Below, one piece after another: positions 1 through 64,000 of a DNA stretch of 64,000 bases. Under the pieces are notes generated by a model. That model was given only the letters and a program-made list of their open reading frames with translations. It had not been told where the DNA came from and ran no database searches. Source of the stretch: Holosporales bacterium (GTDB lineage Bacteria > Pseudomonadota > Alphaproteobacteria > JAJTHO01). The position numbers were made by a program, and so were the translations under genes. The first letter of the stretch is position 1; each line of letters starts with the position of its first letter. Location of the stretch: positions 46,764 to 110,763 of the forward strand of contig JBKDWF010000040.1 of assembly GCA_046338525.1 (NCBI GenBank), read 5' to 3'.

Positions 1-522
1 GTCCTCCCCATCACCGGCAAAATCCCTAACCCCTCAGACTTCAACGATCCGGGGCAACAAAAAGCCGTCGCCCGCTCGCTGGAGTACATGGGCCTGACCC
101 CCGGCACACCGCTAAACAATATCCCTATTAATACCGTGTTCATCGGTAGCTGCACCAACAGCCGTATCGAAGACCTCCGCGCCGCCGCCAGTATCGCCAA
201 AGGCCGCCACGTCAAGACTGGCGTACGCGCCATGGTCGTCCCCGGCTCTGGCTTAGTCAAAGAGCAAGCCGAAAGCGAAGGCCTCGATAAAATTTTCCGC
301 GATGCCGGGTTTGACTGGCGAGAGCCGGGCTGTTCCATGTGCCTAGCCATGAACGCCGATCGCTTGGAGCCGGGGGAACGTTGCGCGTCCACCTCCAACC
401 GCAACTTTGAGGGTCGGCAAGGCAGGGGAGGGCGCACCCATCTTGTTAGCCCCATCATGGCCGCCGCCGCCGCCATCAACGGCCACCTGACCGACGTACG
501 GACGTTATTAACGAATCAGTAA
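1..522 (+). CDS. leuC: 3-isopropylmalate dehydratase large subunit, C-terminal part (5' end outside window)
   Basis: Frame 1 is open from base 1. The translation ...[14 protein letters not shown]...[15 protein letters not shown]...[12 protein letters not shown]... carries the aconitase-family LeuC C-terminal motifs (SCTNSR, GCSMCL). Confidence 0.85.
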
Positions 523-578
523 CCTTTACGCGCCTACATTCATTCCAAACGTTCCAATACAAAAGAGGGAGCGAAAGG

Positions 579-761
579 ATGCGGTTTGGATTACTGGTGT
601 TGACACTCTTCCTCTTGGGGGGGTGCAGTTTTATCTTTGGCAGCAAGGAAGTGCCTGATCCCGTCGGTATTGGCCGTGCCCCAGATGCTTTAAAACAAAG
701 TCCTTGTGCGTGCCTTGAAGTTCCTCAGCAATGGGGGCCGCTAATTGTTGGCAGCAGCTAA
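579..761 (+). CDS. Small lipoprotein (60 aa), candidate VirB7-like T4SS lipoprotein
   Basis: An AGGGAG RBS precedes the ATG. The protein has a signal peptide with lipobox LLGG|C. Its size and its position immediately upstream of virB8 fit VirB7-like lipoproteins. No sequence-level homology can be asserted. Confidence 0.45.
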   Translation: MRFGLLVLTLFLLGGCSFIFGSKEVPDPVGIGRAPDALKQSPCACLEVPQQWGPLIVGSS

Positions 762-776
762 GAATAGGAAATATTA

Positions 777-1511
777 ATGGGATTCGGCGACAAACTCAAG
801 GCGACTTTTGGCACCGTCAATAGCGGTGACTCACTGCGTCCTGCTCCCTACGCCGGAGAAGACAAGATGGGAGCGTACCCCGCCGATGTTAGCGTTCCCG
901 CATTAGAAGGCAAACGCCAACTGTTCACCACCCGCGTTTTCGCGTTGGCGTTTACCGTGAGCATGCTGCTCAACGTCGTGCTGGCCTTTAGCCTAAGCGT
1001 CCTCATGCCGCTCAAACGGGTTGAACCATTTTTGCTTACCTTCAGCGATAAGAGCCAGCAAATCGTCCGTGTTGAGCCTATCAGCAAGGACGCCAGCGGC
1101 TTTCAGCTTCTCATCGAGAGCATGGCGAATGAATTTGTCAAAATCCGCGAGGAATTTATTTTTGACGAACAGGAACAGCAACGGCGCTGGACACAATACA
1201 TAAGACCTCGCGTACCGCAGCGTGAGTTTGAGTCTTTTCTTAAGGAAAGGGCTGAAGTAATTCCCAAAATTCGCGATGCCGGCCTTGGACTAAATGTTGA
1301 AATCGTTAGAACACAACGAGTAAGTCCCAATACCATCGAAGTATACTTTGAAACAACAATCGTTGATAAACGCGGCACGGTTAAAGGGCGCAATTCTTAC
1401 ATTGCCCGCATTTCGTTTGGCTTCCGGCAACAGGCCATCTCCCTCAGTGAACAATATCTTAACCCTCTTGGGTTTACAGTGCTTACTTATCAACGGATAG
1501 AAGCACGATGA
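777..1511 (+). CDS. virB8: Type IV secretion system protein VirB8
   Basis: Bitopic architecture: a short N-terminus, one TM (FALAFTVSMLLNVVLAFSLSVLM), then a periplasmic NTF2-like domain ending in the VirB8-typical NPLGF motif. The stop overlaps the virB9 start (ATGA). Confidence 0.8.
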   Translation: MGFGDKLKATFGTVNSGDSLRPAPYAGEDKMGAYPADVSVPALEGKRQLFTTRVFALAFTVSMLLNVVLAFSLSVLMPLKRVEPFLLTFSDKSQQIVRVEPISKDASGFQLLIESMANEFVKIREEFIFDEQEQQRRWTQYIRPRVPQREFESFLKERAEVIPKIRDAGLGLNVEIVRTQRVSPNTIEVYFETTIVDKRGTVKGRNSYIARISFGFRQQAISLSEQYLNPLGFTVLTYQRIEAR

Positions 1512-3148
1512 AGGGGTTGTTACCCTTAATAGTTGGCCTCTTTTTAGCGTCTCATGCACAGGCGCAGATCGGCCTTGCGCCGCCGCTAGGCAACCCCAAC
1601 ACCGTTCAGGGCGGCGGACAGCCTGATTTTATTCAGCAAACACAGCAAGACATACAACAGCAATCCCAAGGCAACTACCCCGACATGGTGCGGGACTTAA
1701 CCCCCTTGGGGGCTATCCAGCAAAGCTGGAACAACCCCGTCCCCAGCAGTGGCCAGATTTCCCCCGGTATTGTCCGCTACGTCTGGCGACCCGACTACGT
1801 CATGGCTATCCGGACGCGGGAATTCATGCAAACCACTATTGAACTGCCGCAATGGGAGAGTATTTCAGAAATTATTTTAGGGGACAGAACCGTTTTTGAA
1901 GCTCAAAAACTAGGTAAAGACTATATGCTTGCCATCCGCCCCACGCATCCAGGGGCTGATACCAACATGACGGTCATTGGTTCATCGGGAAATATCTACA
2001 ATTTTTATCTACGTTCGGAAGGCTGGAATTCCAAAAACATCACGGACTTCACCGTATTTGTCTTAGCTAACCCAGCCAATGCAGGTGCTTCTAACAGCAT
2101 CGGGGCAGTTCCTCATGCCCCCGGCGCTGGAACACCTATAAACGCCCTTACCGGACAACCCTTTGTGAACCAGCCCATGAGCGGGCTTACTGGCACACCC
2201 AGCGGCACCGCTTTTACCGGCAACACCGCACCCACCACCCCAGAATTTGTGCGTTCCATTGCCTTTGATCCCACCAACCTGCGCTTTGATCTAAAGATTT
2301 ACGCCCCCACCCCTGCCGACGTTGAGATTGCCCCCCTGCGGGCATTTACCGATGGCCTGTGGACGTATTTTGACTACGGAGAGAAAGCCGACACGGTGCG
2401 CCGCCCCGTTGTCTTTCGTGTTGTGGATGGCGTGGACAGCATGGTCAACACCCGCACCATGGGGCCAAGAGGCAATATCATTGTTGCCGAAGCCATTGGC
2501 AATTTCACCCTGCGCAATGGTGATCGCGTCGTTTGTGTTTACCAAGCTGGTGCGCCAAGAACTTTTGAAGGCAACCGCAGCATGCCGCCGCCAGTGCCCA
2601 GTAATGATCCTTCCCTTTTCTTTAACAACCGCCTTGATGGCGCTGCCGACAACGGACTTGGCCCCCAGTATAGCGGCTCCCCCATTGGCGGCGTCAACCG
2701 TCAGCCTAATTTTGCCAACGGCAACGGCGGCGCGATTGGGGGAAATTCGGTTCCAGCCGTTGCTGGCCCCATCGCCGCTCAGGGCATTGCCAACTATCAA
2801 AATTCCCCCATTGTGCCGCTTCAGCCCGCGCCGCAACCTGGCAGTTACAGCCAAGCCTACGGCGGTGTAGCCAACAATATCAGCATCGCTGGCCCCGCCA
2901 GCGTCGGCGGCCCACAATTGTACAGCAACCTACCATCACCTACCCAGACACTACCCCCTGGCTATACCCGACCACAAAGCATCTATAATAACAATTCCAT
3001 CACCACAGTACCCGCAACCACCGGCATAGGTTTTGGCCAACGCCCCCCACTTCCATCCATACCCGTACTACCTTCCAGTGGCGCGCGTACCTACGAGCCA
3101 TCACAACCTCCATCCCCCGCTGCGCTGCAGCAAGGATGGATAAAGTAA
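1508..3148 (+). CDS. virB9: Type IV secretion system protein VirB9 (CagX/TrbG family) with long low-complexity linker and C-terminal tail
   Basis: Signal peptide MKGLLPLIVGLFLASHAQA. The N-domain (VRYVWRPDYVMAIRTREFMQTTIELPQWE...YNFYLRSEG) and C-domain (FDLKIYAPTPADVEIAPLRAFTDGLWTYFDYGE...FRVVDGVDSMVNTRT...FTLRNGDRVVCVY) match the VirB9 fold. A roughly 200-aa P/G/N/S/Q-rich tail follows. Confidence 0.8.
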   Translation: MKGLLPLIVGLFLASHAQAQIGLAPPLGNPNTVQGGGQPDFIQQTQQDIQQQSQGNYPDMVRDLTPLGAIQQSWNNPVPSSGQISPGIVRYVWRPDYVMAIRTREFMQTTIELPQWESISEIILGDRTVFEAQKLGKDYMLAIRPTHPGADTNMTVIGSSGNIYNFYLRSEGWNSKNITDFTVFVLANPANAGASNSIGAVPHAPGAGTPINALTGQPFVNQPMSGLTGTPSGTAFTGNTAPTTPEFVRSIAFDPTNLRFDLKIYAPTPADVEIAPLRAFTDGLWTYFDYGEKADTVRRPVVFRVVDGVDSMVNTRTMGPRGNIIVAEAIGNFTLRNGDRVVCVYQAGAPRTFEGNRSMPPPVPSNDPSLFFNNRLDGAADNGLGPQYSGSPIGGVNRQPNFANGNGGAIGGNSVPAVAGPIAAQGIANYQNSPIVPLQPAPQPGSYSQAYGGVANNISIAGPASVGGPQLYSNLPSPTQTLPPGYTRPQSIYNNNSITTVPATTGIGFGQRPPLPSIPVLPSSGARTYEPSQPPSPAALQQGWIK

Positions 3149-3174
3149 TACTACAAAAAATTAAGGAGAGAGCG

Positions 3175-4560
3175 ATGTTACAGAAAATAAAAAGCCACCA
3201 TTTGATCACCGCAGCCTTGTGCCTGTTGTTGATAGGCTGCGCGAGCACGCCATCAGAACAACCAACTGTAAAACCTGTACTACCTATTGCTATAGATAAC
3301 GCAACAAACCGGCCTTTCTTCTGGGCGTACCAAGATCACCTAGGAGACCCTCTACCAAACAGATCCATAAAATCCGTTGTTTTACCCGAAGCCTTGTTAT
3401 CTGATGTATTACTCGGATTAATCGCGGACAGCGATTTACAACTAAATATAGACCCGGAAATTTCTGATCGTGGCCTGCAAAACGTCAACCTATCTGGCAC
3501 CCTTTCCGAAGCGTTAAATACTCTAGCTCAAGATAATGATTTTTTCGTGCTAAGACAGGGGCAGACGCTATACCTGAAACACAGCCTCAGCTACACTGTG
3601 CCCTTGCCTCCATTGGGTTTTTTTAGCGATTATCAAAGAGATAACCCAAAAAGCAACGCGGCATTATATAACGCCTCCCGCAACCCTTACCGCTCTTTTG
3701 TTGAAGCCCTTACCGCCGCCGGAGCTGTCAGTGTCAACGTTGACAGCAAAGAACGTCTGCTTCACTTCACTGCCAGCCGCGCCAGTCTTGCCGCAGTAGA
3801 CGCATTCCTAGAAGAACAGCGCCGCCTACCTACTGTGGCTTTTCGCACCCGAATTATCAGCTACGCCAACACAGCGTCCCCCAACGATCTTATTCCCGGT
3901 GCTAAAGCACAGGGCGATGCTTGGTTAGGAAAATTCAATGCCGATGATATTGTTCGTCACCTTACCGCTCAACGCTTGGGTAATAGCGTTATTGAAAACG
4001 GTCTCATCATTGTTCCCCTTGGCGGTGAAATACACGCCTCCGCCGGGGTTAATTCTGCCACAGAAGGTTGTCCCATGCTGGACAATCCTATAGGAGCATC
4101 ACTGTTGCAAATCGCCACCAGGAATCAAGATGGTGTCTTAGGGGTAAGCCTTACCTTACAAGCTGTTAATCTAGAGCGTCCTAGTGTACCATGCCGCCTG
4201 CCCGATACTTTACCTTTAATTGCCAACACCCAAACCTTTAATATTGAAGGTGGACGTTCCGTGTTCTTGCCCGGTGTCACCATCGGCCAAGACCGCAACC
4301 TAGGTCTGATTCTCGAATCCCCAGCTATTATCGGCCACATTACCGTTAAACCACCCCGCCCATTTCCGTCTAAGCCATTAGTTGTTAACGGTACGGGTAT
4401 TAGCATTTCCCAAGTCACGCCCATCACTCAAGAGCAACCGCCCCTGAAACCTGAGGAGAAACCCGCAAAAGCAGAAAAAAACTCCAAAAACACTAAAGAT
4501 ATAAAATCAAAGAAGAAACACACTAATAAAAAACAAAACACCATCACGTCAGAACAATAA
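3175..4560 (+). CDS. Lipoprotein of unknown function with secretin-N0/STN-like segment, embedded in the T4SS cluster
   Basis: The start was chosen at the ATG at 3175, six nt after an AAGGAGAGAG SD. The ORF track starts it at 3136. Lipobox LLIG|C. The segment NVNLSGTLSEALNTLAQDNDFFVLRQGQTLYLK resembles secretin-N0/STN domains. A beta-rich C-terminal region and a Lys-rich tail follow. It is co-oriented between virB9 and virB10. Confidence 0.6.
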   Translation: MLQKIKSHHLITAALCLLLIGCASTPSEQPTVKPVLPIAIDNATNRPFFWAYQDHLGDPLPNRSIKSVVLPEALLSDVLLGLIADSDLQLNIDPEISDRGLQNVNLSGTLSEALNTLAQDNDFFVLRQGQTLYLKHSLSYTVPLPPLGFFSDYQRDNPKSNAALYNASRNPYRSFVEALTAAGAVSVNVDSKERLLHFTASRASLAAVDAFLEEQRRLPTVAFRTRIISYANTASPNDLIPGAKAQGDAWLGKFNADDIVRHLTAQRLGNSVIENGLIIVPLGGEIHASAGVNSATEGCPMLDNPIGASLLQIATRNQDGVLGVSLTLQAVNLERPSVPCRLPDTLPLIANTQTFNIEGGRSVFLPGVTIGQDRNLGLILESPAIIGHITVKPPRPFPSKPLVVNGTGISISQVTPITQEQPPLKPEEKPAKAEKNSKNTKDIKSKKKHTNKKQNTITSEQ

Positions 4561-4569
4561 AAGTGATTT

Positions 4570-6285
4570 ATGTCACAAATTTTATTGACATATTCTAATT
4601 TTTGGCGATACTGGATACATCGACAAGATCGAGGTAAACAGATCATGGATAAAAGCCCCGGCATTTTCGGGTTTCACAGTTTTTTGCTCATGGCTATTTT
4701 ATGCCTAGCGGTACTAGGCCTATCTGCCTGCGGCAAAGACGAACCGCCCAGCCCACAGCAACAACCGCAACAAGAGCAAAAAGCCGATACCACGCCAGTT
4801 CAGGATCTTCTCAACATTGCCAACCAACAAAAAGAGTCCCCAAAAAAACCAGCCCTCCTAAAAAATCTTACCGGCGACATCAATCTTGGTAGCGGCAATA
4901 CCATTGGCGACGATCAAATTCGTGATATTACTCTTGAAAATGAAGGCGATGAACCACTCACCATCAAAAACATCACCCTCAACCCCCAAAATGTAACGGA
5001 ATTTGTTCTCGGCGGTAATTGCCTAGCCGGAGTTGTGCTTGATCCTTCACGAAAAGCATGCCGCTTAGAAGTTACCTTCAGACCCGTTAACAACCAAGAA
5101 ATTTCCGCCAGCATTGTTATCACCCACACAGGACAAAATGACACTCTCATAATTCAACTTTCCGGTTCCGGTGCAGAAGCCTATATTCCCCCAGAAATTG
5201 CTCAAGAAAAACCCACAGAACCTACCCAACAGCAGATCGAAGCCATGCGTCTGCAGATGGAACGACGCCAGGGACGGCTCTCCAGCACCCCATCGCTCAA
5301 GGGGCAGCTCCGCAATCAATGGATTATGTCCGACGCCGACTACAAAGATATCGGTTACGGTAAAACAACAGCCACCTTTCCCATTGATAGAACGCGGATG
5401 ATTACCAGCGATCGCTATATTCCTGCTGTCTTGGAAAATACCATCAGTTCACAAATTCCCAGAGGCCGGGTTGTTGCCGTTATTGAAAACCACGTTTATT
5501 CTGCCGAAGGTAGAAACATCCTTATCCCAGCAGGTAGCCGCGCTATTGGCGAATACGATGGCTCTAATAAGGCCGGAACGTCACGCCTTACCGTTGTTTG
5601 GAACCGTATCATTCGCCCCGACGGTGTTGGTATAAATGTTCGCTCCCCTTCCGCCGATCCTATGGGGCGTGTTGGTTTAATTGGTGATGTTGACAATCGC
5701 CTTTTCGATAGATTCGGCGTACCTCTACTGATATCCGCCATTGGTGTTGCCGCCAATTACGCCGCCTCACCCTCACAGGTCACTACCACCACGACCACAG
5801 GAGCATTGGGCATTCTTGGAACATCCACTTCAGAAACAACTACTCGGGAAAATCAAGCCGCACGGCAGTTCAGTGCCGATGCAGTACAAAAATCCCAAGA
5901 GTTCATCCAAAACACAATTTCAATTCAACCAATTATTACTGTTCCAGCCGGAACACGCTTCGTTATACTTCCCACACAGGATATCGAATTCAAAAGCCCG
6001 CAGCTCCTCACCGTTGCGGGAGAAGCGGGCAATATTGTCAGCCAAGCGCAGGCTCTTATTCGCGCCCTACAACGCGGAGACATCGCTGGCGGCTCAGAGC
6101 GGCTTATTGAAATTATTGGCCAAGTATCAAAAGCCGGCGCAATGGGGCAGCCAGGATTCGATACGAGCGGCTCTCCTACTGGTGCTTTTGGTGTTGATAA
6201 CAGCGGCACCAATCAAGTAGGAGGTGCCGCAAATAGTTACGGGCCGGGCCGCTCCAATATTAACCCTCCTATAAATAAGCCATAA
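4570..6285 (+). CDS. virB10: Type IV secretion system protein VirB10 (TrbI family)
   Basis: It has a short N-terminus, one hydrophobic segment and a PQ-rich region. The C-terminal VirB10/TrbI domain follows: AVLENTISSQIPRGRVVAVIENHVYSAEGRNILIPAGSRAIGEY...RLTVVWNRIIRPDGVGINV...GDVDNRLFDRFG. The start could instead be the ATG at 4645, which has a GAGG RBS and an LSAC lipobox-like motif. Confidence 0.85.
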   Translation: MSQILLTYSNFWRYWIHRQDRGKQIMDKSPGIFGFHSFLLMAILCLAVLGLSACGKDEPPSPQQQPQQEQKADTTPVQDLLNIANQQKESPKKPALLKNLTGDINLGSGNTIGDDQIRDITLENEGDEPLTIKNITLNPQNVTEFVLGGNCLAGVVLDPSRKACRLEVTFRPVNNQEISASIVITHTGQNDTLIIQLSGSGAEAYIPPEIAQEKPTEPTQQQIEAMRLQMERRQGRLSSTPSLKGQLRNQWIMSDADYKDIGYGKTTATFPIDRTRMITSDRYIPAVLENTISSQIPRGRVVAVIENHVYSAEGRNILIPAGSRAIGEYDGSNKAGTSRLTVVWNRIIRPDGVGINVRSPSADPMGRVGLIGDVDNRLFDRFGVPLLISAIGVAANYAASPSQVTTTTTTGALGILGTSTSETTTRENQAARQFSADAVQKSQEFIQNTISIQPIITVPAGTRFVILPTQDIEFKSPQLLTVAGEAGNIVSQAQALIRALQRGDIAGGSERLIEIIGQVSKAGAMGQPGFDTSGSPTGAFGVDNSGTNQVGGAANSYGPGRSNINPPINKP

Positions 6286-6289
6286 TTTT

Positions 6290-7396
6290 ATGAGCACCCT
6301 CAACAACAGCACCGCCCTTGACAATCCCCTACTCCTAAGGGCTCTGGAACCTATTGAAAATTATTATTCTAGTTCTGCAGTAGAAGAAATCGCCATCAAC
6401 CGCCCTGGCGAAATCATGATCAAAAAACATGGCAAATCTGGATGGGAGACAGTAACAGCAGAAGAGTTAAACCTGCGAAGCCTGCACGCTTTGTGCCGTA
6501 TGCTTGCCAATGTTACCGAACAATCTTTTGATCTCAACGATCTTCCTATTCTTGCAGCGACCTTGCCGCAAGGTCATCGTTTTCAAGCTGTACTTGGCAC
6601 CAACGTACGCTACGAAATGGGGGATACCAATGGCGTGGCAATATGCATAAGACGCTTTGATCTTAATAAAAAATTTAGCCTAGATGATTTTGATTTACGC
6701 CCACAACAAAAAGCTAAAGAAGACCTGGTGCACCGGGGCGTTGAAAAGAAACGTTACAGCGATTTTCCTTACGAAGATTTGGTATCAGCCGTACAACATG
6801 GTGAAGCTGTATTAATATCCGGGGCAACGTCCACAGGAAAAACAACATTTTTAAATGCACTTATTGATTTTATTCCACGCGATCGGCGTATTGTTACCGT
6901 AGAAGATACTCGGGAAGTTGTCGTACCTCACCCTAATCGAGTTCACTTTGTTGTCTCGCGTACCGCTGGAGCCAATAAAATTGGCTATACTCATATTCTC
7001 GACACCGTTGTTCGCATGACTCCTGATGTTATTGTTTGCGGAGAGGTTTCCGTCACAAATGCCAAGAGCATTTACCGTCTGATGACAACGGGGCATTCAA
7101 ACTTTATGGCAACTATTCACGCCGATTCACCGGAAATGGCACTACGCGCGTTTTGGCAAAACCTTACTCAGACCGATCCAGAACTTGATGCCGAAGCCGC
7201 CGTCGAAATTCTCGCCCGCAGCTTTGGCCGGATTGTACAAATTGACCGCTCCTCCGGTAAGCGCATTATAACCGCTGTGGATGCGCCAAATCTGGTTAAA
7301 AAAGTCGCTCATGAAGCATCGGGCATGACAATGGTACAAAAACCTGCTAATACACCAAAAACAAGAGGAAAAAAAGATGGTTCTAAGCCCTTTTAA
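6290..7396 (+). CDS. virB11: Type IV secretion system ATPase VirB11
   Basis: Walker A GATSTGKTT, followed by VTVEDTREV, a Walker B region and a His-box. The N-terminal domain matches VirB11/TrbB traffic ATPases. Confidence 0.9.
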   Translation: MSTLNNSTALDNPLLLRALEPIENYYSSSAVEEIAINRPGEIMIKKHGKSGWETVTAEELNLRSLHALCRMLANVTEQSFDLNDLPILAATLPQGHRFQAVLGTNVRYEMGDTNGVAICIRRFDLNKKFSLDDFDLRPQQKAKEDLVHRGVEKKRYSDFPYEDLVSAVQHGEAVLISGATSTGKTTFLNALIDFIPRDRRIVTVEDTREVVVPHPNRVHFVVSRTAGANKIGYTHILDTVVRMTPDVIVCGEVSVTNAKSIYRLMTTGHSNFMATIHADSPEMALRAFWQNLTQTDPELDAEAAVEILARSFGRIVQIDRSSGKRIITAVDAPNLVKKVAHEASGMTMVQKPANTPKTRGKKDGSKPF

Positions 7397-9461
7397 CCGC
7401 CAAGATTACGCCGAACAGAAACAGGCAACACTATACCTTTTTCAAGTACTTATCGGCTCTATTATTGCCTTCTTTTTCTTTGTTCCCTTGGTCACAGCAA
7501 CGTACACATTTATTAAATTTGGTGTCTCCCAGAAAGTCGTTTTAGCGGTAGAACAATACTTTAGCATGGCCAAAAACCCCATTTCTTGGTGGCAATGGCA
7601 CCTAAACTGGATTACCACTATTCGCCATGGAAATCCTTATGATTGGAGATTTATTTTTTTACCCGTTGAGATTGTTACATCATTAGGCGGCACCTTGGTC
7701 GTTTTTGTCGGCTTTATGTTAAGCAATCCTTACACTTTTCTCGTCACGACTTTTGGAAACGCGCGCATGGCAACCAGCCGCGACATCGACAAGATGCAGC
7801 TCCTTAAAGGTTGGATCGTCGTTCTAGGCGAGTGTCAACGTAAATTTCTTAAGCTTCCTGAAACCTTATCCGTGTTGTGCGTCGCCCCCCCTGGAACAGG
7901 AAAGACAGTCGCTATTGTCGTACCTACTATCCTTACCTGCAATAATGTATCTATGATTATCAATGATGTTAAACCAGAACTGTTTGATATTACAAGCGGA
8001 TATCGCAGTCAACACAGTTTTTGCCTCAAACTAGAATGGGCTGCAACCGACAATCCGGAACGAGGCATTTTCTATCCCCGTTGGAACGCTCTCTCTCCTT
8101 CTTCTATGCCGCCCCCCGGCGCACAGCGCGACTTGTATATTGATCGCTTAGTGAATATTCTTATTGAAGAACCAAAAGGAAGTGCCGATCCACACTGGAC
8201 AAAACGTGGTCGAGCCGTACTGGCCGGATTTATCCACTATCTTTGTTCCAAAATAGAAGCGGGAAACTGGAATAATATCCCCCTGAACTGGCAAGGGAAA
8301 GAGCCAAGTATTCCCATGCTACTCGACTGGATGACCGAAGCCCAAATTTCTGCCCAAGAAAAAGTCGAGCAACTGCGTAAAACCAACCCAATGGCCGCCA
8401 TGAGCGCGGATCCCATGCGTGATCTGCTGACCGATGCCGTGAAAGAATGCCGTGCCGGTAATTACAGCAACCGCGCCATTTTAGAACTTACCGCGTTGGC
8501 TAATACACCTGATAAGGAACGTGGTTCTATCATGTCTACTATGGATGGGGGACTTGTCGTATTTAAAAACAAAGCTGTACGCGATCGTACCAGCCAAAGC
8601 GATTTTTCCTTCATGGACGTGCGCGGGATGCGCGATCCAGTCACGGGAGAATATAAACCAATGAGCATTTATGTCTGCGTGACTCAGCAAGACGCCAAAG
8701 CCTTGGGTGTTATCACCGGTCTTTTAGTCGAAGCTTTATCCGCTTGGCTTGTCGCCTATCCGCCAAAATCCACCACACCCGATGGTCAAAAAGTCGGACC
8801 CTTTCCGGCTTTGTTTGTCCTTGATGAGTTTCCGCAAATGCCTAAGCTAAGGGCTTTAATTGATGGTCCGGCTGTTGGTCGTGGGCAAAAAGTAAGTTTT
8901 TTAATGATTGGCCAAGACTTAGGACAAATCACAGCTGTATACGGAAAAGACGAAGTAGAAACTGTTATCTCAACCACCGCCGCCAAGGTTGTTCTTGCAC
9001 AAAACAACGAGACTACCGCAAAACGCTTTTCAGAAATGGTGGGTCAACGAACAGTAGAAACAGCATCGCGTTCTCGTACTATGGGGGTAAGCCGGGAAAC
9101 AAATCCATTTGCTGCCAACGTTCAACGCAGCTTACAAGGACAGCCGCTCCTCCGCCCCGAAGATTTTATGACCATCCCCAAAGGAAAGCACTACGTTCTT
9201 TACCAAGGATATCTGTCTAGGCCTATTTTATGCGATACACCAGCATATTATAAACACCCATTACTTAGAACCCTTGTGGACCCGAGCAAGGGTGGGAAAT
9301 ACAAAGCTGCTTCCCCTATGCCCGCTTTCATGACCGAACGCCGCAAAGCGGAATACTTAGCCGAACAAGAGCAAGAACATCTTAAAAAAGCCATGCAAGC
9401 CAGCCTAGAGATAGAAGAAACCCAAAAATCAAAACGCTTACCCATAAATTCCGGGGGCTAA
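7377..9461 (+). CDS. virD4: Type IV coupling protein VirD4/TraG family
   Basis: N-terminal TM helices, Walker A VAPPGTGKTV, a Walker B-like LFVLDEFPQM and the length (694 aa) fit T4CP. It overlaps the virB11 3' end by 20 nt. Confidence 0.9.
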   Translation: MVLSPFNRQDYAEQKQATLYLFQVLIGSIIAFFFFVPLVTATYTFIKFGVSQKVVLAVEQYFSMAKNPISWWQWHLNWITTIRHGNPYDWRFIFLPVEIVTSLGGTLVVFVGFMLSNPYTFLVTTFGNARMATSRDIDKMQLLKGWIVVLGECQRKFLKLPETLSVLCVAPPGTGKTVAIVVPTILTCNNVSMIINDVKPELFDITSGYRSQHSFCLKLEWAATDNPERGIFYPRWNALSPSSMPPPGAQRDLYIDRLVNILIEEPKGSADPHWTKRGRAVLAGFIHYLCSKIEAGNWNNIPLNWQGKEPSIPMLLDWMTEAQISAQEKVEQLRKTNPMAAMSADPMRDLLTDAVKECRAGNYSNRAILELTALANTPDKERGSIMSTMDGGLVVFKNKAVRDRTSQSDFSFMDVRGMRDPVTGEYKPMSIYVCVTQQDAKALGVITGLLVEALSAWLVAYPPKSTTPDGQKVGPFPALFVLDEFPQMPKLRALIDGPAVGRGQKVSFLMIGQDLGQITAVYGKDEVETVISTTAAKVVLAQNNETTAKRFSEMVGQRTVETASRSRTMGVSRETNPFAANVQRSLQGQPLLRPEDFMTIPKGKHYVLYQGYLSRPILCDTPAYYKHPLLRTLVDPSKGGKYKAASPMPAFMTERRKAEYLAEQEQEHLKKAMQASLEIEETQKSKRLPINSGG

Positions 9462-9555
9462 TCCATTAAAATGAAAACACATAATTTGTTCATTCCTCTT
9501 GACATAAACCACCATCTTTCCAACAAAAGAAAAACTTGTTTTTAGGATTTTTACC

Positions 9556-9933
9556 ATGGCACAACGTTTATACACTAAATCCCACGAATGGATTGAAGTT
9601 AATGGCGATACAGCCACCGTTGGCATTACTGATTATGCCCAACACGCATTAGGCGATGTTGTCTATGTTGATATACCCGCAGCCGGAAAAATCGTTACAG
9701 CCGGCGCACCTGCAGCAGTAGTGGAATCAGTAAAAGCCGCCAGTGAGGTTTATGCACCAGTTTCTGGAACAATTACAGAAAGTAACGCTACTATTCAACT
9801 TGATCCATCTCTGGTCAACCGTGCTGCTGATAACGACGGTTGGTTTTTTCGTCTAAAAATTGCTAATAATAATGAACTTAAAAACCTACTCGATGAAACG
9901 GCTTATAAAAATTTATTATCAAGTTTATCATAA
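9556..9933 (+). CDS. gcvH: Glycine cleavage system H protein
   Basis: YTKSHEWIEV...GITDYAQ...VESVKAASEVYAPVSG carries the lipoyl-lysine motif and is typical of GcvH (125 aa). Confidence 0.85.
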   Translation: MAQRLYTKSHEWIEVNGDTATVGITDYAQHALGDVVYVDIPAAGKIVTAGAPAAVVESVKAASEVYAPVSGTITESNATIQLDPSLVNRAADNDGWFFRLKIANNNELKNLLDETAYKNLLSSLS

Positions 9934-9939
9934 GATTTT

Positions 9940-10506
9940 TTGGAGGCTACTTTGCCCACTTTAACTTTGGCTGATTATTTTACCCTAACCAGACTTGTTG
10001 CGGTTGTACCGTTACTTTTATTCTGGTGGCTTCCAGGGGGTGCATGGTTAGCCTTTGCTGTGTTAGCTGTTGCCTGTCTTACAGATTTTGCCGACGGAAT
10101 TATTGCTCGTCATCGCAAGGAGATTTCCCCATTTGGAACCATGATCGACCCTATTGCGGATAAAGTCTTGGTTATCTCTGCTTTATTAATGCTCGCCTTA
10201 AGTGGGATTCTGACCCTAATAGGGTTGGTGGCGTTTTGGATTATCTTATGGCGGGAAATTATCGTTTCTGGCCTACGAGAATACTTGGCTCAGCGCGGCT
10301 TATCTATGCCAGTAACCCCCATGGCGAAATACAAAACTGCTGCGCAGATGCTTGCCCTGTCCGGGTTATTTTTTGAACACGCTTGGCGCGGCGGTAACGC
10401 TGGCGCGTGGCTGTGGAGCGAAGGCGGCTTACTGCTGGCCACCGTCCTGACAGTATGGACGGGCATTGCTTATGGTAAGGCGACGATTGAGGCGTTGAAA
10501 GGGTAG
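9940..10506 (+). CDS. pgsA: CDP-diacylglycerol--glycerol-3-phosphate 3-phosphatidyltransferase (CDP-alcohol phosphatidyltransferase family), TTG start
   Basis: CDP-OH_P_transferase motif DFADGIIARHRKEISPFGTMIDPIADKVLV in a multi-TM protein. The start is an in-frame TTG, GGAGG-preceded. Confidence 0.7.
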   Translation: MEATLPTLTLADYFTLTRLVAVVPLLLFWWLPGGAWLAFAVLAVACLTDFADGIIARHRKEISPFGTMIDPIADKVLVISALLMLALSGILTLIGLVAFWIILWREIIVSGLREYLAQRGLSMPVTPMAKYKTAAQMLALSGLFFEHAWRGGNAGAWLWSEGGLLLATVLTVWTGIAYGKATIEALKG

Positions 10507-10518
10507 GCCACCTCTATT

Positions 10519-10556
10519 AATACCATTTTGCAATCAATTGATTGTAAAATGGTATT
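10519..10556. terminator. Bidirectional hairpin between convergent pgsA and rsmB
   Basis: A 17-bp inverted repeat, aataccattttgcaatc / gattgtaaaatggtatt, with loop aatt and one mismatch. It overlaps the rsmB stop codon. Confidence 0.45.
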
Positions 10557-11847
10557 AGTTACGCTTCCACGCTGCCACAAAAAAACCATCTGTTCCATGT
10601 TGATGGGGCGTAAGCTGAAGACTATTTTCTTTAATCCCAACCAACTCACCCAACCCTGCCCTGCTGAATGCTTCTTTCATCACCAGCGGTGAAAATCCTA
10701 CTTCTACCTCATTAAACCAAGCAACTTGGGCATCATTTTCCTCACCAAGGAGTGAGCACGTCGCGTACCACAATTCTCCGCCCGGTTTTACTAATCGACC
10801 CGCCTGACTAAGAATAGCACGTTGCTTTGCTACTAATTCTTGAACATCTGCCGCCGTATAACGAAAACGGGCATCCGGGTTGCGTCGCCAAGTGCCAGTA
10901 CCTGTACACGGTGCATCAACTAAAACGCGATCGAATTTTCCGGCATTGCTAACGCACCAGCGATCTTCCATCAATCGCACCGTAGCGTTATGCACCCCCG
11001 CCTTGCGAATGCGGCGTTTGGCTTCCTCTAACCTCTTTGAAATAATATCAAGGGATACCAGCCTCCCCTTGTTTTCCATACTTGCAGCTAGAGCCAAACT
11101 TTTTCCCCCTGCACCGGCACAAAAATCAAGCACCGCCATTCCCGACTTTACCCCCACCAAGAGGGCAGCAAGCTGAGCCGCCTCATCCTGAATTTCCGCA
11201 TGCCCATTTTTCAAAGCAGGCAGACGATCAAAAGCAAAACGTTGACCTATCCTAATCCCCAACGGCGAGTGCGGCGTGGGCTGAGCGGACAAACCCGATG
11301 CCCTAACCTGCTCCAGCAACGCCATCCTATCAATGTGCAAGGTATTGACCCGCAAATCTACCGGTGCTTGTTTTTGTAGTGCATCAAGCAATATTGGCAG
11401 GCAATCCCCATAGCGCGCTTCCAACGTACTTGCCGCCCAGTCCGGACATTCTCCCTTCACCGCTAGCGGCATACTCACCTCGGCTTCGGTATCCACATGG
11501 AGACGTTCCAACTTTCGCCGCTCTCCGCCCGTTAGAGGTGCTGGAGCATATTGACTACCATTATAAATATTGGCCAGCGCTGCTGGCGTCTGACCCTCTA
11601 CAATAAGATGATACGCAAGAAGCCCCAAACGCGGCGTCCAATCTGCACCAGCCCGCACCAGCCTCCAAGTCAAGCGTACTCGGTACCGAAGAACACCATA
11701 CACTAATGCAGCAAGATGCTGCCTATCTCGGCTTCCTGCAAAACGATGTCTTCTACCCCAATGATGTAGCTCCCGATCCACAGGAACACCACCATGCGCA
11801 GCGGTAAGAATCTCTAAAGCCGCACTGGCCAACGCTGCCGGGGTCAT
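10555..11847 (-). CDS. rsmB: 16S rRNA (cytosine967-C5)-methyltransferase RsmB/Sun
   Basis: NusB-like N-terminus. SAM-binding motif DFCAGAGGKS. Motifs DRVLVDAPCTGTG and a PC/TC catalytic cysteine. Confidence 0.8.
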   Translation of the reverse strand: MTPAALASAALEILTAAHGGVPVDRELHHWGRRHRFAGSRDRQHLAALVYGVLRYRVRLTWRLVRAGADWTPRLGLLAYHLIVEGQTPAALANIYNGSQYAPAPLTGGERRKLERLHVDTEAEVSMPLAVKGECPDWAASTLEARYGDCLPILLDALQKQAPVDLRVNTLHIDRMALLEQVRASGLSAQPTPHSPLGIRIGQRFAFDRLPALKNGHAEIQDEAAQLAALLVGVKSGMAVLDFCAGAGGKSLALAASMENKGRLVSLDIISKRLEEAKRRIRKAGVHNATVRLMEDRWCVSNAGKFDRVLVDAPCTGTGTWRRNPDARFRYTAADVQELVAKQRAILSQAGRLVKPGGELWYATCSLLGEENDAQVAWFNEVEVGFSPLVMKEAFSRAGLGELVGIKENSLQLTPHQHGTDGFFVAAWKRN

Positions 11848-12938
11848 GATAGCACCGCCAGCACATCGGCATCTTTTACGTCCCGCCGTTCAACGGCGTT
11901 TCCAATAGAATTAAGCAAAATAAATGTTTTTTTACCACCAACGGTTTTTTTATCGCTTTCCATTACTTTTAATAAATCATGGGGTTTTAAAGTAAAGCTA
12001 GGCAATAAGTCTTTTAAAGTACGAGGATACTCAAGACCATCGAGATGATCCTCAATCGCCACTACTTGATGTGCTTCTAACATGTCTAAACGAGCCGACA
12101 ACCTTGCCGCAAGCCGAATTCCATACGCTACTGCTTCGCCATGAAGAAGAACACTGTTGTTATAACCAACAGCAGCTTCTAATGCATGACCAAACGTATG
12201 ACCAAAATTAAGCAATGCCCGAACTCCAGCTTCACGCTCATCTTTGCTAACGATTAAAGCTTTAGTACGACAGCTATGGGAAATAGCTATTTTTAAAGCT
12301 TCATCATCTCCGTCCAGTATTGCTTGGGCATGACTTTGGCACCATGCAAAAAAACTTGCATCATCAATAAGACCGTATTTTAAAATTTCCGCGTAACCAG
12401 CGCGACGTTCCCGCATGGGTAGTGTCTTTAAGCAATCCAGATCAATAATAACCCGCACCGGTTGGTAAAATGTTCCTATTAAATTTTTACCGGCATGAGT
12501 ATTGATGGCTGTTTTTCCGCCAACAGAACTATCCACTTGGGCTAAAAGAGTTGTAGGAATTTGAACAAAAGGAATACCCCGCAGGGCTATACTGGCCACA
12601 AAACCGCCCAAATCACCAACAACCCCTCCACCTAATGCAATGAGAAGCGTCTTACGATCAATAGGCCAACCTAGGATTTTTTCCAAAACTTCTTGTAAAA
12701 CGGTAAAACTTTTTGCTTCTTCTCCCGCAGGGACAATAAGAGGAAGAATAGCCTTGTTACCAAGAATTTTCTCAATAGTTTTTTGGTATAAAGGAGCAAC
12801 ATTTGTATCGCTAAGTAAGATAATTTTTTTGGTTACATCTAACCATGGTGTAAGCTCTTTTTCTAAATGTGCTAAGCTACCGTTAGAAATCGTAATGTCA
12901 TAACGATGATGCTGTGTTTGTACAGAAATAGAAGTCAT
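11844..12938 (-). CDS. aroB: 3-dehydroquinate synthase
   Basis: GGGVVGDLGGF, a KTAINT motif and HGEAV..GIR: NAD- and metal-binding motifs of AroB (364 aa). Confidence 0.9.
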   Translation of the reverse strand: MTSISVQTQHHRYDITISNGSLAHLEKELTPWLDVTKKIILLSDTNVAPLYQKTIEKILGNKAILPLIVPAGEEAKSFTVLQEVLEKILGWPIDRKTLLIALGGGVVGDLGGFVASIALRGIPFVQIPTTLLAQVDSSVGGKTAINTHAGKNLIGTFYQPVRVIIDLDCLKTLPMRERRAGYAEILKYGLIDDASFFAWCQSHAQAILDGDDEALKIAISHSCRTKALIVSKDEREAGVRALLNFGHTFGHALEAAVGYNNSVLLHGEAVAYGIRLAARLSARLDMLEAHQVVAIEDHLDGLEYPRTLKDLLPSFTLKPHDLLKVMESDKKTVGGKKTFILLNSIGNAVERRDVKDADVLAVLS

Positions 12939-13041
12939 CAGTAGAGTATAACCACTTTATTTTTTGAGAAAACTTAATAACACTCTTCTTCCTATAATTT
13001 TTTTTAGAAATGGTTGTAGTAGTAAGTAGTGCCCATAAAAG

Positions 13042-13272
13042 TGGGGATAACTTTTTTATCTTTTTTATACACAAAGTTTTCCACAGTTATTTGTATGAAA
13101 ATACTTTTTAAAATAAGGAATTAAAAATTATCCCCAAGGATTAAAGCACTTTTGTTCACAGTGTTTTTTTTACCAAAAACTCATATAAGAAGAATAGAGG
13201 AGTGCGTATAGTTTTGCTATACTCTTAAAATAGGCCTGTTATCCACAATCTATCCACAAGCCTATGGATAAT
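13042..13272. promoter_or_regulatory. Cluster of six DnaA-box-like 9-mers in AT-rich intergenic DNA (candidate oriC or DnaA-regulated region)
   Basis: One perfect box: TTATCCACA at 13239-13247. Five one-mismatch boxes: tggggataa at 13042-50 (reverse); TTTTCCACA at 13076-84; TTATCCCCA at 13128-36; CTATCCACA at 13250-58; tatggataa at 13263-71 (reverse). Confidence 0.45.
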
Positions 13273-13999
13273 TATAATTTGCTACAAAAACCTTTAGTAG
13301 CGACAACACCACAATCGCTAAAATTGCTATTCCCACAAGGATTTGCGCTGGAACAATAATAAAAAATATTTGTACCTGTGGCATGAGGCGTGACAACATT
13401 CCAACAGCTATATTGAAAATAATTCCTAAAATAAGCAGTGGTGCAGCTAATTGAACACCGATATGAAAAGCATCAGCGAAGATGCGGCTTAGATGATTGC
13501 TTGCATCAATAATATTGAATGTTGTACCAATAGGGAAAGAAATATAGCTTTGCGCCAAAGCCTTAAAGGTGTTGTGGTGAAGTTCAGCGGTAAAAATAGC
13601 AGTCACCCCAGCCATCGTTAAAAACACGGAAAATAAGTTGCCCTGTTGCCCAAGGCTTGGGTTTAACAGTGAGGCATTTGACATCCCTGTTTGTAAACCA
13701 ATAATAGAACCGGCAACATCCAAGGCACTGAGCAGAAATTTTGCCATTAATCCAAAAAAAACGCCAATGGCAATTTCTTGAATTATATAAACAAATGTTT
13801 GTAGACCACTTTCTGGAACAGAAGGAAGTGGGGTAAGAGGCCAAAGAACTAAGCTGAAAAGGATAGCAAAGGCTAGGCGCACTTTTGCAGGAACAAATAT
13901 TTGATCCAAGCCAGGCATTAAAGAAATAAGGCTCCCTACCCGACAAAAAGTCATTAAAAAAGCAAATGTTTCCTGCGGAAGAAGATTTAGCAGAGACAT
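13262..13999 (-). CDS. fliR: Flagellar biosynthetic protein FliR
   Basis: 245-aa polytopic membrane protein. Its N-terminus TFAFLMTFCRVGSLISLMPGLDQIFVPAKVRLAFAIL is typical of FliR. It lies directly downstream of fliQ. Confidence 0.85.
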   Translation of the reverse strand: MSLLNLLPQETFAFLMTFCRVGSLISLMPGLDQIFVPAKVRLAFAILFSLVLWPLTPLPSVPESGLQTFVYIIQEIAIGVFFGLMAKFLLSALDVAGSIIGLQTGMSNASLLNPSLGQQGNLFSVFLTMAGVTAIFTAELHHNTFKALAQSYISFPIGTTFNIIDASNHLSRIFADAFHIGVQLAAPLLILGIIFNIAVGMLSRLMPQVQIFFIIVPAQILVGIAILAIVVLSLLKVFVANYNYP

Positions 14000-14000
14000 C

Positions 14001-14267
14001 CTAACTGCCTTGAATCATGCGTTGGAAAAGTTCCAATGTGAATGATTGTAATGTGTTAAACATAAAAGGAAGAAACAACGCAGTTGCGGCAAAAACAGCA
14101 ATGACTTTTGGTACAAAAGACAAGGTGCTTTCTTGAATTTGGGTAAGAGCCTGAAACAAAGATATCACAAGTCCAACAATAAGAGTGATAATCAGCAGCG
14201 GCGCCCCAACCTTGAGGGTCGTCCAGAGCGCTTGTTGGGTAATCTCTAAAACATCACTGAAATTCAT
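14001..14267 (-). CDS. fliQ: Flagellar biosynthetic protein FliQ
   Basis: 88 aa with two TMs. The FliQ signature is QQALWTTLKVGAPLLIITLIVGLVISLFQALTQIQE. Confidence 0.85.
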   Translation of the reverse strand: MNFSDVLEITQQALWTTLKVGAPLLIITLIVGLVISLFQALTQIQESTLSFVPKVIAVFAATALFLPFMFNTLQSFTLELFQRMIQGS

Positions 14268-14327
14268 GGTTAAAGACTTAAAAGCAAAGAGTTGCCAAAT
14301 AGTAAATAACTGGGGAAATGTAAGATT

Positions 14328-15242
14328 ATGACGGTTCTTCTTTTACAGTGTTTAGTGCCTTTATATATTTATGTTTTATTAGGGTTTTATGCTGGGCGCG
14401 TTTTAAAAATAGACAGACAACAGGTGGCGCGCTTAGTGATTTATCTGATTGCACCGTTGATGTTTTTAGGGTCGGTGAGCATTGCGCCATTGGATATTAG
14501 GTATTTACTGTTACCAGTTGTTACTTTTTTTCTGGCAGTTGTTATGAGTGGATTGATGTTTTTTTTGTCGGGAAAGGTTTGTCCTGATGCTCGCCGTTAT
14601 CTTATCACTTCAGCATCTGGCACTGGAAATACAGGGTATTTTGGTGTCCCAGTATTTTTGAGTTTTGCTCAACCGGAATCATTGGGTGTGTATATGCTGG
14701 CAATGCTGGGGTTCACCTTTTTTGAGGCTAGTATAGGTTATTATCTTATTGCACGGGGCAATTATTCGGTGCGGGATAGTGTACGACGATTGTTCACATT
14801 ACCCACGTTATATGCAGTGGGGCTGGGGCTGTTGGTTAATGCGAGTGGGGCAGGTATTCCTGCTTGGATGTTGACGGGTCTTGAGCAGATACGCGGAGCC
14901 TATGTAGTACTTGGTATGATGTTGGTGGGTGTGGGATTATCTGCCGTTCGGCGACTTCAAGTTGATGTTCCTTTTACCTCAATGTTATTGTTGATGCGAT
15001 TTATTTTTTGGCCGCTGTTGGTAATGGGAGTGTTGGTTTTTGATTCTATATTTTTAGGGTTTTTTGATTCATTGGGGCGTACAGTTTTATGGGTGTTAGC
15101 GATTGTGCCGTTGGCGGCAAATACAGTGGCTTTTGCTAGTGAAATGAACCTGCATCCAGAAAAAACAGCTACGGCGGTAGTGATTAGCACAGTGTTAGCG
15201 GTGCTTACCGTGCCGCTTATTGCACCATTACTTTTCTTTTGA
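14328..15242 (+). CDS. AEC (auxin efflux carrier / malate permease-like) family transporter
   Basis: 304-aa polytopic membrane protein with two repeated five-TM halves typical of the AEC/Mleu family. Confidence 0.7.
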   Translation: MTVLLLQCLVPLYIYVLLGFYAGRVLKIDRQQVARLVIYLIAPLMFLGSVSIAPLDIRYLLLPVVTFFLAVVMSGLMFFLSGKVCPDARRYLITSASGTGNTGYFGVPVFLSFAQPESLGVYMLAMLGFTFFEASIGYYLIARGNYSVRDSVRRLFTLPTLYAVGLGLLVNASGAGIPAWMLTGLEQIRGAYVVLGMMLVGVGLSAVRRLQVDVPFTSMLLLMRFIFWPLLVMGVLVFDSIFLGFFDSLGRTVLWVLAIVPLAANTVAFASEMNLHPEKTATAVVISTVLAVLTVPLIAPLLFF

Positions 15243-15250
15243 TGGGGTCA

Positions 15251-15347
15251 TATACTCCTTGCACATGAAGAATGTGCAAGGGATTCGCTCAAGCGCCGCG
15301 CGGGCTGTACCACTCGCAAGCTTAGATAGGAAGTCTTCATGTGCGAG
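15251..15347. repeat. Structured ~100-bp repeat, copy 1 (second copy at 49651-49757)
   Basis: The 70-nt core tatactccttgcacatgaagaatgtgcaagggNttcgctcaag.gccgcgcgggctgtacc.ctcgcaag is about 95% identical to the second copy. It has an internal hairpin (ttgcacatg/catgtgcaa) and long-range complementarity (gcacatgaag...cttcatgtgc). It lies between convergent genes. Confidence 0.6.
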
Positions 15348-15834
15348 TAGATTCGGAAATTTTTTCCCCCCAAGACGCAACGAGTTTTTTTTGTATATTA
15401 ATATTGTTTTTTATAGCCGTTTCGTGACGCCAAATAAAAATGGCTCGAATAAGTTGTGGTAGAACAATAATTATACCCCATCCAAAGCCAGCAGCACACA
15501 AGATTCCAAGCCATTCACGGGCATCATTGAGAACATCAAACCCTGCCGCTAGGCTCCATCCTAAAGGAAGAACCTTAATGAGGGTTGGAGCAACACCAGC
15601 AGCATTCATAATAAGAACGGATAATGCTATACGTTTATTAGGATGTTTATCCCATGACCAAGCTACTAAACCGGGCAACATACCCAGTGTACAAAGGAGA
15701 ACTCCAGAAAGAGATATTAAAGATATACAGATAACAATAAGTCCGTAAAGAAATGTTATCTTTCCTGTCCACGAATTTTTTTCTGATTGTTTTTTGGCTT
15801 TAAGTGTTTCTTTTGATTTATCTAGGGTTACCAT
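15337..15834 (-). CDS. Small polytopic membrane protein (165 aa), hypothetical; downstream partner of the kinase-fold protein
   Basis: 3-4 predicted TM segments. It is four nt downstream of the 681-aa gene on the same strand. It is AT-rich like its partner. Confidence 0.55.
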   Translation of the reverse strand: MVTLDKSKETLKAKKQSEKNSWTGKITFLYGLIVICISLISLSGVLLCTLGMLPGLVAWSWDKHPNKRIALSVLIMNAAGVAPTLIKVLPLGWSLAAGFDVLNDAREWLGILCAAGFGWGIIIVLPQLIRAIFIWRHETAIKNNINIQKKLVASWGEKISESTRT

Positions 15835-15838
15835 GATT

Positions 15839-17884
15839 TTACATCCTCAATACGAAAAAAAAAATCGCAAAAAATAGAGCGACAATCGGAGAAAATCGTG
15901 CTGTTTTTAAAGCAACAAGGGCATTCATGTCGCGTAAAACATGGCGATGCAGAAGAATTTTTTTATCAAGTCTTACGTATTCGTTGCGTGCATTTTCAAA
16001 TTCGATAGAATCTTTCTGGCGTTCTTGGGGACTATCAATAATATCCAAAATTTCTGCAATATATCCATTTTCGGCAACCTGCTCAAGGCTTTTTCTAATC
16101 CGTGCTCGACGTGGCTCACTGTTAAAATAGTCAAGATTCTGTTTCAATGTATTACTAAACCAAGTTGTTATTTTTGGAAAAGATTTGTTACCATATTTTT
16201 GATTAATTAAATGAAAAATACGAAGCAAGGCAACGTGAGATATCCAAGGTTGGCTCGTATCGTTTAATCGATGGAAATACTCTTCTTTGAGAAATTTACA
16301 GCGGCTGGCAATAAAGGCAGCAAGATGTCGATCGATTACAGAATTTTTATAATTTTGATGGGCAGTTTTAGCAAGCGTAGCCTCAAGAGCTATCAAGATA
16401 TCCTCAATCTCTAAGACTATTGTATCTTCAAAAAGAGGGCTTAAGCATGGCACACGTGTATTGAGTTCATAGATACATCGTTCAAATCCATAGCCAAGAC
16501 CTTGATTTATTATAACTCCTTTGAGAAGTTCTAGAATTTTATCAAGGCGACTTTGTTCTTCAGAAACAATATCTTGAGCGCGCAACCAAGCAGATGCAAG
16601 TCCATATCGGATAATATCTACACAAAACTGTCGTTTTTGATTATCATAAAGTCCTGTGAGAAACAGACCACCAAGTCCAGCTACGTCAATGGCAATACCT
16701 TGATAAAACAAGGGAGCTTCGGGGTAGAGCGCAATTAAAGCTTTTGCACTGGTAACGTTGAGCGGTTGGTTAGTGCGCGTAGCAACGGCAAATATTTCAT
16801 GTAAGGAATTAGCAGTATCGTCGGATTCAAGACTTCGACGAAGCCAGATATTTATTTTATTATCTTGGAGAATTTTGACAGAACCACCATCTTTAGTTTT
16901 TCCTAACGCATAGACAAGAGAAGGAAGATTTATATAGTTCATATTATTAAATACCAACGCGCGACCAGCTTTTTTGGCGAATGTCGGTACCTTAGGAACA
17001 ATAGTTTGCCCCCCTAACCATTGTAATATATCATTAATTGTCCACCGATTATTTGGATTGTCATGAAGGCATCCTTTAAGAAAGTCCATGGTTTCTTTTG
17101 AAAAACGTTTGTCACCGATGAAGGTAGCTACGGTACCGTTGGTTGTTTTTTTAAAGAGGAGGCTGTCCAATGTAAGATTTTCAACGGGATTTCCCCCCTC
17201 TAAAAGATGAAGACTAAGCAAGCCAAGATTGTAAATGTCTTCTTGAAAGCTAGTGGTGTTTTTTTTATAAGCAGGTTCTACAAGCATCATTTCGATAGGC
17301 TCAACCGTAAAAGGAATCCGCCATCCAGGATGCCCCATAAAGCACTCACCTAAAACGATGGATGTTTTTGTATGATCTGTGTAAAAGATATTGCTTGGAG
17401 ACAATGCTCTGTAAAATAAAGAATTTTTATCAAGTTCGGCAAATGTATTGATAATGGGTCGAATAAAGCGTTCGCGAACATCCAATTCTGTCCAAGGTGT
17501 GATTTTTTGTTTCCCGTTGTCGGGAAATACTGACGATCCAGGTAAAGGAGTGATAACAAATAAAAGGCTGCCAAAACCGGCACCAAGTGTCTTTTTTTCA
17601 GATGCTTCAGGGTGAATAATAATTGTATCTGATGTTTTTTTGAGTTGTTCGATCATATCGTAGCGTGGCGACATTAATTTATCGGCCATAAAAGCAACCA
17701 TCAAACGTTCTTCGTTCAGTAAATCCGTTGCTTTAAAGGCAAAAACTTGACCGAAAGATAGGTCGTGCATAAATTGAGGGATAATATCCCCCATATGCAC
17801 AACATACCGATCATTCAGAATAATCCGATTTTTTTTACGGCCATCGATGCCGTTTTGAGATTGAGGCTCTTTTGTTGAATTCAC
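15839..17884 (-). CDS. Protein-kinase-fold protein with degenerate catalytic motifs (predicted pseudokinase/atypical kinase), C-terminal TM anchor
   Basis: Kinase subdomains are recognisable in canonical order and spacing: a degenerate Gly loop DLSFGQV; VAFM in place of VAIK (Lys to Met); a catalytic loop YRALSPSNIFY (cf. [HY]RDLKPENIL, Asp to Ala); GEC in place of DFG; VEP in place of APE; DIYNLGLLSLHLLEG (cf. DxWSxG); R280. About 370 aa of helical sequence follow. The protein ends in a hydrophobic tail, FSPIVALFFAIFFFVL. Confidence 0.6.
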   Translation of the reverse strand: MNSTKEPQSQNGIDGRKKNRIILNDRYVVHMGDIIPQFMHDLSFGQVFAFKATDLLNEERLMVAFMADKLMSPRYDMIEQLKKTSDTIIIHPEASEKKTLGAGFGSLLFVITPLPGSSVFPDNGKQKITPWTELDVRERFIRPIINTFAELDKNSLFYRALSPSNIFYTDHTKTSIVLGECFMGHPGWRIPFTVEPIEMMLVEPAYKKNTTSFQEDIYNLGLLSLHLLEGGNPVENLTLDSLLFKKTTNGTVATFIGDKRFSKETMDFLKGCLHDNPNNRWTINDILQWLGGQTIVPKVPTFAKKAGRALVFNNMNYINLPSLVYALGKTKDGGSVKILQDNKINIWLRRSLESDDTANSLHEIFAVATRTNQPLNVTSAKALIALYPEAPLFYQGIAIDVAGLGGLFLTGLYDNQKRQFCVDIIRYGLASAWLRAQDIVSEEQSRLDKILELLKGVIINQGLGYGFERCIYELNTRVPCLSPLFEDTIVLEIEDILIALEATLAKTAHQNYKNSVIDRHLAAFIASRCKFLKEEYFHRLNDTSQPWISHVALLRIFHLINQKYGNKSFPKITTWFSNTLKQNLDYFNSEPRRARIRKSLEQVAENGYIAEILDIIDSPQERQKDSIEFENARNEYVRLDKKILLHRHVLRDMNALVALKTARFSPIVALFFAIFFFVLRM

Positions 17885-18075
17885 GCTGAAATTAACCTTA
17901 ATTAGAATGAATAAAGATTAGGGTATTATAAAAGTACTAACCTTTGGTAATCGCTCATTGGTGGCTTGAGGTTAATAGAGATACCCTACAATTTACATTA
18001 TGCCCCTTGCTGTTAAGATTTGCCTGGCGTAAGGTGCGCTTCTATTTCAAACAGTAGAACAGCAAAGGGTGTGTC

Positions 18076-18582
18076 ATGGCAGGTTCGGTTAACAAAGTCA
18101 TATTGTTAGGAAATGTTGGAAAAGACCCAGAAATTCGAGCGCTTAGCAATGGGCAAAAGGTATGTAATCTTTCTTTGGCTACCAACGAAACGTGGCGTGA
18201 CAAGGCCACTGGCGAAAAGCGTGACAAAACAGAATGGCATCGTGTAGTTATTTTTAATGATAAAATCGCTGAGATAGCTGAAAAATATGTAAAAAAAGGC
18301 TCAAGAGTTTATATAGAGGGTGAGTTGCAAACCCGCAAGTGGACAGATAATGCCGGAGTTGAGCGGTACTCTACCGAGATTGTGCTGCAACGCTTTCGCG
18401 GTGAATTGACCCTTCTGGATGCGCCGCGAAGTGGCGAAAATACCAGTGAATACTCCGGTAACGGTGGAAATGCCAGCTTCGGTCAGGTACGCGGCGGTAA
18501 TTCTGTTGCAAGCAATAGGGCACCTGCTTTCGGTGCCACAGCAGATGCCCCGGCACTGATGGATGATGAAATTCCTTTTTGA
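18076..18582 (+). CDS. ssb: Single-stranded DNA-binding protein
   Basis: OB-fold N-terminus (NKVILLGNVGKDPEIR...TEWHRVV.F). Gly/Asn-rich linker. Acidic tail DDEIPF. Confidence 0.9.
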   Translation: MAGSVNKVILLGNVGKDPEIRALSNGQKVCNLSLATNETWRDKATGEKRDKTEWHRVVIFNDKIAEIAEKYVKKGSRVYIEGELQTRKWTDNAGVERYSTEIVLQRFRGELTLLDAPRSGENTSEYSGNGGNASFGQVRGGNSVASNRAPAFGATADAPALMDDEIPF

Positions 18583-18730
18583 TCTTAATGCTTATCTTGG
18601 GTAGAAGTGCGTTGATATCTTTGCTGCTTGAGCAAAGTTGAGATATCAAAACAAAGGCAAAAAATCATAAAACTTCTTGCACGATAGAGTGCTACAAGCT
18701 AGCACAAACATAGATTGTAGAGGTGAAGTT

Positions 18731-19396
18731 ATGCGTGTTTTTCTTTGTCTCGTTGTTACGTTGTTTAGTTTTTTTTCGATTCCGGCAATGGCACAAACCA
18801 CTGTCGCAGAACGCTTGTTAATTAATGCAGAAATAACCGCACGAAAATTGCTTAATAATGAAAATTTCTCCGATGCTCGTGATATGTTGCGCCGTAGTCG
18901 GGCCGTTATTATTGTTCCAAATTTTTATCGTGGTGGTTTTATTTTAGGAGCTGCCGGTGGTACAGGGGTAATTTTAGCCAAAGATAACAGCGGTACTTGG
19001 GGGTATCCGGGCTTTGTAAATATAGGCAGCTTAAGTGCTGGATTACAGATTGGTTTTTCGGGGTCTGAACTCATTGTATTTGTCATTACGAACGATGGCC
19101 TTTCTTCCATCATTAATAACCAAGTCCGTATTGGCGGCAATGCCGGACTTTCGATCGCCACGTTTGGTGGGGATGTCGGTGGAGCTAAAGGCCTGACTAC
19201 TGATGCAGATTATATTATTTATGCCAAATCAGCAGGGCTGTACGCGGGGTTATCTCTTGAAGGTTCTGTTATTGAGGCTCGCCCCGATATTGCGCGGGAT
19301 TTTTATGGTGAGTCTGCGGCTTTATACCCGATTTTAATTGATAAAAAATACACCGACAGCAGGGCTGATAAGTTGCGGGATATATTGGTGCAGTAG
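18731..19396 (+). CDS. Secreted SYLF/Ysc84 (DUF500) domain protein
   Basis: The start was chosen at the GAGGTGAAG-preceded ATG. Signal peptide MRVFLCLVVTLFSFFSIPAMA. Gly-rich repeats (GAAGGTGVILAKD...LQIGFSGSEL...GGNAGLSIATFGG) are typical of the SYLF lipid-binding domain. Confidence 0.7.
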   Translation: MRVFLCLVVTLFSFFSIPAMAQTTVAERLLINAEITARKLLNNENFSDARDMLRRSRAVIIVPNFYRGGFILGAAGGTGVILAKDNSGTWGYPGFVNIGSLSAGLQIGFSGSELIVFVITNDGLSSIINNQVRIGGNAGLSIATFGGDVGGAKGLTTDADYIIYAKSAGLYAGLSLEGSVIEARPDIARDFYGESAALYPILIDKKYTDSRADKLRDILVQ

Positions 19397-19615
19397 TGGC
19401 GGGGCACCTTTATTAACCCATTTATGGGGCGATTGCCGTTTCTAGCACAGTCTTATAAGGAGGGTATTAGAGGTGGCGGCAGCGGTTTAATTGCAAAATG
19501 TTTTTGATTTTATTTTGTTTTCTATGGTCACTGACCGATTTTTGAAAATAAGTAGCTTTTAATCATGCTTTATGATAGAGTCTTTTTAATTTATTTTATA
19601 AGAGAGACGTACCTC

Positions 19616-20206
19616 ATGACTGAAAATAAAGTCCAACAACAGCCCCTCCACCTTGAAGACATTGCAGCAATTGCCGTTGCTCTATTTGATGATGAACAAC
19701 GCCTTGCTTTTGTCAGAAAAATAAACCCGGTCAAGGTGACGGAAACGTCCCTTAGTCTTTTAAATTTGCCCCAATCCATTGAACTTTCCGCTCGGGTTGC
19801 CGCCCACGGCATTGAAGGGCGCTATCTGGGTTTAATCATCGGTATTGACGAGATTGACAATGGCATTCTTGATTATAAAGTTACCGGGAAATCAGAATAT
19901 CTTGAAATTATTGTGGAAGAAATGGCTTCTCGGGGCAATCTTCCTTTTGAACAAGACCCAAATTTTCACCGCGTTTCGGCCATCATCACAGCAGCGCAAA
20001 TGGTGGTCAACGATCTAGGACCAGAAGACCCTGTGGCACAGGGAATTCTCAAACGTGGTCAAGAGTTGGCCAGCCTTACTCCGGGTACTAGGGAACGAGC
20101 CGAAGCGACCAAAGATTTTCTTGATGATATGTTCGAATACCTTGAACGCAATTTGCCCGGCGGCAAAAAAGACACCGCAGGGACACCAAAAAAGAAAATC
20201 AAGTGA
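19616..20206 (+). CDS. Hypothetical acidic protein (196 aa), translationally coupled to coaD
   Basis: ORF with an AGAGAG RBS. Its stop TGA overlaps the coaD GTG start (GTGA). No family recognised. Confidence 0.5.
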   Translation: MTENKVQQQPLHLEDIAAIAVALFDDEQRLAFVRKINPVKVTETSLSLLNLPQSIELSARVAAHGIEGRYLGLIIGIDEIDNGILDYKVTGKSEYLEIIVEEMASRGNLPFEQDPNFHRVSAIITAAQMVVNDLGPEDPVAQGILKRGQELASLTPGTRERAEATKDFLDDMFEYLERNLPGGKKDTAGTPKKKIK

Positions 20207-20718
20207 AAACAGGAATTTATCCTGGCACTTTTGATCCACCTACCAATGGGCATTTCGATATTATAAGCCGCGCGGCGCGGCTGGTGGATCGTCTGATTGT
20301 GGCGGTTGCCCCTAATGCAGGAAAAAATCCGTTGTTTACCCCTGCGGATCGGGTGTCCATGCTTGAGGAACACCTGCCAAACTTAAAATTGGTTAGCCTT
20401 CCTCAAGTACAGATGATGCGCGGGCTGTTAGTGGATTTTGCCCACGATCATGATGCTACCGTTATCTTTCGTGGACTACGTGCGGTGGCAGACTTTGATT
20501 ATGAATTACAGATGGCCATGATGAACACACGGCTTGCCCCTCATATTGAAACGGTTTTTCTTATGGCTTCGGAAACCCATCAATTTCTGGCATCCAAGTT
20601 AGTTAAAGAAGTTGCTTTTCTGGGCGGCGATATCAGTTCTTTCGTCCCTGAAAGTATACAGCGGCATTTATCCGCCAAGCAAAGCTTCATTCAAGCGGCC
20701 GCTGTCGGCCAGTCATAA
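20203..20718 (+). CDS. coaD: Phosphopantetheine adenylyltransferase
   Basis: The N-terminus, read as MKTGIYPGTFDPPTNGHFDIISRA with the GTG start, carries the (H/T)xGH nucleotidyltransferase motif. It is 171 aa. Confidence 0.9.
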   Translation: MKTGIYPGTFDPPTNGHFDIISRAARLVDRLIVAVAPNAGKNPLFTPADRVSMLEEHLPNLKLVSLPQVQMMRGLLVDFAHDHDATVIFRGLRAVADFDYELQMAMMNTRLAPHIETVFLMASETHQFLASKLVKEVAFLGGDISSFVPESIQRHLSAKQSFIQAAAVGQS

Positions 20719-21707
20719 CCAAGGCTCAGTGATTGATCCAAAGTACGCTCTAAGATGTACCGAGCTACCCTATCGCTGGAAAAACGGTTGTGAATAGTGT
20801 GCCAGCCTGCTTTAGCCATTTCTTGACGGGCGGCATCATGCCCGGCGTAAAAACGAATTTTCTCCCCCAACTCTTCCAAGCTACTATAAAAACCAATTTC
20901 TTCCTCGGTAAACAAATCCGCAAAACCTGTAGCTCGATCAACAAAGGTCAACAGACCATTCCCCATGTATTGAGCCATGCGATCAGAGGAATACAGGTAG
21001 TTATCGCTACGGCGACTAAGCGAGAGACCCATTTTTGCATCCACCAACGCTTCAAGATAGGCCGCACCGCCAATATACCCTTGCTTCATACCGGGAAGGC
21101 GGAATCGTACATGGGGGCAAGTGTGCTGTAGAGCCTCCAAAAATGGCGGTCTTGGATCATTTTTCATAATGCCGCCAATGGCATAGAAAACATCCGTGTT
21201 TTGATTTGTATAGGCAAAAGCTTGCCCGGTTTCCATGCTGGCATCCACAGGATTAGGCATGAAATACACCTTGGCCCGATGACCGCCCAATGGATGCAGG
21301 GCATCCCCTGCGGTGGTGATAAACACGGTATCAACGCTGCTCAACCGATTTTTAATATCGAGAAGATTTTGCTCCTGAAACAGTGGGTCAACATTGCGGT
21401 AAGCAATACGTACGTCCGGTAAAAAAAGCCGTACCGCCGCCAGCGTTGCATTCAGGAGCATCTCCGTATGCCCGAGCAAAATGACTTCAGGTTTGTATTC
21501 TCGACAATACCGAATAAACGCAGCATTCATTGCCGGCAAGCCAAATTGCCGCGATAAAAAAGGTGTTGATCCCCGTGCAATCAGGCGATCATCAAAATGC
21601 AGAACCGTATGCCCCAAGCGAATAAAGCCATGGTGCAGCTTTTGCATAATACCGTAGTGCATGTTGGGGCGAAAATGCCCGGCTAAAAGAATACGAAGAG
21701 GGCGCAT
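20691..21707 (-). CDS. GT-B fold glycosyltransferase-like protein (GT4/CgeB-like)
   Basis: 338 aa with an EX7E-like motif (EEIGFYSSLEE) near the C-terminus. The N-terminal Rossmann-like region (RILLAGHF...VILLGHTE) fits GT-B. Confidence 0.55.
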   Translation of the reverse strand: MRPLRILLAGHFRPNMHYGIMQKLHHGFIRLGHTVLHFDDRLIARGSTPFLSRQFGLPAMNAAFIRYCREYKPEVILLGHTEMLLNATLAAVRLFLPDVRIAYRNVDPLFQEQNLLDIKNRLSSVDTVFITTAGDALHPLGGHRAKVYFMPNPVDASMETGQAFAYTNQNTDVFYAIGGIMKNDPRPPFLEALQHTCPHVRFRLPGMKQGYIGGAAYLEALVDAKMGLSLSRRSDNYLYSSDRMAQYMGNGLLTFVDRATGFADLFTEEEIGFYSSLEELGEKIRFYAGHDAARQEMAKAGWHTIHNRFSSDRVARYILERTLDQSLSLGYDWPTAAA

Positions 21708-21739
21708 TACTTACACCATAAGGCTTCGGCATTAAACAC

Positions 21740-22285
21740 TTATGCTGTTTGTGCTTTCTTGGTGCTGGCTTTTTCTAAGGCCACATTAAATTCTGCTAGC
21801 GAGCAAAGGCCAAGCTCTACTGGATTGATTGATTTTAGATTTTTTTGATTCCAGTGCTCTTTGTCTCGGATGCGAGCGATGGTTGTTTTTGTGGTGCCGA
21901 TAAGCTTGCAAATTGCTGCATCGCTCAATTCTGGGTGTGTTTTAATAAGATAAAAAATAGCATCGGGTTTTTCTCCACGTTTTGTTACTGGAGTATAACG
22001 AGGTCCCTTAACCCGCGGTAAAGCCTTGGGAAGCGTGTTGCTTACAAGGGTCAGACGTGCATCAGGATCGGCTTCACAACGACGAATTTCCTCCAATGTT
22101 AATTGATTAGCAGCTACCGGATCAGCGGGGCGAATCTGGGCATGCACCTCTCCATCGGCCAACGCCTGAATTTCAAGGCTATGCAAACCGCTAAACGTCC
22201 CAATCTGTTCAAATGTTAAAGCGGTATTTTCCAGCAACCAAGCAGCGGTGGCCTTAGGCAACAGGGGGCGGTGCAACGAACTCAT
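21740..22285 (-). CDS. DUF1013-family protein (alphaproteobacteria-specific)
   Basis: The N-terminus LLPKATAAWLLENTALTFEQIGTFSGLHSLEIQALADGEV matches the conserved DUF1013 N-terminal block seen across alphaproteobacteria. Confidence 0.65.
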   Translation of the reverse strand: MSSLHRPLLPKATAAWLLENTALTFEQIGTFSGLHSLEIQALADGEVHAQIRPADPVAANQLTLEEIRRCEADPDARLTLVSNTLPKALPRVKGPRYTPVTKRGEKPDAIFYLIKTHPELSDAAICKLIGTTKTTIARIRDKEHWNQKNLKSINPVELGLCSLAEFNVALEKASTKKAQTA

Positions 22286-22625
22286 AAAAACCTCATTTTT
22301 GGGAAAATCACGGCATTAATACGACTTTGCCGTAAAAATTACCAGCTCTAAGTAACGAATAGCTGTTAGCGCAATCCGCATTGAAAAACTGCCTTATTCT
22401 CCTACCTTATTCAGGTCTGTGTGGTAAGCTAAGCAGAACCAATACTAATTTACAGTCTATTGAGTAATTTAAAAACCCCATATCTCCAGTAAACATATTG
22501 TGTTTTTCTTGCTATTATTCTCGAACTTATAACGCCCTAATCCGCTGCCTTACGGCGGCTATCTCTCCCGAGAGGCTATCCTGTACACACAAGTCTCATG
22601 AGCCTATGGAAGGGCGCGGTGCAGC

Positions 22626-22733
22626 CCCCTCTCCCGCGCAGCGGGGGAGGGCCGGGGAGGGGGTGAAAAGCCATTGGTTTTTCTTATTTTAAATACCCCC
22701 TTCCTCACCTTCCCCCGCTGCGCGGGAGAAGGA
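22626..22733. repeat. GC-rich extended inverted repeat (nested hairpins) downstream of trpB
   Basis: ccctctcccgcgcagcgggggagg at 22626-48 pairs with ccttcccccgctgcgcgggagaagg at 22711-33. Nested inner arms are ggagggggt and acccccttcc, around a roughly 30-nt AT-rich loop. Each outer arm is itself partly self-complementary (cccgc-gca-gcggg). Confidence 0.5.
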
Positions 22734-22901
22734 GGCAACGGGCGGCGGCGTTATACCCCGATAATGCTGGGAAAGAGCCAATTTCAGGACTTGTGTGCAT
22801 AGGGTAGCGCCCTGCGGGAGGGTGTGCCGCTGGCGTCGTTGGATGGTGAACTGCGCAAAGCGGCCTTGGCCGAAGGGGTGTATTATCAGCCAGTATCCTA
22901 T

Positions 22902-24083
22902 TCATAAAACAATCCCCAACGCCGCTCCCACTGTAAAAATATCCTTATCCCCCCTACCACACAGGTTCATGACCAGCAAATGATCCTTCGGCAGTGCCGG
23001 CGCGATTTTAAGGACATAGGCCAAAGCGTGGGCGGGTTCTAGTGCGGGGAGGATGCCCTCAGTGCGGGCGAGGTGCTGAAACGCCGCCAGGGCTTCGGCG
23101 TCGGTGGCGCTGGCGTATTCCACCCGGCCGGTGTCGTGGAGGTAGGCGTGTTCCGGGCCGATGCCGGGGTAGTCCAGCCCGGCGGCGATGGAGTGCCCCT
23201 CGACAATCTGGCCGTCGTCGTCTTGGAGCAGGTAGGTTTTATTGCCGTGGAGAACGCCGGGAAGGCCGCCGGCGAGGCTGGCGGCGTGTGCGCCGGTGTG
23301 CAGACCCCTGCCCGCGGCTTCCACGCCAATCATCCGCACGCCGGGATCGTTCAGGAACGGGTGAAACAGGCCCAAGGCGTTGGAGCCGCCGCCGATGCAG
23401 GCAATGAGGGTATCAGGCAGGCGGCCTTCGGCGGCGTGCACCTGCTCCCGCGTTTCCCGGCCAATGATGGTGTGAAAATCCCGCACCATGGTTGGGTACG
23501 GGTGCGGCCCGGCGGCGGTGCCGATGAGGTAGTAGGTATCATCCACCCGCGCCACCCATTCCCGCAGGGCTTCGTTCATGGCGTCTTTCAGGGTCTTGGT
23601 GCCCGTGCTGGCCGGGCGCACGTCGGCCCCGAGGAGTTTCATGCGAAAGACGTTGGGGGCTTGCCGTTCAATATCTTTGGTGCCCATGAAGATGGTGCAT
23701 TCTAGTCCAAACAAGGCGCAGACAGTGGCGGTGGCCACGCCGTGTTGCCCTGCCCCGGTTTCGGCAATAATCCGTTTTTTGCCCATGCGCTTTGCCAGAA
23801 GAATCTGGCCCAGGCAGTTGTTAATCTTGTGGGAACCGGTGTGGTTCAGCTCATCGCGTTTGAAGTAAACTTTTGCCCCGCCCAGTTCGCTGGTAAGCCG
23901 TTTGGCAAAATACAGCGGCGACGGACGACCGACGTAGTGGGTGAGGTAGTGGTTTAGCTCCGCCTGAAACGTGGGGTCTTCCCGCGCCGCTTCATAGGCT
24001 TTTGTAACCTCGATAAGCAACGGCATGAGGGTTTCGGAGACATACTGGCCGCCGTACACGCCAAAGTGGGAAGCAAGCTGCAT
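22902..24083 (-). CDS. trpB: Tryptophan synthase beta chain
   Basis: PLP-lysine motif [15 protein letters not shown] and GGGSNA(L)G: TrpB1 hallmarks (393 aa). Confidence 0.9.
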
Positions 24084-24086
24084 AAT

Positions 24087-26240
24087 TTACCCTACCAGCA
24101 CTGGAAGCGCTTTTTCAAACACCACCGTATAATCGGCAATCGTTCCCAAATCCTTGCCGTTCACCCGCACTTTTCCTGGCGTTACCGTCCCTAGACGGCG
24201 CAGGGGAAGGCCAGCAAAGGCTTCCGGGGTTTCGGTTACGACGAGGTAGCGTCCCTGATCCTCGCCAAACAAAAACGCCGGGGTTTCGGGCACATCGGCA
24301 ATCTCAAAGCCAAGGCCGCTGGCCATGCCCATGTGGGCCAAGCCGACCAGCAAGCCGCCGCCGGACAGATCGTGGCAGGCCTGAACACTGCCAGCGGCAA
24401 TGGCCCGGCGCACGGCTTCACCGTGGTGGGCTTCAAGGGTTAAATCCACCGGGGGCGGGGTTTCAAATTCTATGCCGTCGATAATCTCGCGGTAGCGGGA
24501 ACAACCAAGCCAGCCCGTGCTCTCCCCCAGCAGGTAAATCCCCTGCCCGGCCTGAATAAAGGCATTGCCCACGCGGTTGCGGTAATCGTTGAGCAGGCCG
24601 ACAGCCCCCACCACCGGGGTGGGGAGAATCGGTTGGCCGTTGGTTTCATTGTACAGCGAGACGTTACCCGACACGATGGGGGCGTGCAGGGCGCGGCAGG
24701 CCTCGCCCATTCCCTGCAGCGCGCCGACAAGCTGCCCCATGATGAGGGGTTTTTGCGGGTTGCCGAAGTTGAGGTTGTTGGTAAGGGCTAGGGGTGTTGC
24801 GCCGACAGCGTTTAGATTCCTGCATGCTTCCGCCACGGCTTGACGGCCTCCCATGACGGGATCCGCCTGGCAGTAGCGCGGCGTGCAGTCCGTGGCCATA
24901 GCCAAGGCTTTGTCGGTGCCATACACCCGCACCACGGCGGCATCACCGCCGGAATCGGCGAGGGTCTGGTTGCCGACGCTGCGGTCATACTGTTCCCAAA
25001 TCCAGCGTTTGCTGGCCATGGAGGGGTGCCCCAGCAGTTTTTTCAGGGTATCGGGAAGGGAATGCCTCCAAGTGACTGCGCTATCGTTGCAGTGCGCTGC
25101 CGCCGGGGTGGGCACATAGGGGCGGTCATACTCCGGCATGCCTTCGGCAATGGCGGCTAGGGGGATATGGGCCACTTGGTGGCCGTGGTGATCCAAAATC
25201 AGCACAGGCTCGGCAATCAGTTCCCCAATCACGGCAAAATCCACGCCCCAGCGGCGGAAGATTTCCTGCGCCGCCGCTTCACGGCCTGGTTTGAGCACCA
25301 TGAGCATCCGCTCTTGGCTTTCGGACAGCATCATCTCGTAGGCCGTCATCTGGGTTTCCCGCTGCGGCACTTTGTCGAGATCAAGGCGCACGCCAATGCC
25401 GCCCTTGGCCGCCATTTCAACGGAGGAAGACGTTAGTCCCGCCGCGCCCATGTCCTGAATCGCCACAATAGCGTCCGAGGCCATGAGTTCAAGGCAGGCT
25501 TCCAGCAGTAGCTTTTCCACAAACGGATCGCCCACCTGCACCGTTGGGCGCTTGCTGTCGGCATCGTCGGCAAATTCCGCCGAAGCCATGCTGGCCCCTT
25601 TGATGCCGTCCCGGCCTGTCTTGGCACCCACATACACCACGGGGTTGCCGATTCCGGCGGCGGCGGCGTAGAAAATTTTATCCTGCTTTGCAATGCCCAC
25701 GGTCATGGCGTTGACGAGGATGTTGCCGTTGTAGGCCGGGTGAAATTCACACTCCCCGCCCACGGTGGGAATCCCCATGCAGTTGCCGTAACCGCCAATG
25801 CCAGCGACAACGCCTTGCACTAGGGCTTTGGTCTTTGGGTGATCCGGCGCGCCAAACCGCAGGGCGTTGAGGTTGGCAATGGGGCGTGCCCCCATGGTGA
25901 ACACATCGCGGAGGATGCCGCCCACGCCGGTGGCCGCGCCTTGGTAGGGTTCGATAAATGAGGGGTGGTTGTGGCTCTCAATCTTAAACACCGCCGCCAG
26001 GCCGTCGCCAATATCAATGACCCCTGCGTTCTCCCCCGGGCCTTGGATGACCCACGGCGCGGTGGTGGGAAGTTTTTTGAGGTGAATTTTGGAGGATTTA
26101 TAGCTGCAATGCTCGCTCCACAGCACCGAGAAAATCCCCAATTCCGTCAAGTTGGGCGTTCGTCCCAGCAGGTTTAGGATTAAATGGTACTCATCTTCGG
26201 ACAAACCGTGGTCAAGGGCGATGTTCAGCATAATGCCCAA
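24087..26240 (-). CDS. purL: Phosphoribosylformylglycinamidine synthase subunit PurL
   Basis: 717-aa small PurL with duplicated AIR-synthase-like domains ([20 protein letters not shown]...). Confidence 0.9.
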
Positions 26241-26254
26241 GGTTTTACTTAAAC

Positions 26255-28906
26255 CTAGGCAAACATGCCACGGAAAAAATCATCGGCGGTGCGGGCGTGG
26301 GCGGCGAGGGTCTGTTCGGCGGCCTCGATGCTGGCCTCGTTTAAGATTGCTGCTGTTTGGGCATTGACCCCTTTGGTGAGGCGCAAAAGGTTTTGGAGCT
26401 GTTGATAAAGCTCATAAATAGTGGCCAGCGAAGCGGTGTCGCTTTCAGCGCGCAGGGCCGCGGCGGTACTCTGGTAATGCTTCCCGCCCAGCAGTTGCCG
26501 TGTCTGGGCAATAAACTCCAGCGTCACCATCCCGCCGGGGATATTTTTAACGTCCCAAACGTTTTTGGGCGGATGCGCCGCCGCCCGGCGGTCGTGCATG
26601 GTTTTAGCATCACTTTTAAGCACTTGAGCATCGCGCGGCAGGGCTAACAATGCTGGCATAATACCTTGTAATTTATGACACAATCCCGCATCCCCGGCCA
26701 CGGGGCGGGCGCAGGTCAGGGCCAAAAACTCCCACGTCTGCGCGGAACCCGTGCGGTAATAGGCCTCAAAGGCCTTGAAGGACGATGCCACCGCTCCCGC
26801 TTCCCCGTCGGGGCGCAGGCGGGTGTCCACCTCGTACAGCGGCTGTAAGGCCCTGTCGGCCGGCAGGGTGAGGGCTGAGAGCACCCGCTGGGCAAGGCGA
26901 TTGTAATACACGGGGGCGGCTAGGGGCTTGCCGCCGTCTGAGCTTGCCCCATCGGGCGCATCATAGACAAACACCAGATCGAGATCGGAACCAATGGCCA
27001 AGGCGTTACTCCCCAACTTGCCAAAGCCCAGCACGGCAAAGCCGCTGCCGGGCACATGGCCGTGGACAGCGGCGAAATCGGCCCGGACAATCTCCAACAC
27101 TGCCCGGACGCAGGCTTCGGCCAGTGCCGTGAGCCAAGTGCCAATTGTTGCCGCTTCAGGGGCTTGCTGAAACACCCGAATCATCAAACTAAACAGCCAG
27201 TCGCGTTGCCATAAACCAAGGGCGCGCAGCTTTTCTTCCCGCCCGTCCCGCTGGGCTAGGGTGGCGGTGAGATCGTCGGTGAGGCTTTCCGGCGGCGGCA
27301 GGGCCGCATCGGCCTGTCGCATCAACAGGGTATCCATGAGATGCGGCTGGGCCAGCACGATTTCTGCCAGCGGCGGGGCGCTGGTCATGATGGCCACTAG
27401 GGTGGACAGCACGGCGGGGTTGGATTTTAGGAGAGCAAACAACTGCACCCCGGCGCTGAGGCGGGAGATAAACTGATCAAAGGCCAAGACCCCGGCATCG
27501 GGCGCGTCGCTGGCCGCGCACGCCTCCAGCACCAAGGGGGTAATTTCTAACAATAGTTGCTGCGCCCTAGGGGTCATCAGCACGCGGTAGCCTCGGTTAT
27601 GCCAACGGTGCAGGCATGCCGCCACCACCTTTGGATCGCGAAACCCCATGGAGGTTAGGGTTTGCAGCATCCCGTCCCCCACCTCGGCGGTGAACTGGGT
27701 CAGGTCGGCCTTGGGCTTGGCGTCGGTGTTTTCAAACAGGGCGCTGTAGGCGTCGGCAACATGGCGGCGGTGGGTGTCCAGAACGGTGCGGAAATGGGCG
27801 GTGTCGGGATAGCTAAAACTCTGCGCCACTTGCTCCAAATCCTCAGGAACAATAGGCAAACGGTGGGTTTGCTCATCGTGCAGCAACTGAATCCGGTGTT
27901 CCGTCTTGCGCAGGAAAACATACGCCTCCCAAAGCTGGGAGGCGGTGACGGAAAACAGCCGCCCGGTTTCCACCAACGCATCCAAGGCCTCTAAGGTGCT
28001 GCGCCCGCGCAGGCGTTTGTCGCGCCCTCCCCAGATAAGCTGCTGCGTCTGCACAAAAAACTCAACCTCACGGATGCCGCCAAGGCCGGTTTTGATGTTG
28101 AGGCCCGGGGCGGCGGGGGTGAAGGATCGCTGGGGGTTAATCTGGGTTTTGATGGCGTGGATTTCATCAAGGGCGGCAAAATCGAGGCTGCGCCGCCAAA
28201 CAAACGGCTGTATCAGGCGGGTAAACTCGGCCCCGGCCACGGGGTCGCCGGCGATGACCCGAGCCTTGATCATCGCCGCCCGTTCCCAGGTTGCGGCAAT
28301 CGAACTGTAATACGTCTCCGCTGCGGCCAGCGAGACAGCCAGCGGCGTGGACGACGGATCCGGGCGCAATCGCAGGTCGGTGCGGAAAACATACCCGTCG
28401 GCGGTATGCGCTGAGAGAATTTCTGTCATGCGGCGCACTAGGCGCACGGCCATGGCCTGAGCCTCACCCTTGGTGAGATGGGCACGAAGGCGGGCATCGT
28501 CATAAAAAACGATGAGGTCAATATCGCTGGAAAAATTCAGCTCCTCCGCCCCCAGTTTGCCCATGCCAACGACGACAAGCCCCGCGTGGGGGGCATAGGG
28601 TGGGGGCAAGGCAAACTGAAGCCGTCCGGCCTGCTGGGCCTCATTGAGGCTTGCCTCTAGGGCTTTTTCCACAGCGATGCAGGCAAAACGACTCAGAGCC
28701 GCCGTCTGTTCCAGCAGCGGCAGAGTATCGGTAAATTCCGCGTGCGCGAGATAAAGAAGCAACCGCTGACGATGCTGGCGCAGAGCCAGCATCGTTGCGG
28801 CGGCATCGTCGGTGGGGATAGTGGCGGCTTCGGCTTCTAGGCGAGCCAGTATTTGCTCGCCTAGGGTTGGTGGAGAGGGTGTTACCTCAGGCCATCGGGC
28901 TTCCAA
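26255..28906 (-). CDS. glnE: Bifunctional glutamine synthetase adenylyltransferase/adenylyl-removing enzyme
   Basis: Two nucleotidyltransferase domains: [21 protein letters not shown] and [21 protein letters not shown]. Confidence 0.85.
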
Positions 28907-28963
28907 AGGGGGGAGGAAGGTGCCGAAGGCTACAAGAGAAAATTTTATAATACTAAACTTTGT

Positions 28964-29134
28964 TTATTGGTTTATTGCAGAACCAATTCTAGAGAAACTC
29001 TCGCTTACGTCCGCTCTTAGCAAGCTAAGCACAGCAATAAGGGCAACAGCGATTAAGGACGCCAGCAAGGCATATTCTATTATGGTCACCCCAGAGGTAT
29101 CCCGACGCAGCCGGGTAAAAAGTTTTTTAATCAT
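28964..29134 (-). CDS. flp: Flp/Fap family type IVb pilin precursor (56 aa)
   Basis: Translated by hand from the minus strand. The ORF is under 60 aa and so is absent from the ORF track: MIKKLFTRLRRDTSGVTIIEYALLASLIAVALIAVLSLLRADVSESFSRIGSAINQ. A GGAGA RBS lies 8 nt upstream. The canonical Flp prepilin motif G/VTxIEYxL is followed by a hydrophobic helix. Confidence 0.7.
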   Translation of the reverse strand: MIKKLFTRLRRDTSGVTIIEYALLASLIAVALIAVLSLLRADVSESFSRIGSAINQ

Positions 29135-29299
29135 AACGATGTCTCCTTTATAGAATGCTCGGTAGCGTCCCTGTGTGTTATCGTCAATACAAGATAACGC
29201 CGACCCAGATTTCGATTACAAAGGCACTATACAGCAGCATTCGTTAAAAAAGAGTTAATTTTTGACACGCTCTCTTTTTTTAGTTTTATACTCAACATT

Positions 29300-30229
29300 A
29301 TGCCTCAAAGTCTGACCGTTATCGTTCCTGTGTACAACGAAGCCCGCGCCTTAGCTCTGTTTTGGCAGCGGGTTTCTCCTATTCTGGAGGCCAGCCATTT
29401 AATGTGGTCGGTGCTGTTTGTTGATGATGGCAGTCGTGACGATACCTTTGCTTATATTCAGCAATTAGCCAAAGAGCATCCCGATCATGTTCGCGGCATA
29501 CGGCTTGCCCGGAATTTTGGTAAGGAACGGGCCTTGGCCGCCGGTCTTGATCGCACTGCGGCGGATATTACGATTATTATGGACGTGGATTTGCAAGACC
29601 CGCCGGAACTGATTCCCGAGATGCTGGAGGCGTGGCGCAAGGGTGCCGCCGTTGTCATGACCGCCCGGCGGGGCCGGGGGGAAGATTCTTGGCCAAAAAA
29701 AATTACGGCCCGTTTTTTTTATAAAATCTACAATGTGATTGCCCGGGTGCCCATTGAGGAAAACGCGAGTGATTTTTGTTTGTTGACAAAACCTGCGGTA
29801 GAAGCCCTGCGCCAATTGCGGGAGCGGTGCCGTTTTACCAAAGGCTTGCTGGCGTGGATTGGGTTCACGCCAGTGCATTTATATTATGATCGCCCAGCGC
29901 GGAGTGACGGCACTTCGTCGCGTTGGCGACCCTTAGGATTATGGCGGTTTGCCTTGGACGGGCTAACGAGTTTCAGCACCCGGCCCCTGCACGCTTGGAC
30001 GTATATTGGGCTGATTATCGCTAGCGTCTCGTTTCTTTTTGGGGCTAGCATTCTGGTGCGGACGTTGTTGTTCGGTGCGGATTTGCCGGGCTACGCATCC
30101 TTGATGGTAGTGATAACCTTTTTGGGCGGGGTGCAACTGGTAAGCCTTGGTGTGATCGGCGAATACTTGGGGCGAATCTACGCCGAGGTTAAGGGGCGGC
30201 CGTTGTATCTGGTGCGGGAGGAGTGCTGA
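29300..30229 (+). CDS. GT2-family polyprenyl-phosphate glycosyltransferase (ArnC/GtrB/Dpm1-like)
   Basis: VIVPVYNE...VDDGSRDDT...DVDLQDPP (DXD) are GT-A GT2 motifs. Two C-terminal TM helices are typical of bactoprenol-phosphate sugar transferases. Confidence 0.8.
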   Translation: MPQSLTVIVPVYNEARALALFWQRVSPILEASHLMWSVLFVDDGSRDDTFAYIQQLAKEHPDHVRGIRLARNFGKERALAAGLDRTAADITIIMDVDLQDPPELIPEMLEAWRKGAAVVMTARRGRGEDSWPKKITARFFYKIYNVIARVPIEENASDFCLLTKPAVEALRQLRERCRFTKGLLAWIGFTPVHLYYDRPARSDGTSSRWRPLGLWRFALDGLTSFSTRPLHAWTYIGLIIASVSFLFGASILVRTLLFGADLPGYASLMVVITFLGGVQLVSLGVIGEYLGRIYAEVKGRPLYLVREEC

Positions 30230-31823
30230 GGGGCAGCAACACACAGCCGTTCATGAAAACCTCATAGCTAGGCACTTTTAGGAGCGGCAGGAAACATCCA
30301 CGCAGTGTTTCCATGCCCGACTGGTTCAGAAAATACGCTATGAAATCTTCAGGCATTTTTACGGCACCTGCCTTATGTAATTTGTATTTATGGCGGTCAA
30401 CGACAACCAATCCGGCGGCACGAAGATCGTTTTTAGTGAAGGCATCCAGAAGGCTGACTTCTCTAGGATAGGTTGTAAGATTGCTCGCTGGTTGAAAATA
30501 CCAGAGTGCGCCAACGGTATTTTTGTTTTTCCACGGCACGGTGTTAGGTGTGGGAAACGGAGTGAACGGGGTTGTTGTCAGGCTAATATACGAAACAGAG
30601 GACGGAATATCGGCTAGGCGGGTACGAATCTCATGCTCTGATGTCCACATAAGAACATCGCTTTTTTTTGCTGTCACATTGTTAAAAGCCATTGGAAAAA
30701 AAAGCACTAAAGCCATAGCCAGCAACCCGACCAGCCGGTGGCTTGCTAAACAATACGCCCAGCCGACAATGAGCGAGGAAAGAATAAAAACCCCCGTATA
30801 ATGGTACGTGAAACCACGCATCTGAGCCAGCGCGAGGAGAAAAAAGCCGCCCGCGAGAATCAGGCTCCAGAATAAAAATTTATTTTGAATGTCTGGTAAG
30901 GTATAGCGTTTACGTATAAGCAGAATGCTCAAGGGAATGCCGGGAAGACTCATACTAACATTGCGCAAAATCGTGAAATCAAATCCATCATAACGTGCAT
31001 AAATCATCGTGAGAATAGGCAGCAGCGTTTCCATAAAGTACCGCTCTTGCGTCCAGACAACGCCGCAAAAAAGCAGTCCCATGCTAACGGAGGCAATGCT
31101 TTCAACACTCAACACCCACGACCAGAAACACCGCCGAACAAGCGTGCCAACGGCCACTATGATAAAAAGAATGCCCGCTTGAGGCTTGAGGCACACCGCT
31201 ATTCCGGCCAGAATACCAATAAGAAGGCGAATGCCTTTGTGCAGAATAATCTTCTCGGTGCGCAGGAAAGTCGCCAGTCCAAACGGCAACCACCATGCAA
31301 ACAACAGGTGATCCCGCTGGCCAAAAATCATGCCGGGCAGCAAAAATAAACCGTAGGCCAGCAACACGGCCATCATCCGCCATTGCCAGCCTTGTAAACC
31401 CGGTATCCGGCGCAGTGCCGCGACACAAAGCGCCCAGCCTGCGAGCAAGGCCCCCGCAAAAAATGCACGAAAACACCAGAGAATTGACCAGCCTGTCTGT
31501 TGTGCCACCCAAGCGGGCAAAAGGTTCAGGTAAATCATCATGGGCGGGTTGGTTTCCACGCCCGCGGTGGGATAAATGGGATAGGCACCATCAACGACCC
31601 GTTGTGCCAATAATAGCAACCAAGCGTTGTCAGTATTAAAAGGCACCAAGGCCTGATTGATTTGGGACAGTAAGATAATGCCAGCCGTTATCCAGCCCCA
31701 ATAGGGCGCGGCTGCGATAAACCAGCGGGGCGGCGTTGAGGGTGCTGCCGTTAAAAAGTTTAATATCTTGTTGAGTAATTTAAAGATAGCCAAGGTGTGA
31801 TTCTTAATTTTGTGATGGGTCAT
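30189..31823 (-). CDS. GT-C fold membrane glycosyltransferase (ArnT/PMT-like, GT39/GT83 family)
   Basis: 544 aa with about 11-13 TMs, a first periplasmic loop carrying acidic residues (NTDNAW...RVVDG), and a C-terminal periplasmic domain. Convergent with the GT2 gene, with a 41-nt 3' overlap. Confidence 0.65.
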   Translation of the reverse strand: MTHHKIKNHTLAIFKLLNKILNFLTAAPSTPPRWFIAAAPYWGWITAGIILLSQINQALVPFNTDNAWLLLLAQRVVDGAYPIYPTAGVETNPPMMIYLNLLPAWVAQQTGWSILWCFRAFFAGALLAGWALCVAALRRIPGLQGWQWRMMAVLLAYGLFLLPGMIFGQRDHLLFAWWLPFGLATFLRTEKIILHKGIRLLIGILAGIAVCLKPQAGILFIIVAVGTLVRRCFWSWVLSVESIASVSMGLLFCGVVWTQERYFMETLLPILTMIYARYDGFDFTILRNVSMSLPGIPLSILLIRKRYTLPDIQNKFLFWSLILAGGFFLLALAQMRGFTYHYTGVFILSSLIVGWAYCLASHRLVGLLAMALVLFFPMAFNNVTAKKSDVLMWTSEHEIRTRLADIPSSVSYISLTTTPFTPFPTPNTVPWKNKNTVGALWYFQPASNLTTYPREVSLLDAFTKNDLRAAGLVVVDRHKYKLHKAGAVKMPEDFIAYFLNQSGMETLRGCFLPLLKVPSYEVFMNGCVLLPLSTPPAPDTTAAP

Positions 31824-31934
31824 AATTGGAAAATATTTTCTTTAGGATCAATTAAAAAACTGTTTCTTGCCGAAGGATTGGACGTTCAGAATAATGCCTT
31901 GTCAAAATACGCCCAAAAGCCTACACCCAGCTTT

Positions 31935-32552
31935 ATGAGCGACTATTCTCTTAATATCACGGACGTAGCCGTGGCGGCCCTCATTTCTATCTCTGTGTTG
32001 GTGGGCGTTATTCGGGGCTTTGTTAAAGAGGTGCTGAGCATTGCCTCATGGGTGTTGGCCATTGTTGCCGCTGGTTTAGCGTACAAACCAAGCCTTCCCT
32101 TTTGGGAGGGGGCTGTTGGGGACGGCGTGCTGGCGCATATTGCGGCGTTCAGCAGCGTTTTTGTCGGCGTCCTTGCCACCGCTCTTATCATCACTGCCCG
32201 CATTAGCCGTAAGGTGGACAGCGGCCCTCTGGGCGGCATGGATCGCACCTTTGGTGCCGGTTTTGGTGCCGCGCGAGGGGTAGCTATTGTTTGTCTGGCG
32301 TTTTTATTATTTTTGGGAATTCGACCTGGCGATAAATCCCATGAAAATCTTCCAGGTTGGCTCAGTAATGCAGAAACCCTGCCTTACATTAAAAAAATCA
32401 CCGTTGCTGTTATCGATAAGCTGCCAAAAAGCGCAAAAAAACAACTGCCTAAAATTGAAGAAGCACCTGAAAAAATAAAAACCCCTGAAGAGCCACCCGT
32501 GGTGAAAAAGCTGCAAGAGACAAAACGCAGCGTGAATGTTATAATATTATGA
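31935..32552 (+). CDS. cvpA: Colicin V production protein CvpA family membrane protein
   Basis: Four TMs, with ITDVAVAALISISVLVGVIRGFVKEVLSIASW typical of CvpA. It lies immediately upstream of purF, the conserved cvpA-purF arrangement. The start was chosen at the Met at 31935. The ORF track extends to 31797. Confidence 0.75.
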   Translation: MSDYSLNITDVAVAALISISVLVGVIRGFVKEVLSIASWVLAIVAAGLAYKPSLPFWEGAVGDGVLAHIAAFSSVFVGVLATALIITARISRKVDSGPLGGMDRTFGAGFGAARGVAIVCLAFLLFLGIRPGDKSHENLPGWLSNAETLPYIKKITVAVIDKLPKSAKKQLPKIEEAPEKIKTPEEPPVVKKLQETKRSVNVIIL

Positions 32553-33955
32553 TGCCGTTGCACGACGATGATAAGATGCATGAAGAATGCGGGGTTTTTG
32601 GGATTATTGGCAGTGATGCCGCCGCCTCCCATGTGGCGTTAGGCCTGCACGCCCTCCAGCACCGGGGCCAGGAAGCCGCCGGGATAGTCAGTACCGACGG
32701 ACAGCAATTCTACGCTGAACGTGCCTTGGGATTAGTGGGCGATACCTTTGCCGATAGCGCAGTTATCCGGCGTCTGATAGGCCAAGCAGCTATTGGCCAT
32801 GTGCGCTACGCCACCACGGGGGCGACGATCCTCCGCAACGTGCAGCCGTTGTTTGCAGAGCTGACTTTCGGCGGGTTTGCCCTAGCCCATAACGGCAATC
32901 TTACCAATGCGTTGACGCTTAGAAAGCAACTCATTGCTCAGGGAAGTATTTTTCAGGCCACCACCGACACCGAAGTCATCATTCATCTCATGGCCCATAG
33001 CAAGGCCAGCGATGTTGCCGAACGCCTCATTGATGCCCTCAAGCAGGTCACGGGGGCGTATTCTCTTGTATGTCTTACGGAAAATACCATTCTTGGGGTG
33101 CGCGATCCGGCGGGGGTTCGGCCTTTGGTGTTGGGGCGGCTGCACGGGGCACCGATTCTGGCCTCGGAGACGTGCGCGTTGGAAATCATTGGCGCAACCC
33201 TTGAGCGTGACGTTGCGCCGGGGGAGATGGTTATTCTTCATGCCGATGGCCGGGTGGAGAGCCGCCTGCCCTTTGCGCCGCATCCGTCGCGGTTTTGTAT
33301 TTTTGAGTATGTGTATTTTGCCCGCCCGGACAGTGAACTTGATAAAAAGAGCGTGTACGCGGTGCGGCGGCGCATTGGCGCGGAATTGGCTTTTGAAGCT
33401 CCGACTGAGGCTGATGTGATTATCCCTGTCCCGGATTCGGGCGTTCCGGCCGCTATTGGTTATGCCCAGGCGGCGGCGATCCCGTTTGAGCTTGGCATTA
33501 TTCGTAATCATTATGTGGGCCGCACCTTTATTCAGCCCACGGATCATATTCGCCATTTGGGGGTGCGCCTCAAGCATAGCCCTAACCGGGCGGAACTTCA
33601 GGGCAAGCGTGTGGTGCTGGTGGATGACAGCATCGTGCGCGGCACCACTTCGGTGAAGATTGTTGAAATGGTGCGCGCCGCCGGGGCACGGGAAGTCCAC
33701 ATGCGTATTGCCAGCCCCCCCACCATGAACCCTTGTTTTTATGGCATAGATACTCCGTCTAAAGACAAGCTTCTGGCCAGCCGGATGAGCGTGGAGGAAA
33801 TGCGGCAGTTTATTGGGGCCGATAGCCTAGCGTTCCTATCGCTGGATGGCCTGTACCGAGCCGTGGGTGAGGCAAAACGTAATAATGAGATGCCCCAATA
33901 CTGCGATGCCTGTTTTTCGGGGGAGTACCCCTTGCCGCTGATAGACAATCAATGA
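32549..33955 (+). CDS. purF: Amidophosphoribosyltransferase
   Basis: N-terminal Ntn Cys (..ECGVFGIIG) and PRTase motif VVLVDDSIVRGTTS. 468 aa. Confidence 0.9.
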   Translation: MMPLHDDDKMHEECGVFGIIGSDAAASHVALGLHALQHRGQEAAGIVSTDGQQFYAERALGLVGDTFADSAVIRRLIGQAAIGHVRYATTGATILRNVQPLFAELTFGGFALAHNGNLTNALTLRKQLIAQGSIFQATTDTEVIIHLMAHSKASDVAERLIDALKQVTGAYSLVCLTENTILGVRDPAGVRPLVLGRLHGAPILASETCALEIIGATLERDVAPGEMVILHADGRVESRLPFAPHPSRFCIFEYVYFARPDSELDKKSVYAVRRRIGAELAFEAPTEADVIIPVPDSGVPAAIGYAQAAAIPFELGIIRNHYVGRTFIQPTDHIRHLGVRLKHSPNRAELQGKRVVLVDDSIVRGTTSVKIVEMVRAAGAREVHMRIASPPTMNPCFYGIDTPSKDKLLASRMSVEEMRQFIGADSLAFLSLDGLYRAVGEAKRNNEMPQYCDACFSGEYPLPLIDNQ

Positions 33956-33999
33956 GTTAAGTGCAATTTACCTTGCAAATTCGGAGTTGATCTCCTAAT

Positions 34000-35190
34000 A
34001 TGCACGGCATGCTGCAACGATGGATTGCCCCAACAGTCGAAAAAACCCTTAAGAAAGTCCCTGCGGTGGCCTTGCTGGGGCCGCGTCAAATTGGCAAGAC
34101 AACCTTGGCAAAACGCATCTCGGAAACCCGTCCCGCGCTTTATCTTGATCTTGAATCCCCTAGAGATATTATCCGACTCGATGATCCCAGTGCGTTTTTG
34201 GCGCAGCACGCGGATAAGCTTGTTATTTTGGATGAAATTCAGCGCAAGCCCGATCTTTTTATGGTGCTGCGCGGTATTATTGATGAAAATCGCCGCGTCG
34301 GGAAAAAGGGCGAGCAATTCCTTTTGCTTGGGTCCGCTTCTATGGAGTTGCTGCGGCAATCCTCGGAAAGTCTTGCGGGGCGCATTCATTATATTGAGAT
34401 GAGCGGGCTGAATGCCCTTGAAATAAAATATACTGCGCCCTCTGATGTGCAGCGGCTGTGGCTGCGCGGCGGCTTTCCGGACAGTTATCTTGCCGATTCT
34501 GACGCGGACAGCATGGAATGGCTGGAAATGTTTGTTCGCACCTACCTGGAGCGCGATGTGCCGCAGATGGGTTTCCGTATTCCTGCAACCCGTCTTCGCC
34601 GATTGTGGACGATGGTTGCACATTGCCAAGGCGAAACACTTAACCTTTCTAAACTTGGCGGCAATCTTGAGGTTGATGGAAAGACGGTGCGTCATTACAT
34701 TGATGTTCTGGTTGATTTGATGCTGGTGCGGCGGCTTGAGCCTTGGCACACGAACGTCAAAAAGCGTCTGGTAAAATCGCCCCGTTTTTATGTGCGGGAC
34801 AGCGGTATCCTCCACCGATTGCTTGATATTGCCGATTACAATGGCCTGCTGTCCCATCCTGTTCTGGGCAAAAGTTGGGAGGGGTTTGTGGTTGAGAATA
34901 TTCATTCCGTTCTCCCTAATACTGTGGAGAGCTATTATTATCGAACTGCAGCAGGGGTTGAAATTGATCTGTTGCTCAAGTTTTCCCACAAGGACATTTG
35001 GGCCATTGAAATCAAAAACGGCACCATGCCTAAAGTGACTTCAGGCTTCCACCAAGCCTGTGAGGATATAGGCGTAACACAGAAAATTATCGTTCATGGC
35101 GGGGAGGATGACTTTCCGCTTGCTCATGCAACAAAGGCGTTGTCGTTGCTGTCTTTTATGAAACACCTCACCCAGCAGCTTGGTCAGTAA
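34000..35190 (+). CDS. AAA+ ATPase with DUF4143 (COG1373 family)
   Basis: Walker A LLGPRQIGKTTLAKR and Walker B LVILDEIQ. The C-terminal DUF4143-like region has the conserved spacing of this family. Confidence 0.7.
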   Translation: MHGMLQRWIAPTVEKTLKKVPAVALLGPRQIGKTTLAKRISETRPALYLDLESPRDIIRLDDPSAFLAQHADKLVILDEIQRKPDLFMVLRGIIDENRRVGKKGEQFLLLGSASMELLRQSSESLAGRIHYIEMSGLNALEIKYTAPSDVQRLWLRGGFPDSYLADSDADSMEWLEMFVRTYLERDVPQMGFRIPATRLRRLWTMVAHCQGETLNLSKLGGNLEVDGKTVRHYIDVLVDLMLVRRLEPWHTNVKKRLVKSPRFYVRDSGILHRLLDIADYNGLLSHPVLGKSWEGFVVENIHSVLPNTVESYYYRTAAGVEIDLLLKFSHKDIWAIEIKNGTMPKVTSGFHQACEDIGVTQKIIVHGGEDDFPLAHATKALSLLSFMKHLTQQLGQ

Positions 35191-36773
35191 GCCGCCGCAT
35201 ACGTCACCGGAAAACGCCGCTCCCGCCCCAAAGCGCGGCGGCTAACTTTTGGCCCAGGGGGACTTTGTCGGCGTTTGTGTTCGCTAGCGTGCAGCAGTGC
35301 CGCCGTTTTTCGTACCAACGCTTCGGGATAGCCCGCAGCAAGCAAGTGTTCCGGGCTTTCTTCCCGTTCTACTAGAGCCTTAAGCACGTTATCTAACACC
35401 GGGTACGGCGGTAGGGTATCCTCATCGCGTTGATCGTCCCGCAGCTCGGCACTGGGGGCGCGGCAAAGGAGTCGTTCCGGGAACACAGGCGATTGTTCAT
35501 TGCGCCACCGGGCTAGGGCATAGACATCGGTTTTGTACACATCTTTCAGCGGCGCATAACCGCCGCACATATCTCCGTACAGTGTGGTGTACCCCGTCGA
35601 AAACTCAGATTTATTTCCGGTGGCTAACAGCAAGCGGCCTTCCTGGTTGCTGATCCCCATTAACAAGGTGCCCCGCACCCGGGCTTGGATGTTTTCCGCC
35701 GCTGTACCCGTTAGGCCAGGCAATGCCGTATGGCTGGCGGCAAGCACCCCATCAATGGGCACTACCTTATGCGCCGTGCCAAGATTATTAGCGACCAAGG
35801 CCGCGTCCTCAAAGCTTGCCGTGCTGGTAAACTGTGTCGGCAGCATCACCGTTGCCACGTTCCCTGCGCCCAACGCATCGGCGGCCAAGGCGGCCACCAA
35901 CGCGGAATCCATGCCGCCGGAAAGGCCGAGGACAGCCTTTGAGAAACCATTATTCCTAGCGTGTTCCTGTAACCCGAACACTAGGGCTTGATAAACGCTG
36001 GCCCAATGTGTCAGCGGGGCAGAAAAAACAGTTAATGCTTTTAAGGTATTACTGATCCATGAGAAAGACGCGGTTGCTTCGGTAAACAAGGGTAGTTCAC
36101 TAAGAACCCTTCCCTGCCCGTCCATGGCAAACCCGCCGCCATCAAACACCACGTCATCCTGACCCGCCAGAAGATTAGCATAGAGCAACGGAAGGCCTGC
36201 GGTGCGGGCAACGCTCAGGCGTTCTTGGTGCTTGCCAATATCCCACGGGGAGGCGTTTAGGGTGATGAGCAGTTCCGCCCCCTGCCCGCGCAGGTGGGCG
36301 GCGGGCTCTGGGTGCCAGAGGTCCTCACAGATAATGATTCCAAGCCTTATTCCGCGCCAAGAGAGTACATCGGGCAAGCCGCCCGGGGTGAAGTAGCGTT
36401 TTTCATCAAAAACCCCGGTGTTGGGCAGAATATGCTTGCGGGCAACAACTTGTACCGTAGAGCCTTCAATGAGAAGAGCGACATTATAAAGTCGCCCATC
36501 TGCCTCACGCCAGGGGCATCCAAAGAGTAGTGCAGGATCGCCGGGCTTAGTCTGTGCCGCAATACCCTGCACTGCTGTGTGACACGCCTCAATAAACGAA
36601 GGGCGCAGCCATAGGTCATCCGCCGGATATCCAGAGATAAAACACTCGGGAAAAATAAGCATATCGGTTCTACCCGCTAGGGCACGCCGTTTTTCAAGAA
36701 CTAGGCTACTATTATTGACGATCGCTCCTACCACAGAAGGGAGTTGGCAGAGCGCAAAAGAGACGGACACCAT
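35184..36773 (-). CDS. nadE: Glutamine-dependent NAD+ synthetase
   Basis: N-terminal CN-hydrolase domain (catalytic Cys in IICEDLWHP). C-terminal PP-loop SGGMDSALVAAL. Confidence 0.85.
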   Translation of the reverse strand: MVSVSFALCQLPSVVGAIVNNSSLVLEKRRALAGRTDMLIFPECFISGYPADDLWLRPSFIEACHTAVQGIAAQTKPGDPALLFGCPWREADGRLYNVALLIEGSTVQVVARKHILPNTGVFDEKRYFTPGGLPDVLSWRGIRLGIIICEDLWHPEPAAHLRGQGAELLITLNASPWDIGKHQERLSVARTAGLPLLYANLLAGQDDVVFDGGGFAMDGQGRVLSELPLFTEATASFSWISNTLKALTVFSAPLTHWASVYQALVFGLQEHARNNGFSKAVLGLSGGMDSALVAALAADALGAGNVATVMLPTQFTSTASFEDAALVANNLGTAHKVVPIDGVLAASHTALPGLTGTAAENIQARVRGTLLMGISNQEGRLLLATGNKSEFSTGYTTLYGDMCGGYAPLKDVYKTDVYALARWRNEQSPVFPERLLCRAPSAELRDDQRDEDTLPPYPVLDNVLKALVEREESPEHLLAAGYPEALVRKTAALLHASEHKRRQSPPGPKVSRRALGRERRFPVTYAAAY

Positions 36774-36784
36774 GTACCGTCCCC

Positions 36785-37288
36785 CTACCCTAACACCACG
36801 GTTCCGCGATATACAGCTGCAACGCCGGTTCGGCTAAGTTCCGCAAGGCCAAGTGGAACAAGACTATTAACAAACGCCGTAATTTTTTCGGGTATGTCTG
36901 TTAGCTCAAATACAAAGGAATCTTTTGTTGTGTCAATGATATGGGCGTGAAAATCTTCTGCTATACGCTGGCTTTTTTGTAGTTGTTCGTCAGTGCCTAG
37001 AACTTTAACAAGTACTAATTCCTTAGCAATCAACGGTGCCGTTATCGTCAGATCATGGCAAACATGAACCGGTATAAGGCGAGAAAGTTGAGCTTTAATT
37101 TGTTCTAGTACGGCATGGGTGCCGCTGGTAACAATAGTAATCCGGGAGAGTGTGGCGGCTTTATCAACGGTGGCAACGCTAAGACTCTCAATGTTATAGC
37201 CACGGCCGGAAAAAAGTCCAATGACTCGGGCTAAAACGCCCGGTTCATTATCCACCAGAGCAGCAAGGGTACGTGTTTCAACAGACAT
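36785..37288 (-). CDS. ilvH: Acetolactate synthase small (regulatory) subunit
   Basis: ACT domain N-terminus LAALVDNEPGVLARVIGLFSGRGYNIESLSV. 167 aa. Confidence 0.85.
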   Translation of the reverse strand: MSVETRTLAALVDNEPGVLARVIGLFSGRGYNIESLSVATVDKAATLSRITIVTSGTHAVLEQIKAQLSRLIPVHVCHDLTITAPLIAKELVLVKVLGTDEQLQKSQRIAEDFHAHIIDTTKDSFVFELTDIPEKITAFVNSLVPLGLAELSRTGVAAVYRGTVVLG

Positions 37289-37293
37289 TCTTT

Positions 37294-38106
37294 TTAATAA
37301 AGCAAGCGCATCCGTAAGGCAAGCAAGGGATAACAGCGCATCAGACGTTCGTATAAGGCACGCCTTTTTGAAATTGGCAGCAATCCCATGCTACCGTCAT
37401 GAAAAATATAACTCTTTGCTTTTTCGGCCAAGATGGGGAAATACTGGGCTGCAGCTAGGGCGCGACGGTGGGCGGCTTTGGTATTGGCCGGCAAGCTATA
37501 ACAAGACGTTATGACACCGTGCCAGATAAACCCCCCCTTAGTGAGTAGGCGCAACCAAAAATCCCAATCTTCAAAATGATTTAAACCGACATCGAGTCCA
37601 CCCACAGCAAGGCCAGTCAGGCGGCGAAACACCACCGCCTGAATCGGCATTTGGTTTCGTTGACGCAGCAGGTGTGAGCTTGCAGGCAATGGCGGCGCAG
37701 CGCGGCGGCAAAGTACCTTATCTCCTTGTACATATTCAATATCAGCTCTGGCTACTGCTGCTACTGCCTGTGGATTTTTTTCTATTAAAAAAACAAGGAC
37801 TTGCAGATGGTTTGGGTACAGCTTGTCGTCGTCGTCAAGAAAACAGCAGTAGTCGCCTATTGCCTGCTGCAAGGCGAAGTTACCGGCATTACAACGGCCT
37901 TTGCCCGGATTGCGATAAAGCCGCACTCGAGTGTGTACGGTATCGGGAAAACCTTTGATAATCGTTGCCGCATCACTCGGGCCGTCTTCGACAACAACAA
38001 TTTCCCAAGCATCAACGGTTTGTGCAACAACAGAATCTATAGCCTGACGCAATAAATGTTCACGCCCAGCAACCGTGCGGATAAGGATAGTCGTTTTAGG
38101 CAGCAA
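37294..38106 (-). CDS. GT2-family glycosyltransferase (start uncertain, probably TTG overlapping the GST stop)
   Basis: IRTVAGREHLLRQAIDSVVAQT...VVVEDGPSD...DDDD are GT-A motifs. The ORF track extends to 38172 and would then overlap the upstream GST gene by 77 nt. An in-frame TTG near 38106 removes the overlap. Confidence 0.55.
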   Translation of the reverse strand: MLPKTTILIRTVAGREHLLRQAIDSVVAQTVDAWEIVVVEDGPSDAATIIKGFPDTVHTRVRLYRNPGKGRCNAGNFALQQAIGDYCCFLDDDDKLYPNHLQVLVFLIEKNPQAVAAVARADIEYVQGDKVLCRRAAPPLPASSHLLRQRNQMPIQAVVFRRLTGLAVGGLDVGLNHFEDWDFWLRLLTKGGFIWHGVITSCYSLPANTKAAHRRALAAAQYFPILAEKAKSYIFHDGSMGLLPISKRRALYERLMRCYPLLALRMRLLY

Positions 38107-38731
38107 CAGCCGTATACTCAACGTGTTCGGCAAGTAAGGCTTTTTGGTATGCAGGACGAGTAATAACAGCACGAATTAATCGTTCGACGTTGTTGCCGAG
38201 GGGAATGGGGCGGGGGAAATAGCCATTCCAATTGGCAATAACAGCTAGTAAAATATCCGGGGCTGTAAGAACATCGCCAGCAACGTATTTTTTGCCCGCT
38301 AGGTGGGCATCTAGGTCAGCCCATTTCGTTTCAATGTCTTGAAGAGCAGCTTCAAGCAGCTTCTCTTGAACGACTCCGCTTTCACTGTTGCGCATTAGCC
38401 AAAACACCCGGCTGTAAGCAGGGTGAAGACTCGCGTTAGCCCAGCATAACCATTCCAAGGCTTGAGCTTTTTCAAAACCATGATGCGGGAATAATGCGCT
38501 GTCATGTTTGTCGCAAAGGTACAAAATGATGGCCGCGCCTTCTCGCAGGATCAAGTTGCCGTCAACAAGTACAGGCACTTGACCACGGGGATTAATGGCA
38601 AGAAATTCAGGAGCTTTATTTTTCCCCTCGCGGATGCTGACGTTTTTAAGTTCGACTGCGGCATCAAGCTCGTTAAGTATAACATGAATGCTCATGGAAC
38701 ATGAGCCGGGCGAATAATATAACTGGTACAT
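38096..38731 (-). CDS. Glutathione S-transferase
   Basis: Thioredoxin-like N-domain with MYQLYYSPGSCS...INPRGQVPVL, and a helical C-domain. Confidence 0.8.
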   Translation of the reverse strand: MYQLYYSPGSCSMSIHVILNELDAAVELKNVSIREGKNKAPEFLAINPRGQVPVLVDGNLILREGAAIILYLCDKHDSALFPHHGFEKAQALEWLCWANASLHPAYSRVFWLMRNSESGVVQEKLLEAALQDIETKWADLDAHLAGKKYVAGDVLTAPDILLAVIANWNGYFPRPIPLGNNVERLIRAVITRPAYQKALLAEHVEYTAVAA

Positions 38732-38746
38732 AAGATTATCCTTATC

Positions 38747-39757
38747 CTAGTGATAATTTAACGAGCCTGCCTTACCCCAAAACACACGGTATGCGAAGAT
38801 TGTATAGCCGATAAGCACCGGTAATACAAGCAATGCTCCCACCAGAATGATCATTAATGATTCGGGTGCACTGGCGGCTTCAAAAATGGTCATTTGCTGC
38901 GGCACAATGTACGGGAAAAAGCTATAAGCTAGACCCAAAAAGCACAGCAGAAAAATGACCACGGTCACGGCAAAAGGAACCCAGCAATGTCGATCGTTGG
39001 GCTTTGGTAGTTGAGCCAACACGCGATCCAGAAATAAAATTAACGCACCGCTCAGCAACGGAATCGGAAGTAAAAACAAAAACTCAGGCCATGAAAACCA
39101 CTTGTCAAAAATACGAGTACTCACAAGCGGGGTTGTGGCCGAAACCACGAGAATACCAAACGCTGTTACCCATAAGCTAATCCTAGACCAGCGAATGGCC
39201 TTACGCTGTAATTCCCCCTCGGCTTTCATGATAAGCCAGCTTGAACCAATCAGAGCGTAGCCCCCAGCTACACAAAAACCAACAAACGTGGAAAACAAGG
39301 CTGCTTCATAGGTTTTACTGAAACCTAAGATATACGATCCTAACATGTGCCCTTGGGCTAAAGCGGTTATCAAAGACCCCAAGAAAAATGCGGCATCCCA
39401 ATATTCTTTATGCTCGACGTGGGCTTTAGCTCGAAAATCGAAAGCTACGCCGCGGAGGATAAGACCCACCAGCATCAAGGCAACTGGCAAATACAAGTTG
39501 GTTAAAATCACCCCATGCGCCATGGGAAAAGCGACCAACAGAATTCCAACCCCAAGAACCAGCCAAGTTTCATTGGCATCCCAAAAAGGTCCAATGGAGG
39601 CAATCATGGTGTCTTTTTCCTTATCCGTTCCTGCTGGTGTTAAAATCCCAACGCCTAGGTCGTAGCCATCAAGGATAGCGTAAATGAGCATCGCTAAACC
39701 CATGAGAAAGGCAAACACTATGGGTAGCCAAGTACCATTAGCAAAGAAGGATTCCAT
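38747..39757 (-). CDS. cydB: Cytochrome bd ubiquinol oxidase subunit II
   Basis: Polytopic membrane protein immediately downstream of cydA, with a 4-nt gap. The start was chosen at MESFFANGTWLPIVFAFLMG. The ORF track extends to 39829 and would overlap cydA. Confidence 0.85.
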   Translation of the reverse strand: MESFFANGTWLPIVFAFLMGLAMLIYAILDGYDLGVGILTPAGTDKEKDTMIASIGPFWDANETWLVLGVGILLVAFPMAHGVILTNLYLPVALMLVGLILRGVAFDFRAKAHVEHKEYWDAAFFLGSLITALAQGHMLGSYILGFSKTYEAALFSTFVGFCVAGGYALIGSSWLIMKAEGELQRKAIRWSRISLWVTAFGILVVSATTPLVSTRIFDKWFSWPEFLFLLPIPLLSGALILFLDRVLAQLPKPNDRHCWVPFAVTVVIFLLCFLGLAYSFFPYIVPQQMTIFEAASAPESLMIILVGALLVLPVLIGYTIFAYRVFWGKAGSLNYH

Positions 39758-39761
39758 TTGG

Positions 39762-41120
39762 CTACTCCGCTGGAGATAAGACAAGAGGATTGCGTGAGGC
39801 TGTGGCAACAGCGACGGGTTGCCCCGCACGACGAGCCATAAAGAACAAAGTGCTTATAAATGCAATAAGTAGCACTGTATAAACAATAAGATAAATCCCC
39901 AAGGTAAAAGCAATAGAAGACGCAGGAACTGTCGATACGGCATCTTTGGTACGGAGCAAACCATATACAAGATAGGGTTGACGGCCAATTTCCGACACAT
40001 ACCATCCGGCAACGGTTGCAATCCACCCTGCAAAAGTGGTGGCTGTCAAAATACGGGCGAGAGTCTTAGTAATTGTGCCGCGTCGATGCAGGCGATATGC
40101 AGCCCACCAAGATACAGTGAGCATCACTACGCCCACAAATACCATTATTCTGAAGCTCCAGAAAACTTTAGCAACAGGCGGATGTTCACCTTCAAATTCA
40201 TTAAGCCCACGAATAACGCCATTCCAGTCGTGGGTCAGCACAAGACTAGCCAAGCCTGGAATTTCAAGAGAAGTCCCGTTGCTTCGAGTCTGTTGATTAG
40301 GCATGCCAAGTAATACTAAGGGTGCTCCGGCTTTTGTTTCCCATAAGCCCTCTATTGCTGCAATTTTGGCAGGTTGATGTTTTAAAGTGTTGAGACCGTG
40401 TAAATCGCCAACGATAATTTGAATTGGAATTAACAGAGCAGCGGTATAAACACCTGTTTTTATAGATAAAAAAACCGCTCTAGCGCGATCGCCACGCAAC
40501 CAACGATACGCGGAAATTCCTGCCACCAAAAAACTCGCGGTTAACCCTGAAGCAAGCAACATATGAATCATTCGGTATGGCATCGATGGGTTGAAAATAA
40601 TCGCTGCCCAATCTGTGGCGTGAGCCTTGCCGTCAATCATCTCAAACCCAACGGGGGTTTGCATCCAGCTATTGAGCACTATAATCCAGAACGCTGAGAG
40701 GGTTGTACCAAAAGCAACCAACACTGTTGCTGTTGTGTGCGCGCGTCTAGAGACTCGGTTCGCTCCAAACAGCATGATACCCAAAAAGGTTGCTTCTAAA
40801 AAAAACGCCGTCAATACCTCGTAGCCTAACAATGGGCCGGCAATGTTCCCGACCGTTTCCATAAAACCTGGCCAATTGGTACCGAACTGAAATGACATGG
40901 TAATGCCACTGACAACGCCCAAGGCAAAGCACAAGGCGAAAATTTTAGTCCAAAAGAGGTATGTATCCATCCATGCTGGATCATTGGTGGCATTAAAGCG
41001 TAATTTAAAAAAAAGTAATATCCAGCCCAAGGCGATAGTGATAGACGGGAAAAGAATGTGAAAGGTAATGTTGGCGGCAAATTGAATACGCGCCAAAACA
41101 AAAGGATCAAGATCAAGCAT
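39762..41120 (-). CDS. cydA: Cytochrome bd ubiquinol oxidase subunit I (short Q-loop type)
   Basis: The N-terminus LARIQFAANITFHILFPSITIALGW and the GWYVSEIGRQPY motif are CydA hallmarks. 452 aa. Confidence 0.9.
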   Translation of the reverse strand: MLDLDPFVLARIQFAANITFHILFPSITIALGWILLFFKLRFNATNDPAWMDTYLFWTKIFALCFALGVVSGITMSFQFGTNWPGFMETVGNIAGPLLGYEVLTAFFLEATFLGIMLFGANRVSRRAHTTATVLVAFGTTLSAFWIIVLNSWMQTPVGFEMIDGKAHATDWAAIIFNPSMPYRMIHMLLASGLTASFLVAGISAYRWLRGDRARAVFLSIKTGVYTAALLIPIQIIVGDLHGLNTLKHQPAKIAAIEGLWETKAGAPLVLLGMPNQQTRSNGTSLEIPGLASLVLTHDWNGVIRGLNEFEGEHPPVAKVFWSFRIMVFVGVVMLTVSWWAAYRLHRRGTITKTLARILTATTFAGWIATVAGWYVSEIGRQPYLVYGLLRTKDAVSTVPASSIAFTLGIYLIVYTVLLIAFISTLFFMARRAGQPVAVATASRNPLVLSPAE

Positions 41121-41175
41121 AGATACGTTCCTTAGAGAAAATTCTTACAAAAAATAAGGCTACTATGCAAGTTTT

Positions 41176-42519
41176 CTAACTATAACTCCCCTTTAGTCTG
41201 GAACGGGCTTTTTCTGAGCCTAATAAAGGCAGTAGAACAGATAGTTCTGGTCCATGCTCTTGCCCTGTTAGGGCTAGGCGAATAGGCATATAGAGAGCCG
41301 CACCTTTGCGTCCGGTCTTTTCTTTTACCGCAAAAAGCCACGGCGCGACATCTTGAGCCTGTACTTCTTGAGGTAACAACGCCGCAGCAATGGTTGTTAG
41401 ATCAAGATCGCGCAGCACCGGTTCTATATTGAGGCATAAAATTTTATACCATCCCTCAACATCACGAAATTTTGTTATATTGCCCCGCACAGCCTGCCAA
41501 AAAGCCTCATTAGCATTGTTTATACCAAGCGCACGAAGCTTGGGCACCGCCACGGTAAATGGCATGCCTTGCAATAAATGCGCATTAAGATTTAACAGTT
41601 CTTGTTCATCAAATCGGGCTGTAGAGGGGCTGTATTTCTTTAAATCAAATTCAGTTACCAGTTCATCCAGTGTAGTTTTGGCTTCAATGGGATCGCTGCT
41701 GCCCAATTTTGTAAGATGACTATTAAGCGCCATCGCTTCTATGCCTTCATTGTCACGCAAATGCTCAAGACTTAAAGAGCCAAGGCGTTTTGATAGACCT
41801 TCTCCCGCGGCATTGGTCAATAGGGGTAAATGCCCATAAACTGGCGGTGTTCCGCCTAAGGCTTCAGTCAATTGAATTTGTGCGGCGGTATTGGTAATAT
41901 GGTCATCGCCGCGAAAGACATGAGATATATTGAAATCAATATCATCAACAACACTAGCCAACGTGTAGATGGGGCGATTATCACTGCGGAAAAGCACTGG
42001 ATCAGAGAGATTGCCCCCCTGAAAGTGCAAATCGCCTTTGATGGCATCGTGCCAATGAATATCCCCATGGTTTAGCAGAAAACGCCAATGGGGTTTAATG
42101 CCTTTATCAAGGAGGGTTTGTTTTTCATGTGTTGTTAATGCGAGTGCCGCCCGGTCGTAAATAGGCGGTTTATGTTGTGCGAGTTGCACCTTGCGTTTTA
42201 AGGCAAGTTCTTCGGGTGTTTCAAAGCAGGGGTATAGCCGTTCCTCCGCGAGCAATTTTTCAAACGCCCATTGGTAGCGTGCCATGCGTTTTGATTGACG
42301 ATCAAATACCTGCCATTCTAGGTTAAGCCATTTTAGGTCTTTTTGAATGCCCTCGGCGAAAGCTTCTGTAGAACGTTCATCATCGGTATCGTCAAGGCGC
42401 AGCATAAATTCGCCGCCGTGTTTTTTGGCAAACAGCCAGTTAATGAGTGCCACGCGGGCATTACCAACATGTAATTTTCCGGTGGGGCTGGGAGCAAAGC
42501 GAACACGAATAGAGGTCAT
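41176..42519 (-). CDS. gltX: Glutamate--tRNA ligase
   Basis: HIGH-region PSPTGKLHVGNAR and KMSKS-like GLSKRLGS. 447 aa. Confidence 0.9.
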   Translation of the reverse strand: MTSIRVRFAPSPTGKLHVGNARVALINWLFAKKHGGEFMLRLDDTDDERSTEAFAEGIQKDLKWLNLEWQVFDRQSKRMARYQWAFEKLLAEERLYPCFETPEELALKRKVQLAQHKPPIYDRAALALTTHEKQTLLDKGIKPHWRFLLNHGDIHWHDAIKGDLHFQGGNLSDPVLFRSDNRPIYTLASVVDDIDFNISHVFRGDDHITNTAAQIQLTEALGGTPPVYGHLPLLTNAAGEGLSKRLGSLSLEHLRDNEGIEAMALNSHLTKLGSSDPIEAKTTLDELVTEFDLKKYSPSTARFDEQELLNLNAHLLQGMPFTVAVPKLRALGINNANEAFWQAVRGNITKFRDVEGWYKILCLNIEPVLRDLDLTTIAAALLPQEVQAQDVAPWLFAVKEKTGRKGAALYMPIRLALTGQEHGPELSVLLPLLGSEKARSRLKGSYS

Positions 42520-42564
42520 AGCGTAAAAGTGTAGCCCTCCGTTATTTTTCTGACAACGGGTCAG

Positions 42565-43026
42565 TTAGTTGCCGATGGCCTGTAGTACTTCTTTTGCGTG
42601 GTTATCAACTTTTACTTTTGGCCATATTTTTTCTATTTTTCCTTCTTTATCAATAAGAAAGGTCGTACGCTCGATGCCCATATATTTTTTTCCGTACATG
42701 CTTTTTTCTACCCAGACACCGTAGGCTTCGGTAATGGTGCCCTCGGTATCGGCCAACAGTGGGAAGTTCAGATCGAATTTTTTTACAAATTTCGCGTGGC
42801 TGGCGGTATCGTCGCGCGAAACACCCAAGATAACGGCGTCAACGCCGCTAAAATCTGGCAAGGCATCGCGAAAGCCGCAGGCCTGTTTCGTGCACCCGGG
42901 TGTGTCGTCTTTGGGGTAGAAATACAGCACCACATATTGGCCACGAAATTGGGCGAGGGTGAGGGTTTTTCCGGCGTCGGTAACGGCGGTGAAATCGGGG
43001 GCAGGACTTCCAATAGTGATGGTCAT
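42565..43026 (-). CDS. bcp: Thiol peroxidase Bcp (peroxiredoxin)
   Basis: FYPKDDTPGCTKQAC active-site motif. 153 aa. Confidence 0.85.
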   Translation of the reverse strand: MTITIGSPAPDFTAVTDAGKTLTLAQFRGQYVVLYFYPKDDTPGCTKQACGFRDALPDFSGVDAVILGVSRDDTASHAKFVKKFDLNFPLLADTEGTITEAYGVWVEKSMYGKKYMGIERTTFLIDKEGKIEKIWPKVKVDNHAKEVLQAIGN

Positions 43027-43056
43027 GGCCTCAGTATGAAGCCTCTTTCTTATCGG

Positions 43057-44247
43057 TCAAGCCGAATCGTCATCACTTTGAAGCTGCGTCAGTGCTGCCC
43101 GTTGTGCCGCATGAAACCGTCCCTCATGGAGGGCTGCTCGAATTTCCCGCATTAAGCGGTTCATGAAAAAGATATTATGCTGCACGAGGAGCAAAAACCC
43201 CAGTGGTTCCCCGGTACGGGTAAGATGATGCAGATAAGCACGGCTGTGATCCCGGCAGGTTGGGCAGGCGCAGCCTTCCTGAAGCGGTCTGTCGTCGTTG
43301 GCGTAGCGGGCGTTGCGGAGGTTCAGGCGTTCGCGCTTGTTGGGGTATAATGCCCCGCCGTGCCGCGCCAAACGGGTGGGGTGAACGCAATCGAAGCTGT
43401 CAATACCCTGGGCTACGTTGACCCAGATATCCCGGATACCGCCAATGCCGAGGAGGTGGGTTGGCCGTTCCCGGTGGGCGTGGTTCATGGCGTAGCCGAC
43501 AACCTCATCCATTTGCGCGCTGGTGCCGCCGAGACTGCCGCCCACGGCTTGGCCGAAAAAGGGCCGCTCGGCAAGGTTTTTAGCTGCGTCTGCCCGCAAG
43601 TCGGGGTACACGCCGCCCTGGATAATGCCGTAGAGGGCTTGTTGCCCGGTATCTTCATGCTGGAATTCGGTCAGACAGCGATCGGCCCAGCGTTGGCTGA
43701 GCCGTAGGGAGTTTTCCGTGTACGCCCGGTCGGCGTGGTAGGGGGTGCACTCATCCAACACGAGAATCAGATCGGCACCCAGCTTGCGCTGAATGGTAAT
43801 GGCTCCCTCCGGGGTGAGGGTGTGCATCCGGCCATCCACGTAGCTGCGGAACGTCGCCCCTTCTTCGGTAATGGCGGATAGGGTTTTGCCGTTCTTGCGG
43901 GCACCGCGTCCCTTGATCTCATCGGCAATAAGGCCATGCCCCAGTGAGAAAATCTGAAAGCCTCCGGAATCGGTGAGCATCGGGCGTCGCCAGCCGGTAA
44001 ATTCTTGGAGTCCTCCCCGTGCCGCCATGTGTTCCGCGCCGGGTTGCAGCATCAGGTGGTAGGTGTTGGAGAGGATAATATCGGTACCAAGCTCGGTCAG
44101 CATCGCCGGGCTAGCTACGCGCATGGCGGCCTTAGTAGCGCAAAAGATAAATGCTGGAGTGGAAAAAGAGCCGTGAGGGGTGCTCAACACCCCGGCGCGG
44201 GCGCGACTTGTGGCATCAAGCGTAGTAATGGTAAAAGAAAACGACAT
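43057..44247 (-). CDS. tgt: Queuine tRNA-ribosyltransferase
   Basis: LTDSGGFQIFSL and a Zn site CxCxxC...H (CACPTCRDHSRAYLHH). Confidence 0.9.
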   Translation of the reverse strand: MSFSFTITTLDATSRARAGVLSTPHGSFSTPAFIFCATKAAMRVASPAMLTELGTDIILSNTYHLMLQPGAEHMAARGGLQEFTGWRRPMLTDSGGFQIFSLGHGLIADEIKGRGARKNGKTLSAITEEGATFRSYVDGRMHTLTPEGAITIQRKLGADLILVLDECTPYHADRAYTENSLRLSQRWADRCLTEFQHEDTGQQALYGIIQGGVYPDLRADAAKNLAERPFFGQAVGGSLGGTSAQMDEVVGYAMNHAHRERPTHLLGIGGIRDIWVNVAQGIDSFDCVHPTRLARHGGALYPNKRERLNLRNARYANDDRPLQEGCACPTCRDHSRAYLHHLTRTGEPLGFLLLVQHNIFFMNRLMREIRAALHEGRFHAAQRAALTQLQSDDDSA

Positions 44248-44274
44248 TCTTGCTACGTTTCATGCAAAACTTGG

Positions 44275-45690
44275 TTAGTCTCCAGTTTGCAGTCTATCGA
44301 CTAATTGTCGTACGGTTGGAATAAAACCATTGGAATAAAAAGGGTCATCGGCAAAGCGATACGCATTATGACCGGCAAACATGAGATCGTGATCCGGATC
44401 GCTACCGTGGGCAATATTTTGGAGGGTTTTTTGAATACAAAAGGAGCGTGGATCGGCGCGGCGCCCTGTAGTGCCCGATTCATCTTGTGACCAGTTGCTG
44501 AATTGACAAGCGGATAGGCAGCCCATGCAGTCTATCTGATCTTGTAGAATGGTTGCTGCGCGTTCTTGGGTGACAAACACCAATGTTGAATCTGGGGTTC
44601 GCAATGCTTCGGTAAAGCCCGCAGCGATCCAATCTTCTGCCCGGTGGCGGTCTTCGGCCGTAAGGTAAACAGGCCGCTTACGAGGGCCGATACCAAGCTC
44701 AGCGATATGTTCGCCTATTGCTTCGGGAGTGTAGGCTACTTGGCGTTCCGAACGCTCGATCAATTCGTGGAGGAAAGAGTTTCGCACAGCAGAAGAGTAG
44801 AAACCAGTCGGGCTAAATTTGTTAAGAAAAACATCGCCTTTTTTAAGGTTTAGGAGCTTTTCTTTCCAGCTTTTTGAAATCGGGCTTTCTGTTGTTACCA
44901 ACGGACGGGTGCCAAATTGAAAGGCGATTGCCCCAATTTCTGGGTTATTGAGCCAGTCTTGCCATTCACGCAAAAACCACACACCCCCGGCCATAATAAT
45001 TGGTGTGTTCTTCAGGCCTACTTCGTTCATCTGCTGGCGTAGGGCAACCACACGGGGGTAGGGGTCTTCGGGTTTTTCCGGATTTTCGCTGTTGGATAAG
45101 CCGTTATGCCCGCCGGCAAGCCACGGGTCTTCATAGACGACACCACCTAAAAATTCAGCGGCCTTATAATATGCCCGTTTCCACAAGGCGCGAAAAGCCC
45201 TGGCGGAAGAAACAATGGGAAAATAGTGCACACCAAATTTGGCGGAAATTTCAGCAAGACGGTAGGGCATTCCTGCGCCGCATGTGACCCCATTGATGAG
45301 GCCTTTCGCGCCCTCTAAAATACCATGCAAAATGCGTTCTGCGCCGCCCATTTCCCACAATACATTCATGTGAATGCGGCCAAAACCACTGGCGCGTTCA
45401 AAGGCGATTTTTGCCTGGGTGATGCCGCCCTTGATGGCGTAGCGGATCAGTTCCTCATGGCGTTCCCGGCGGGTTTTTCCATGATAGATTTGGGGTAAGG
45501 GATTTCCTTGGTCGTCGTAAAAATCGGCATTAACACCGGAGAACGTTCCCATGCCTCCGGCAGCGGCCCAAGCACCGCTGGACAAGCCACTGCTCACGGC
45601 AATACCCTTACCGCCTTCAATAAGGGGCAGGTACTCCTTGCCGCCAATGAGGACGGGACTCAACGTAAAGGCCACAGGCAATCCTTTCAC
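44275..45690 (-). CDS. Nitronate monooxygenase (NMO/2-nitropropane dioxygenase) family FMN-dependent oxidoreductase, long form
   Basis: TIM-barrel NMO-like motifs (IIMAGGV...GAIAFQFGTRPLVT). At 471 aa it is larger than typical NMO. Its function is not assignable. Confidence 0.65.
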   Translation of the reverse strand: MKGLPVAFTLSPVLIGGKEYLPLIEGGKGIAVSSGLSSGAWAAAGGMGTFSGVNADFYDDQGNPLPQIYHGKTRRERHEELIRYAIKGGITQAKIAFERASGFGRIHMNVLWEMGGAERILHGILEGAKGLINGVTCGAGMPYRLAEISAKFGVHYFPIVSSARAFRALWKRAYYKAAEFLGGVVYEDPWLAGGHNGLSNSENPEKPEDPYPRVVALRQQMNEVGLKNTPIIMAGGVWFLREWQDWLNNPEIGAIAFQFGTRPLVTTESPISKSWKEKLLNLKKGDVFLNKFSPTGFYSSAVRNSFLHELIERSERQVAYTPEAIGEHIAELGIGPRKRPVYLTAEDRHRAEDWIAAGFTEALRTPDSTLVFVTQERAATILQDQIDCMGCLSACQFSNWSQDESGTTGRRADPRSFCIQKTLQNIAHGSDPDHDLMFAGHNAYRFADDPFYSNGFIPTVRQLVDRLQTGD

Positions 45691-45718
45691 CTAAAAAGCC
45701 TTTGACGGATACTGCTTT

Positions 45719-46834
45719 TTAAGATTTCTGTAAAGTCTTATCCCCAATAGATTGGGCTTTCTGCCCCGGCCGTAGGCGATTTTGCCCTGAAATTACTACC
45801 ATGTTGCCTGATGTTATCCCGCTGAGAATTTCTACTTCACCGATTCGACGTAGGCCAAGGGTTACAGATTTGTGCTCTAGCAGCCCTTGCTCTGTTAGTA
45901 CGAGGACTAAGAATTTATTGCCTTGGGGAATAATGGCAGTTTCAGGAACAAAGAACGCTTCGGGTTTTTCTGAAACGGTAATTTGTACTCGGGCAAAATA
46001 CCCAGGTCGCAAAAGACCATCTGGGTTAGGGACAAGAGCGCGCACCGGCACACTGCGATCCTTTACATCCACTAGGGGATCAAGGGCAGTAATAGTGCCG
46101 CTAAAATTTCGTTCGGGTACTGCATCGACGTTTATAGTAACCTTTTGCCCTGTGGTAATGCGTCCTGCGTCTATTTCAGGGATGGCGAAATCCACTTTTA
46201 TTGGGTCAAGGGTGGCTAGACTGACGATATCTTGTCCGGCTTTAACATACTCTCCGGGGCTAACCCGGCGTAGACCTACCATTCCAGCAAAAGGGGCATG
46301 CAGGGCAGTTTTATCGAGCCGTGCTTTTGCAAGATCAACGGTGGCTTCGGCACTTTTAAGCTTTGCTAAAGCTTCATCGCGCAGGCGTTCAGATACTGCT
46401 TCGGAGCGAATTAAAGTATTTGTTCGGCGATAGTTGGCTTGAGCCAGAATAAGATTTGCTTCGGCTTGGGCGAGATCCGCGCTGGTGACTCTTTGATCAA
46501 GGGTAATTAATGGTGCATCTTTTTTCACCATGGCACCTTCTTCAAAATGGATATTGTCTACAATGCCTGCAACTTCAGGGCGAATAATCACGCTTTCATT
46601 GGCGCGAAGGCTTCCTACGGCGCGCAGAGTAATAGAGAGGGTTTGTGGCATTACGGTGATGGTTTCTACCAAGGTGGGTGGAGGTGCCGGAGGATGCGAG
46701 CCTGAACCGAAGAGATTTTGCAGAATAATAGTTACTACTATTGCAATACCGAGAATTGTTGACGTGCGCTGACGTTGCGGCAGTCCGCGCCATTTTGAGG
46801 AGATTTTCTGTAGCCAAGGGGTGGTGGATAACAT
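45719..46834 (-). CDS. Efflux periplasmic adaptor (membrane fusion protein, HlyD/RND-MFP family)
   Basis: N-terminal TM, coiled-coil hairpin (ADLAQAEANLILAQANYRR...EATVDLAKARL) and barrel domains. No cognate pump gene is adjacent. Confidence 0.7.
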   Translation of the reverse strand: MLSTTPWLQKISSKWRGLPQRQRTSTILGIAIVVTIILQNLFGSGSHPPAPPPTLVETITVMPQTLSITLRAVGSLRANESVIIRPEVAGIVDNIHFEEGAMVKKDAPLITLDQRVTSADLAQAEANLILAQANYRRTNTLIRSEAVSERLRDEALAKLKSAEATVDLAKARLDKTALHAPFAGMVGLRRVSPGEYVKAGQDIVSLATLDPIKVDFAIPEIDAGRITTGQKVTINVDAVPERNFSGTITALDPLVDVKDRSVPVRALVPNPDGLLRPGYFARVQITVSEKPEAFFVPETAIIPQGNKFLVLVLTEQGLLEHKSVTLGLRRIGEVEILSGITSGNMVVISGQNRLRPGQKAQSIGDKTLQKS

Positions 46835-47231
46835 TGCCGGTTAACTATCCTGCTGTGGCAGTATTTTAGCAAGGAAAAAATTGCCTTTGTTGGTTTTTTA
46901 TTAATAAAAATCAAGCATTTCAACGCTCTTTTCGTGGGTTGGCATGGGCTATGCTTTATTAAGGGTGATAACCGCAGGGTTTATCATGAATAGCCCTATA
47001 TTAATTTCATTTTTTGGCCAATTGGTGTCGTCAGATAGTTGCTCATCCCCATCAATGGACAGATGCCCCTAGGTGGTTCTTGGTAGAAAAAGCATAATAC
47101 ATTGTATTATATGTTAATTTTTTAAAATAAACCGAAAGGTTGATTTTTTATTTACTTTTTCTTCAAAATAAAATAAGATTTATAAATAAAATTAAAAATA
47201 AATAGTGATTTTTTTTATAAAGGAGGTTGCA

Positions 47232-48119
47232 ATGCGTGCTGTTGCTGTTTTGTGTCCGGTATCCTTACTGGCTGTGGCTGTTGCTCCTTTTGCTTTTGCT
47301 AATAGCAACGATGTGCCGCGGAGCCTGAATAACAGTATCCTTGGCAAAAATCCGGCAGTGTTTGCCGAACAAGATTATGATGCCGTGTTGCAGGATTACC
47401 TGTCTTTATTTGAAGTCAATGGTATTGGCTATCGTTTTGTTGGTTTGGCAGAAGGTACACTACGCCTTGCAAATGATGGAAGTCGCATGCAACGCACGAA
47501 TGCTTGGTATGGTCATAAAGATAGTGGCAATGGCCAAAAAAACATTGGCTTTTGCAGTATTAACGGTCGCTTCTTTGGGCGCTTCATTGCTGGTGTAGAG
47601 GCCGCCGAACGCAACGGCACACAGGCTCGTGATAAAGCCATTGAAAAAGCTGAACACGCAGTATGTTTTGAAGGGTTTGTTCGACCAATGATGCAGGCTA
47701 CCATTAATCTCTATCAACAAGAAAAGATTGTGCCCACATCTGCTGCGGCGATCTTAACGGCTCTTTTAGCGGTGGATGTATCCATTCAGGCAGGCAAAGA
47801 TGATGGCCGGAAATTTTTGAATAAAATGCTGCCGGCGTTAATTCGGTGGCAACGTGGTGAAGCCGAAATGCCAAGCTTTAGTGCTTATATGAAAAAAGCT
47901 GGAACTGTCCGGTTGGCGTTGCTGGATGGAAAAAACGGGGCTTATGATCCTAAAAAAGACCCTCGTTGGGCGGAACACCGCGGCTTAAATGCTTTGCAGC
48001 CAGAAATACTCTTGGCAACTAATGACAATCAGGATGACAATCAAGATAGCCAATTGTTTCGCAAATTGTTGTGGTATGTGGAGGATGATCAAGCCTTACA
48101 AACGGCAATGACCCAGTAA
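47232..48119 (+). CDS. Secreted GH46 chitosanase-like protein (catalytic Glu apparently not conserved)
   Basis: The start was chosen at the ATG five nt after AGGAGG. Signal peptide MRAVAVLCPVSLLAVAVAPFAFA. SGNGQKNIGFCSING aligns with the GH46 signature GDGRGYTGGIIGFCSG. The AT-rich 5' flank is notable. Confidence 0.5.
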   Translation: MRAVAVLCPVSLLAVAVAPFAFANSNDVPRSLNNSILGKNPAVFAEQDYDAVLQDYLSLFEVNGIGYRFVGLAEGTLRLANDGSRMQRTNAWYGHKDSGNGQKNIGFCSINGRFFGRFIAGVEAAERNGTQARDKAIEKAEHAVCFEGFVRPMMQATINLYQQEKIVPTSAAAILTALLAVDVSIQAGKDDGRKFLNKMLPALIRWQRGEAEMPSFSAYMKKAGTVRLALLDGKNGAYDPKKDPRWAEHRGLNALQPEILLATNDNQDDNQDSQLFRKLLWYVEDDQALQTAMTQ

Positions 48120-48124
48120 CCAAG

Positions 48125-48847
48125 TTAACCTGACCAAGTTAATGCTCGAATGACTCCGTGTAGGGTTTGCACCTCTTGCGTCGTTAGATTTGTACGCAGC
48201 AACAGTGCCCGTAAATTCTGCACCATTTTTGGTTTTTTCTCTGGAACTCGCCAAAAATTGGCGGCATCCAGTGCACCTTCCAAATGCTCGAAAAGATGTT
48301 GGTAGTCGGTATTCGTGGCAAGATTTCGTGGAGTAGTCACTGTATCCGAGTTTTCGCGAAGCTGATTCCAGATGGGGTTGGCTACCAACAATGCGGCCTG
48401 AGAAAGATTTAATGAAGAAAATACAGGATTTAAGGTAATGCTGATGATAGCGGTAGCCAAGGAGATTTCTTCATTGGAAAGCCCCGTACGCTCCGCCCCT
48501 AGCAAAATCGCTATCTCTTCGCCATGCCGGGCGGCGGCAGCAATATGCGTGGCGGCATCGATTTGGGTCAAGACGGGTTTATCCACCTCGCGGGGGCGGG
48601 CGGTGGTGGCAAAAACGTGCGTGAATGGGGCAATAGCACTGCCTAAGTCGTCATGGATCGAGGCGTTATGGACAAGATGATCCGCCCCGGCACTACAGGC
48701 AAGGGCGGCCTCACGGCTCCACCCTTGCCGGGGGGCGACGAGGCGCAGGCGTTCAATGCCGCAGTTGTATAAGGCTCGTGCGGTCATGCCGATATTCTCG
48801 CCAATCTGGGGGCGCACCAGAACGAACGTAACGCGATCTAAGAGCAT
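48125..48847 (-). CDS. SpoU/TrmH-family RNA 2'-O-methyltransferase (TrmJ-like)
   Basis: VLVRPQIGENIGMTARALYNCG and SPOUT-knot motifs. The start was chosen at MLLDRVTFVLV. Confidence 0.75.
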   Translation of the reverse strand: MLLDRVTFVLVRPQIGENIGMTARALYNCGIERLRLVAPRQGWSREAALACSAGADHLVHNASIHDDLGSAIAPFTHVFATTARPREVDKPVLTQIDAATHIAAAARHGEEIAILLGAERTGLSNEEISLATAIISITLNPVFSSLNLSQAALLVANPIWNQLRENSDTVTTPRNLATNTDYQHLFEHLEGALDAANFWRVPEKKPKMVQNLRALLLRTNLTTQEVQTLHGVIRALTWSG

Positions 48848-49593
48848 ACGACGGCGTGATTGACAGGGCCTTGCCCCTTGCCAAAACCCGGGGCGGTGGC
48901 AATGGCTTGCTGTAAGTAGGAGAACGCCCAAGCGATAGCCTCGCCCAATGGCATTCCTTGAGCCAAGCCGGCAGCGATAGCGGCGGCATAGGTACAGCCC
49001 GTGCCGTGGGTATGCCGGGTATGCTGGCGCGGGGCGGTAAAGCGTTCGATCTCTCCTATATTAGTTAGGAGGCGATCAATGACGGTTTCCCCCTCATCAT
49101 GGCCGCCTTTGAGAAGAACAGCCCCAGCCCCGGCGGCCAGCAAGGCCTGCACCCCGCCCAAGGCTTCAGCTTCGGGGATATTCGGTGTCACCACCATCGC
49201 TCGCGGCACTAAATGGATGAGCAAGGCATTCACCGCACTATCCTCCAGCAGGCGCGCCCCGCCCTTGGCCACCATGACAGGGTCCAGCACTAAGGGAATG
49301 GTTGGATAGGGCTTTAAGGCTTGCGCTACCGCCGCAATAACTTCCGCCGTGTGCAGCATGCCAATTTTCACGGCATCGGCTCCAATATCATCAAGAACAA
49401 CCTTGATTTGCTGGGCAACAAATTCTGGGGGCACAGGATAAACTCCATGTACACCTAGGGTATTTTGCGCCGTCAGGGCGGTAATCGCCGTCATGGCATA
49501 CCCGCCTAAAACGGTGATAGTTTTAATATCGGCCTGAATTCCTGCGCCGCCCCCGGAGTCGGAGCCGGCAATCGTTAAAACACGTCCGTGCAT
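48838..49593 (-). CDS. thiD: Hydroxymethylpyrimidine/phosphomethylpyrimidine kinase
   Basis: VLTIAGSDSGGGAGIQADIKT and a ribokinase-fold C-terminus. The start was chosen at MHGRVLTIAG. The longer ORF in the track (to 49719) reads through the repeat element. Confidence 0.85.
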   Translation of the reverse strand: MHGRVLTIAGSDSGGGAGIQADIKTITVLGGYAMTAITALTAQNTLGVHGVYPVPPEFVAQQIKVVLDDIGADAVKIGMLHTAEVIAAVAQALKPYPTIPLVLDPVMVAKGGARLLEDSAVNALLIHLVPRAMVVTPNIPEAEALGGVQALLAAGAGAVLLKGGHDEGETVIDRLLTNIGEIERFTAPRQHTRHTHGTGCTYAAAIAAGLAQGMPLGEAIAWAFSYLQQAIATAPGFGKGQGPVNHAVVCS

Positions 49594-49650
49594 GAGAGTA
49601 GTATTGAGCGATTGCTTTATAAAAAGCAATCTGTGGTTATTGCCATACGG

Positions 49651-49757
49651 TATACTCCTTGCACATGAAGAATGTGCAAGGGCTTCGCTCAAGTGCCGCG
49701 CGGGCTGTACCGCTCGCAAGATTGAGAGGGGAAGCTTTGATGTGCGAGCGGTATACT
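49651..49757. repeat. Structured ~100-bp repeat, copy 2, abutting the 3' end of tRNA-Gly
   Basis: About 95% identical to 15251-15320 over the 70-nt core. Short direct repeats cggtatact at both ends. It ends about 12 nt from the tRNA-Gly 3' end. Confidence 0.6.
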
Positions 49758-49769
49758 GAGTAAAACATC

Positions 49770-49844
49770 TGGAGCGGGTGAAGGGATTCGAACCCTCGAC
49801 CCCAACCTTGGCAAGGTTGTGCTCTACCCCTGAGCTACACCCGC
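49770..49844 (-). tRNA. tRNA-Gly (anticodon GCC), CCA encoded
   Basis: The minus-strand sequence gcgggtgtagctcaggggtagagcacaaccttgccaaggttggggtcgagggttcgaatcccttcacccgctcca folds as a cloverleaf. Anticodon loop ttGCCaa. Confidence 0.9.
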
Positions 49845-49860
49845 ATCCGACAGAACAGCA

Positions 49861-49888
49861 ACTATAGCGTCGAGAAAATTGGTTGCAA
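49861..49888 (-). promoter_or_regulatory. Putative sigma70-type promoter for tRNA-Gly
   Basis: On the minus strand TTGCAA-N16-TATAGT lies about 15 nt upstream of the tRNA 5' end. Confidence 0.3.
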
Positions 49889-49928
49889 GAGTTCTATTGG
49901 TTGAATTTTTTATCAATAAAAAACAATG

Positions 49929-50897
49929 TCAAGCAGTCTCTAGTCCACATTCGGCCAGTAACGCCCGATCCGCCGCCGCATCATTATTTCCCGTGGTGAG
50001 GAGTTTTTCACCGTAAAAAATAGAATTTGCCCCGGCGATAAAACACAACACCTGGGCTTCTCGTGACAACACGGCTCGCCCGGCGGATAGGCGTACCCTA
50101 GCAGAGGGCAACATGATGCGCGCCCCGGCCACCATCCGCACCAAATCAAGCGGATCAACAGGCGGGCGGTTGGCCAGCGGCGTGCCTGGCGCAGCTACCA
50201 GCGCATTAATGGGAACGCTTTGCGGGGTTGGGGTAAGGGAAGCCAAGGTGGTGAGCATCTGCGCCCTATCACGCCAAGATTCGCCCATGCCAATGATACC
50301 GCCGCAGCAGGTGCTAATACCCGCGGCAGCTACGTTTTTTAGTGTTGTCAGTCGGTCATCGTACGTCCTCGTGCTGATAATGGTGTTGTAGTAATCCTCA
50401 CCCGTATCCAGATTGTGGTTGTAAGCGGTTAGGCCAGCCTCTTTGAGGCGCGCGGCCTGTTCCGCGCTCAGCATCCCCAAGGTGACGCAAGCTTCCATCC
50501 CGAGGTCACGAACACCGCGCACCATATCGCAGACGCGGTTAAATTGTTCCTCCGCTTTGGGATTGCCTTTTGGAGCGCTGCGCCAGGCAGCGCCCATGCA
50601 AAAGCGACTAGCTCCAGCATTTTTGGCTTTGTGTGCGGCTTCCAGCACCGTAGCCACAGGTAATAAATCTTCCTTTGTGGTTCCGGTAGCACTGAAATGG
50701 GCGGATTGGGGACAGTAAGAGCAATCTTCCGGACAGCCGCCGGTCTTGATGGACAGCAAGCTGGCAAGCTGTACCTCTCCGGCCGGGAAATGCTGACGAT
50801 GCACGCTGGCGGCTTCAAAGAGGAGATCGGGGAGGGGACGCTGTAACAGGGCTTCGGCACCCTCTACTGTCCACGGAGATGATGAAGATACGGTCAT
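49929..50897 (-). CDS. bioB: Biotin synthase
   Basis: Radical-SAM CxxxCxxC ([11 protein letters not shown]). BioB C-terminus. The start was chosen at [13 protein letters not shown]. Confidence 0.9.
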
Positions 50898-50949
50898 GGG
50901 GCTTTCATAAAGCCTAGCACCATGTTGCACAATCCTGTAAAAAGAGGCC

Positions 50950-51261
50950 ATGACAACCACAGGAGATTCTGACTCAGAGGCGTTACTTGCCCTGCAGCGT
51001 GCTTGGCAAAGCCAAATTGCAGCAACACTGCACGACCCACAGACTGCAGCAGCGATGTTGCCATTGATGCAAGTATGGCAACAACTTGCCGCAGCGCAGC
51101 AAACCCCGTATGCTGCGGCGACTTCTTATGCTTGCACCCCGTCCACTACCGTTACACCAGAGTTTGGCGGCTCTCAGCACGCTGTGCTTGCCGAACGTAT
51201 TACCCTTCTTGAACAAAGACTTGCAGCCTTGGAAAAACGCCTCGCCCGCCTCGAATCCTGA
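50950..51261 (+). CDS. Small hypothetical protein with C-terminal coiled coil (possible PhaE/PhaR-like partner of the PhaC-like gene)
   Basis: 103-aa ORF ending in the heptad-like [26 protein letters not shown]. It lies directly upstream of the PhaC-like gene and diverges from bioB. High-GC context, so the coding call is tentative. Confidence 0.4.
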
Positions 51262-51334
51262 ACTTCGTACAACAGCGACGTTTGCGGCGGTACAATGGGC
51301 AAAATTTCAATCTGGTGTGGCGCGGCTTGCCAGT

Positions 51335-52279
51335 ATGCCGCCCGTGGTAATGTCATCCCCGTTGGGAAGGATAGCAGCCCATTGGGGCGGCACTACACTC
51401 TACGACGCCGGTGCTCCGCTTGGAAAGACGCGCTACCGAGTACTGTTAATTCCTTCGCTGATTAATAAAGCACGGATTTTTTCGTTGAATGAAAAGAAAA
51501 ATATCATCTCATTCCTACGTGATGCCGGGGTGCACTGTTATATCCTAGACTGGGGTATACCAGATAAAGACGAACGATCGTTTCAGTGTCAGGATTTCTT
51601 AGAGCAGCGTCTTTTGCCCGCAGTGGATCATCTCTTGTCGTTGACTGATACCGCACCCCTTGGCCTGCTGGGGTATTGTATGGGCGGATTATTTGCAGCA
51701 GCGGCGGCTAAACATCGAGAAGAGCATCTTTCGGCTTTAATCCTGTTAGCGACGCCGTGGGATTTTCATGCAGCCGCCCCGGCAGGCATACGGGTATGGC
51801 TCGCTGGGCTTCGGCCCACATGGGAAAATATTTTGCGCCAACCCGGAATCATGCCCATAGATGGGGTTCAGGCGTTGCTGCTCAGTCTTGATCCGTTTGG
51901 GACAGTTAACCGTTATATCGCTTTTTCTGACCAAGATAATGTCGATGAAAACAAGCAATTTCAAAGAATTGAACATTGGTTGGCCGATGGTGTGCCGTTG
52001 CCCTATGGGGTGTTACGAGAAGCTTTGTTTTCATGGTATCTGGATAATGATCCCTATACTAAGGGTTGGAATGGAATAAAATCTGAGAATTTATCCCTCC
52101 CAGTGCTAGTTGTGGCACCACAGCGCGACGGCATCGTACCTACTGCATCAGCACGAGCATTTAAAACTCATCAACAAACAGTTTTATCTCCTGCCACGGG
52201 GCATCTGGGTATGGTAGCAGGACGACATAGTATGGAACGGGTTTTTGTGCCACTTCTGCAGTGGCTTTATAGCATATGA
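51335..52279 (+). CDS. Class III PHA synthase PhaC-like alpha/beta hydrolase (lipase-box Cys)
   Basis: CYILDWGIPDKDERSFQCQDFLE...LLGYCMGGLFAAAAAA (a G-x-C-x-G box) ...LLATPWDF resembles class III PhaC. The start is uncertain (ATG 51335 or GTG 51316). The 51086 start in the ORF track gives an R/P/L-rich N-terminus and was rejected. Confidence 0.65.
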   Translation: MPPVVMSSPLGRIAAHWGGTTLYDAGAPLGKTRYRVLLIPSLINKARIFSLNEKKNIISFLRDAGVHCYILDWGIPDKDERSFQCQDFLEQRLLPAVDHLLSLTDTAPLGLLGYCMGGLFAAAAAKHREEHLSALILLATPWDFHAAAPAGIRVWLAGLRPTWENILRQPGIMPIDGVQALLLSLDPFGTVNRYIAFSDQDNVDENKQFQRIEHWLADGVPLPYGVLREALFSWYLDNDPYTKGWNGIKSENLSLPVLVVAPQRDGIVPTASARAFKTHQQTVLSPATGHLGMVAGRHSMERVFVPLLQWLYSI

Positions 52280-52890
52280 TCATTGCAGATATTTTTGCGC
52301 GGCTTGCTCGAGAAAATCCCCGGCCGCAATCGGAACTGCAATATACTAGTCCGTTTACGCTGCTTGTTGCAGTGTCTTTGTCGGCGCAGGCCACGGATGC
52401 CTCTGTCAACAAGGCTACTCCGGCTCTTTTTGCTGTGGCACCCACCCCAAGGGCATTAGCCTTGCTCGGGGAAGATGGCATCCGACCCTACATTAAAACT
52501 ATTGGTTTGTTTAACAGCAAAGCACGTAATCTTGCGGCAATGGCGCATATGCTGGTGCAAGAATACGCAAGCCAAGTACCAGATAATATTCACGATCTGA
52601 TGCGGTTGCCCGGTGTGGGGCGAAAAACCGCCAATGTCATTCTGAACGTGGCTTTTGGTCACCCCACCATCGCAGTGGACACCCACGTTTTTCGGGTCAG
52701 TCGCCGTCTCGGGTTGTCCTCGGCGCTTACTCCCGACGGGGTAGAAAATGATTTGCTCCGCTGTATTCCAGAACAATATTTACAACACGCCCATCACTGG
52801 TTGATTCTTTTGGGAAGGTATGTTTGCATCGCACGAAAACCAAGATGCGCTGAGTGCGTTCTGAATGATATTTGCCCAAAATTTATTTAA
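52276..52890 (+). CDS. nth: Endonuclease III
   Basis: HhH-GPD motif (LPGVGRKTANVIL) and a C-terminal 4Fe-4S cluster CxxxxxxCxxCxxxxxC. Confidence 0.9.
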   Translation: MIIADIFARLARENPRPQSELQYTSPFTLLVAVSLSAQATDASVNKATPALFAVAPTPRALALLGEDGIRPYIKTIGLFNSKARNLAAMAHMLVQEYASQVPDNIHDLMRLPGVGRKTANVILNVAFGHPTIAVDTHVFRVSRRLGLSSALTPDGVENDLLRCIPEQYLQHAHHWLILLGRYVCIARKPRCAECVLNDICPKFI

Positions 52891-53137
52891 ACCGAAGCTT
52901 TGCTATCAACAATGCACTCGCCAATATGAGACTGACAAAGTTGGATAGAATAATCGGCAAGCTGTCTAGGAGCAAACCATAGACAAACCAACCGATAATA
53001 CCCGTTACATAAATCGCCAGCGTTCCCACAGAAAGCGCAGATGTATCGCGGCTGCGCCACGCTTTTAGCACCTGAGGGGCGAAGGCAACCGCCGTTAAGG
53101 TACCAGCCGCATAGCCAATAAGCTCAGTTACACTCAC
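52883..53137 (-). CDS. SemiSWEET / PQ-loop family small membrane transporter
   Basis: About 84 aa with three TMs and a PQ motif (AFAPQVLKAWRSRDTSALS). It closely resembles bacterial SemiSWEETs. Its GTG start overlaps the upstream epimerase stop (GTGA). Confidence 0.65.
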   Translation of the reverse strand: MSVTELIGYAAGTLTAVAFAPQVLKAWRSRDTSALSVGTLAIYVTGIIGWFVYGLLLDSLPIILSNFVSLILASALLIAKLRFK

Positions 53138-54081
53138 GATACACTCCCCGCAGACCAGCGTCCGCCCGGACGACAAGCTTCAAGATATTGTGGCAACACA
53201 GCGTCCAGATCGGTGGCTGTGATATCAAGAGCTTTTAGCCCCGGTGCGTCCTGAGGAACGATGTTATCTGTTGTGAGCAAGCGTAGTTGATCGCGCGTAA
53301 AAAAAGGCTTAGGCAGAAATTTTTGCAGCCACGCTAATGCCCCTGCCACACCCCATGGCAACGGCAAGAACAATACGTGTTGTTGTGTTATTTTTATAAT
53401 ATACTGTAAGCATTCTTTAAAAGTCAGCACTTCATTGCCGCCAAGATAATAAGTCATGCCCTGCGTGTCGCTTCGTTGCGCGGCATAAAGGACTGCCTTG
53501 GCTACATCACCGACATATACAGGTTGAAATTTTGTCCGCCCCCCACCGATGAGTGGCAAAATGGGTATGAACCGCGCCATTTGAGCAAACTTTTGAAAAA
53601 ATCCATCGCCATGACCAAAAATTAAGGAGGGGCGTATTACTATTGCTTCAGGAAAAGCCCGCCGTACTGCGTCTTCCGCTTCGGCCTTGGTGCGTGCATA
53701 GACCGACGTACTGTTTTTATCCGCCGCTAACGACGATACTTGGATGAATCTCTCTGCTCCGGCACGGGCAGCAGCGCGGGCAAGTAAATTACTGATATCA
53801 ACATGCACGCGGGTAAAGGTATTTTGACGGTTTTCCGTTAAGATGCCAATAAGATTAACCACCACATCCGCTTTGGAGAGCATCTGCACAAGATTGGGTT
53901 CCTTAAGCTCTAGCGGCAAAGCCGTGATCTGACCCACAAAGCCCGATGTTTTCAGTGGTAAAACACGTTCTGAGTTTCTGGTGGGTACACCAATGCGATA
54001 ACCAGCTTTGGCTAAAGCTTCCACAACTTGACGCCCAACAAACCCCGTACCCCCAAATACAAAAGCTGTTTTGTAGTGCAT
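53134..54081 (-). CDS. NAD-dependent epimerase/dehydratase, complex I NDUFA9-like
   Basis: Rossmann motif FVFGGTGFVGRQVV. Length 315 aa. Confidence 0.8.
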   Translation of the reverse strand: MHYKTAFVFGGTGFVGRQVVEALAKAGYRIGVPTRNSERVLPLKTSGFVGQITALPLELKEPNLVQMLSKADVVVNLIGILTENRQNTFTRVHVDISNLLARAAARAGAERFIQVSSLAADKNSTSVYARTKAEAEDAVRRAFPEAIVIRPSLIFGHGDGFFQKFAQMARFIPILPLIGGGRTKFQPVYVGDVAKAVLYAAQRSDTQGMTYYLGGNEVLTFKECLQYIIKITQQHVLFLPLPWGVAGALAWLQKFLPKPFFTRDQLRLLTTDNIVPQDAPGLKALDITATDLDAVLPQYLEACRPGGRWSAGSVS

Positions 54082-54173
54082 TCCTGAACTCCCGGACAGG
54101 CTCCTTTTTGCAGGGTGTTGCTTGTAAAAGCAACACCCCTGTTTTTTTGAGCATGGGTGTATATAATGCGCCG

Positions 54174-55733
54174 ATGTCGTTTTTAGAAGTCACCCGTCTC
54201 ACCGCCCGTTTTGGTAATAATTCCCCCTGCTTACAGGATATTAATTTTTCCATGATGACGGCTGAGACCTTGGCCGTGGTGGGGGAGAGCGGATCGGGAA
54301 AAACGGTATTGGGACTGTCTATTCTGAATTTGTTAGCAGGCCGAGTTCAGTATGATCTGAAGAGTCAGATCATTTTTCGGGGAATCAATCTTCTACAGGC
54401 GAGTCAAAAAGACCTGGTCACTCTACGCGGTGGGGCAATAGGCTTTGTTTTTCAGGAACCCATGACCGCCCTTAATCCTTTACATCGGGTTGGCCGGCAA
54501 TTGGAGGAAGCGCTACGATTGCACCAACCAACCATCTCTAAAAAAGCCCGGACTGATAAAGTTTATAATGCATTAGAAGGTATGGGTCTCAACGGTCATT
54601 TAGCGCATCGGTATCCGCACCAGCTTTCGGGTGGGCAACGTCAACGGGTGCTTTTGGCATTGGCCCTCATCAACGATCCGGCATTGCTCATAGCGGATGA
54701 ACCAACCACGGCTCTAGATGCTCAGGTGCGCGGCCAGATTGTGTCTCTCATCAAAAAGGAACAGCAGCGGCGCGGGCTTTCGGTCTTGCTTATCAGCCAT
54801 GATCTTGCTCTTGTTCGAAACTGGGCGGATCGGGCGGTGGTGCTTCATAAAGGCGCGGTGGTCGAAACGGGCACGGTGCGGCAGCTTATCGCAACCCCCA
54901 AGCAACCTTATACCCAAAGCCTTTTTACCCAGCACTATCCGCAAACTCAGGTAGCGGCATGTATGGGTCGGGATATCCTGCTGACCATGGAGGATTTTCA
55001 GGTCAGTCTCCGCGGCCAAGGATTTTGGCGTCGCCGTAACGTGCCCATTGTTCACGGCGTGTCCGTGCGCCTTGAGACCGGGCAAACTTTAGGGATTATT
55101 GGGGAAAGCGGATCGGGAAAAACCACGTTGGCGCGGGCTTTGTTACGGCTTTTACCCGCTAAAGGCAGAGTTTGCTTTGATGGCCAGGATTGGCTGGCTC
55201 TAGAAGGCAGTGCCCTGCGCCGTGCTAGGCGCGGGATGCAGATTGTGTTTCAAGACCCTTTTGGTAGTCTTAATCCCCGGCTGCTAGTCGGAAATTGTGT
55301 GGCGGAAGGGTTGCGGGTGCATGAACCAAACGCCGATCCGGTGTCACGCACCACGCAACTGCTGGCTAGCGTCGGTCTTGAAGCGGCCTTTGCCCAGCGT
55401 TATCCTCATGAGCTTTCCGGCGGTCAGCGGCAACGGGTTGCCCTCGCACGGGCAATGGCCGTGGGTGCCAAGCTCATTGTTTTAGATGAACCAACTTCGG
55501 CTCTAGACGCTCATGTAGCGGTGCAGATTGTCGCCTTACTGCAACACCTGCAACAGACCAAAGGCCTATCTTATATTATTGTTAGCCATGATTTGGCGGT
55601 TATCAAGGCTCTTAGTCAACAGGTTGTTGTTCTTAAAGAAGGAAAAGTTGTAGAACAAGGAGCAACAGCAGGAGTATTTTCAGCACCGAAAAATAGTTAT
55701 ACACAGGCACTGATGGCCGCCGGCTATTTATGA
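54174..55733 (+). CDS. ABC transporter ATP-binding protein with two fused ATPase domains (YejF/DppDF-like)
   Basis: Two Walker A motifs (GESGSGKT twice), two signature motifs (LSGGQRQRV twice) and two Walker B motifs. The start was chosen at MSFLEVTRL. Confidence 0.8.
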   Translation: MSFLEVTRLTARFGNNSPCLQDINFSMMTAETLAVVGESGSGKTVLGLSILNLLAGRVQYDLKSQIIFRGINLLQASQKDLVTLRGGAIGFVFQEPMTALNPLHRVGRQLEEALRLHQPTISKKARTDKVYNALEGMGLNGHLAHRYPHQLSGGQRQRVLLALALINDPALLIADEPTTALDAQVRGQIVSLIKKEQQRRGLSVLLISHDLALVRNWADRAVVLHKGAVVETGTVRQLIATPKQPYTQSLFTQHYPQTQVAACMGRDILLTMEDFQVSLRGQGFWRRRNVPIVHGVSVRLETGQTLGIIGESGSGKTTLARALLRLLPAKGRVCFDGQDWLALEGSALRRARRGMQIVFQDPFGSLNPRLLVGNCVAEGLRVHEPNADPVSRTTQLLASVGLEAAFAQRYPHELSGGQRQRVALARAMAVGAKLIVLDEPTSALDAHVAVQIVALLQHLQQTKGLSYIIVSHDLAVIKALSQQVVVLKEGKVVEQGATAGVFSAPKNSYTQALMAAGYL

Positions 55734-57295
55734 ACAGCCTCTCGTGTTGTCGTGAATTTTAGGTTAGGAAAATCATCTTGGGTTTTTGTTAAGTGCCAAG
55801 CGTTACGGGCTAAAAACACGACGCAGCCATCGTGATCCACTCCGACAGCGCTGCGGTTGGCAGTACGGAAGCGTTCGAGGTCGCTCGCCCCCCCAAACAC
55901 CCAGCGCACGGCATGGGCAGTAGTAGCCTCAAACCGAGCCGCGACGTTGTATTCACTACGCAGGCGTTCGGTGAGGATTTCGAACTGCAAAGGTCCGGCC
56001 ACGCCCACTACTACCTCGCCGCCATCATCTGGCCGAAATACTTGGCTTGCCCCTTCTTCCGCGAGGTGGTCTAGGGCTTTATCAAGATGCTTGCGACGCA
56101 AGGGATCGGACAAGTGGACTCTTTGCAAGTATTCTGGTGCAAAGGATGGAACGCCGGTGAAATGCAGGCTCTCTCCCTCGGTCAGGGTATCGCCAATCCG
56201 AAGGTTGCCATGACCGGGAATGCCGATAACATCGCCTGCTTCGGCGCTTTCCGCTGTCTCTCGTTCATTGGCCAAGAAAAGCACGGCGTTGTGCACGGCC
56301 ATGGTCTTGTTACTACGCACATGGAGCAGCTTCATCCCCCGACGAAAGGTTCCCGAGGCTAGGCGCATAAAGGCGATCCTATCCCGATGTTTGGGATCCA
56401 TGTTGGCCTGAATTTTGAAGACAAAGCCTGAACACTGTTTTTCTTCCGGTGCGACAACTCTCTCAATCGCCGCCTGAGGCCGGGGTGGTGGGGCAAAGCG
56501 GTGGATACCGTCTAATAGTTCCCGCACCCCGAAGTTATTGACGGCACTGCCAAAAAATACCGGTGTTTGATGCCCGGCAAGGTATTCCGCCGTATCAAAC
56601 ACAGGGCATAGGCCCTTAGCCATAGCAACATGTTCATGGAGTGCTGCTCGGTGCTCTTCGGGTAAACGCTCCACCAAGAGCGGATCATCAAGCCCCTTAC
56701 AGGCAATGGCATCGGTTAGACGATTGTTGTAACTACGATCGAAAAGAATCAATTGCTGCTGAAACAAATCATACACCCCGTGAAAGTCACGCCCCATACC
56801 AATGGGCAGACTGGCTGGGGTAGCGATAAGTGCCAGCTTGTCTTCAATTTCAGATATCAATTCAAAAGGGTCACGCGCCTCGCGATCCATTTTATTGATA
56901 AAGGTAATAATGGGAATATTACGCAGGCGGCAGACGGCAAAGAGCTTCAGCGTTTGGCTCTCAATCCCCTTGGCCCCGTCCAGCACCATGATCGCCGAAT
57001 CACAAGCCGTCAGGGTGCGGTAGGTATCTTCCGAAAAATCCTCATGCCCAGGGGTATCCAGCAGGTTGAACGTCATTCCCTGCCAGTCGAAAGTCATCAC
57101 CGATGCTGTGACGGAAATTCCCCGTGCGCGTTCCACCGCCATCCAGTCTGAACGGGCGCGGCGGGCATCGCCCTTGGCTTTCACCGCCCCGGCAAGCTGA
57201 ATTGCGCCGCCGAACAGCAACAGCTTTTCCGTCAGCGTGGTCTTCCCAGCATCAGGGTGGGCGATAATGGCAAAGGTACGACGCGGCGTAGGCAT
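55724..57295 (-). CDS. prfC: Peptide chain release factor 3
   Basis: GTPase domain AIIAHPDAGKTTLTEKLL...DTPGHEDF...NKMD. 523 aa. Confidence 0.9.
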   Translation of the reverse strand: MPTPRRTFAIIAHPDAGKTTLTEKLLLFGGAIQLAGAVKAKGDARRARSDWMAVERARGISVTASVMTFDWQGMTFNLLDTPGHEDFSEDTYRTLTACDSAIMVLDGAKGIESQTLKLFAVCRLRNIPIITFINKMDREARDPFELISEIEDKLALIATPASLPIGMGRDFHGVYDLFQQQLILFDRSYNNRLTDAIACKGLDDPLLVERLPEEHRAALHEHVAMAKGLCPVFDTAEYLAGHQTPVFFGSAVNNFGVRELLDGIHRFAPPPRPQAAIERVVAPEEKQCSGFVFKIQANMDPKHRDRIAFMRLASGTFRRGMKLLHVRSNKTMAVHNAVLFLANERETAESAEAGDVIGIPGHGNLRIGDTLTEGESLHFTGVPSFAPEYLQRVHLSDPLRRKHLDKALDHLAEEGASQVFRPDDGGEVVVGVAGPLQFEILTERLRSEYNVAARFEATTAHAVRWVFGGASDLERFRTANRSAVGVDHDGCVVFLARNAWHLTKTQDDFPNLKFTTTREAVHK

Positions 57296-57316
57296 GGGAG
57301 AATCTTGTAACGTGCT

Positions 57317-58999
57317 CTACAGCACCAGCGGCTTGTACCGCAGGCGTTTGGGGTTCAAGATGGTATCCTCACCAAGGCGGCGTTTGGCATCTTCCTCATA
57401 AGCTTGGTAGTTGCCCTCAAACCACTCTACATGGCTGTCCCCCTCGAAGGAGAGAATATGGGTGGCCACGCGATCGAGGAACCAGCGATCGTGGGAAATA
57501 ACGACGGCACAGCCGGCAAAATCCAGCAGCGCATCTTCCAGTGCGCGCAGGGTTTCCACGTCCAGATCGTTGGTCGGTTCATCAAGGAGCAGGACATTAG
57601 CACCGCTTTTAAGCATCTTGGCTAGATGCACCCGGTTGCGCTCTCCTCCAGAGAGTTGCCCAACTTTTTTTTGCTGATCCGCGCCGCGAAAGTTAAAGGC
57701 GGCGCAATAGGCGCGACTAGGCATTTTTCGTTTGCCCAATAGCACTTCATCTAACCCATCGGAGATTTCTTCCCACACGGTTTTATTGGGTGCAAGTGTA
57801 TCCCGTGACTGATCAACATACCCCAGCACTACAGTTTCACCGACTTTGAAAGTACCCTGATCGGGCTTTTCATTGCCGGTAATCATACGAAAAAGGGTGG
57901 TTTTTCCCGCCCCGTTGGGGCCAATCACGCCGACAATGCCGCCGGGGGGCAGACGGAACGATAAATCGTCGATGAGCAAGCGATCGCCAAAACCCTTGGA
58001 CAAATGGTTGGCCTCAATAACCACATCCCCCAGACGTGGGCCAGCCGGAATAATAATCTGCGCCTGATCGAGGCTTTTCTTCCCCTCATTGGCCAGTAGT
58101 TCCTCATAGGCTTTAATCCGTGCCTTACTTTTGGCTTGGCGGGCTTTGGGGGAGCTGCGCACCCACTCAAGTTCTGCGGCAAGGGTTTTTTGCCGGGCGG
58201 CTTCGCCCTTTTCTTCTTGCGCCATGCGCTTTTCACGGGCGATGAGCCAAGTGGTGTAATTGCCCTCTAGTGGAATCCCTTGACCGCGATCAACCTCTAA
58301 AATCCATTGGGCGACGTTATCAAGGAAATAGCGATCGTGGGTGATAGTGACGACGGTGCCTTGGTATTCTTCAAGGTGACGCTGCAGCCATGCCACCGAT
58401 TCGGCATCTAGGTGGTTGGTGGGTTCATCCAGCAGCAACAAGTCCGGCTTTTGCAGCAGCAGGCGGCACAACGCCACCCGGCGGCGTTCCCCCCCTGAGA
58501 GATTATCTACAATCGCCTCACTGGGTGGGCAACGCAGGGCATCCATGGCAATTTCAAGCTGGCGATCAATTTCCCAGCCGTTGACGGCATCGATTTGTTC
58601 TTGCAGTTCGCCCTGTTCCGCCAGCAGGGTGTTCATGTCATCTTCGCTCATCTCCCCGGCAAACTTCGCGGAGATTTCGTTAAAACGAGCCAATAAGGCC
58701 TTGGTTTTTCCCATGCCCGCCAAGACGTTTTCATAGACCGTTTTGCCGGCATCGAGGGCAGGTTCTTGGGGCAGAAAGCCTACAGTAGCCCCGGCGGCAA
58801 CAAAGGCCTCCCCGGAAAAATCCTTGTCCAGCCCGGCCATAATCCGCAGCAAGGTAGACTTCCCGGCCCCGTTGGGGCCGATAACGCCAATCTTGGCTCC
58901 GGGCAAAAACGACAGCCAGACATCCTTAATCAGTTCACGACCGGTGGGCAGGACTTTACGCAGTCCCTTCATCACATAAATATATTGGTAAGAAGCCAT
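57317..58999 (-). CDS. ettA: Energy-dependent translational throttle protein EttA (ABC-F ATPase)
   Basis: The N-terminus [16 protein letters not shown].. is characteristic of EttA. Two ABC domains, 560 aa. Confidence 0.9.
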
Positions 59000-59075
59000 G
59001 ATGGGGTGGTTAGCATGGCCTCATGATTATTTCCAGCGCACATTATTATAACAAGGCTATCTTCAATCTCGTCCC

Positions 59076-60839
59076 TTACGCCGCCGCTTGATCAATCCCT
59101 GTCGCCAGCCGCACATCTTCAAGGATAACACCGAGGCGCTCTCGTCCCTGCCACTCATCCCGCTTGAGGGTTGCTACCGCGTCCACCAATCCCCCCCGCC
59201 GGGCCATGAGAGCCGCCATCAGGCCGGTTTCCTCGGCGCGAAAGATCATGGACGACACACGACTGTTTCCCAACGGGTCTTCTAACATGACGCGCAGATG
59301 ACCTTTGCCCACTGGCTCCATATACCCTAGGCGTACCCCGGACAGCAAAAAGCGCGGCTGAGGATTACCCATACCGAAAGGAGCCATAGCCTCCAAATGC
59401 CCAGCCAGAAAGAGCGTTGCGGTGGCAAGGGGCAGGGGGGCATCGTATTCTAGGCTTGGTTCCGGTAGAGCGGCTTTGGCCACTGCCTCCTGACAAAACG
59501 CGGTAAACGCGGGAATGCTTGCAGCCGGCAAACTAAACCCCGCCGCCGCTGCGTGGCCACCCCCGGCGGTGAGCAAACCCGCCGCTTTAGCCGCGAGAAT
59601 AATATTGCCAAGGTGCAGGCCAAGGGCACTGCGGCCACTACCTTTAGCCATGCCGTTGTGGATGCTCAGGCACAGGGCAGGGCGGGTGTATTTCTCCTTG
59701 AGCCGTCCGGCAACAATACCAATGACCCCTTCATGCCACCCTTCGCCGGCGGCAATAATAATGGACGCTTCCGGTGATGCAGCAGCTTGAGCCAGCGCAG
59801 CTTCCAACACCTGTTGTTCCAGCGTCTGGCGTTCCCGGTTGAGATCATCAAGTTGTTGAGCCAGCACTTTTGCCCGAATCGGATCCGTGCAGGTGAGCAG
59901 CTGCGTCCCCAGACTTGACAACCCTACGCGCCCCCCGGCGTTAATTCGTGGTCCCAGCAGAAAGCCGCAATGATAGGCCGACGGTACGCTATTCATGTTG
60001 GCGACGGCCATCAGGGCTTTCATCCCCTCATTACGTTGCCCTGCCATCACTTTAAGGCCTTGAGCCACAAACGCCCTGTTCAGTCCCGTCAGGGGTACTA
60101 CGTCCGCCACCGTTCCCAGAGCCACGATGTCCAAAAACTGCTGCAAGTTCGGCTTTGGCCTAGCCTCATTAAAGAACCCCCGCTGTTCCAGCGCCGTGTT
60201 CAACGCCACTAGCACCAGAAAGCATACCCCCACCGCCGCCAGGTTTTTGCATGGGCTTTCCTGATCCCGGCGGTTAGGGTTTACCACTGCCACCGCCGGG
60301 GGCAGGGTATCCTCCCCCAAGTGGTGATCAATGACCATGATGTCTAGCCCGGCTTTTTGTGCGGCCTCCAGCGGCGCAAAGGCCGTGACGCCGCAATCGA
60401 CGGTGATGACTAACTTTGCCCCTTCCGCGGCCAAGCGTTCTAGCCCCGTAGCGTTAGGACCGTAACCATCCTTTTGCCGATCGGGAATATAATAGCCAGC
60501 CTCAAGACCAAGAGCAGTAAAGTAGTTTAGCAGCAACGCCGTAGAGGTAGCCCCATCCACGTCATAATCACCCCAAACGATAATCTTCTCATCGCCTTGT
60601 ATAGCTTGAACCAGCCGGGCGACGGCCTCTCGCATTCCATGCAAATGATAAGGATTGGGAAGGCTGGTCTTTAATTTAGGCGTTAAATAGTCGGGAGCAT
60701 CATCAGCATGAAACCCTCGCGCCGCCAGCACTTGGGCTAAAATTTCTGGTAAGCCAAGCCGTTGGGCTAGTGTTAATACCTGCCGATAATCGTGATTCGC
60801 TTGCCGCCACGTCTTGTTCGTGAACGATATTCCCACCAT
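59076..60839 (-). CDS. recJ: Single-stranded-DNA-specific exonuclease RecJ
   Basis: DHH motifs (DYDVDGATS, VIDHH) and a DHHA1 domain. 587 aa. Confidence 0.9.
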   Translation of the reverse strand: MVGISFTNKTWRQANHDYRQVLTLAQRLGLPEILAQVLAARGFHADDAPDYLTPKLKTSLPNPYHLHGMREAVARLVQAIQGDEKIIVWGDYDVDGATSTALLLNYFTALGLEAGYYIPDRQKDGYGPNATGLERLAAEGAKLVITVDCGVTAFAPLEAAQKAGLDIMVIDHHLGEDTLPPAVAVVNPNRRDQESPCKNLAAVGVCFLVLVALNTALEQRGFFNEARPKPNLQQFLDIVALGTVADVVPLTGLNRAFVAQGLKVMAGQRNEGMKALMAVANMNSVPSAYHCGFLLGPRINAGGRVGLSSLGTQLLTCTDPIRAKVLAQQLDDLNRERQTLEQQVLEAALAQAAASPEASIIIAAGEGWHEGVIGIVAGRLKEKYTRPALCLSIHNGMAKGSGRSALGLHLGNIILAAKAAGLLTAGGGHAAAAGFSLPAASIPAFTAFCQEAVAKAALPEPSLEYDAPLPLATATLFLAGHLEAMAPFGMGNPQPRFLLSGVRLGYMEPVGKGHLRVMLEDPLGNSRVSSMIFRAEETGLMAALMARRGGLVDAVATLKRDEWQGRERLGVILEDVRLATGIDQAAA

Positions 60840-60841
60840 TA

Positions 60842-62197
60842 TTAAAACAGTGACTTCACCGCCGCGATGACATCACCGGTACTCGGTAGGGCTAGCTTTT
60901 CTAGGTTGGCTGCATAAGGCAACGGTACATCTTTGCCGGTTACCCGCAGCACTGGGGCATCGAGGTGATCAAAAAACTGCTCCATTGCTAGTGCCGCAAT
61001 TTCCGACCCTATTCCGGCTACGGGCCAGCCTTCCTCCACCGTGACTAAGCGGTTTGTTTTGCGAACGCTGGCGGCAATTGTTGCCGTATCTAGGGGGCGC
61101 ACAGTACGCAGATCAATGACCTCACAGGAAATACCTTGTTCAGCTAATGCTTGAGCGGCATCGAGGGCGTATTTTACTGCAATGGAAAAGGCTACCAAGG
61201 TGACATCGGTGCCCTCACGGACGACTTTTGCCTTGCCAATGGGCAAGACATAATCGGGGTTTGTAGGCACATCAAACGACCAGCCGTAGGTAATTTCATT
61301 TTCCAAAAAGATTACCGGGTTATTGTCACGAATAGCGGCCTTCAATAGACCCTTAGCATCGGCAGCACTGTACGGTGCAATAACCTTAAGTCCAGGAATG
61401 TGGGCATACCAACTTGCATAACACTGAGAATGCTGGGCTCCCACCCGTGAAGCCGCGCCGTTGGGGCCGCGGAACACGATAGGACAACCCATTTGGCCAC
61501 CAGACATGTACAGCGTTTTCGCGGCTGAGTTAATAATATGATCAATGGCCTGCATGGCAAAGTTGAAAGTCATAAATTCCACAATAGGACGCAGACGCAT
61601 GAACGCCGCTCCTACCGCTAATCCCGCAAAGCCGTGCTCAGTAATAGGAGTATCAATTACCCGTCGGGCACTGAATTCTTGAAGTAACCCTTGGGTAATC
61701 TTATACGCTCCTTGGTATTCAGCCACTTCCTCGCCCATGACAAAAACATTTTCATCCCGGCGCATTTCTTCAGCCATAGCGTCGCGTAAAGCTTCCCGCA
61801 CCGTTATTTTTACCGTCTCACCCATCTTAGGATCGTCGCCCAGAGGGGCGGCAGGAAGAGCGTAGGATGTTGGGACTACTGGCGCATTGGCTAAGGAAGC
61901 GATGGGGTGGCCTAAAGACTGATTGCTGTTGGCCGCCAAGGAGGCGGTATCTTCGCCCTCACCCAAGATAATGGCAATGGGGGTATTGACCTTAACGCCT
62001 TCGGTGCCGGCACTGATGAGGATTTTACCAAGAATACCCTCGTCTACTGCCTCGACCTCCATCGTGGCCTTGTCGGTTTCAATCTCGGCGATGACATCAC
62101 CGGCGCGAATTGTGTCGCCCTCATTTTTTGTCCAACGGGCAAGAGTACCCTCGGTCATTGTGGGGGAAAGAGCTGGCATTAAAATATTAACAGACAT
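60842..62197 (-). CDS. pdhB: Pyruvate dehydrogenase E1 component beta subunit with N-terminal lipoyl domain
   Basis: Lipoyl domain ([16 protein letters not shown]) fused to a transketolase-like E1-beta. This arrangement is typical of alphaproteobacteria. Confidence 0.9.
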
Positions 62198-62461
62198 GGG
62201 TTTTTCCTTACAATAGCTTATTCAAATAAATCCTAATGATTCCCCGTGCGCCCCAGAAGTATTTTTGTTTCCGAAGTACGGCAAATCAACAGCCAAGCGG
62301 GTTTTATAGGGCATTGTCTAGTGCCGCTTCCGCCAAAATGCCTTGCACGCTGGCTTTAAGGGTTGGAGCCACCCGAAATTTAATTTTCTCAGTTTTTGCC
62401 ATCATCGGTACTCCTACTTGGGTATTGCACCCCATTTGTGGGAACAAATCAATCTCCCGCC

Positions 62462-63487
62462 TTATGCCACCAAAATATCCGTCCACAATTCAGACACATC
62501 CGGTTCAGGGCTTGTTTGTGAAAACTCTGCCGCATCGGTCACAATCACCTTAATATCGGCTTCGATTTTCTTGAACGTAGCCTCATCCACTCCTTGGGCG
62601 GTTAGTAATGCATGAAGACGGTTTATAGGATCGCGCTCCGTACGCATTTTCTCCAATTCTTCTTTGCTGCGGTATTTTGCCGGATCGGACATGGAATGAC
62701 CACGGTAGCGATATGTTTTCATTTCCATAATGAATGGGCCATTGCCAGTCTTCACATAGGCAACCGCATCCTTAGCCGCGGCATTTACCGCCAATACATC
62801 CATGCCGTCTACCGCTACGCCGGGAATGCCGAAGCCTTCGCCGCGCTTATACAAATCTACTGTGGCCGAAGCGCGAGCCACGCTGGTTCCCATGCCGTAT
62901 TGATTGTTTTCAATGACATAAATGACAGGCAATTTCCACAGGCTGGCCATGTTAAAGGCCTCGTACACTTGGCCTTGGTTTACTGCCCCATCTCCTAGGT
63001 AGGTGAGGCACAAATTGTTCTCACCTCTATATTTATAAGCAAAGCCAATGCCGGTTCCAATAGGCACTTGGGCACCAACAATACCATGGCCACCGTAAAA
63101 ATTCTTTTCACGGCTGAACATGTGCATTGAGCCGCCCTTGCCCCGGGAATACCCGGAAGCCCGACCCGTCAGCTCCGCCATCACGCCGCGGGCGTCCATG
63201 CCGCAGGCCAACATATGACCATGATCGCGGTAACTCGTGACCACGCTATCGGCGGGAGTAATGGCATCCTGCAAGCCAACCACCACGGCTTCTTGCCCAA
63301 TATATAAATGACAAAAACCACCAATCAGGCCCATGCCGTATAATTGCCCCGCGCGCTCTTCAAATCGCCTAATTAGCAACATCTCTCGGTAGTAATGCAA
63401 TAATTTAGCACTATTGTCACCAGTACCCTTAGGGTTATCTGTGGTTTTTGGAGACGACTTCTTGCTTTTGGTCATAAAATTACTCAC
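62462..63487 (-). CDS. pdhA: Pyruvate dehydrogenase E1 component alpha subunit
   Basis: TPP-binding GDGAVNQG. Phosphorylation-loop-like YRYRGHSMSDP. 341 aa. Confidence 0.9.
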   Translation of the reverse strand: MSNFMTKSKKSSPKTTDNPKGTGDNSAKLLHYYREMLLIRRFEERAGQLYGMGLIGGFCHLYIGQEAVVVGLQDAITPADSVVTSYRDHGHMLACGMDARGVMAELTGRASGYSRGKGGSMHMFSREKNFYGGHGIVGAQVPIGTGIGFAYKYRGENNLCLTYLGDGAVNQGQVYEAFNMASLWKLPVIYVIENNQYGMGTSVARASATVDLYKRGEGFGIPGVAVDGMDVLAVNAAAKDAVAYVKTGNGPFIMEMKTYRYRGHSMSDPAKYRSKEELEKMRTERDPINRLHALLTAQGVDEATFKKIEADIKVIVTDAAEFSQTSPEPDVSELWTDILVA

Positions 63488-63529
63488 CTGCCAAGAATGG
63501 CGGTGTACTCCGAATAGAAACGTAACTCA

Positions 63530-63560
63530 AGCAAAAGCCTTGCTGCAGTGCAGCAAGGCT
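63530..63560 (-). terminator. Rho-independent terminator downstream of trpE
   Basis: 10-bp stem agccttgctg / cagcaaggct with loop cagtg. Read on the minus strand it is followed by TTTTGCTTG. Confidence 0.55.
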
Positions 63561-64000
63561 TATCGGTAAGAGTGCGCCATATCCGCTGCTTTCATCATGA
63601 CTCCAGCTTTGTTCTCCGTTTCCGTAAATTCGGATACCGGATCACTATCCGCTACGATCCCGGCTCCTGCTTGTACCGTAAGATAACCATCTTTGAGCAA
63701 CACGGTACGCAAAGCAATACAGGTATCTGCATCCCCCCCGGCACCAAGATATCCTACTGCACCCGCGTAAAAACTCCGTCGTATTGGCTCCAACTCATCA
63801 ATAATCTGGCATGCACGAATCTTTGGTGCGCCGGAAACGGTACCTGCTGGGAATCCTGCTAGAATAGCGTCTAATACATCTTTTTCAGGGGAAAGCTCCC
63901 CCTCCACTGTTGAGCTAATGTGCATAACATGGGAATACCGTTCCACCACAAATTGTTCTGGAACACGAACGCTGCCAGGGATAGCCACCCGCCCTACATC
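63560..64000 (-). CDS. trpE: Anthranilate synthase component I (TrpE/PabB family), C-terminal part; 5' end outside window
   Basis: Chorismate-binding C-terminus: GAPKIRACQIIDELEPIRRSFYAGAVGYLGAGGDADTCIALRT. Confidence 0.75.
   Translation of the reverse strand, partial: DVGRVAIPGSVRVPEQFVVERYSHVMHISSTVEGELSPEKDVLDAILAGFPAGTVSGAPKIRACQIIDELEPIRRSFYAGAVGYLGAGGDADTCIALRTVLLKDGYLTVQAGAGIVADSDPVSEFTETENKAGVMMKAADMAHSYR

Follow-up and report, generated by a model that had tools for sequence, protein, structure and literature searches.

The closest described systems are the alphaproteobacterial Cpa/Tad pilins, among them Caulobacter crescentus PilA and the solved chains 8U1K and 8U2B. These proteins belong to the Flp_Fap family and have a basic leader that ends in Gly, a mature start of the form xTxxEY, and a single hydrophobic helix within a mature length of about 40-45 amino acids. 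In Caulobacter, pilA comes first in the cpa/tad operon and is preceded by four degenerate CtrA sites. Flp1 of Aggregatibacter actinomycetemcomitans, the founder of the tad locus, is also a very short pilin that begins with Val, and its gene heads the order flp-tadV-rcpCAB-tadZABCDEFG. Detached flp paralogues occur in Rhizobiales and Caulobacterales, and a Tad locus elsewhere is expected in those genomes.

Here we analyzed a flp gene in a 64-kb window (the whole stretch of DNA studied) of an uncultured Holosporales-labelled bacterium. Its product shares the protein features of the alphaproteobacterial pilins listed above, and it resembles Flp1 in its G/VTxIEY processing site and very short length. 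Like Caulobacter pilA, the gene has a CtrA-type box upstream, though here one perfect box at -124 takes the place of the four degenerate sites. The setting also differs, as flp is not first in a cpa/tad operon, no assembly gene lies within about 82 kb, and the linked machinery that follows Flp1 is missing. We conclude that this is probably a functional Flp/PilA-type (Tad, type IVc) prepilin gene, and by analogy its product most probably works like Caulobacter PilA or Aggregatibacter Flp1.

The flp gene and its product

The gene, its parts and its immediate neighbours are as follows.

28964..29134, minus strand: flp (pilA-type) prepilin gene, 56 codons plus stop, supported by the ORF, Pfam PF04964, an annotated identical protein and dN/dS
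29090..29134, minus strand: leader peptide, codons 1-15 (MIKKLFTRLRRDTSG), with cleavage predicted after Gly15 in the G/VTIIEY motif
28967..29089, minus strand: mature pilin of 41 amino acids, a hydrophobic helix and then a short polar C-terminal segment (hydropathy and solved-pilin alignment)
29142..29146, minus strand: ribosome-binding site GGAGA, 7 nt 5' of the ATG, in the conserved block GGAGACATCGTTATG
28812..29153, plus strand: antisense 113-aa ORF, not a gene (no Pfam match; stops in relatives)
26255..28906, minus strand: glnE (Pfam GlnE, GlnD_UR_UTase), 57 nt 3' of flp on the same strand and possibly co-transcribed with it
29300..30229, plus strand: GtrB/PgfS/ArnC-like polyprenyl-phosphate glycosyltransferase (GT2) gene, divergent from flp (NCBIfam and PDB matches)

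Translation from the ATG at 29134 gives a 56-aa product, MIKKLFTRLRRDTSGVTIIEYALLASLIAVALIAVLSLLRADVSESFSRIGSAINQ. The 56-codon minus-strand frame and its GGAGA site are present as the preliminary description had them, and the gap between glnE and the divergent glycosyltransferase gene, given there as 390 bp, spans 393 bp. The same description called the gene missed by the ORF track. It is absent under the 60-aa default, yet the exact protein is already annotated at NCBI (MFN5608672.1 and MFN9322926.1, "MAG: Flp family type IVb pilin [Holosporales bacterium]") and at JGI ("Flp pilus assembly pilin Flp"), so it was missed only through the 60-aa ORF threshold. This is a short-gene blind spot, in which a gene of fewer than 60 codons falls below the default cut-off and a longer antisense ORF can mask it.

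Pfam Flp_Fap (PF04964) matched the product at 46 bits (gathering score 32.2; E = 4.6e-12), over profile positions 2-45 of 46; no NCBIfam model matched it. A short basic leader is followed by the processing motif RLRRDTSG/VTIIEY, which has the G/xxxxEY form, and G15, E20 and Y21 are invariant across 11 homologues. Members of the family have a hydrophobic helix of about 20 residues directly after the motif and a precursor of about 50-80 amino acids. Both are found here, with Kyte-Doolittle window means of up to 3.0 over residues 17-39 of the 56-aa precursor. Among solved Tad-filament pilins, 8U1K (PilA) matched at E = 0.0031 and 8U2B (Flp family type IVb pilin) at E = 0.0061, and flp residues 17-55 align with residues 2-40 of these 45-aa mature chains. 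Since both chains begin one residue before the position aligned with Thr17, cleavage is predicted after Gly15. The earlier identification of the gene as a Flp-family prepilin is therefore borne out by the above-threshold Pfam match, the processing site, the helix and the alignment to solved pilins. Judged by its sequence, flp has every feature expected of the Flp/PilA family and lacks local Tad linkage, which is not obligatory. Public annotation already names it, the pilin family is very large and has been described in detail, and the finding, though correct, is an ordinary one.

The 113-aa plus-strand ORF is longer than the Flp frame, which could make it the true gene and flp its antisense shadow. 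However, it has no Pfam match, it overlaps the 5' end of glnE, and its frame is broken by 3-4 stops in each of three related lineages (L007, L013 and L015). With a family match and purifying selection on the opposite strand, there is next to no chance that it is the gene, and the earlier view of it as an antisense artefact stands. An Rfam search returned only a distant tRNA and nothing in the flp region.

Conservation and selection

Exact or near-exact flp copies were found on many metagenomic contigs, and in orthologues with protein identities of 86-93%, 62% and 60% the gene is always flanked by GT2 and glnE. The glnE-proximal position, which the preliminary description had put forward for comparison with relatives, is thus kept at 60-93% identity. 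The gene order common to relatives is a GT-C-like gene, GT2, flp, glnE and purL; this synteny covers one fairly narrow clade, with coding-region flank identity of at least 85%.

The flp frame is intact in all four nucleotide lineages, with synonymous differences of up to 0.76 per site. The dN/dS ratio is 0.20-0.29 for the window gene against L013 and L015 and 0.26-0.42 for L007 flp against the same two, and L013 against L015 likewise falls within 0.20-0.42. The block GGAGACATCGTTATG, which holds the ribosome-binding site and start context, is identical in 4 of 4 lineages, and in the four-lineage alignment several upstream elements are kept within a spacer that is otherwise only 67% identical. 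Across 8 cluster representatives, 27 positions are invariant, including the whole RLRRDTSG..EY core.

Could flp be a decaying remnant, left over from a lost Tad locus and now neither expressed nor under selection? The preliminary description had named this option. No Tad gene was found nearby in the window, no canonical promoter or terminator was predicted, and dN/dS between the two closest lineages is about 1.5, a value that comes from only 13 substitutions. Against this stand the intact frame in all sampled lineages despite saturated synonymous sites, the deep dN/dS values of 0.2-0.3, the invariant start block and conserved upstream elements, and the 27 invariant positions. Decay is thus highly improbable, being contradicted by purifying selection and by the conserved position in relatives. 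The conserved slot, kept frame, low deep dN/dS, invariant start block and broken antisense frame together indicate that flp is under purifying selection, and on these sequence comparisons it is a real, conserved gene and not a remnant.

Tad genes and the detached position of flp

Neither Pfam scans of the large ORFs in the 64-kb window nor precomputed Pfam matches for the central 20 kb gave any Tad gene. The same was true of tblastn against the window with the full set of Tad proteins of reference locus L026 as queries (CpaF, TadB/C, CpaE, CpaB, secretin and CpaA/TadV peptidase), for which the sole cross-match was the paralogous VirB11 ATPase of a type IV secretion system (T4SS). These searches agree with the preliminary description, which had reported no Tad/Cpa assembly gene, prepilin peptidase or secretin in the window. 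The flanks, covering 10 kb on the left side and 8 kb on the right, were also without Tad genes. As a claim, the term "orphan" used in that description is local: it holds over about 82 kb, made up of the window and some 18 kb of flanking DNA.

For reference we listed the 80 nearest alphaproteobacterial flp loci from a genome scan with a Flp alignment, none of them from this clade. Tad genes lie within 10 kb in 63 of the 80 listed loci. At least 8 of the 80, each a full-length locus, have no Tad gene within 10 kb on either side, and in this the window gene is like the detached flp paralogues of Rhizobiales and Caulobacterales. Such copies are common among the reference loci, which makes a detached flp unremarkable. 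The nearest homologue outside the clade among the matches listed (51%) sits in a classical Tad locus. A Tad machine elsewhere in the genome appears to be the most likely situation.

The placement of the organism bears on how literature on the order can be used. Tad pili are reported in some Holosporales families, and most Holosporales are reported to have only incomplete type IV pili (PMC9992710). For the Tgt protein, the nearest matches outside the clade, among those listed, come from MAGs with the labels Rhodospirillaceae, Dongiaceae or Alphaproteobacteria, at 59-68% identity. These labels do not converge on one family, so that the family-level statement is not directly applicable to this clade.

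The absence of Tad genes within about 82 kb also fits a pilin that is kept without a Tad filament, the machine having been lost or never present, and that serves as a small membrane protein in another role. One such role would be signalling from the inner membrane, which has been proposed for Caulobacter PilA in the sensing of surfaces and the control of the cell cycle; alternatively, the protein could be processed and used by a different type IV-filament-like apparatus. The conserved slot lies beside housekeeping genes (glnE, purL) and not beside assembly genes, the incomplete pili reported for most Holosporales point the same way, and a signalling role of Caulobacter PilA has been reported (PMC7196804). 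Still, the cleavage motif shows full conservation, and among near relatives in the listed reference loci detached flp genes are a common finding. The allele replacement and C-terminal hypervariability described below are also more readily understood if the product is an exposed filament subunit and not a signal buried in the membrane. We regard a non-filament role as unlikely and favor a subunit of a Tad filament.

The upstream region

Two elements were identified in the 165-nt spacer between flp and the GT2 gene.

29243..29258, minus strand: perfect CtrA-type box TTAACTCTTTTTTAAC (TTAA-N7-TTAAC), 124 nt 5' of the flp ATG, in the spacer shared with GT2
29159..29187, minus strand: conserved promoter-like block TTGACGA-N14-GCTACCGA (four-lineage alignment), with a putative promoter role

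The alphaproteobacterial promoter consensus is TTGACGS-N10-14-GCTANAWC, and the TTGACGA-N14-GCTACCGA block plausibly resembles it. A strict sigma-70 scan of the flp region returned no promoter and did not pick up this block. On the 3' side, a terminator scan and RNA folds gave no convincing minus-strand terminator in the flp-glnE spacer, so read-through into glnE is possible.

The CtrA-type box is the only perfect match to TTAA-N7-TTAAC in the 64 kb, and composition-matched shuffles of the spacer yield such a box in 0.7% of cases (p ~0.007). It is found at -124 or -126 in all lineages, and the sole change falls within the N7 spacer. Upstream of the listed reference flp genes there are 11 TTAA-N7-TTAA sites in 9 of 80 loci, against a shuffle expectation of 0.71 +/- 0.83 (maximum 3) for the same 80 regions; 6 of the 11 fall between -103 and -139. 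CtrA is well known to control pilA in Caulobacter (PMC11264516), and by analogy the conserved perfect box suggests cell-cycle or developmental control of flp. The candidate box may equally serve the divergent GT2 gene, as it lies about 42 nt from the GT2 ATG.

Allele replacement in the mature pilin

Sliding-window comparison with the near-identical L014/L015 strains revealed a drop in identity that covers the mature part of the gene.

28910..29089, minus strand: recombinant patch of about 180 bp, comprising the mature-pilin codons and the 3' spacer

Between the window and these strains, identity is 95.8% in GT2, 98.8% in the intergenic region, 97.8% in the leader codons and 94.3% in glnE, while the mature-pilin codons are only 53.7% identical. 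Three 60-nt windows of the patch are 0.60, 0.47 and 0.68 identical to L015, and the flanks are 0.85-1.00 identical. Overall, a stretch of 47-68% identity is set between flanks of 94-100% identity. The L015 mature allele differs from that of the more distant L013 by about the genome-wide amount (80.5% identity, with a genome-wide level of 85%), which marks the window's own allele as the replaced one. This allele, V-type (VTIIEYALLASL...LSLLRAD), begins its mature part with Val at +1 and carries an unusual segment, LSLLRAD, in place of the VTTLGxN of relatives; the other is A-type (ATALEYGLLAAL). Synonymous sites of the V-type are saturated relative to the A-type, a pattern that suggests either entry from a donor outside the sampled lineages or a long-standing balanced polymorphism, and not fast local change.

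The sequence comparison shows that recombination between near-identical strains has exchanged the mature-pilin allele, and that V-type and A-type, two pilin alleles of deep divergence, are both in circulation on what is by its flanking identity one genomic background. Among close alleles the variable positions (4-7, 40-41, 45 and 56-57) occur in shuffled combinations and cluster in the C-terminal third. A swap confined to the mature part, together with C-terminal variability, fits a surface-exposed product. With its surroundings about 95-99% identical, this swap of the mature pilin alone is a clean natural case of diversifying recombination at a Tad pilin.

Neighboring glycosylation genes

On the other side of the spacer, the GT2 gene overlaps convergently with a second gene.

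30189..31823, minus strand: 544-aa polytopic membrane protein with a predicted GT-C fold (AF2 and Foldseek), in convergent overlap with GT2

The GT2 protein matched NCBIfam PgfS (E = 9.5e-74) and ArnC (E = 8.7e-45), both under the equivalog cut-offs, and the PDB entry 5EKP, GtrB (sll0501), at E = 8.7e-88. For the 544-aa protein there was no Pfam, NCBIfam, PDB sequence or PDB profile match, and only 1 of 36 family members gave a faint PMT_2 match; it has 1889 remote homologues. An AF2 model from a 36-sequence alignment reached a pLDDT of 85 and a pTM of 0.87. The top 21 Foldseek matches of this model in the PDB are all GT-C enzymes (ArnT, ALG12, ALG9, AftA, AftB, AftD, DPY19, STT3/PglB and PimE), the best being ArnT 5F15 (E = 6e-5, TM 0.50). 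Based on this confidently predicted fold, the protein belongs to an unmodelled GT-C family and is a likely partner of GT2, and the two look like a lipid-linked-sugar glycosylation pair. In the GtrB/GtrC, ArnC/ArnT and PgfS/PgfM pairs, a lipid-linked-monosaccharide GT2 likewise lies beside a GT-C-fold membrane transferase, but here the GT-C partner has no Pfam or NCBIfam model.

Such a pair could be a periplasmic glycosylation module with the Flp pilin as its acceptor, co-regulated with it through the spacer that holds the CtrA box. This would add to the Tad-pilin reading and does not exclude it. Besides the assignments of the two enzymes, the GT-C gene, GT2 and flp are adjacent in all relatives, the pilin C-terminus is Ser-rich and variable, and Aggregatibacter Flp1 is reported to be glycosylated (PMC6182317, citing Inoue 2000). 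In 2 of the 80 listed reference loci, moreover, flp-cpaA has a GT87 (GT-C) gene after it. However, the adjacency is limited to a narrow clade with conserved gene order throughout, and modules of this kind usually act on LPS or lipid A. Among the 80 listed reference flp loci, 0 contain a homologue of the 544-aa protein and 1 contains a related GT2. Two more distant homologues of the 544-aa protein are on a contig edge or short contigs and give no usable context. We consider glycosylation of the pilin by this pair quite unlikely.

Going further, the locus might be a stand-alone surface-variation cassette, in which a Flp under CtrA control from the shared spacer has its variable Ser-rich tail decorated by the GtrB-like/GT-C pair and its mature half exchanged by recombination. 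We judge this very doubtful. If true, exchange between strains would serve escape from phage, predators or host recognition, and the pair would be the first dedicated glycosyltransferase pair for a Tad pilin.

The wider window and relatives

Several other features of the window and of related loci were recorded. A T4SS block at 777-9461 on the plus strand contains virB8, virB9/CagX, a 474-aa ORF (3136-4560) with no Pfam or NCBIfam match, virB10/TrbI, virB11 and virD4; in relatives, a 60-aa ORF is also called just upstream of virB8. An isolated FliR-like export gene lies at 13262-13999 on the minus strand (Pfam Bac_export_1, E = 9e-53), between aroB and a membrane transporter gene, and no other flagellar or type III secretion genes are near it. 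A 681-aa protein encoded at 15839-17884 on the minus strand has a eukaryote-like Pkinase match just below threshold (30.2 against 31.7 bits) and could be a T4SS effector.

The window and its flanks (L181, L184-L186) include purF, purL, his genes, leuA, the acetolactate synthase small subunit gene, bioB, thiD, nadE and aroB, and also encode cytochrome bd. With its many biosynthetic genes and Tgt identities of 59-68%, the Holosporales-labelled bacterium gives the impression of a deep lineage that has undergone little reduction. A PIN/PhdYeFM toxin-antitoxin pair is inserted downstream of the PALP gene in the 62%-identity lineage (L013, 9729-10381) and is absent from the window. GT87-family (GT-C) genes within Tad loci were seen in L026 (10824-12014) and L056, one from a Rhodospirillaceae genome and one from Rhizomicrobium, and in L026 the gene comes directly after flp-cpaA.

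A model for the flp pilin

In the favored reading, flp supplies the subunit of a Tad filament. Transcription of flp probably begins within the 165-nt spacer shared with the divergent GT2 gene, where the conserved perfect CtrA box would place it under cell-cycle or developmental control. The 56-aa precursor would insert into the inner membrane, where a TadV/CpaA-type aspartyl prepilin peptidase would cut it after Gly15 and free a 41-aa single-helix pilin with the N-terminus VTIIEY. A Tad/Cpa machine encoded elsewhere, with its CpaF ATPase, TadB/C platform, RcpC/CpaB and secretin, would then polymerize the pilin to build a filament that is thin and adhesive. Its exposed half may be a recombination hotspot, by which close strains come to carry very different mature-pilin alleles. 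In this model, cleavage after Gly15, filament assembly, a Tad locus elsewhere in the genome and CtrA control of flp are inferred.

That a Holosporales-like lineage about which little is known has kept a pilin under selection suggests that it makes Tad pili. Such pili would bear on how members of this lineage attach to hosts or surfaces.

What the first reader, a model, noticed from the sequence alone, without database searches (positions are those of the whole stretch)
28964..31823. Flp pilin next to a polyprenyl-P glycosyltransferase and a GT-C glycosyltransferase: candidate periplasmic glycosylation module
The ArnC/GtrB/Dpm1-like GT2 gene (29300-30229) is divergently transcribed from flp. 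It overlaps convergently by 41 nt with an ArnT/PMT-like GT-C gene (30189-31823). GT2 plus GT-C is the classic pair that builds a lipid-linked monosaccharide and transfers it in the periplasm to lipid A, O-antigen or protein Ser/Thr. Proximity to a pilin with a Ser-rich C-terminus (SESFSRIGS) raises the untested possibility of pilin O-glycosylation. Lipid A or LPS modification is the alternative. No arnA/B/D or gtrA genes accompany them.
Basis: inference. Interest (0 to 1): 0.5.

Follow-up and report, generated by a model that had tools for sequence, protein, structure and literature searches.

The report
Sugar-transfer gene pair beside Flp pilin
An uncultured Holosporales bacterium carries a lipid-linked-sugar synthase and a membrane sugar transferase from an undescribed family next to a small pilin gene; the pair almost certainly glycosylates something outside the cytoplasm, but whether the target is the pilin or the cell envelope is still open.

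Summary
All three genes are real and sit at the stated coordinates. The host is a Holosporales MAG.

- **flp** is a canonical Flp prepilin.
- **The GT2** is a full-length polyprenyl-phosphate glycosyltransferase. It is far closer to GtrB (298 bits) than to ArnC (136 bits).
- **Its family** is large and undescribed, with 2,121 clusters. Members usually lie in GT2-methyltransferase-GtrA-GT-C modules.

The periplasmic glycosylation module is therefore well supported. The acceptor is unresolved.

- **For the pilin:** flp lies next to the GT-C in three Holosporales lineages and 8.5 kb away in a fourth. Flp and the GT-C are the two fastest-evolving proteins in the block.
- **Against the pilin:** 78 of 80 family loci elsewhere have no pilin nearby. 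No tad genes occur within 84 kb. The organism makes LPS.

My estimate is about 0.45 for an envelope glycan or LPS acceptor and about 0.35 for Flp.

The parts
28964..29134 (-). flp: Flp/Fap-family prepilin, 56 aa. The leader is MIKKLFTRLRRDTSG. The predicted mature pilin is 41 aa and starts VTIIEYALL.
   Evidence: ORF. Pfam PF04964 E 4.6e-12, 46 bits against a cut-off of 32.2. RBS AAAGGAG 7 nt upstream. NCBI names the identical protein 'Flp family type IVb pilin [Holosporales bacterium]' MFN9322926.1.
29135..29299 (.). 165-bp divergent intergenic region between flp and GT2. It presumably holds both promoters.
   Evidence: Long conserved blocks are shared with the relative L001, although Flp itself is only 56% identical. 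There is no Rfam match and no consensus sigma-70 hit.
29300..30229 (+). GtrB-type polyprenyl-phosphate glycosyltransferase (GT2, GT-A domain, DVD motif at residues 95-97, two C-terminal TM helices). Inferred Und-P-hexose synthase.
   Evidence: PF00535 3.3e-27. NCBIfam PgfS 9.5e-74 and ArnC 8.7e-45, both below the equivalog cut-offs. PDB: GtrB sll0501 5ekp 8.7e-88 over residues 5-306, ArnC 1.3e-38. 30% identity to E. coli ArnC. 92.6% identical in L001.
30189..31823 (-). 544-aa GT-C-fold membrane glycosyltransferase of an undescribed sequence family. It has about 12 TM helices and a first periplasmic loop carrying N63-x-D65-x-A-W and E90-x-N-P-P. Further motifs are F167-G-Q-R-D-H, K213-P214 and Q334..Y340-H341. 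The periplasmic C-terminal alpha/beta domain spans about residues 385-530.
30189..30229 (.). 41-nt convergent overlap of the 3' ends of GT2 and GT-C.
   Evidence: Coordinates. The same overlap occurs in L001 and L002. The GT-C tail LPLSTPPAPDT is invariant between the 71%-identical orthologs, as expected for dual coding.

Best explanation
GT2 and the 544-aa protein form a Gtr/Arn-style periplasmic glycosylation pair.

Step 1 is inferred from homology. On the cytoplasmic face, the GtrB-type GT2 transfers a single hexose from a nucleotide sugar to undecaprenyl phosphate. By similarity to GtrB the hexose is most plausibly glucose.

Step 2 is inferred. The lipid-linked sugar is flipped by an unidentified protein, because this genome segment encodes no GtrA.

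Step 3 is inferred from the fold and conserved motifs. The GT-C enzyme uses the conserved Asp65 in its first periplasmic loop to transfer the sugar to an acceptor on the periplasmic side.

The module itself has my confidence of about 0.8. For the acceptor, my marginally preferred reading (0.45, the figure scored here) is a non-pilin envelope molecule. That would be LPS (lipid A, core or O-chain) or another envelope glycan. This is what nearly all known Gram-negative GtrB/ArnC + GT-C pairs modify. On this reading the flp adjacency is lineage-restricted synteny.
For: The module is well supported. The GT2 aligns over its full length with GtrB. The GT-C fold is confident. The catalytic-loop Asp is conserved in at least 90% of 92 family members. 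EL1 and the FGQRDH loop are 91-94% conserved between orthologs that are 71% identical overall.

Across 80 genome loci of the family, three partners recur.
- A GT2 lies within 6 kb in 45 loci.
- A Methyltransf_23 methyltransferase occurs in about 33-40 loci.
- GtrA occurs in 14 loci, sometimes fused to the GT-C.
The window GT2 scores higher against these partner GT2s (up to 312 bits) than against any named family.

Several points favour a non-pilin acceptor.
- 78 of 80 family loci have no flp or tad gene within 10 kb.
- The recurring partners include no acceptor gene, as expected for a lipid or glycan acceptor.
- No tad or cpa genes occur in the window or 10 kb beyond each end.
- LptE is present just beyond the window, so the organism makes LPS.
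- A conserved GT2 (92.6%) with a divergent GT-C (71.5%) is the classic GtrB/GtrC serotype-conversion pattern (plus established knowledge of Shigella gtr loci).
- A second nearby GT2 (37294-38172) is also fast-evolving at 76%.
- flp is not in an operon with the GT-C here. It lies directly upstream of glnE on the same strand.
Against: The flp linkage within the Holosporales subfamily is stronger than chance synteny easily explains (see rival 1). No LPS or O-antigen genes (waaL, wzx/wzy, lpx) flank the pair in the window. The donor sugar and the flippase are unidentified. No family member has been characterised, so the acceptor class rests on priors from other GT-C families.
Confidence: 0.45

Rival explanations
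1. The pair is a dedicated Flp pilin O-glycosylation system. The GT2 makes Und-P-hexose. The GT-C transfers it to Ser/Thr in the exposed C-terminal third of membrane-inserted Flp before or during pilus assembly. This would be analogous to TfpW acting on P. aeruginosa group IV PilA.
For: The GT-C subfamily (window/P0001, P0002, P0003/P0180, P0004) is Holosporales where the source is named, and its branches are only about 29% identical to each other.
- In the window and P0002 lineages, flp is 1 kb from the GT-C, with the GT2 in between.
- In L007 (GC 0.40) flp starts 44 bp after the GT-C on the same strand, with no GT2 between.
- In L094 two flp genes lie 8.5 kb away, although no other neighbour is shared with the window.

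flp is the only flp-like ORF in 84 kb. Between two close relatives (housekeeping proteins 90-98% identical), Flp (56%, dN 0.385) and the GT-C (71.5%, dN 0.200) are the two most divergent proteins.

Elsewhere in the family there are three further cases.
- A complete tad locus ends 1.5 kb from the GT2-MTase-GtrA::GT-C module in Ensifer adhaerens.
- A flp-like gene lies about 660 bp after the GT-C in a Gemmatimonadetes MAG.
- A GtrA::GT-C fusion lies in a type IVa pilin gene string.

There are two precedents. TfpW is a GT-C encoded next to pilA (bioRxiv 10.1101/2020.04.19.049825). A. actinomycetemcomitans Flp1 is reported to be glycosylated, and I know of no enzyme assigned to this (PMC6182317, citing Inoue 2000).
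Against: 78 of 80 wider-family loci have no pilin nearby. About one pilin-adjacent locus is expected by chance in 1.28 Mb, so 2-3 observed is weak evidence. The Holosporales cases may be one ancestral adjacency inherited several times, so they are not independent. The finding was selected because of the adjacency. flp is divergent from GT2 and is followed by glnE, and it is not co-oriented in an operon with the GT-C in the window. No Tad machinery lies within 84 kb. The Caulobacter Tad pilus shows no glycan density (PMC10710030). The C-terminal periplasmic domain is shared with family members that have no pilin link.
Confidence: 0.35
2. The pair glycosylates some other periplasmic acceptor. 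Candidates are a set of envelope proteins (general O-glycosylation, as with PMT in Actinobacteria or Pgf in streptococci), peptidoglycan, or periplasmic glucans.
Against: The PgfS score (248 bits) is far below its 500-bit cut-off, and the match reflects the generic GtrB-like family. There is no MIR or TPR acceptor-binding domain. No positive evidence points to any particular acceptor.
Confidence: 0.13
3. GT2 and the 544-aa protein are neighbours but do not work together, or the 544-aa protein is not a glycosyltransferase (for example a transporter or a structural membrane protein).
For: No sequence-level match to any characterised enzyme. The two genes are convergent, not co-transcribed. In L007 and L094 no GtrB-type GT2 is adjacent.
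Confidence: 0.07

Closest known systems
GtrA/GtrB/GtrC O-antigen glucosylation (Shigella/Salmonella phage gtr loci)
   Same: The GtrB-type Und-P-hexose synthase is the closest characterised relative of the window GT2 (Synechocystis GtrB 5ekp, 298 bits). The final step is a GT-C enzyme. The synthase is conserved and the GT-C divergent between close relatives. GtrA is a frequent partner, or is fused, elsewhere in the family.
   Different: No GtrA in the window. No prophage context. The GT-C has no sequence similarity to any annotated family. A SAM methyltransferase is a common extra partner in the wider family, though not here. The acceptor is unknown.
ArnC/ArnT lipid A aminoarabinose modification (GT83)
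   Different: The GT2 is only 30% identical to ArnC. The GT-C fails the PMT/PMT_2 Pfam models, and hhalign against E. coli ArnT gives 0.4% probability. There are no arnA/B/D/E/F genes.
TfpW, the P. aeruginosa group IV pilin D-arabinofuranosyltransferase
   Same: It is a GT-C membrane enzyme encoded next to the pilin gene it modifies. It acts in the periplasm from a polyprenyl-phosphate sugar donor (bioRxiv 10.1101/2020.04.19.049825).
   Different: TfpW is 646 aa, with a C-terminal TPR domain, a DDX motif and a type IVa pilin substrate, and it depends on a D-Araf biosynthesis cluster. The window protein has an alpha/beta C-terminal domain and an N-x-D motif, sits beside a Flp (type IVc) pilin, and is paired with a hexose-type GT2. 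Homology to TfpW was not tested because no sequence was available.
GT136 three-component pentofuranose addition (Citrobacter youngae ORF12)
   Same: This is a recent example of a GT-C enzyme with no similarity to existing families. It was recognised by AlphaFold fold and gene context, and it uses a Und-P-monosaccharide donor (PMC11127046).
   Different: Its donor synthase is a PRPP-dependent phosphoribosyltransferase and its flippase is MATE-family. Its GT-C carries a beta-rich CBM, and its acceptor (O antigen) is proven.

Membership tests
Flp/Fap pilin (PF04964, type IVc/Tad pilin) | Match to the family profile above the curated cut-off | tested here: met
   46 bits against a cut-off of 32.2, E 4.6e-12.
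Flp/Fap pilin (PF04964, type IVc/Tad pilin) | Prepilin peptidase site G/XXXXEY followed by a hydrophobic helix | tested here: met
   ...RRDTSG|VTIIEYALLASLIAVALIAV read directly.
Flp/Fap pilin (PF04964, type IVc/Tad pilin) | Tad/Cpa assembly genes (prepilin peptidase, secretin, ATPase) present | tested here: not met
   None in the 64-kb window or 10 kb beyond each end. The rest of the genome could not be examined.
GtrB/ArnC/DPMS-type polyprenyl-phosphate glycosyltransferases (GT2) | GT-A catalytic domain with a DXD motif | tested here: met
   PF00535 3.3e-27. D95-V-D97 within DVDLQDPPE aligns with DADLQNPPE of E. coli ArnC.
GtrB/ArnC/DPMS-type polyprenyl-phosphate glycosyltransferases (GT2) | Full-length architecture including the two C-terminal TM helices | tested here: met
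   Residues 5-306 align with residues 28-327 of GtrB 5ekp, E 8.7e-88. Hydrophobic segments at about 232-256 and 267-291.
GtrB/ArnC/DPMS-type polyprenyl-phosphate glycosyltransferases (GT2) | Und-P-sugar synthase activity and donor identity | not testable with these tools
   Needs a membrane assay with radiolabelled UDP-sugars.
ArnC equivalog (NF007986) | Score above the NCBIfam equivalog cut-off | tested here: not met
   153 bits against a cut-off of 529.
GT-C fold glycosyltransferase superfamily | Multi-TM core with the GT-C arrangement | tested here: met
GT-C fold glycosyltransferase superfamily | Conserved acidic residue in the first periplasmic loop just after TM1 | tested here: met
   D65 in N-x-D-x-A-W, directly after the helix at 39-59, is conserved in at least 90% of 92 members.
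GT-C fold glycosyltransferase superfamily | Use of a lipid-phosphate-linked sugar donor | tested here: inconclusive
   Supported only by context: a GT2 in 45 of 80 loci, GtrA in 14 of 80 plus fusions. No biochemistry.
ArnT (GT83) / PMT (GT39) families | Match to PF02366 (PMT) or PF13231 (PMT_2) profiles | tested here: not met
   No hit at E<=10 for the window protein. Only 1 of 92 family members weakly hits PMT_2 and 3 hit PMT_4TMC.
ArnT (GT83) / PMT (GT39) families | Detectable profile similarity to a bona fide ArnT | tested here: not met
   hhalign of the family profile against E. coli ArnT: probability 0.4%, E 0.16.
ArnT (GT83) / PMT (GT39) families | arn operon partners (arnA/B/D/E/F) or MIR domain | tested here: not met
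   Absent from the window and from the protein.
Gtr three-component O-antigen modification | GtrA flippase-like gene accompanying GtrB and the GT-C | tested here: not met
   A GtrA HMM built from family loci finds nothing in the window. GtrA is present in other family loci.
TfpW-type pilin glycosyltransferase | GT-C enzyme encoded next to the pilin gene | tested here: met
   flp lies 1 kb from the GT-C in the window and L001/L002, and 44 bp away in L007.
TfpW-type pilin glycosylation | C-terminal TPR domain and DDX motif | tested here: not met
   The C-terminal domain is mixed alpha/beta with 4-5 strands. There is no TPR Pfam hit. The motif is T-D-N, not DD.
TfpW-type pilin glycosylation | Pilin is actually glycosylated by the enzyme | not testable with these tools
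   Requires mass spectrometry of Flp.

The most novel reading that the evidence does not exclude
The 544-aa protein founds a new GT-C family, and its Holosporales branch (perhaps also members such as the Ensifer adhaerens one) is the long-missing Flp/Tad pilin O-glycosyltransferase. It would decorate the pilin with a Und-P-linked hexose made by the neighbouring GtrB-type GT2, and enzyme and pilin would co-diversify under host or phage pressure.
Probability: 0.3. Interest if true: 0.75.

Novelty: new variant of a known kind. Interest (0 to 1): 0.5.

Why it matters
Periplasmic glycosylation by a polyprenyl-phosphate sugar synthase plus a GT-C enzyme is a known design. The GT-C here, however, belongs to a large family with no Pfam, NCBIfam or PDB representative. 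The family has 2,121 clusters at 50% identity and is common in Alphaproteobacteria, Acidobacteriota, Planctomycetota and Gemmatimonadota. As far as I could find, it has no literature.

Defining the family adds a missing piece to bacterial envelope glycobiology. So does defining its usual GT2-methyltransferase-GtrA partners. Culturable hosts such as Ensifer adhaerens, Devosia, Sphingobium and Singulisphaera could be used to find the acceptor.

If the acceptor in Holosporales is Flp, this would be the first enzyme assigned to Tad-pilin glycosylation. It would also be a surface-variation mechanism in obligate intracellular symbionts. If the acceptor is LPS, this is an ordinary serotype-type modification carried out by a new GT-C family.

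Tried and rejected
1. **Sequence classification of the GT-C failed.** I tried Pfam at E=10, NCBIfam, PDB phmmer and a PDB profile search. ArnT/PMT membership is therefore rejected.
2. **The first AF2 run was unusable.** It used a 3-sequence alignment and gave pLDDT 35. It was replaced by the 92-sequence run.
3. **The word-indexed homolog search was unproductive all three times.** It returned 2-4 hits. Only the exhaustive representatives search found the family.
4. **Collection scans with the close-clade alignment gave little.**
   - The genome-contig scan found nothing.
   - Alignments A2 and A3 were too diverse to scan with.
   - The metagenome scan added only three distant loci without flp.
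5. **tblastn of the GT-C against plasmids found no match.** The roughly 510-aa hypothetical proteins beside similar GT2s on Qingshengfaniella and Sphingobium plasmids are not family members.
6. **A strict Flp regex missed divergent Flps.** It was replaced by an HMM with --max, which added L054 and L088.
7. **Naive ORF clustering in high-GC loci produced antisense artefact clusters.** Only the clusters confirmed by Pfam were used.
8. **The afdb50 fold library was unavailable.**
9. **No RNA or regulatory signals were found.**
   - There is no Rfam element in the region.
   - The promoter and terminator scan was no better than shuffles.
10. **P0003 lacks the catalytic Asp (NTAVAW).** I considered it a possible pseudoenzyme lineage. 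I rejected this because its full-length cluster-mate P0180 has NTDVAW.
11. **A literature search for the motif FGQREH returned nothing.**
Full report
**Observation.**
- flp: 28964-29134 (-), 56 aa.
- GT2: 29300-30229 (+), 309 aa.
- A membrane protein: 30189-31823 (-), 544 aa.

The last two overlap convergently by 41 nt. All are real genes. flp passes the Pfam Flp_Fap cut-off (E 4.6e-12). It has the G|VTIIEY processing site and a strong ribosome-binding site. The GT2 hits PF00535. The 544-aa protein has conserved orthologs.

Exact-sequence look-ups identify the source as an uncultured Holosporales bacterium. The matching NCBI proteins are MFN9322926.1 (Flp), MFN9322927.1 (GT2) and MFN9322930.1 (PurF), on a 127-kb contig. 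The flanking genes are housekeeping:
- trpB, purL and glnE on one side;
- cvpA, purF, an AAA_14/DUF4143 ATPase, nadE and ilvN on the other.

The rest of the window holds a VirB8-VirD4 type IV secretion cluster, fliR, cydAB and similar genes. It holds no tad/cpa, arn, gtrA or obvious O-antigen genes.

**The GT2.** It aligns end to end with the solved structure of Synechocystis sll0501 (5ekp; E 8.7e-88, 298 bits), including the two C-terminal membrane helices. From my own knowledge, 5ekp is the GtrB polyisoprenyl-phosphate glucosyltransferase. It aligns much less well with ArnC structures (about 136 bits) or archaeal DPMS (68 bits). Identity to E. coli ArnC is 30%, with the DXD region conserved. 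The best NCBIfam models are PgfS and ArnC, both far below their equivalog cut-offs. It is therefore a GtrB-type polyprenyl-phosphate hexosyltransferase, not an ArnC ortholog. The sugar is not determined.

**The 'GT-C'.** By sequence the label could not be confirmed.
- There was no Pfam or NCBIfam hit even at E=10.
- There was no PDB sequence hit with the protein or with a 92-member profile.
- hhalign of the family profile against E. coli ArnT gave 0.4% probability.

An exhaustive HMMER search of 1.84 billion representatives found 2,121 relatives at E<=1e-3 and 466 at E<=1e-10. Only 0-3 of the 92 relatives examined touch any GT-C Pfam model, and weakly.

With these relatives as the alignment, AlphaFold gave a confident model (pLDDT 86, pTM 0.87). 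A first attempt with three sequences had failed. The model has about 12 transmembrane helices and a C-terminal alpha/beta periplasmic domain.

| Search | Result |
|---|---|
| Foldseek vs PDB | Top 23 hits all GT-C; ArnT 5f15 first (E 1.4e-4, TM 0.50) |

No single GT-C family is clearly closest. The family motifs sit where GT-C catalytic residues are expected. N63-x-D65-x-A-W lies immediately after TM1. E90-x-N-P-P is in the same loop. The others are F167-G-Q-R-[DE]-H, K213-P214 and Q334-x-[KR]-G-[FW]-x-Y-H. The first loop and the FGQRDH loop are 91-94% identical between orthologs that are 71% identical overall. The enzyme is therefore under purifying selection at its presumed active site.

The protein is a GT-C-fold glycosyltransferase from an undescribed family. 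It is not a member of GT83/ArnT or GT39/PMT.

**Family context.** A degenerate-pattern scan of species-representative genomes returned 255 relatives. Eighty loci were kept. Most are Alphaproteobacteria (Rhizomicrobium, Devosia, Ensifer, roseobacters, sphingomonads, Acetobacteraceae). Others are Acidobacteriota, Planctomycetota, Gemmatimonadota and some Gammaproteobacteria.

| Recurring partner | Loci (of 80) |
|---|---|
| GT2 within 6 kb | 45 |
| Methyltransf_23 SAM methyltransferase | about 33-40 |
| GtrA | 14, sometimes fused to the GT-C |
| LPG_synthase_TM flippase-like protein | 9 |

The best partner GT2s score 280-312 bits against the window GT2, which is as much as or more than it scores against any named family or solved structure. 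A typical operon is GT2-methyltransferase-GtrA-GT-C, for example L039 and L076. This is Gtr-like three-component logic and strongly supports a lipid-linked monosaccharide donor. The window version is minimal, with no GtrA and no methyltransferase.

**The flp link.** The window protein belongs to a small, deep-branching subfamily: window/P0001, P0002, P0003/P0180 and P0004. The branches are about 29% identical to each other, against no more than 25% to everything else. All members whose source is named are Holosporales.

| Lineage | Arrangement |
|---|---|
| P0002 | glnE-flp-GT2-GT-C-cvpA-purF, identical to the window |
| L007 (P0004, GC 0.40) | flp begins 44 bp after the GT-C on the same strand, no GT2 between |
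| L094 (P0180) | GT-C flanked by two methyltransferases and recG; two flp genes 8.5 kb away; no other neighbour shared with the window |

Between the window and its close relative L001, housekeeping proteins are 90-98% identical and the GT2 is 92.6% identical. Flp is 56% and the GT-C 71.5% identical. These are the two most divergent proteins of twelve, with the highest dN (0.385 and 0.200).

A sensitive Flp HMM was run over the 80 wider-family loci (1.28 Mb). It found only two cases. One is a flp-like gene about 660 bp downstream of the GT-C in a Gemmatimonadetes MAG. The other is a complete tad locus (TadE/G, CpaC, CpaB, Flp, CpaA) ending 1.5 kb from the GT2-MTase-GtrA::GT-C module in Ensifer adhaerens M78. 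One further member, a GtrA::GT-C fusion, lies in a string with a type IVa pilin gene and a sulfatase-family gene. About one such case would be expected by chance, so the wider-family signal is weak.

No tad genes and no second flp occur in the window or 10 kb beyond either end. LptE is present there, so the organism makes LPS.

**Interpretation.** The module is well supported, and I put it at about 0.8. A GtrB-type enzyme loads a hexose on undecaprenyl phosphate. An unknown flippase exposes it. The GT-C transfers it in the periplasm.

The acceptor is not resolved. Several points favour a non-pilin envelope acceptor.
- Prior knowledge: Arn, Gtr, Flm and Rgt systems all modify LPS.
- 78 of 80 family loci lack pilin genes.
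- No acceptor gene is conserved in the module.
- 'Conserved GtrB, divergent GT-C' is the classic serotype-conversion signature.
- A second fast-evolving GT2 lies nearby.
- No Tad machinery is found locally.
- flp sits in front of glnE rather than in an operon with the GT-C.

Other points favour Flp.
- GT-C-flp proximity persists through Holosporales lineages that share no other neighbours.
- Flp and the GT-C diverge fast together.
- Three independent pilin-adjacent cases occur elsewhere in the family.
- There are two precedents: TfpW, a GT-C encoded beside the pilin it modifies (bioRxiv 10.1101/2020.04.19.049825), and glycosylated Flp1 in A. actinomycetemcomitans, for which I know of no assigned enzyme (PMC6182317).

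Two cautions apply. The Holosporales cases may reflect a single ancestral adjacency. The finding was also selected for that adjacency in the first place. The Caulobacter Tad pilus shows no glycan (PMC10710030).

I assign about 0.45 to an LPS or envelope glycan acceptor and 0.35 to Flp. Another acceptor gets 0.13, and 0.07 goes to the two genes not forming a functional pair.

**Comparison and novelty.** Functionally this is a Gtr/Arn-type system. By membership, the GT2 belongs to the GtrB/ArnC PI-GT family, and the GT-C belongs only to the GT-C superfamily. This parallels the recent founding of GT136 from a fold-only assignment (PMC11127046). I rate it a new variant of a known kind: an uncharacterised, widespread GT-C family, here in a stripped-down two-gene form with a lineage-specific pilin association. 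Interest is moderate (0.5). It would be high if Flp proves to be the acceptor.

Noticed in passing
window 22902-38172 versus L001 1-16575: Synonymous divergence is mosaic between two close Holosporales relatives. dS is 0.42-0.57 for trpB, purL, glnE, purF and the AAA_14 gene, and 0.72 for GT2. It is 0.96-1.53 for flp, GT-C, cvpA, nadE, ilvN and the second GT2. This suggests recombinational replacement of surface-related segments.
   Followed up: partly
L088 127-11473 (Ensifer adhaerens M78, NZ_MAUG01000003.1): A complete tad/cpa pilus locus (TadE, TadG, CpaC, CpaB, Flp, CpaA) ends about 1.5 kb from a GT2-methyltransferase-GtrA::GT-C module of the same GT-C family. A transposase-like ORF and a glyoxalase-like ORF lie between them. 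This is a culturable host for testing the acceptor.
   Followed up: partly
L004 771-5704 (also L005, L006): A family member fused to an N-terminal GtrA domain (P0152, 641 aa) lies on the same strand as a type IVa pilin gene, a hypothetical gene and a sulfatase-family gene that may be a phosphoform transferase. The layout resembles pilin-accessory gene strings.
   Followed up: no
window 29135-29299: The flp-GT2 divergent intergenic region keeps long identical blocks with L001 (for example AAAAATTAAC.CTTTTTTAACGAA, TATTGACGATA and GCTACCGAG), although Flp itself is only 56% identical. These are probably shared regulatory sites. There is no Rfam match.
   Followed up: partly
window 12000-20000: This is a low-GC stretch (0.38-0.43 against 0.50-0.61 elsewhere). 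It holds a 681-aa protein with a weak eukaryotic-type protein kinase match (15839-17884) and a Ysc84/Las17-binding-like protein (18677-19396). These may be eukaryote-like effectors of an intracellular symbiont, and they lie near a VirB/VirD4 type IV secretion cluster (777-9461).
   Followed up: no
window 37294-38172: A second GT2 glycosyltransferase next to ilvN is also unusually divergent between close relatives (76% against 85-98% for its neighbours). This hints at a variable surface glycan in this lineage.
   Followed up: no
L094 2250-4761: In the P0180 Holosporales lineage the GT-C is preceded divergently by two SAM methyltransferases and a 343-aa GT-A-like protein with no Pfam hit, instead of a GtrB-type GT2. 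The methyltransferase partnership seen across the wider family therefore persists there.
   Followed up: partly
window 31797-31935: The mechanical cvpA ORF (GTG at 31797) overlaps the GT-C start. Orthologs are 205 aa, which implies a true start near 31935 and a divergent intergenic region of about 110 bp. The GT-C N-terminus (residues 1-15) is also absent from the P0002 ortholog, so its start may lie downstream.
   Followed up: partly
window 3136-4560: A 474-aa ORF with no Pfam match sits between the VirB9/CagX-like and VirB10/TrbI-like genes of the type IV secretion cluster.
   Followed up: no
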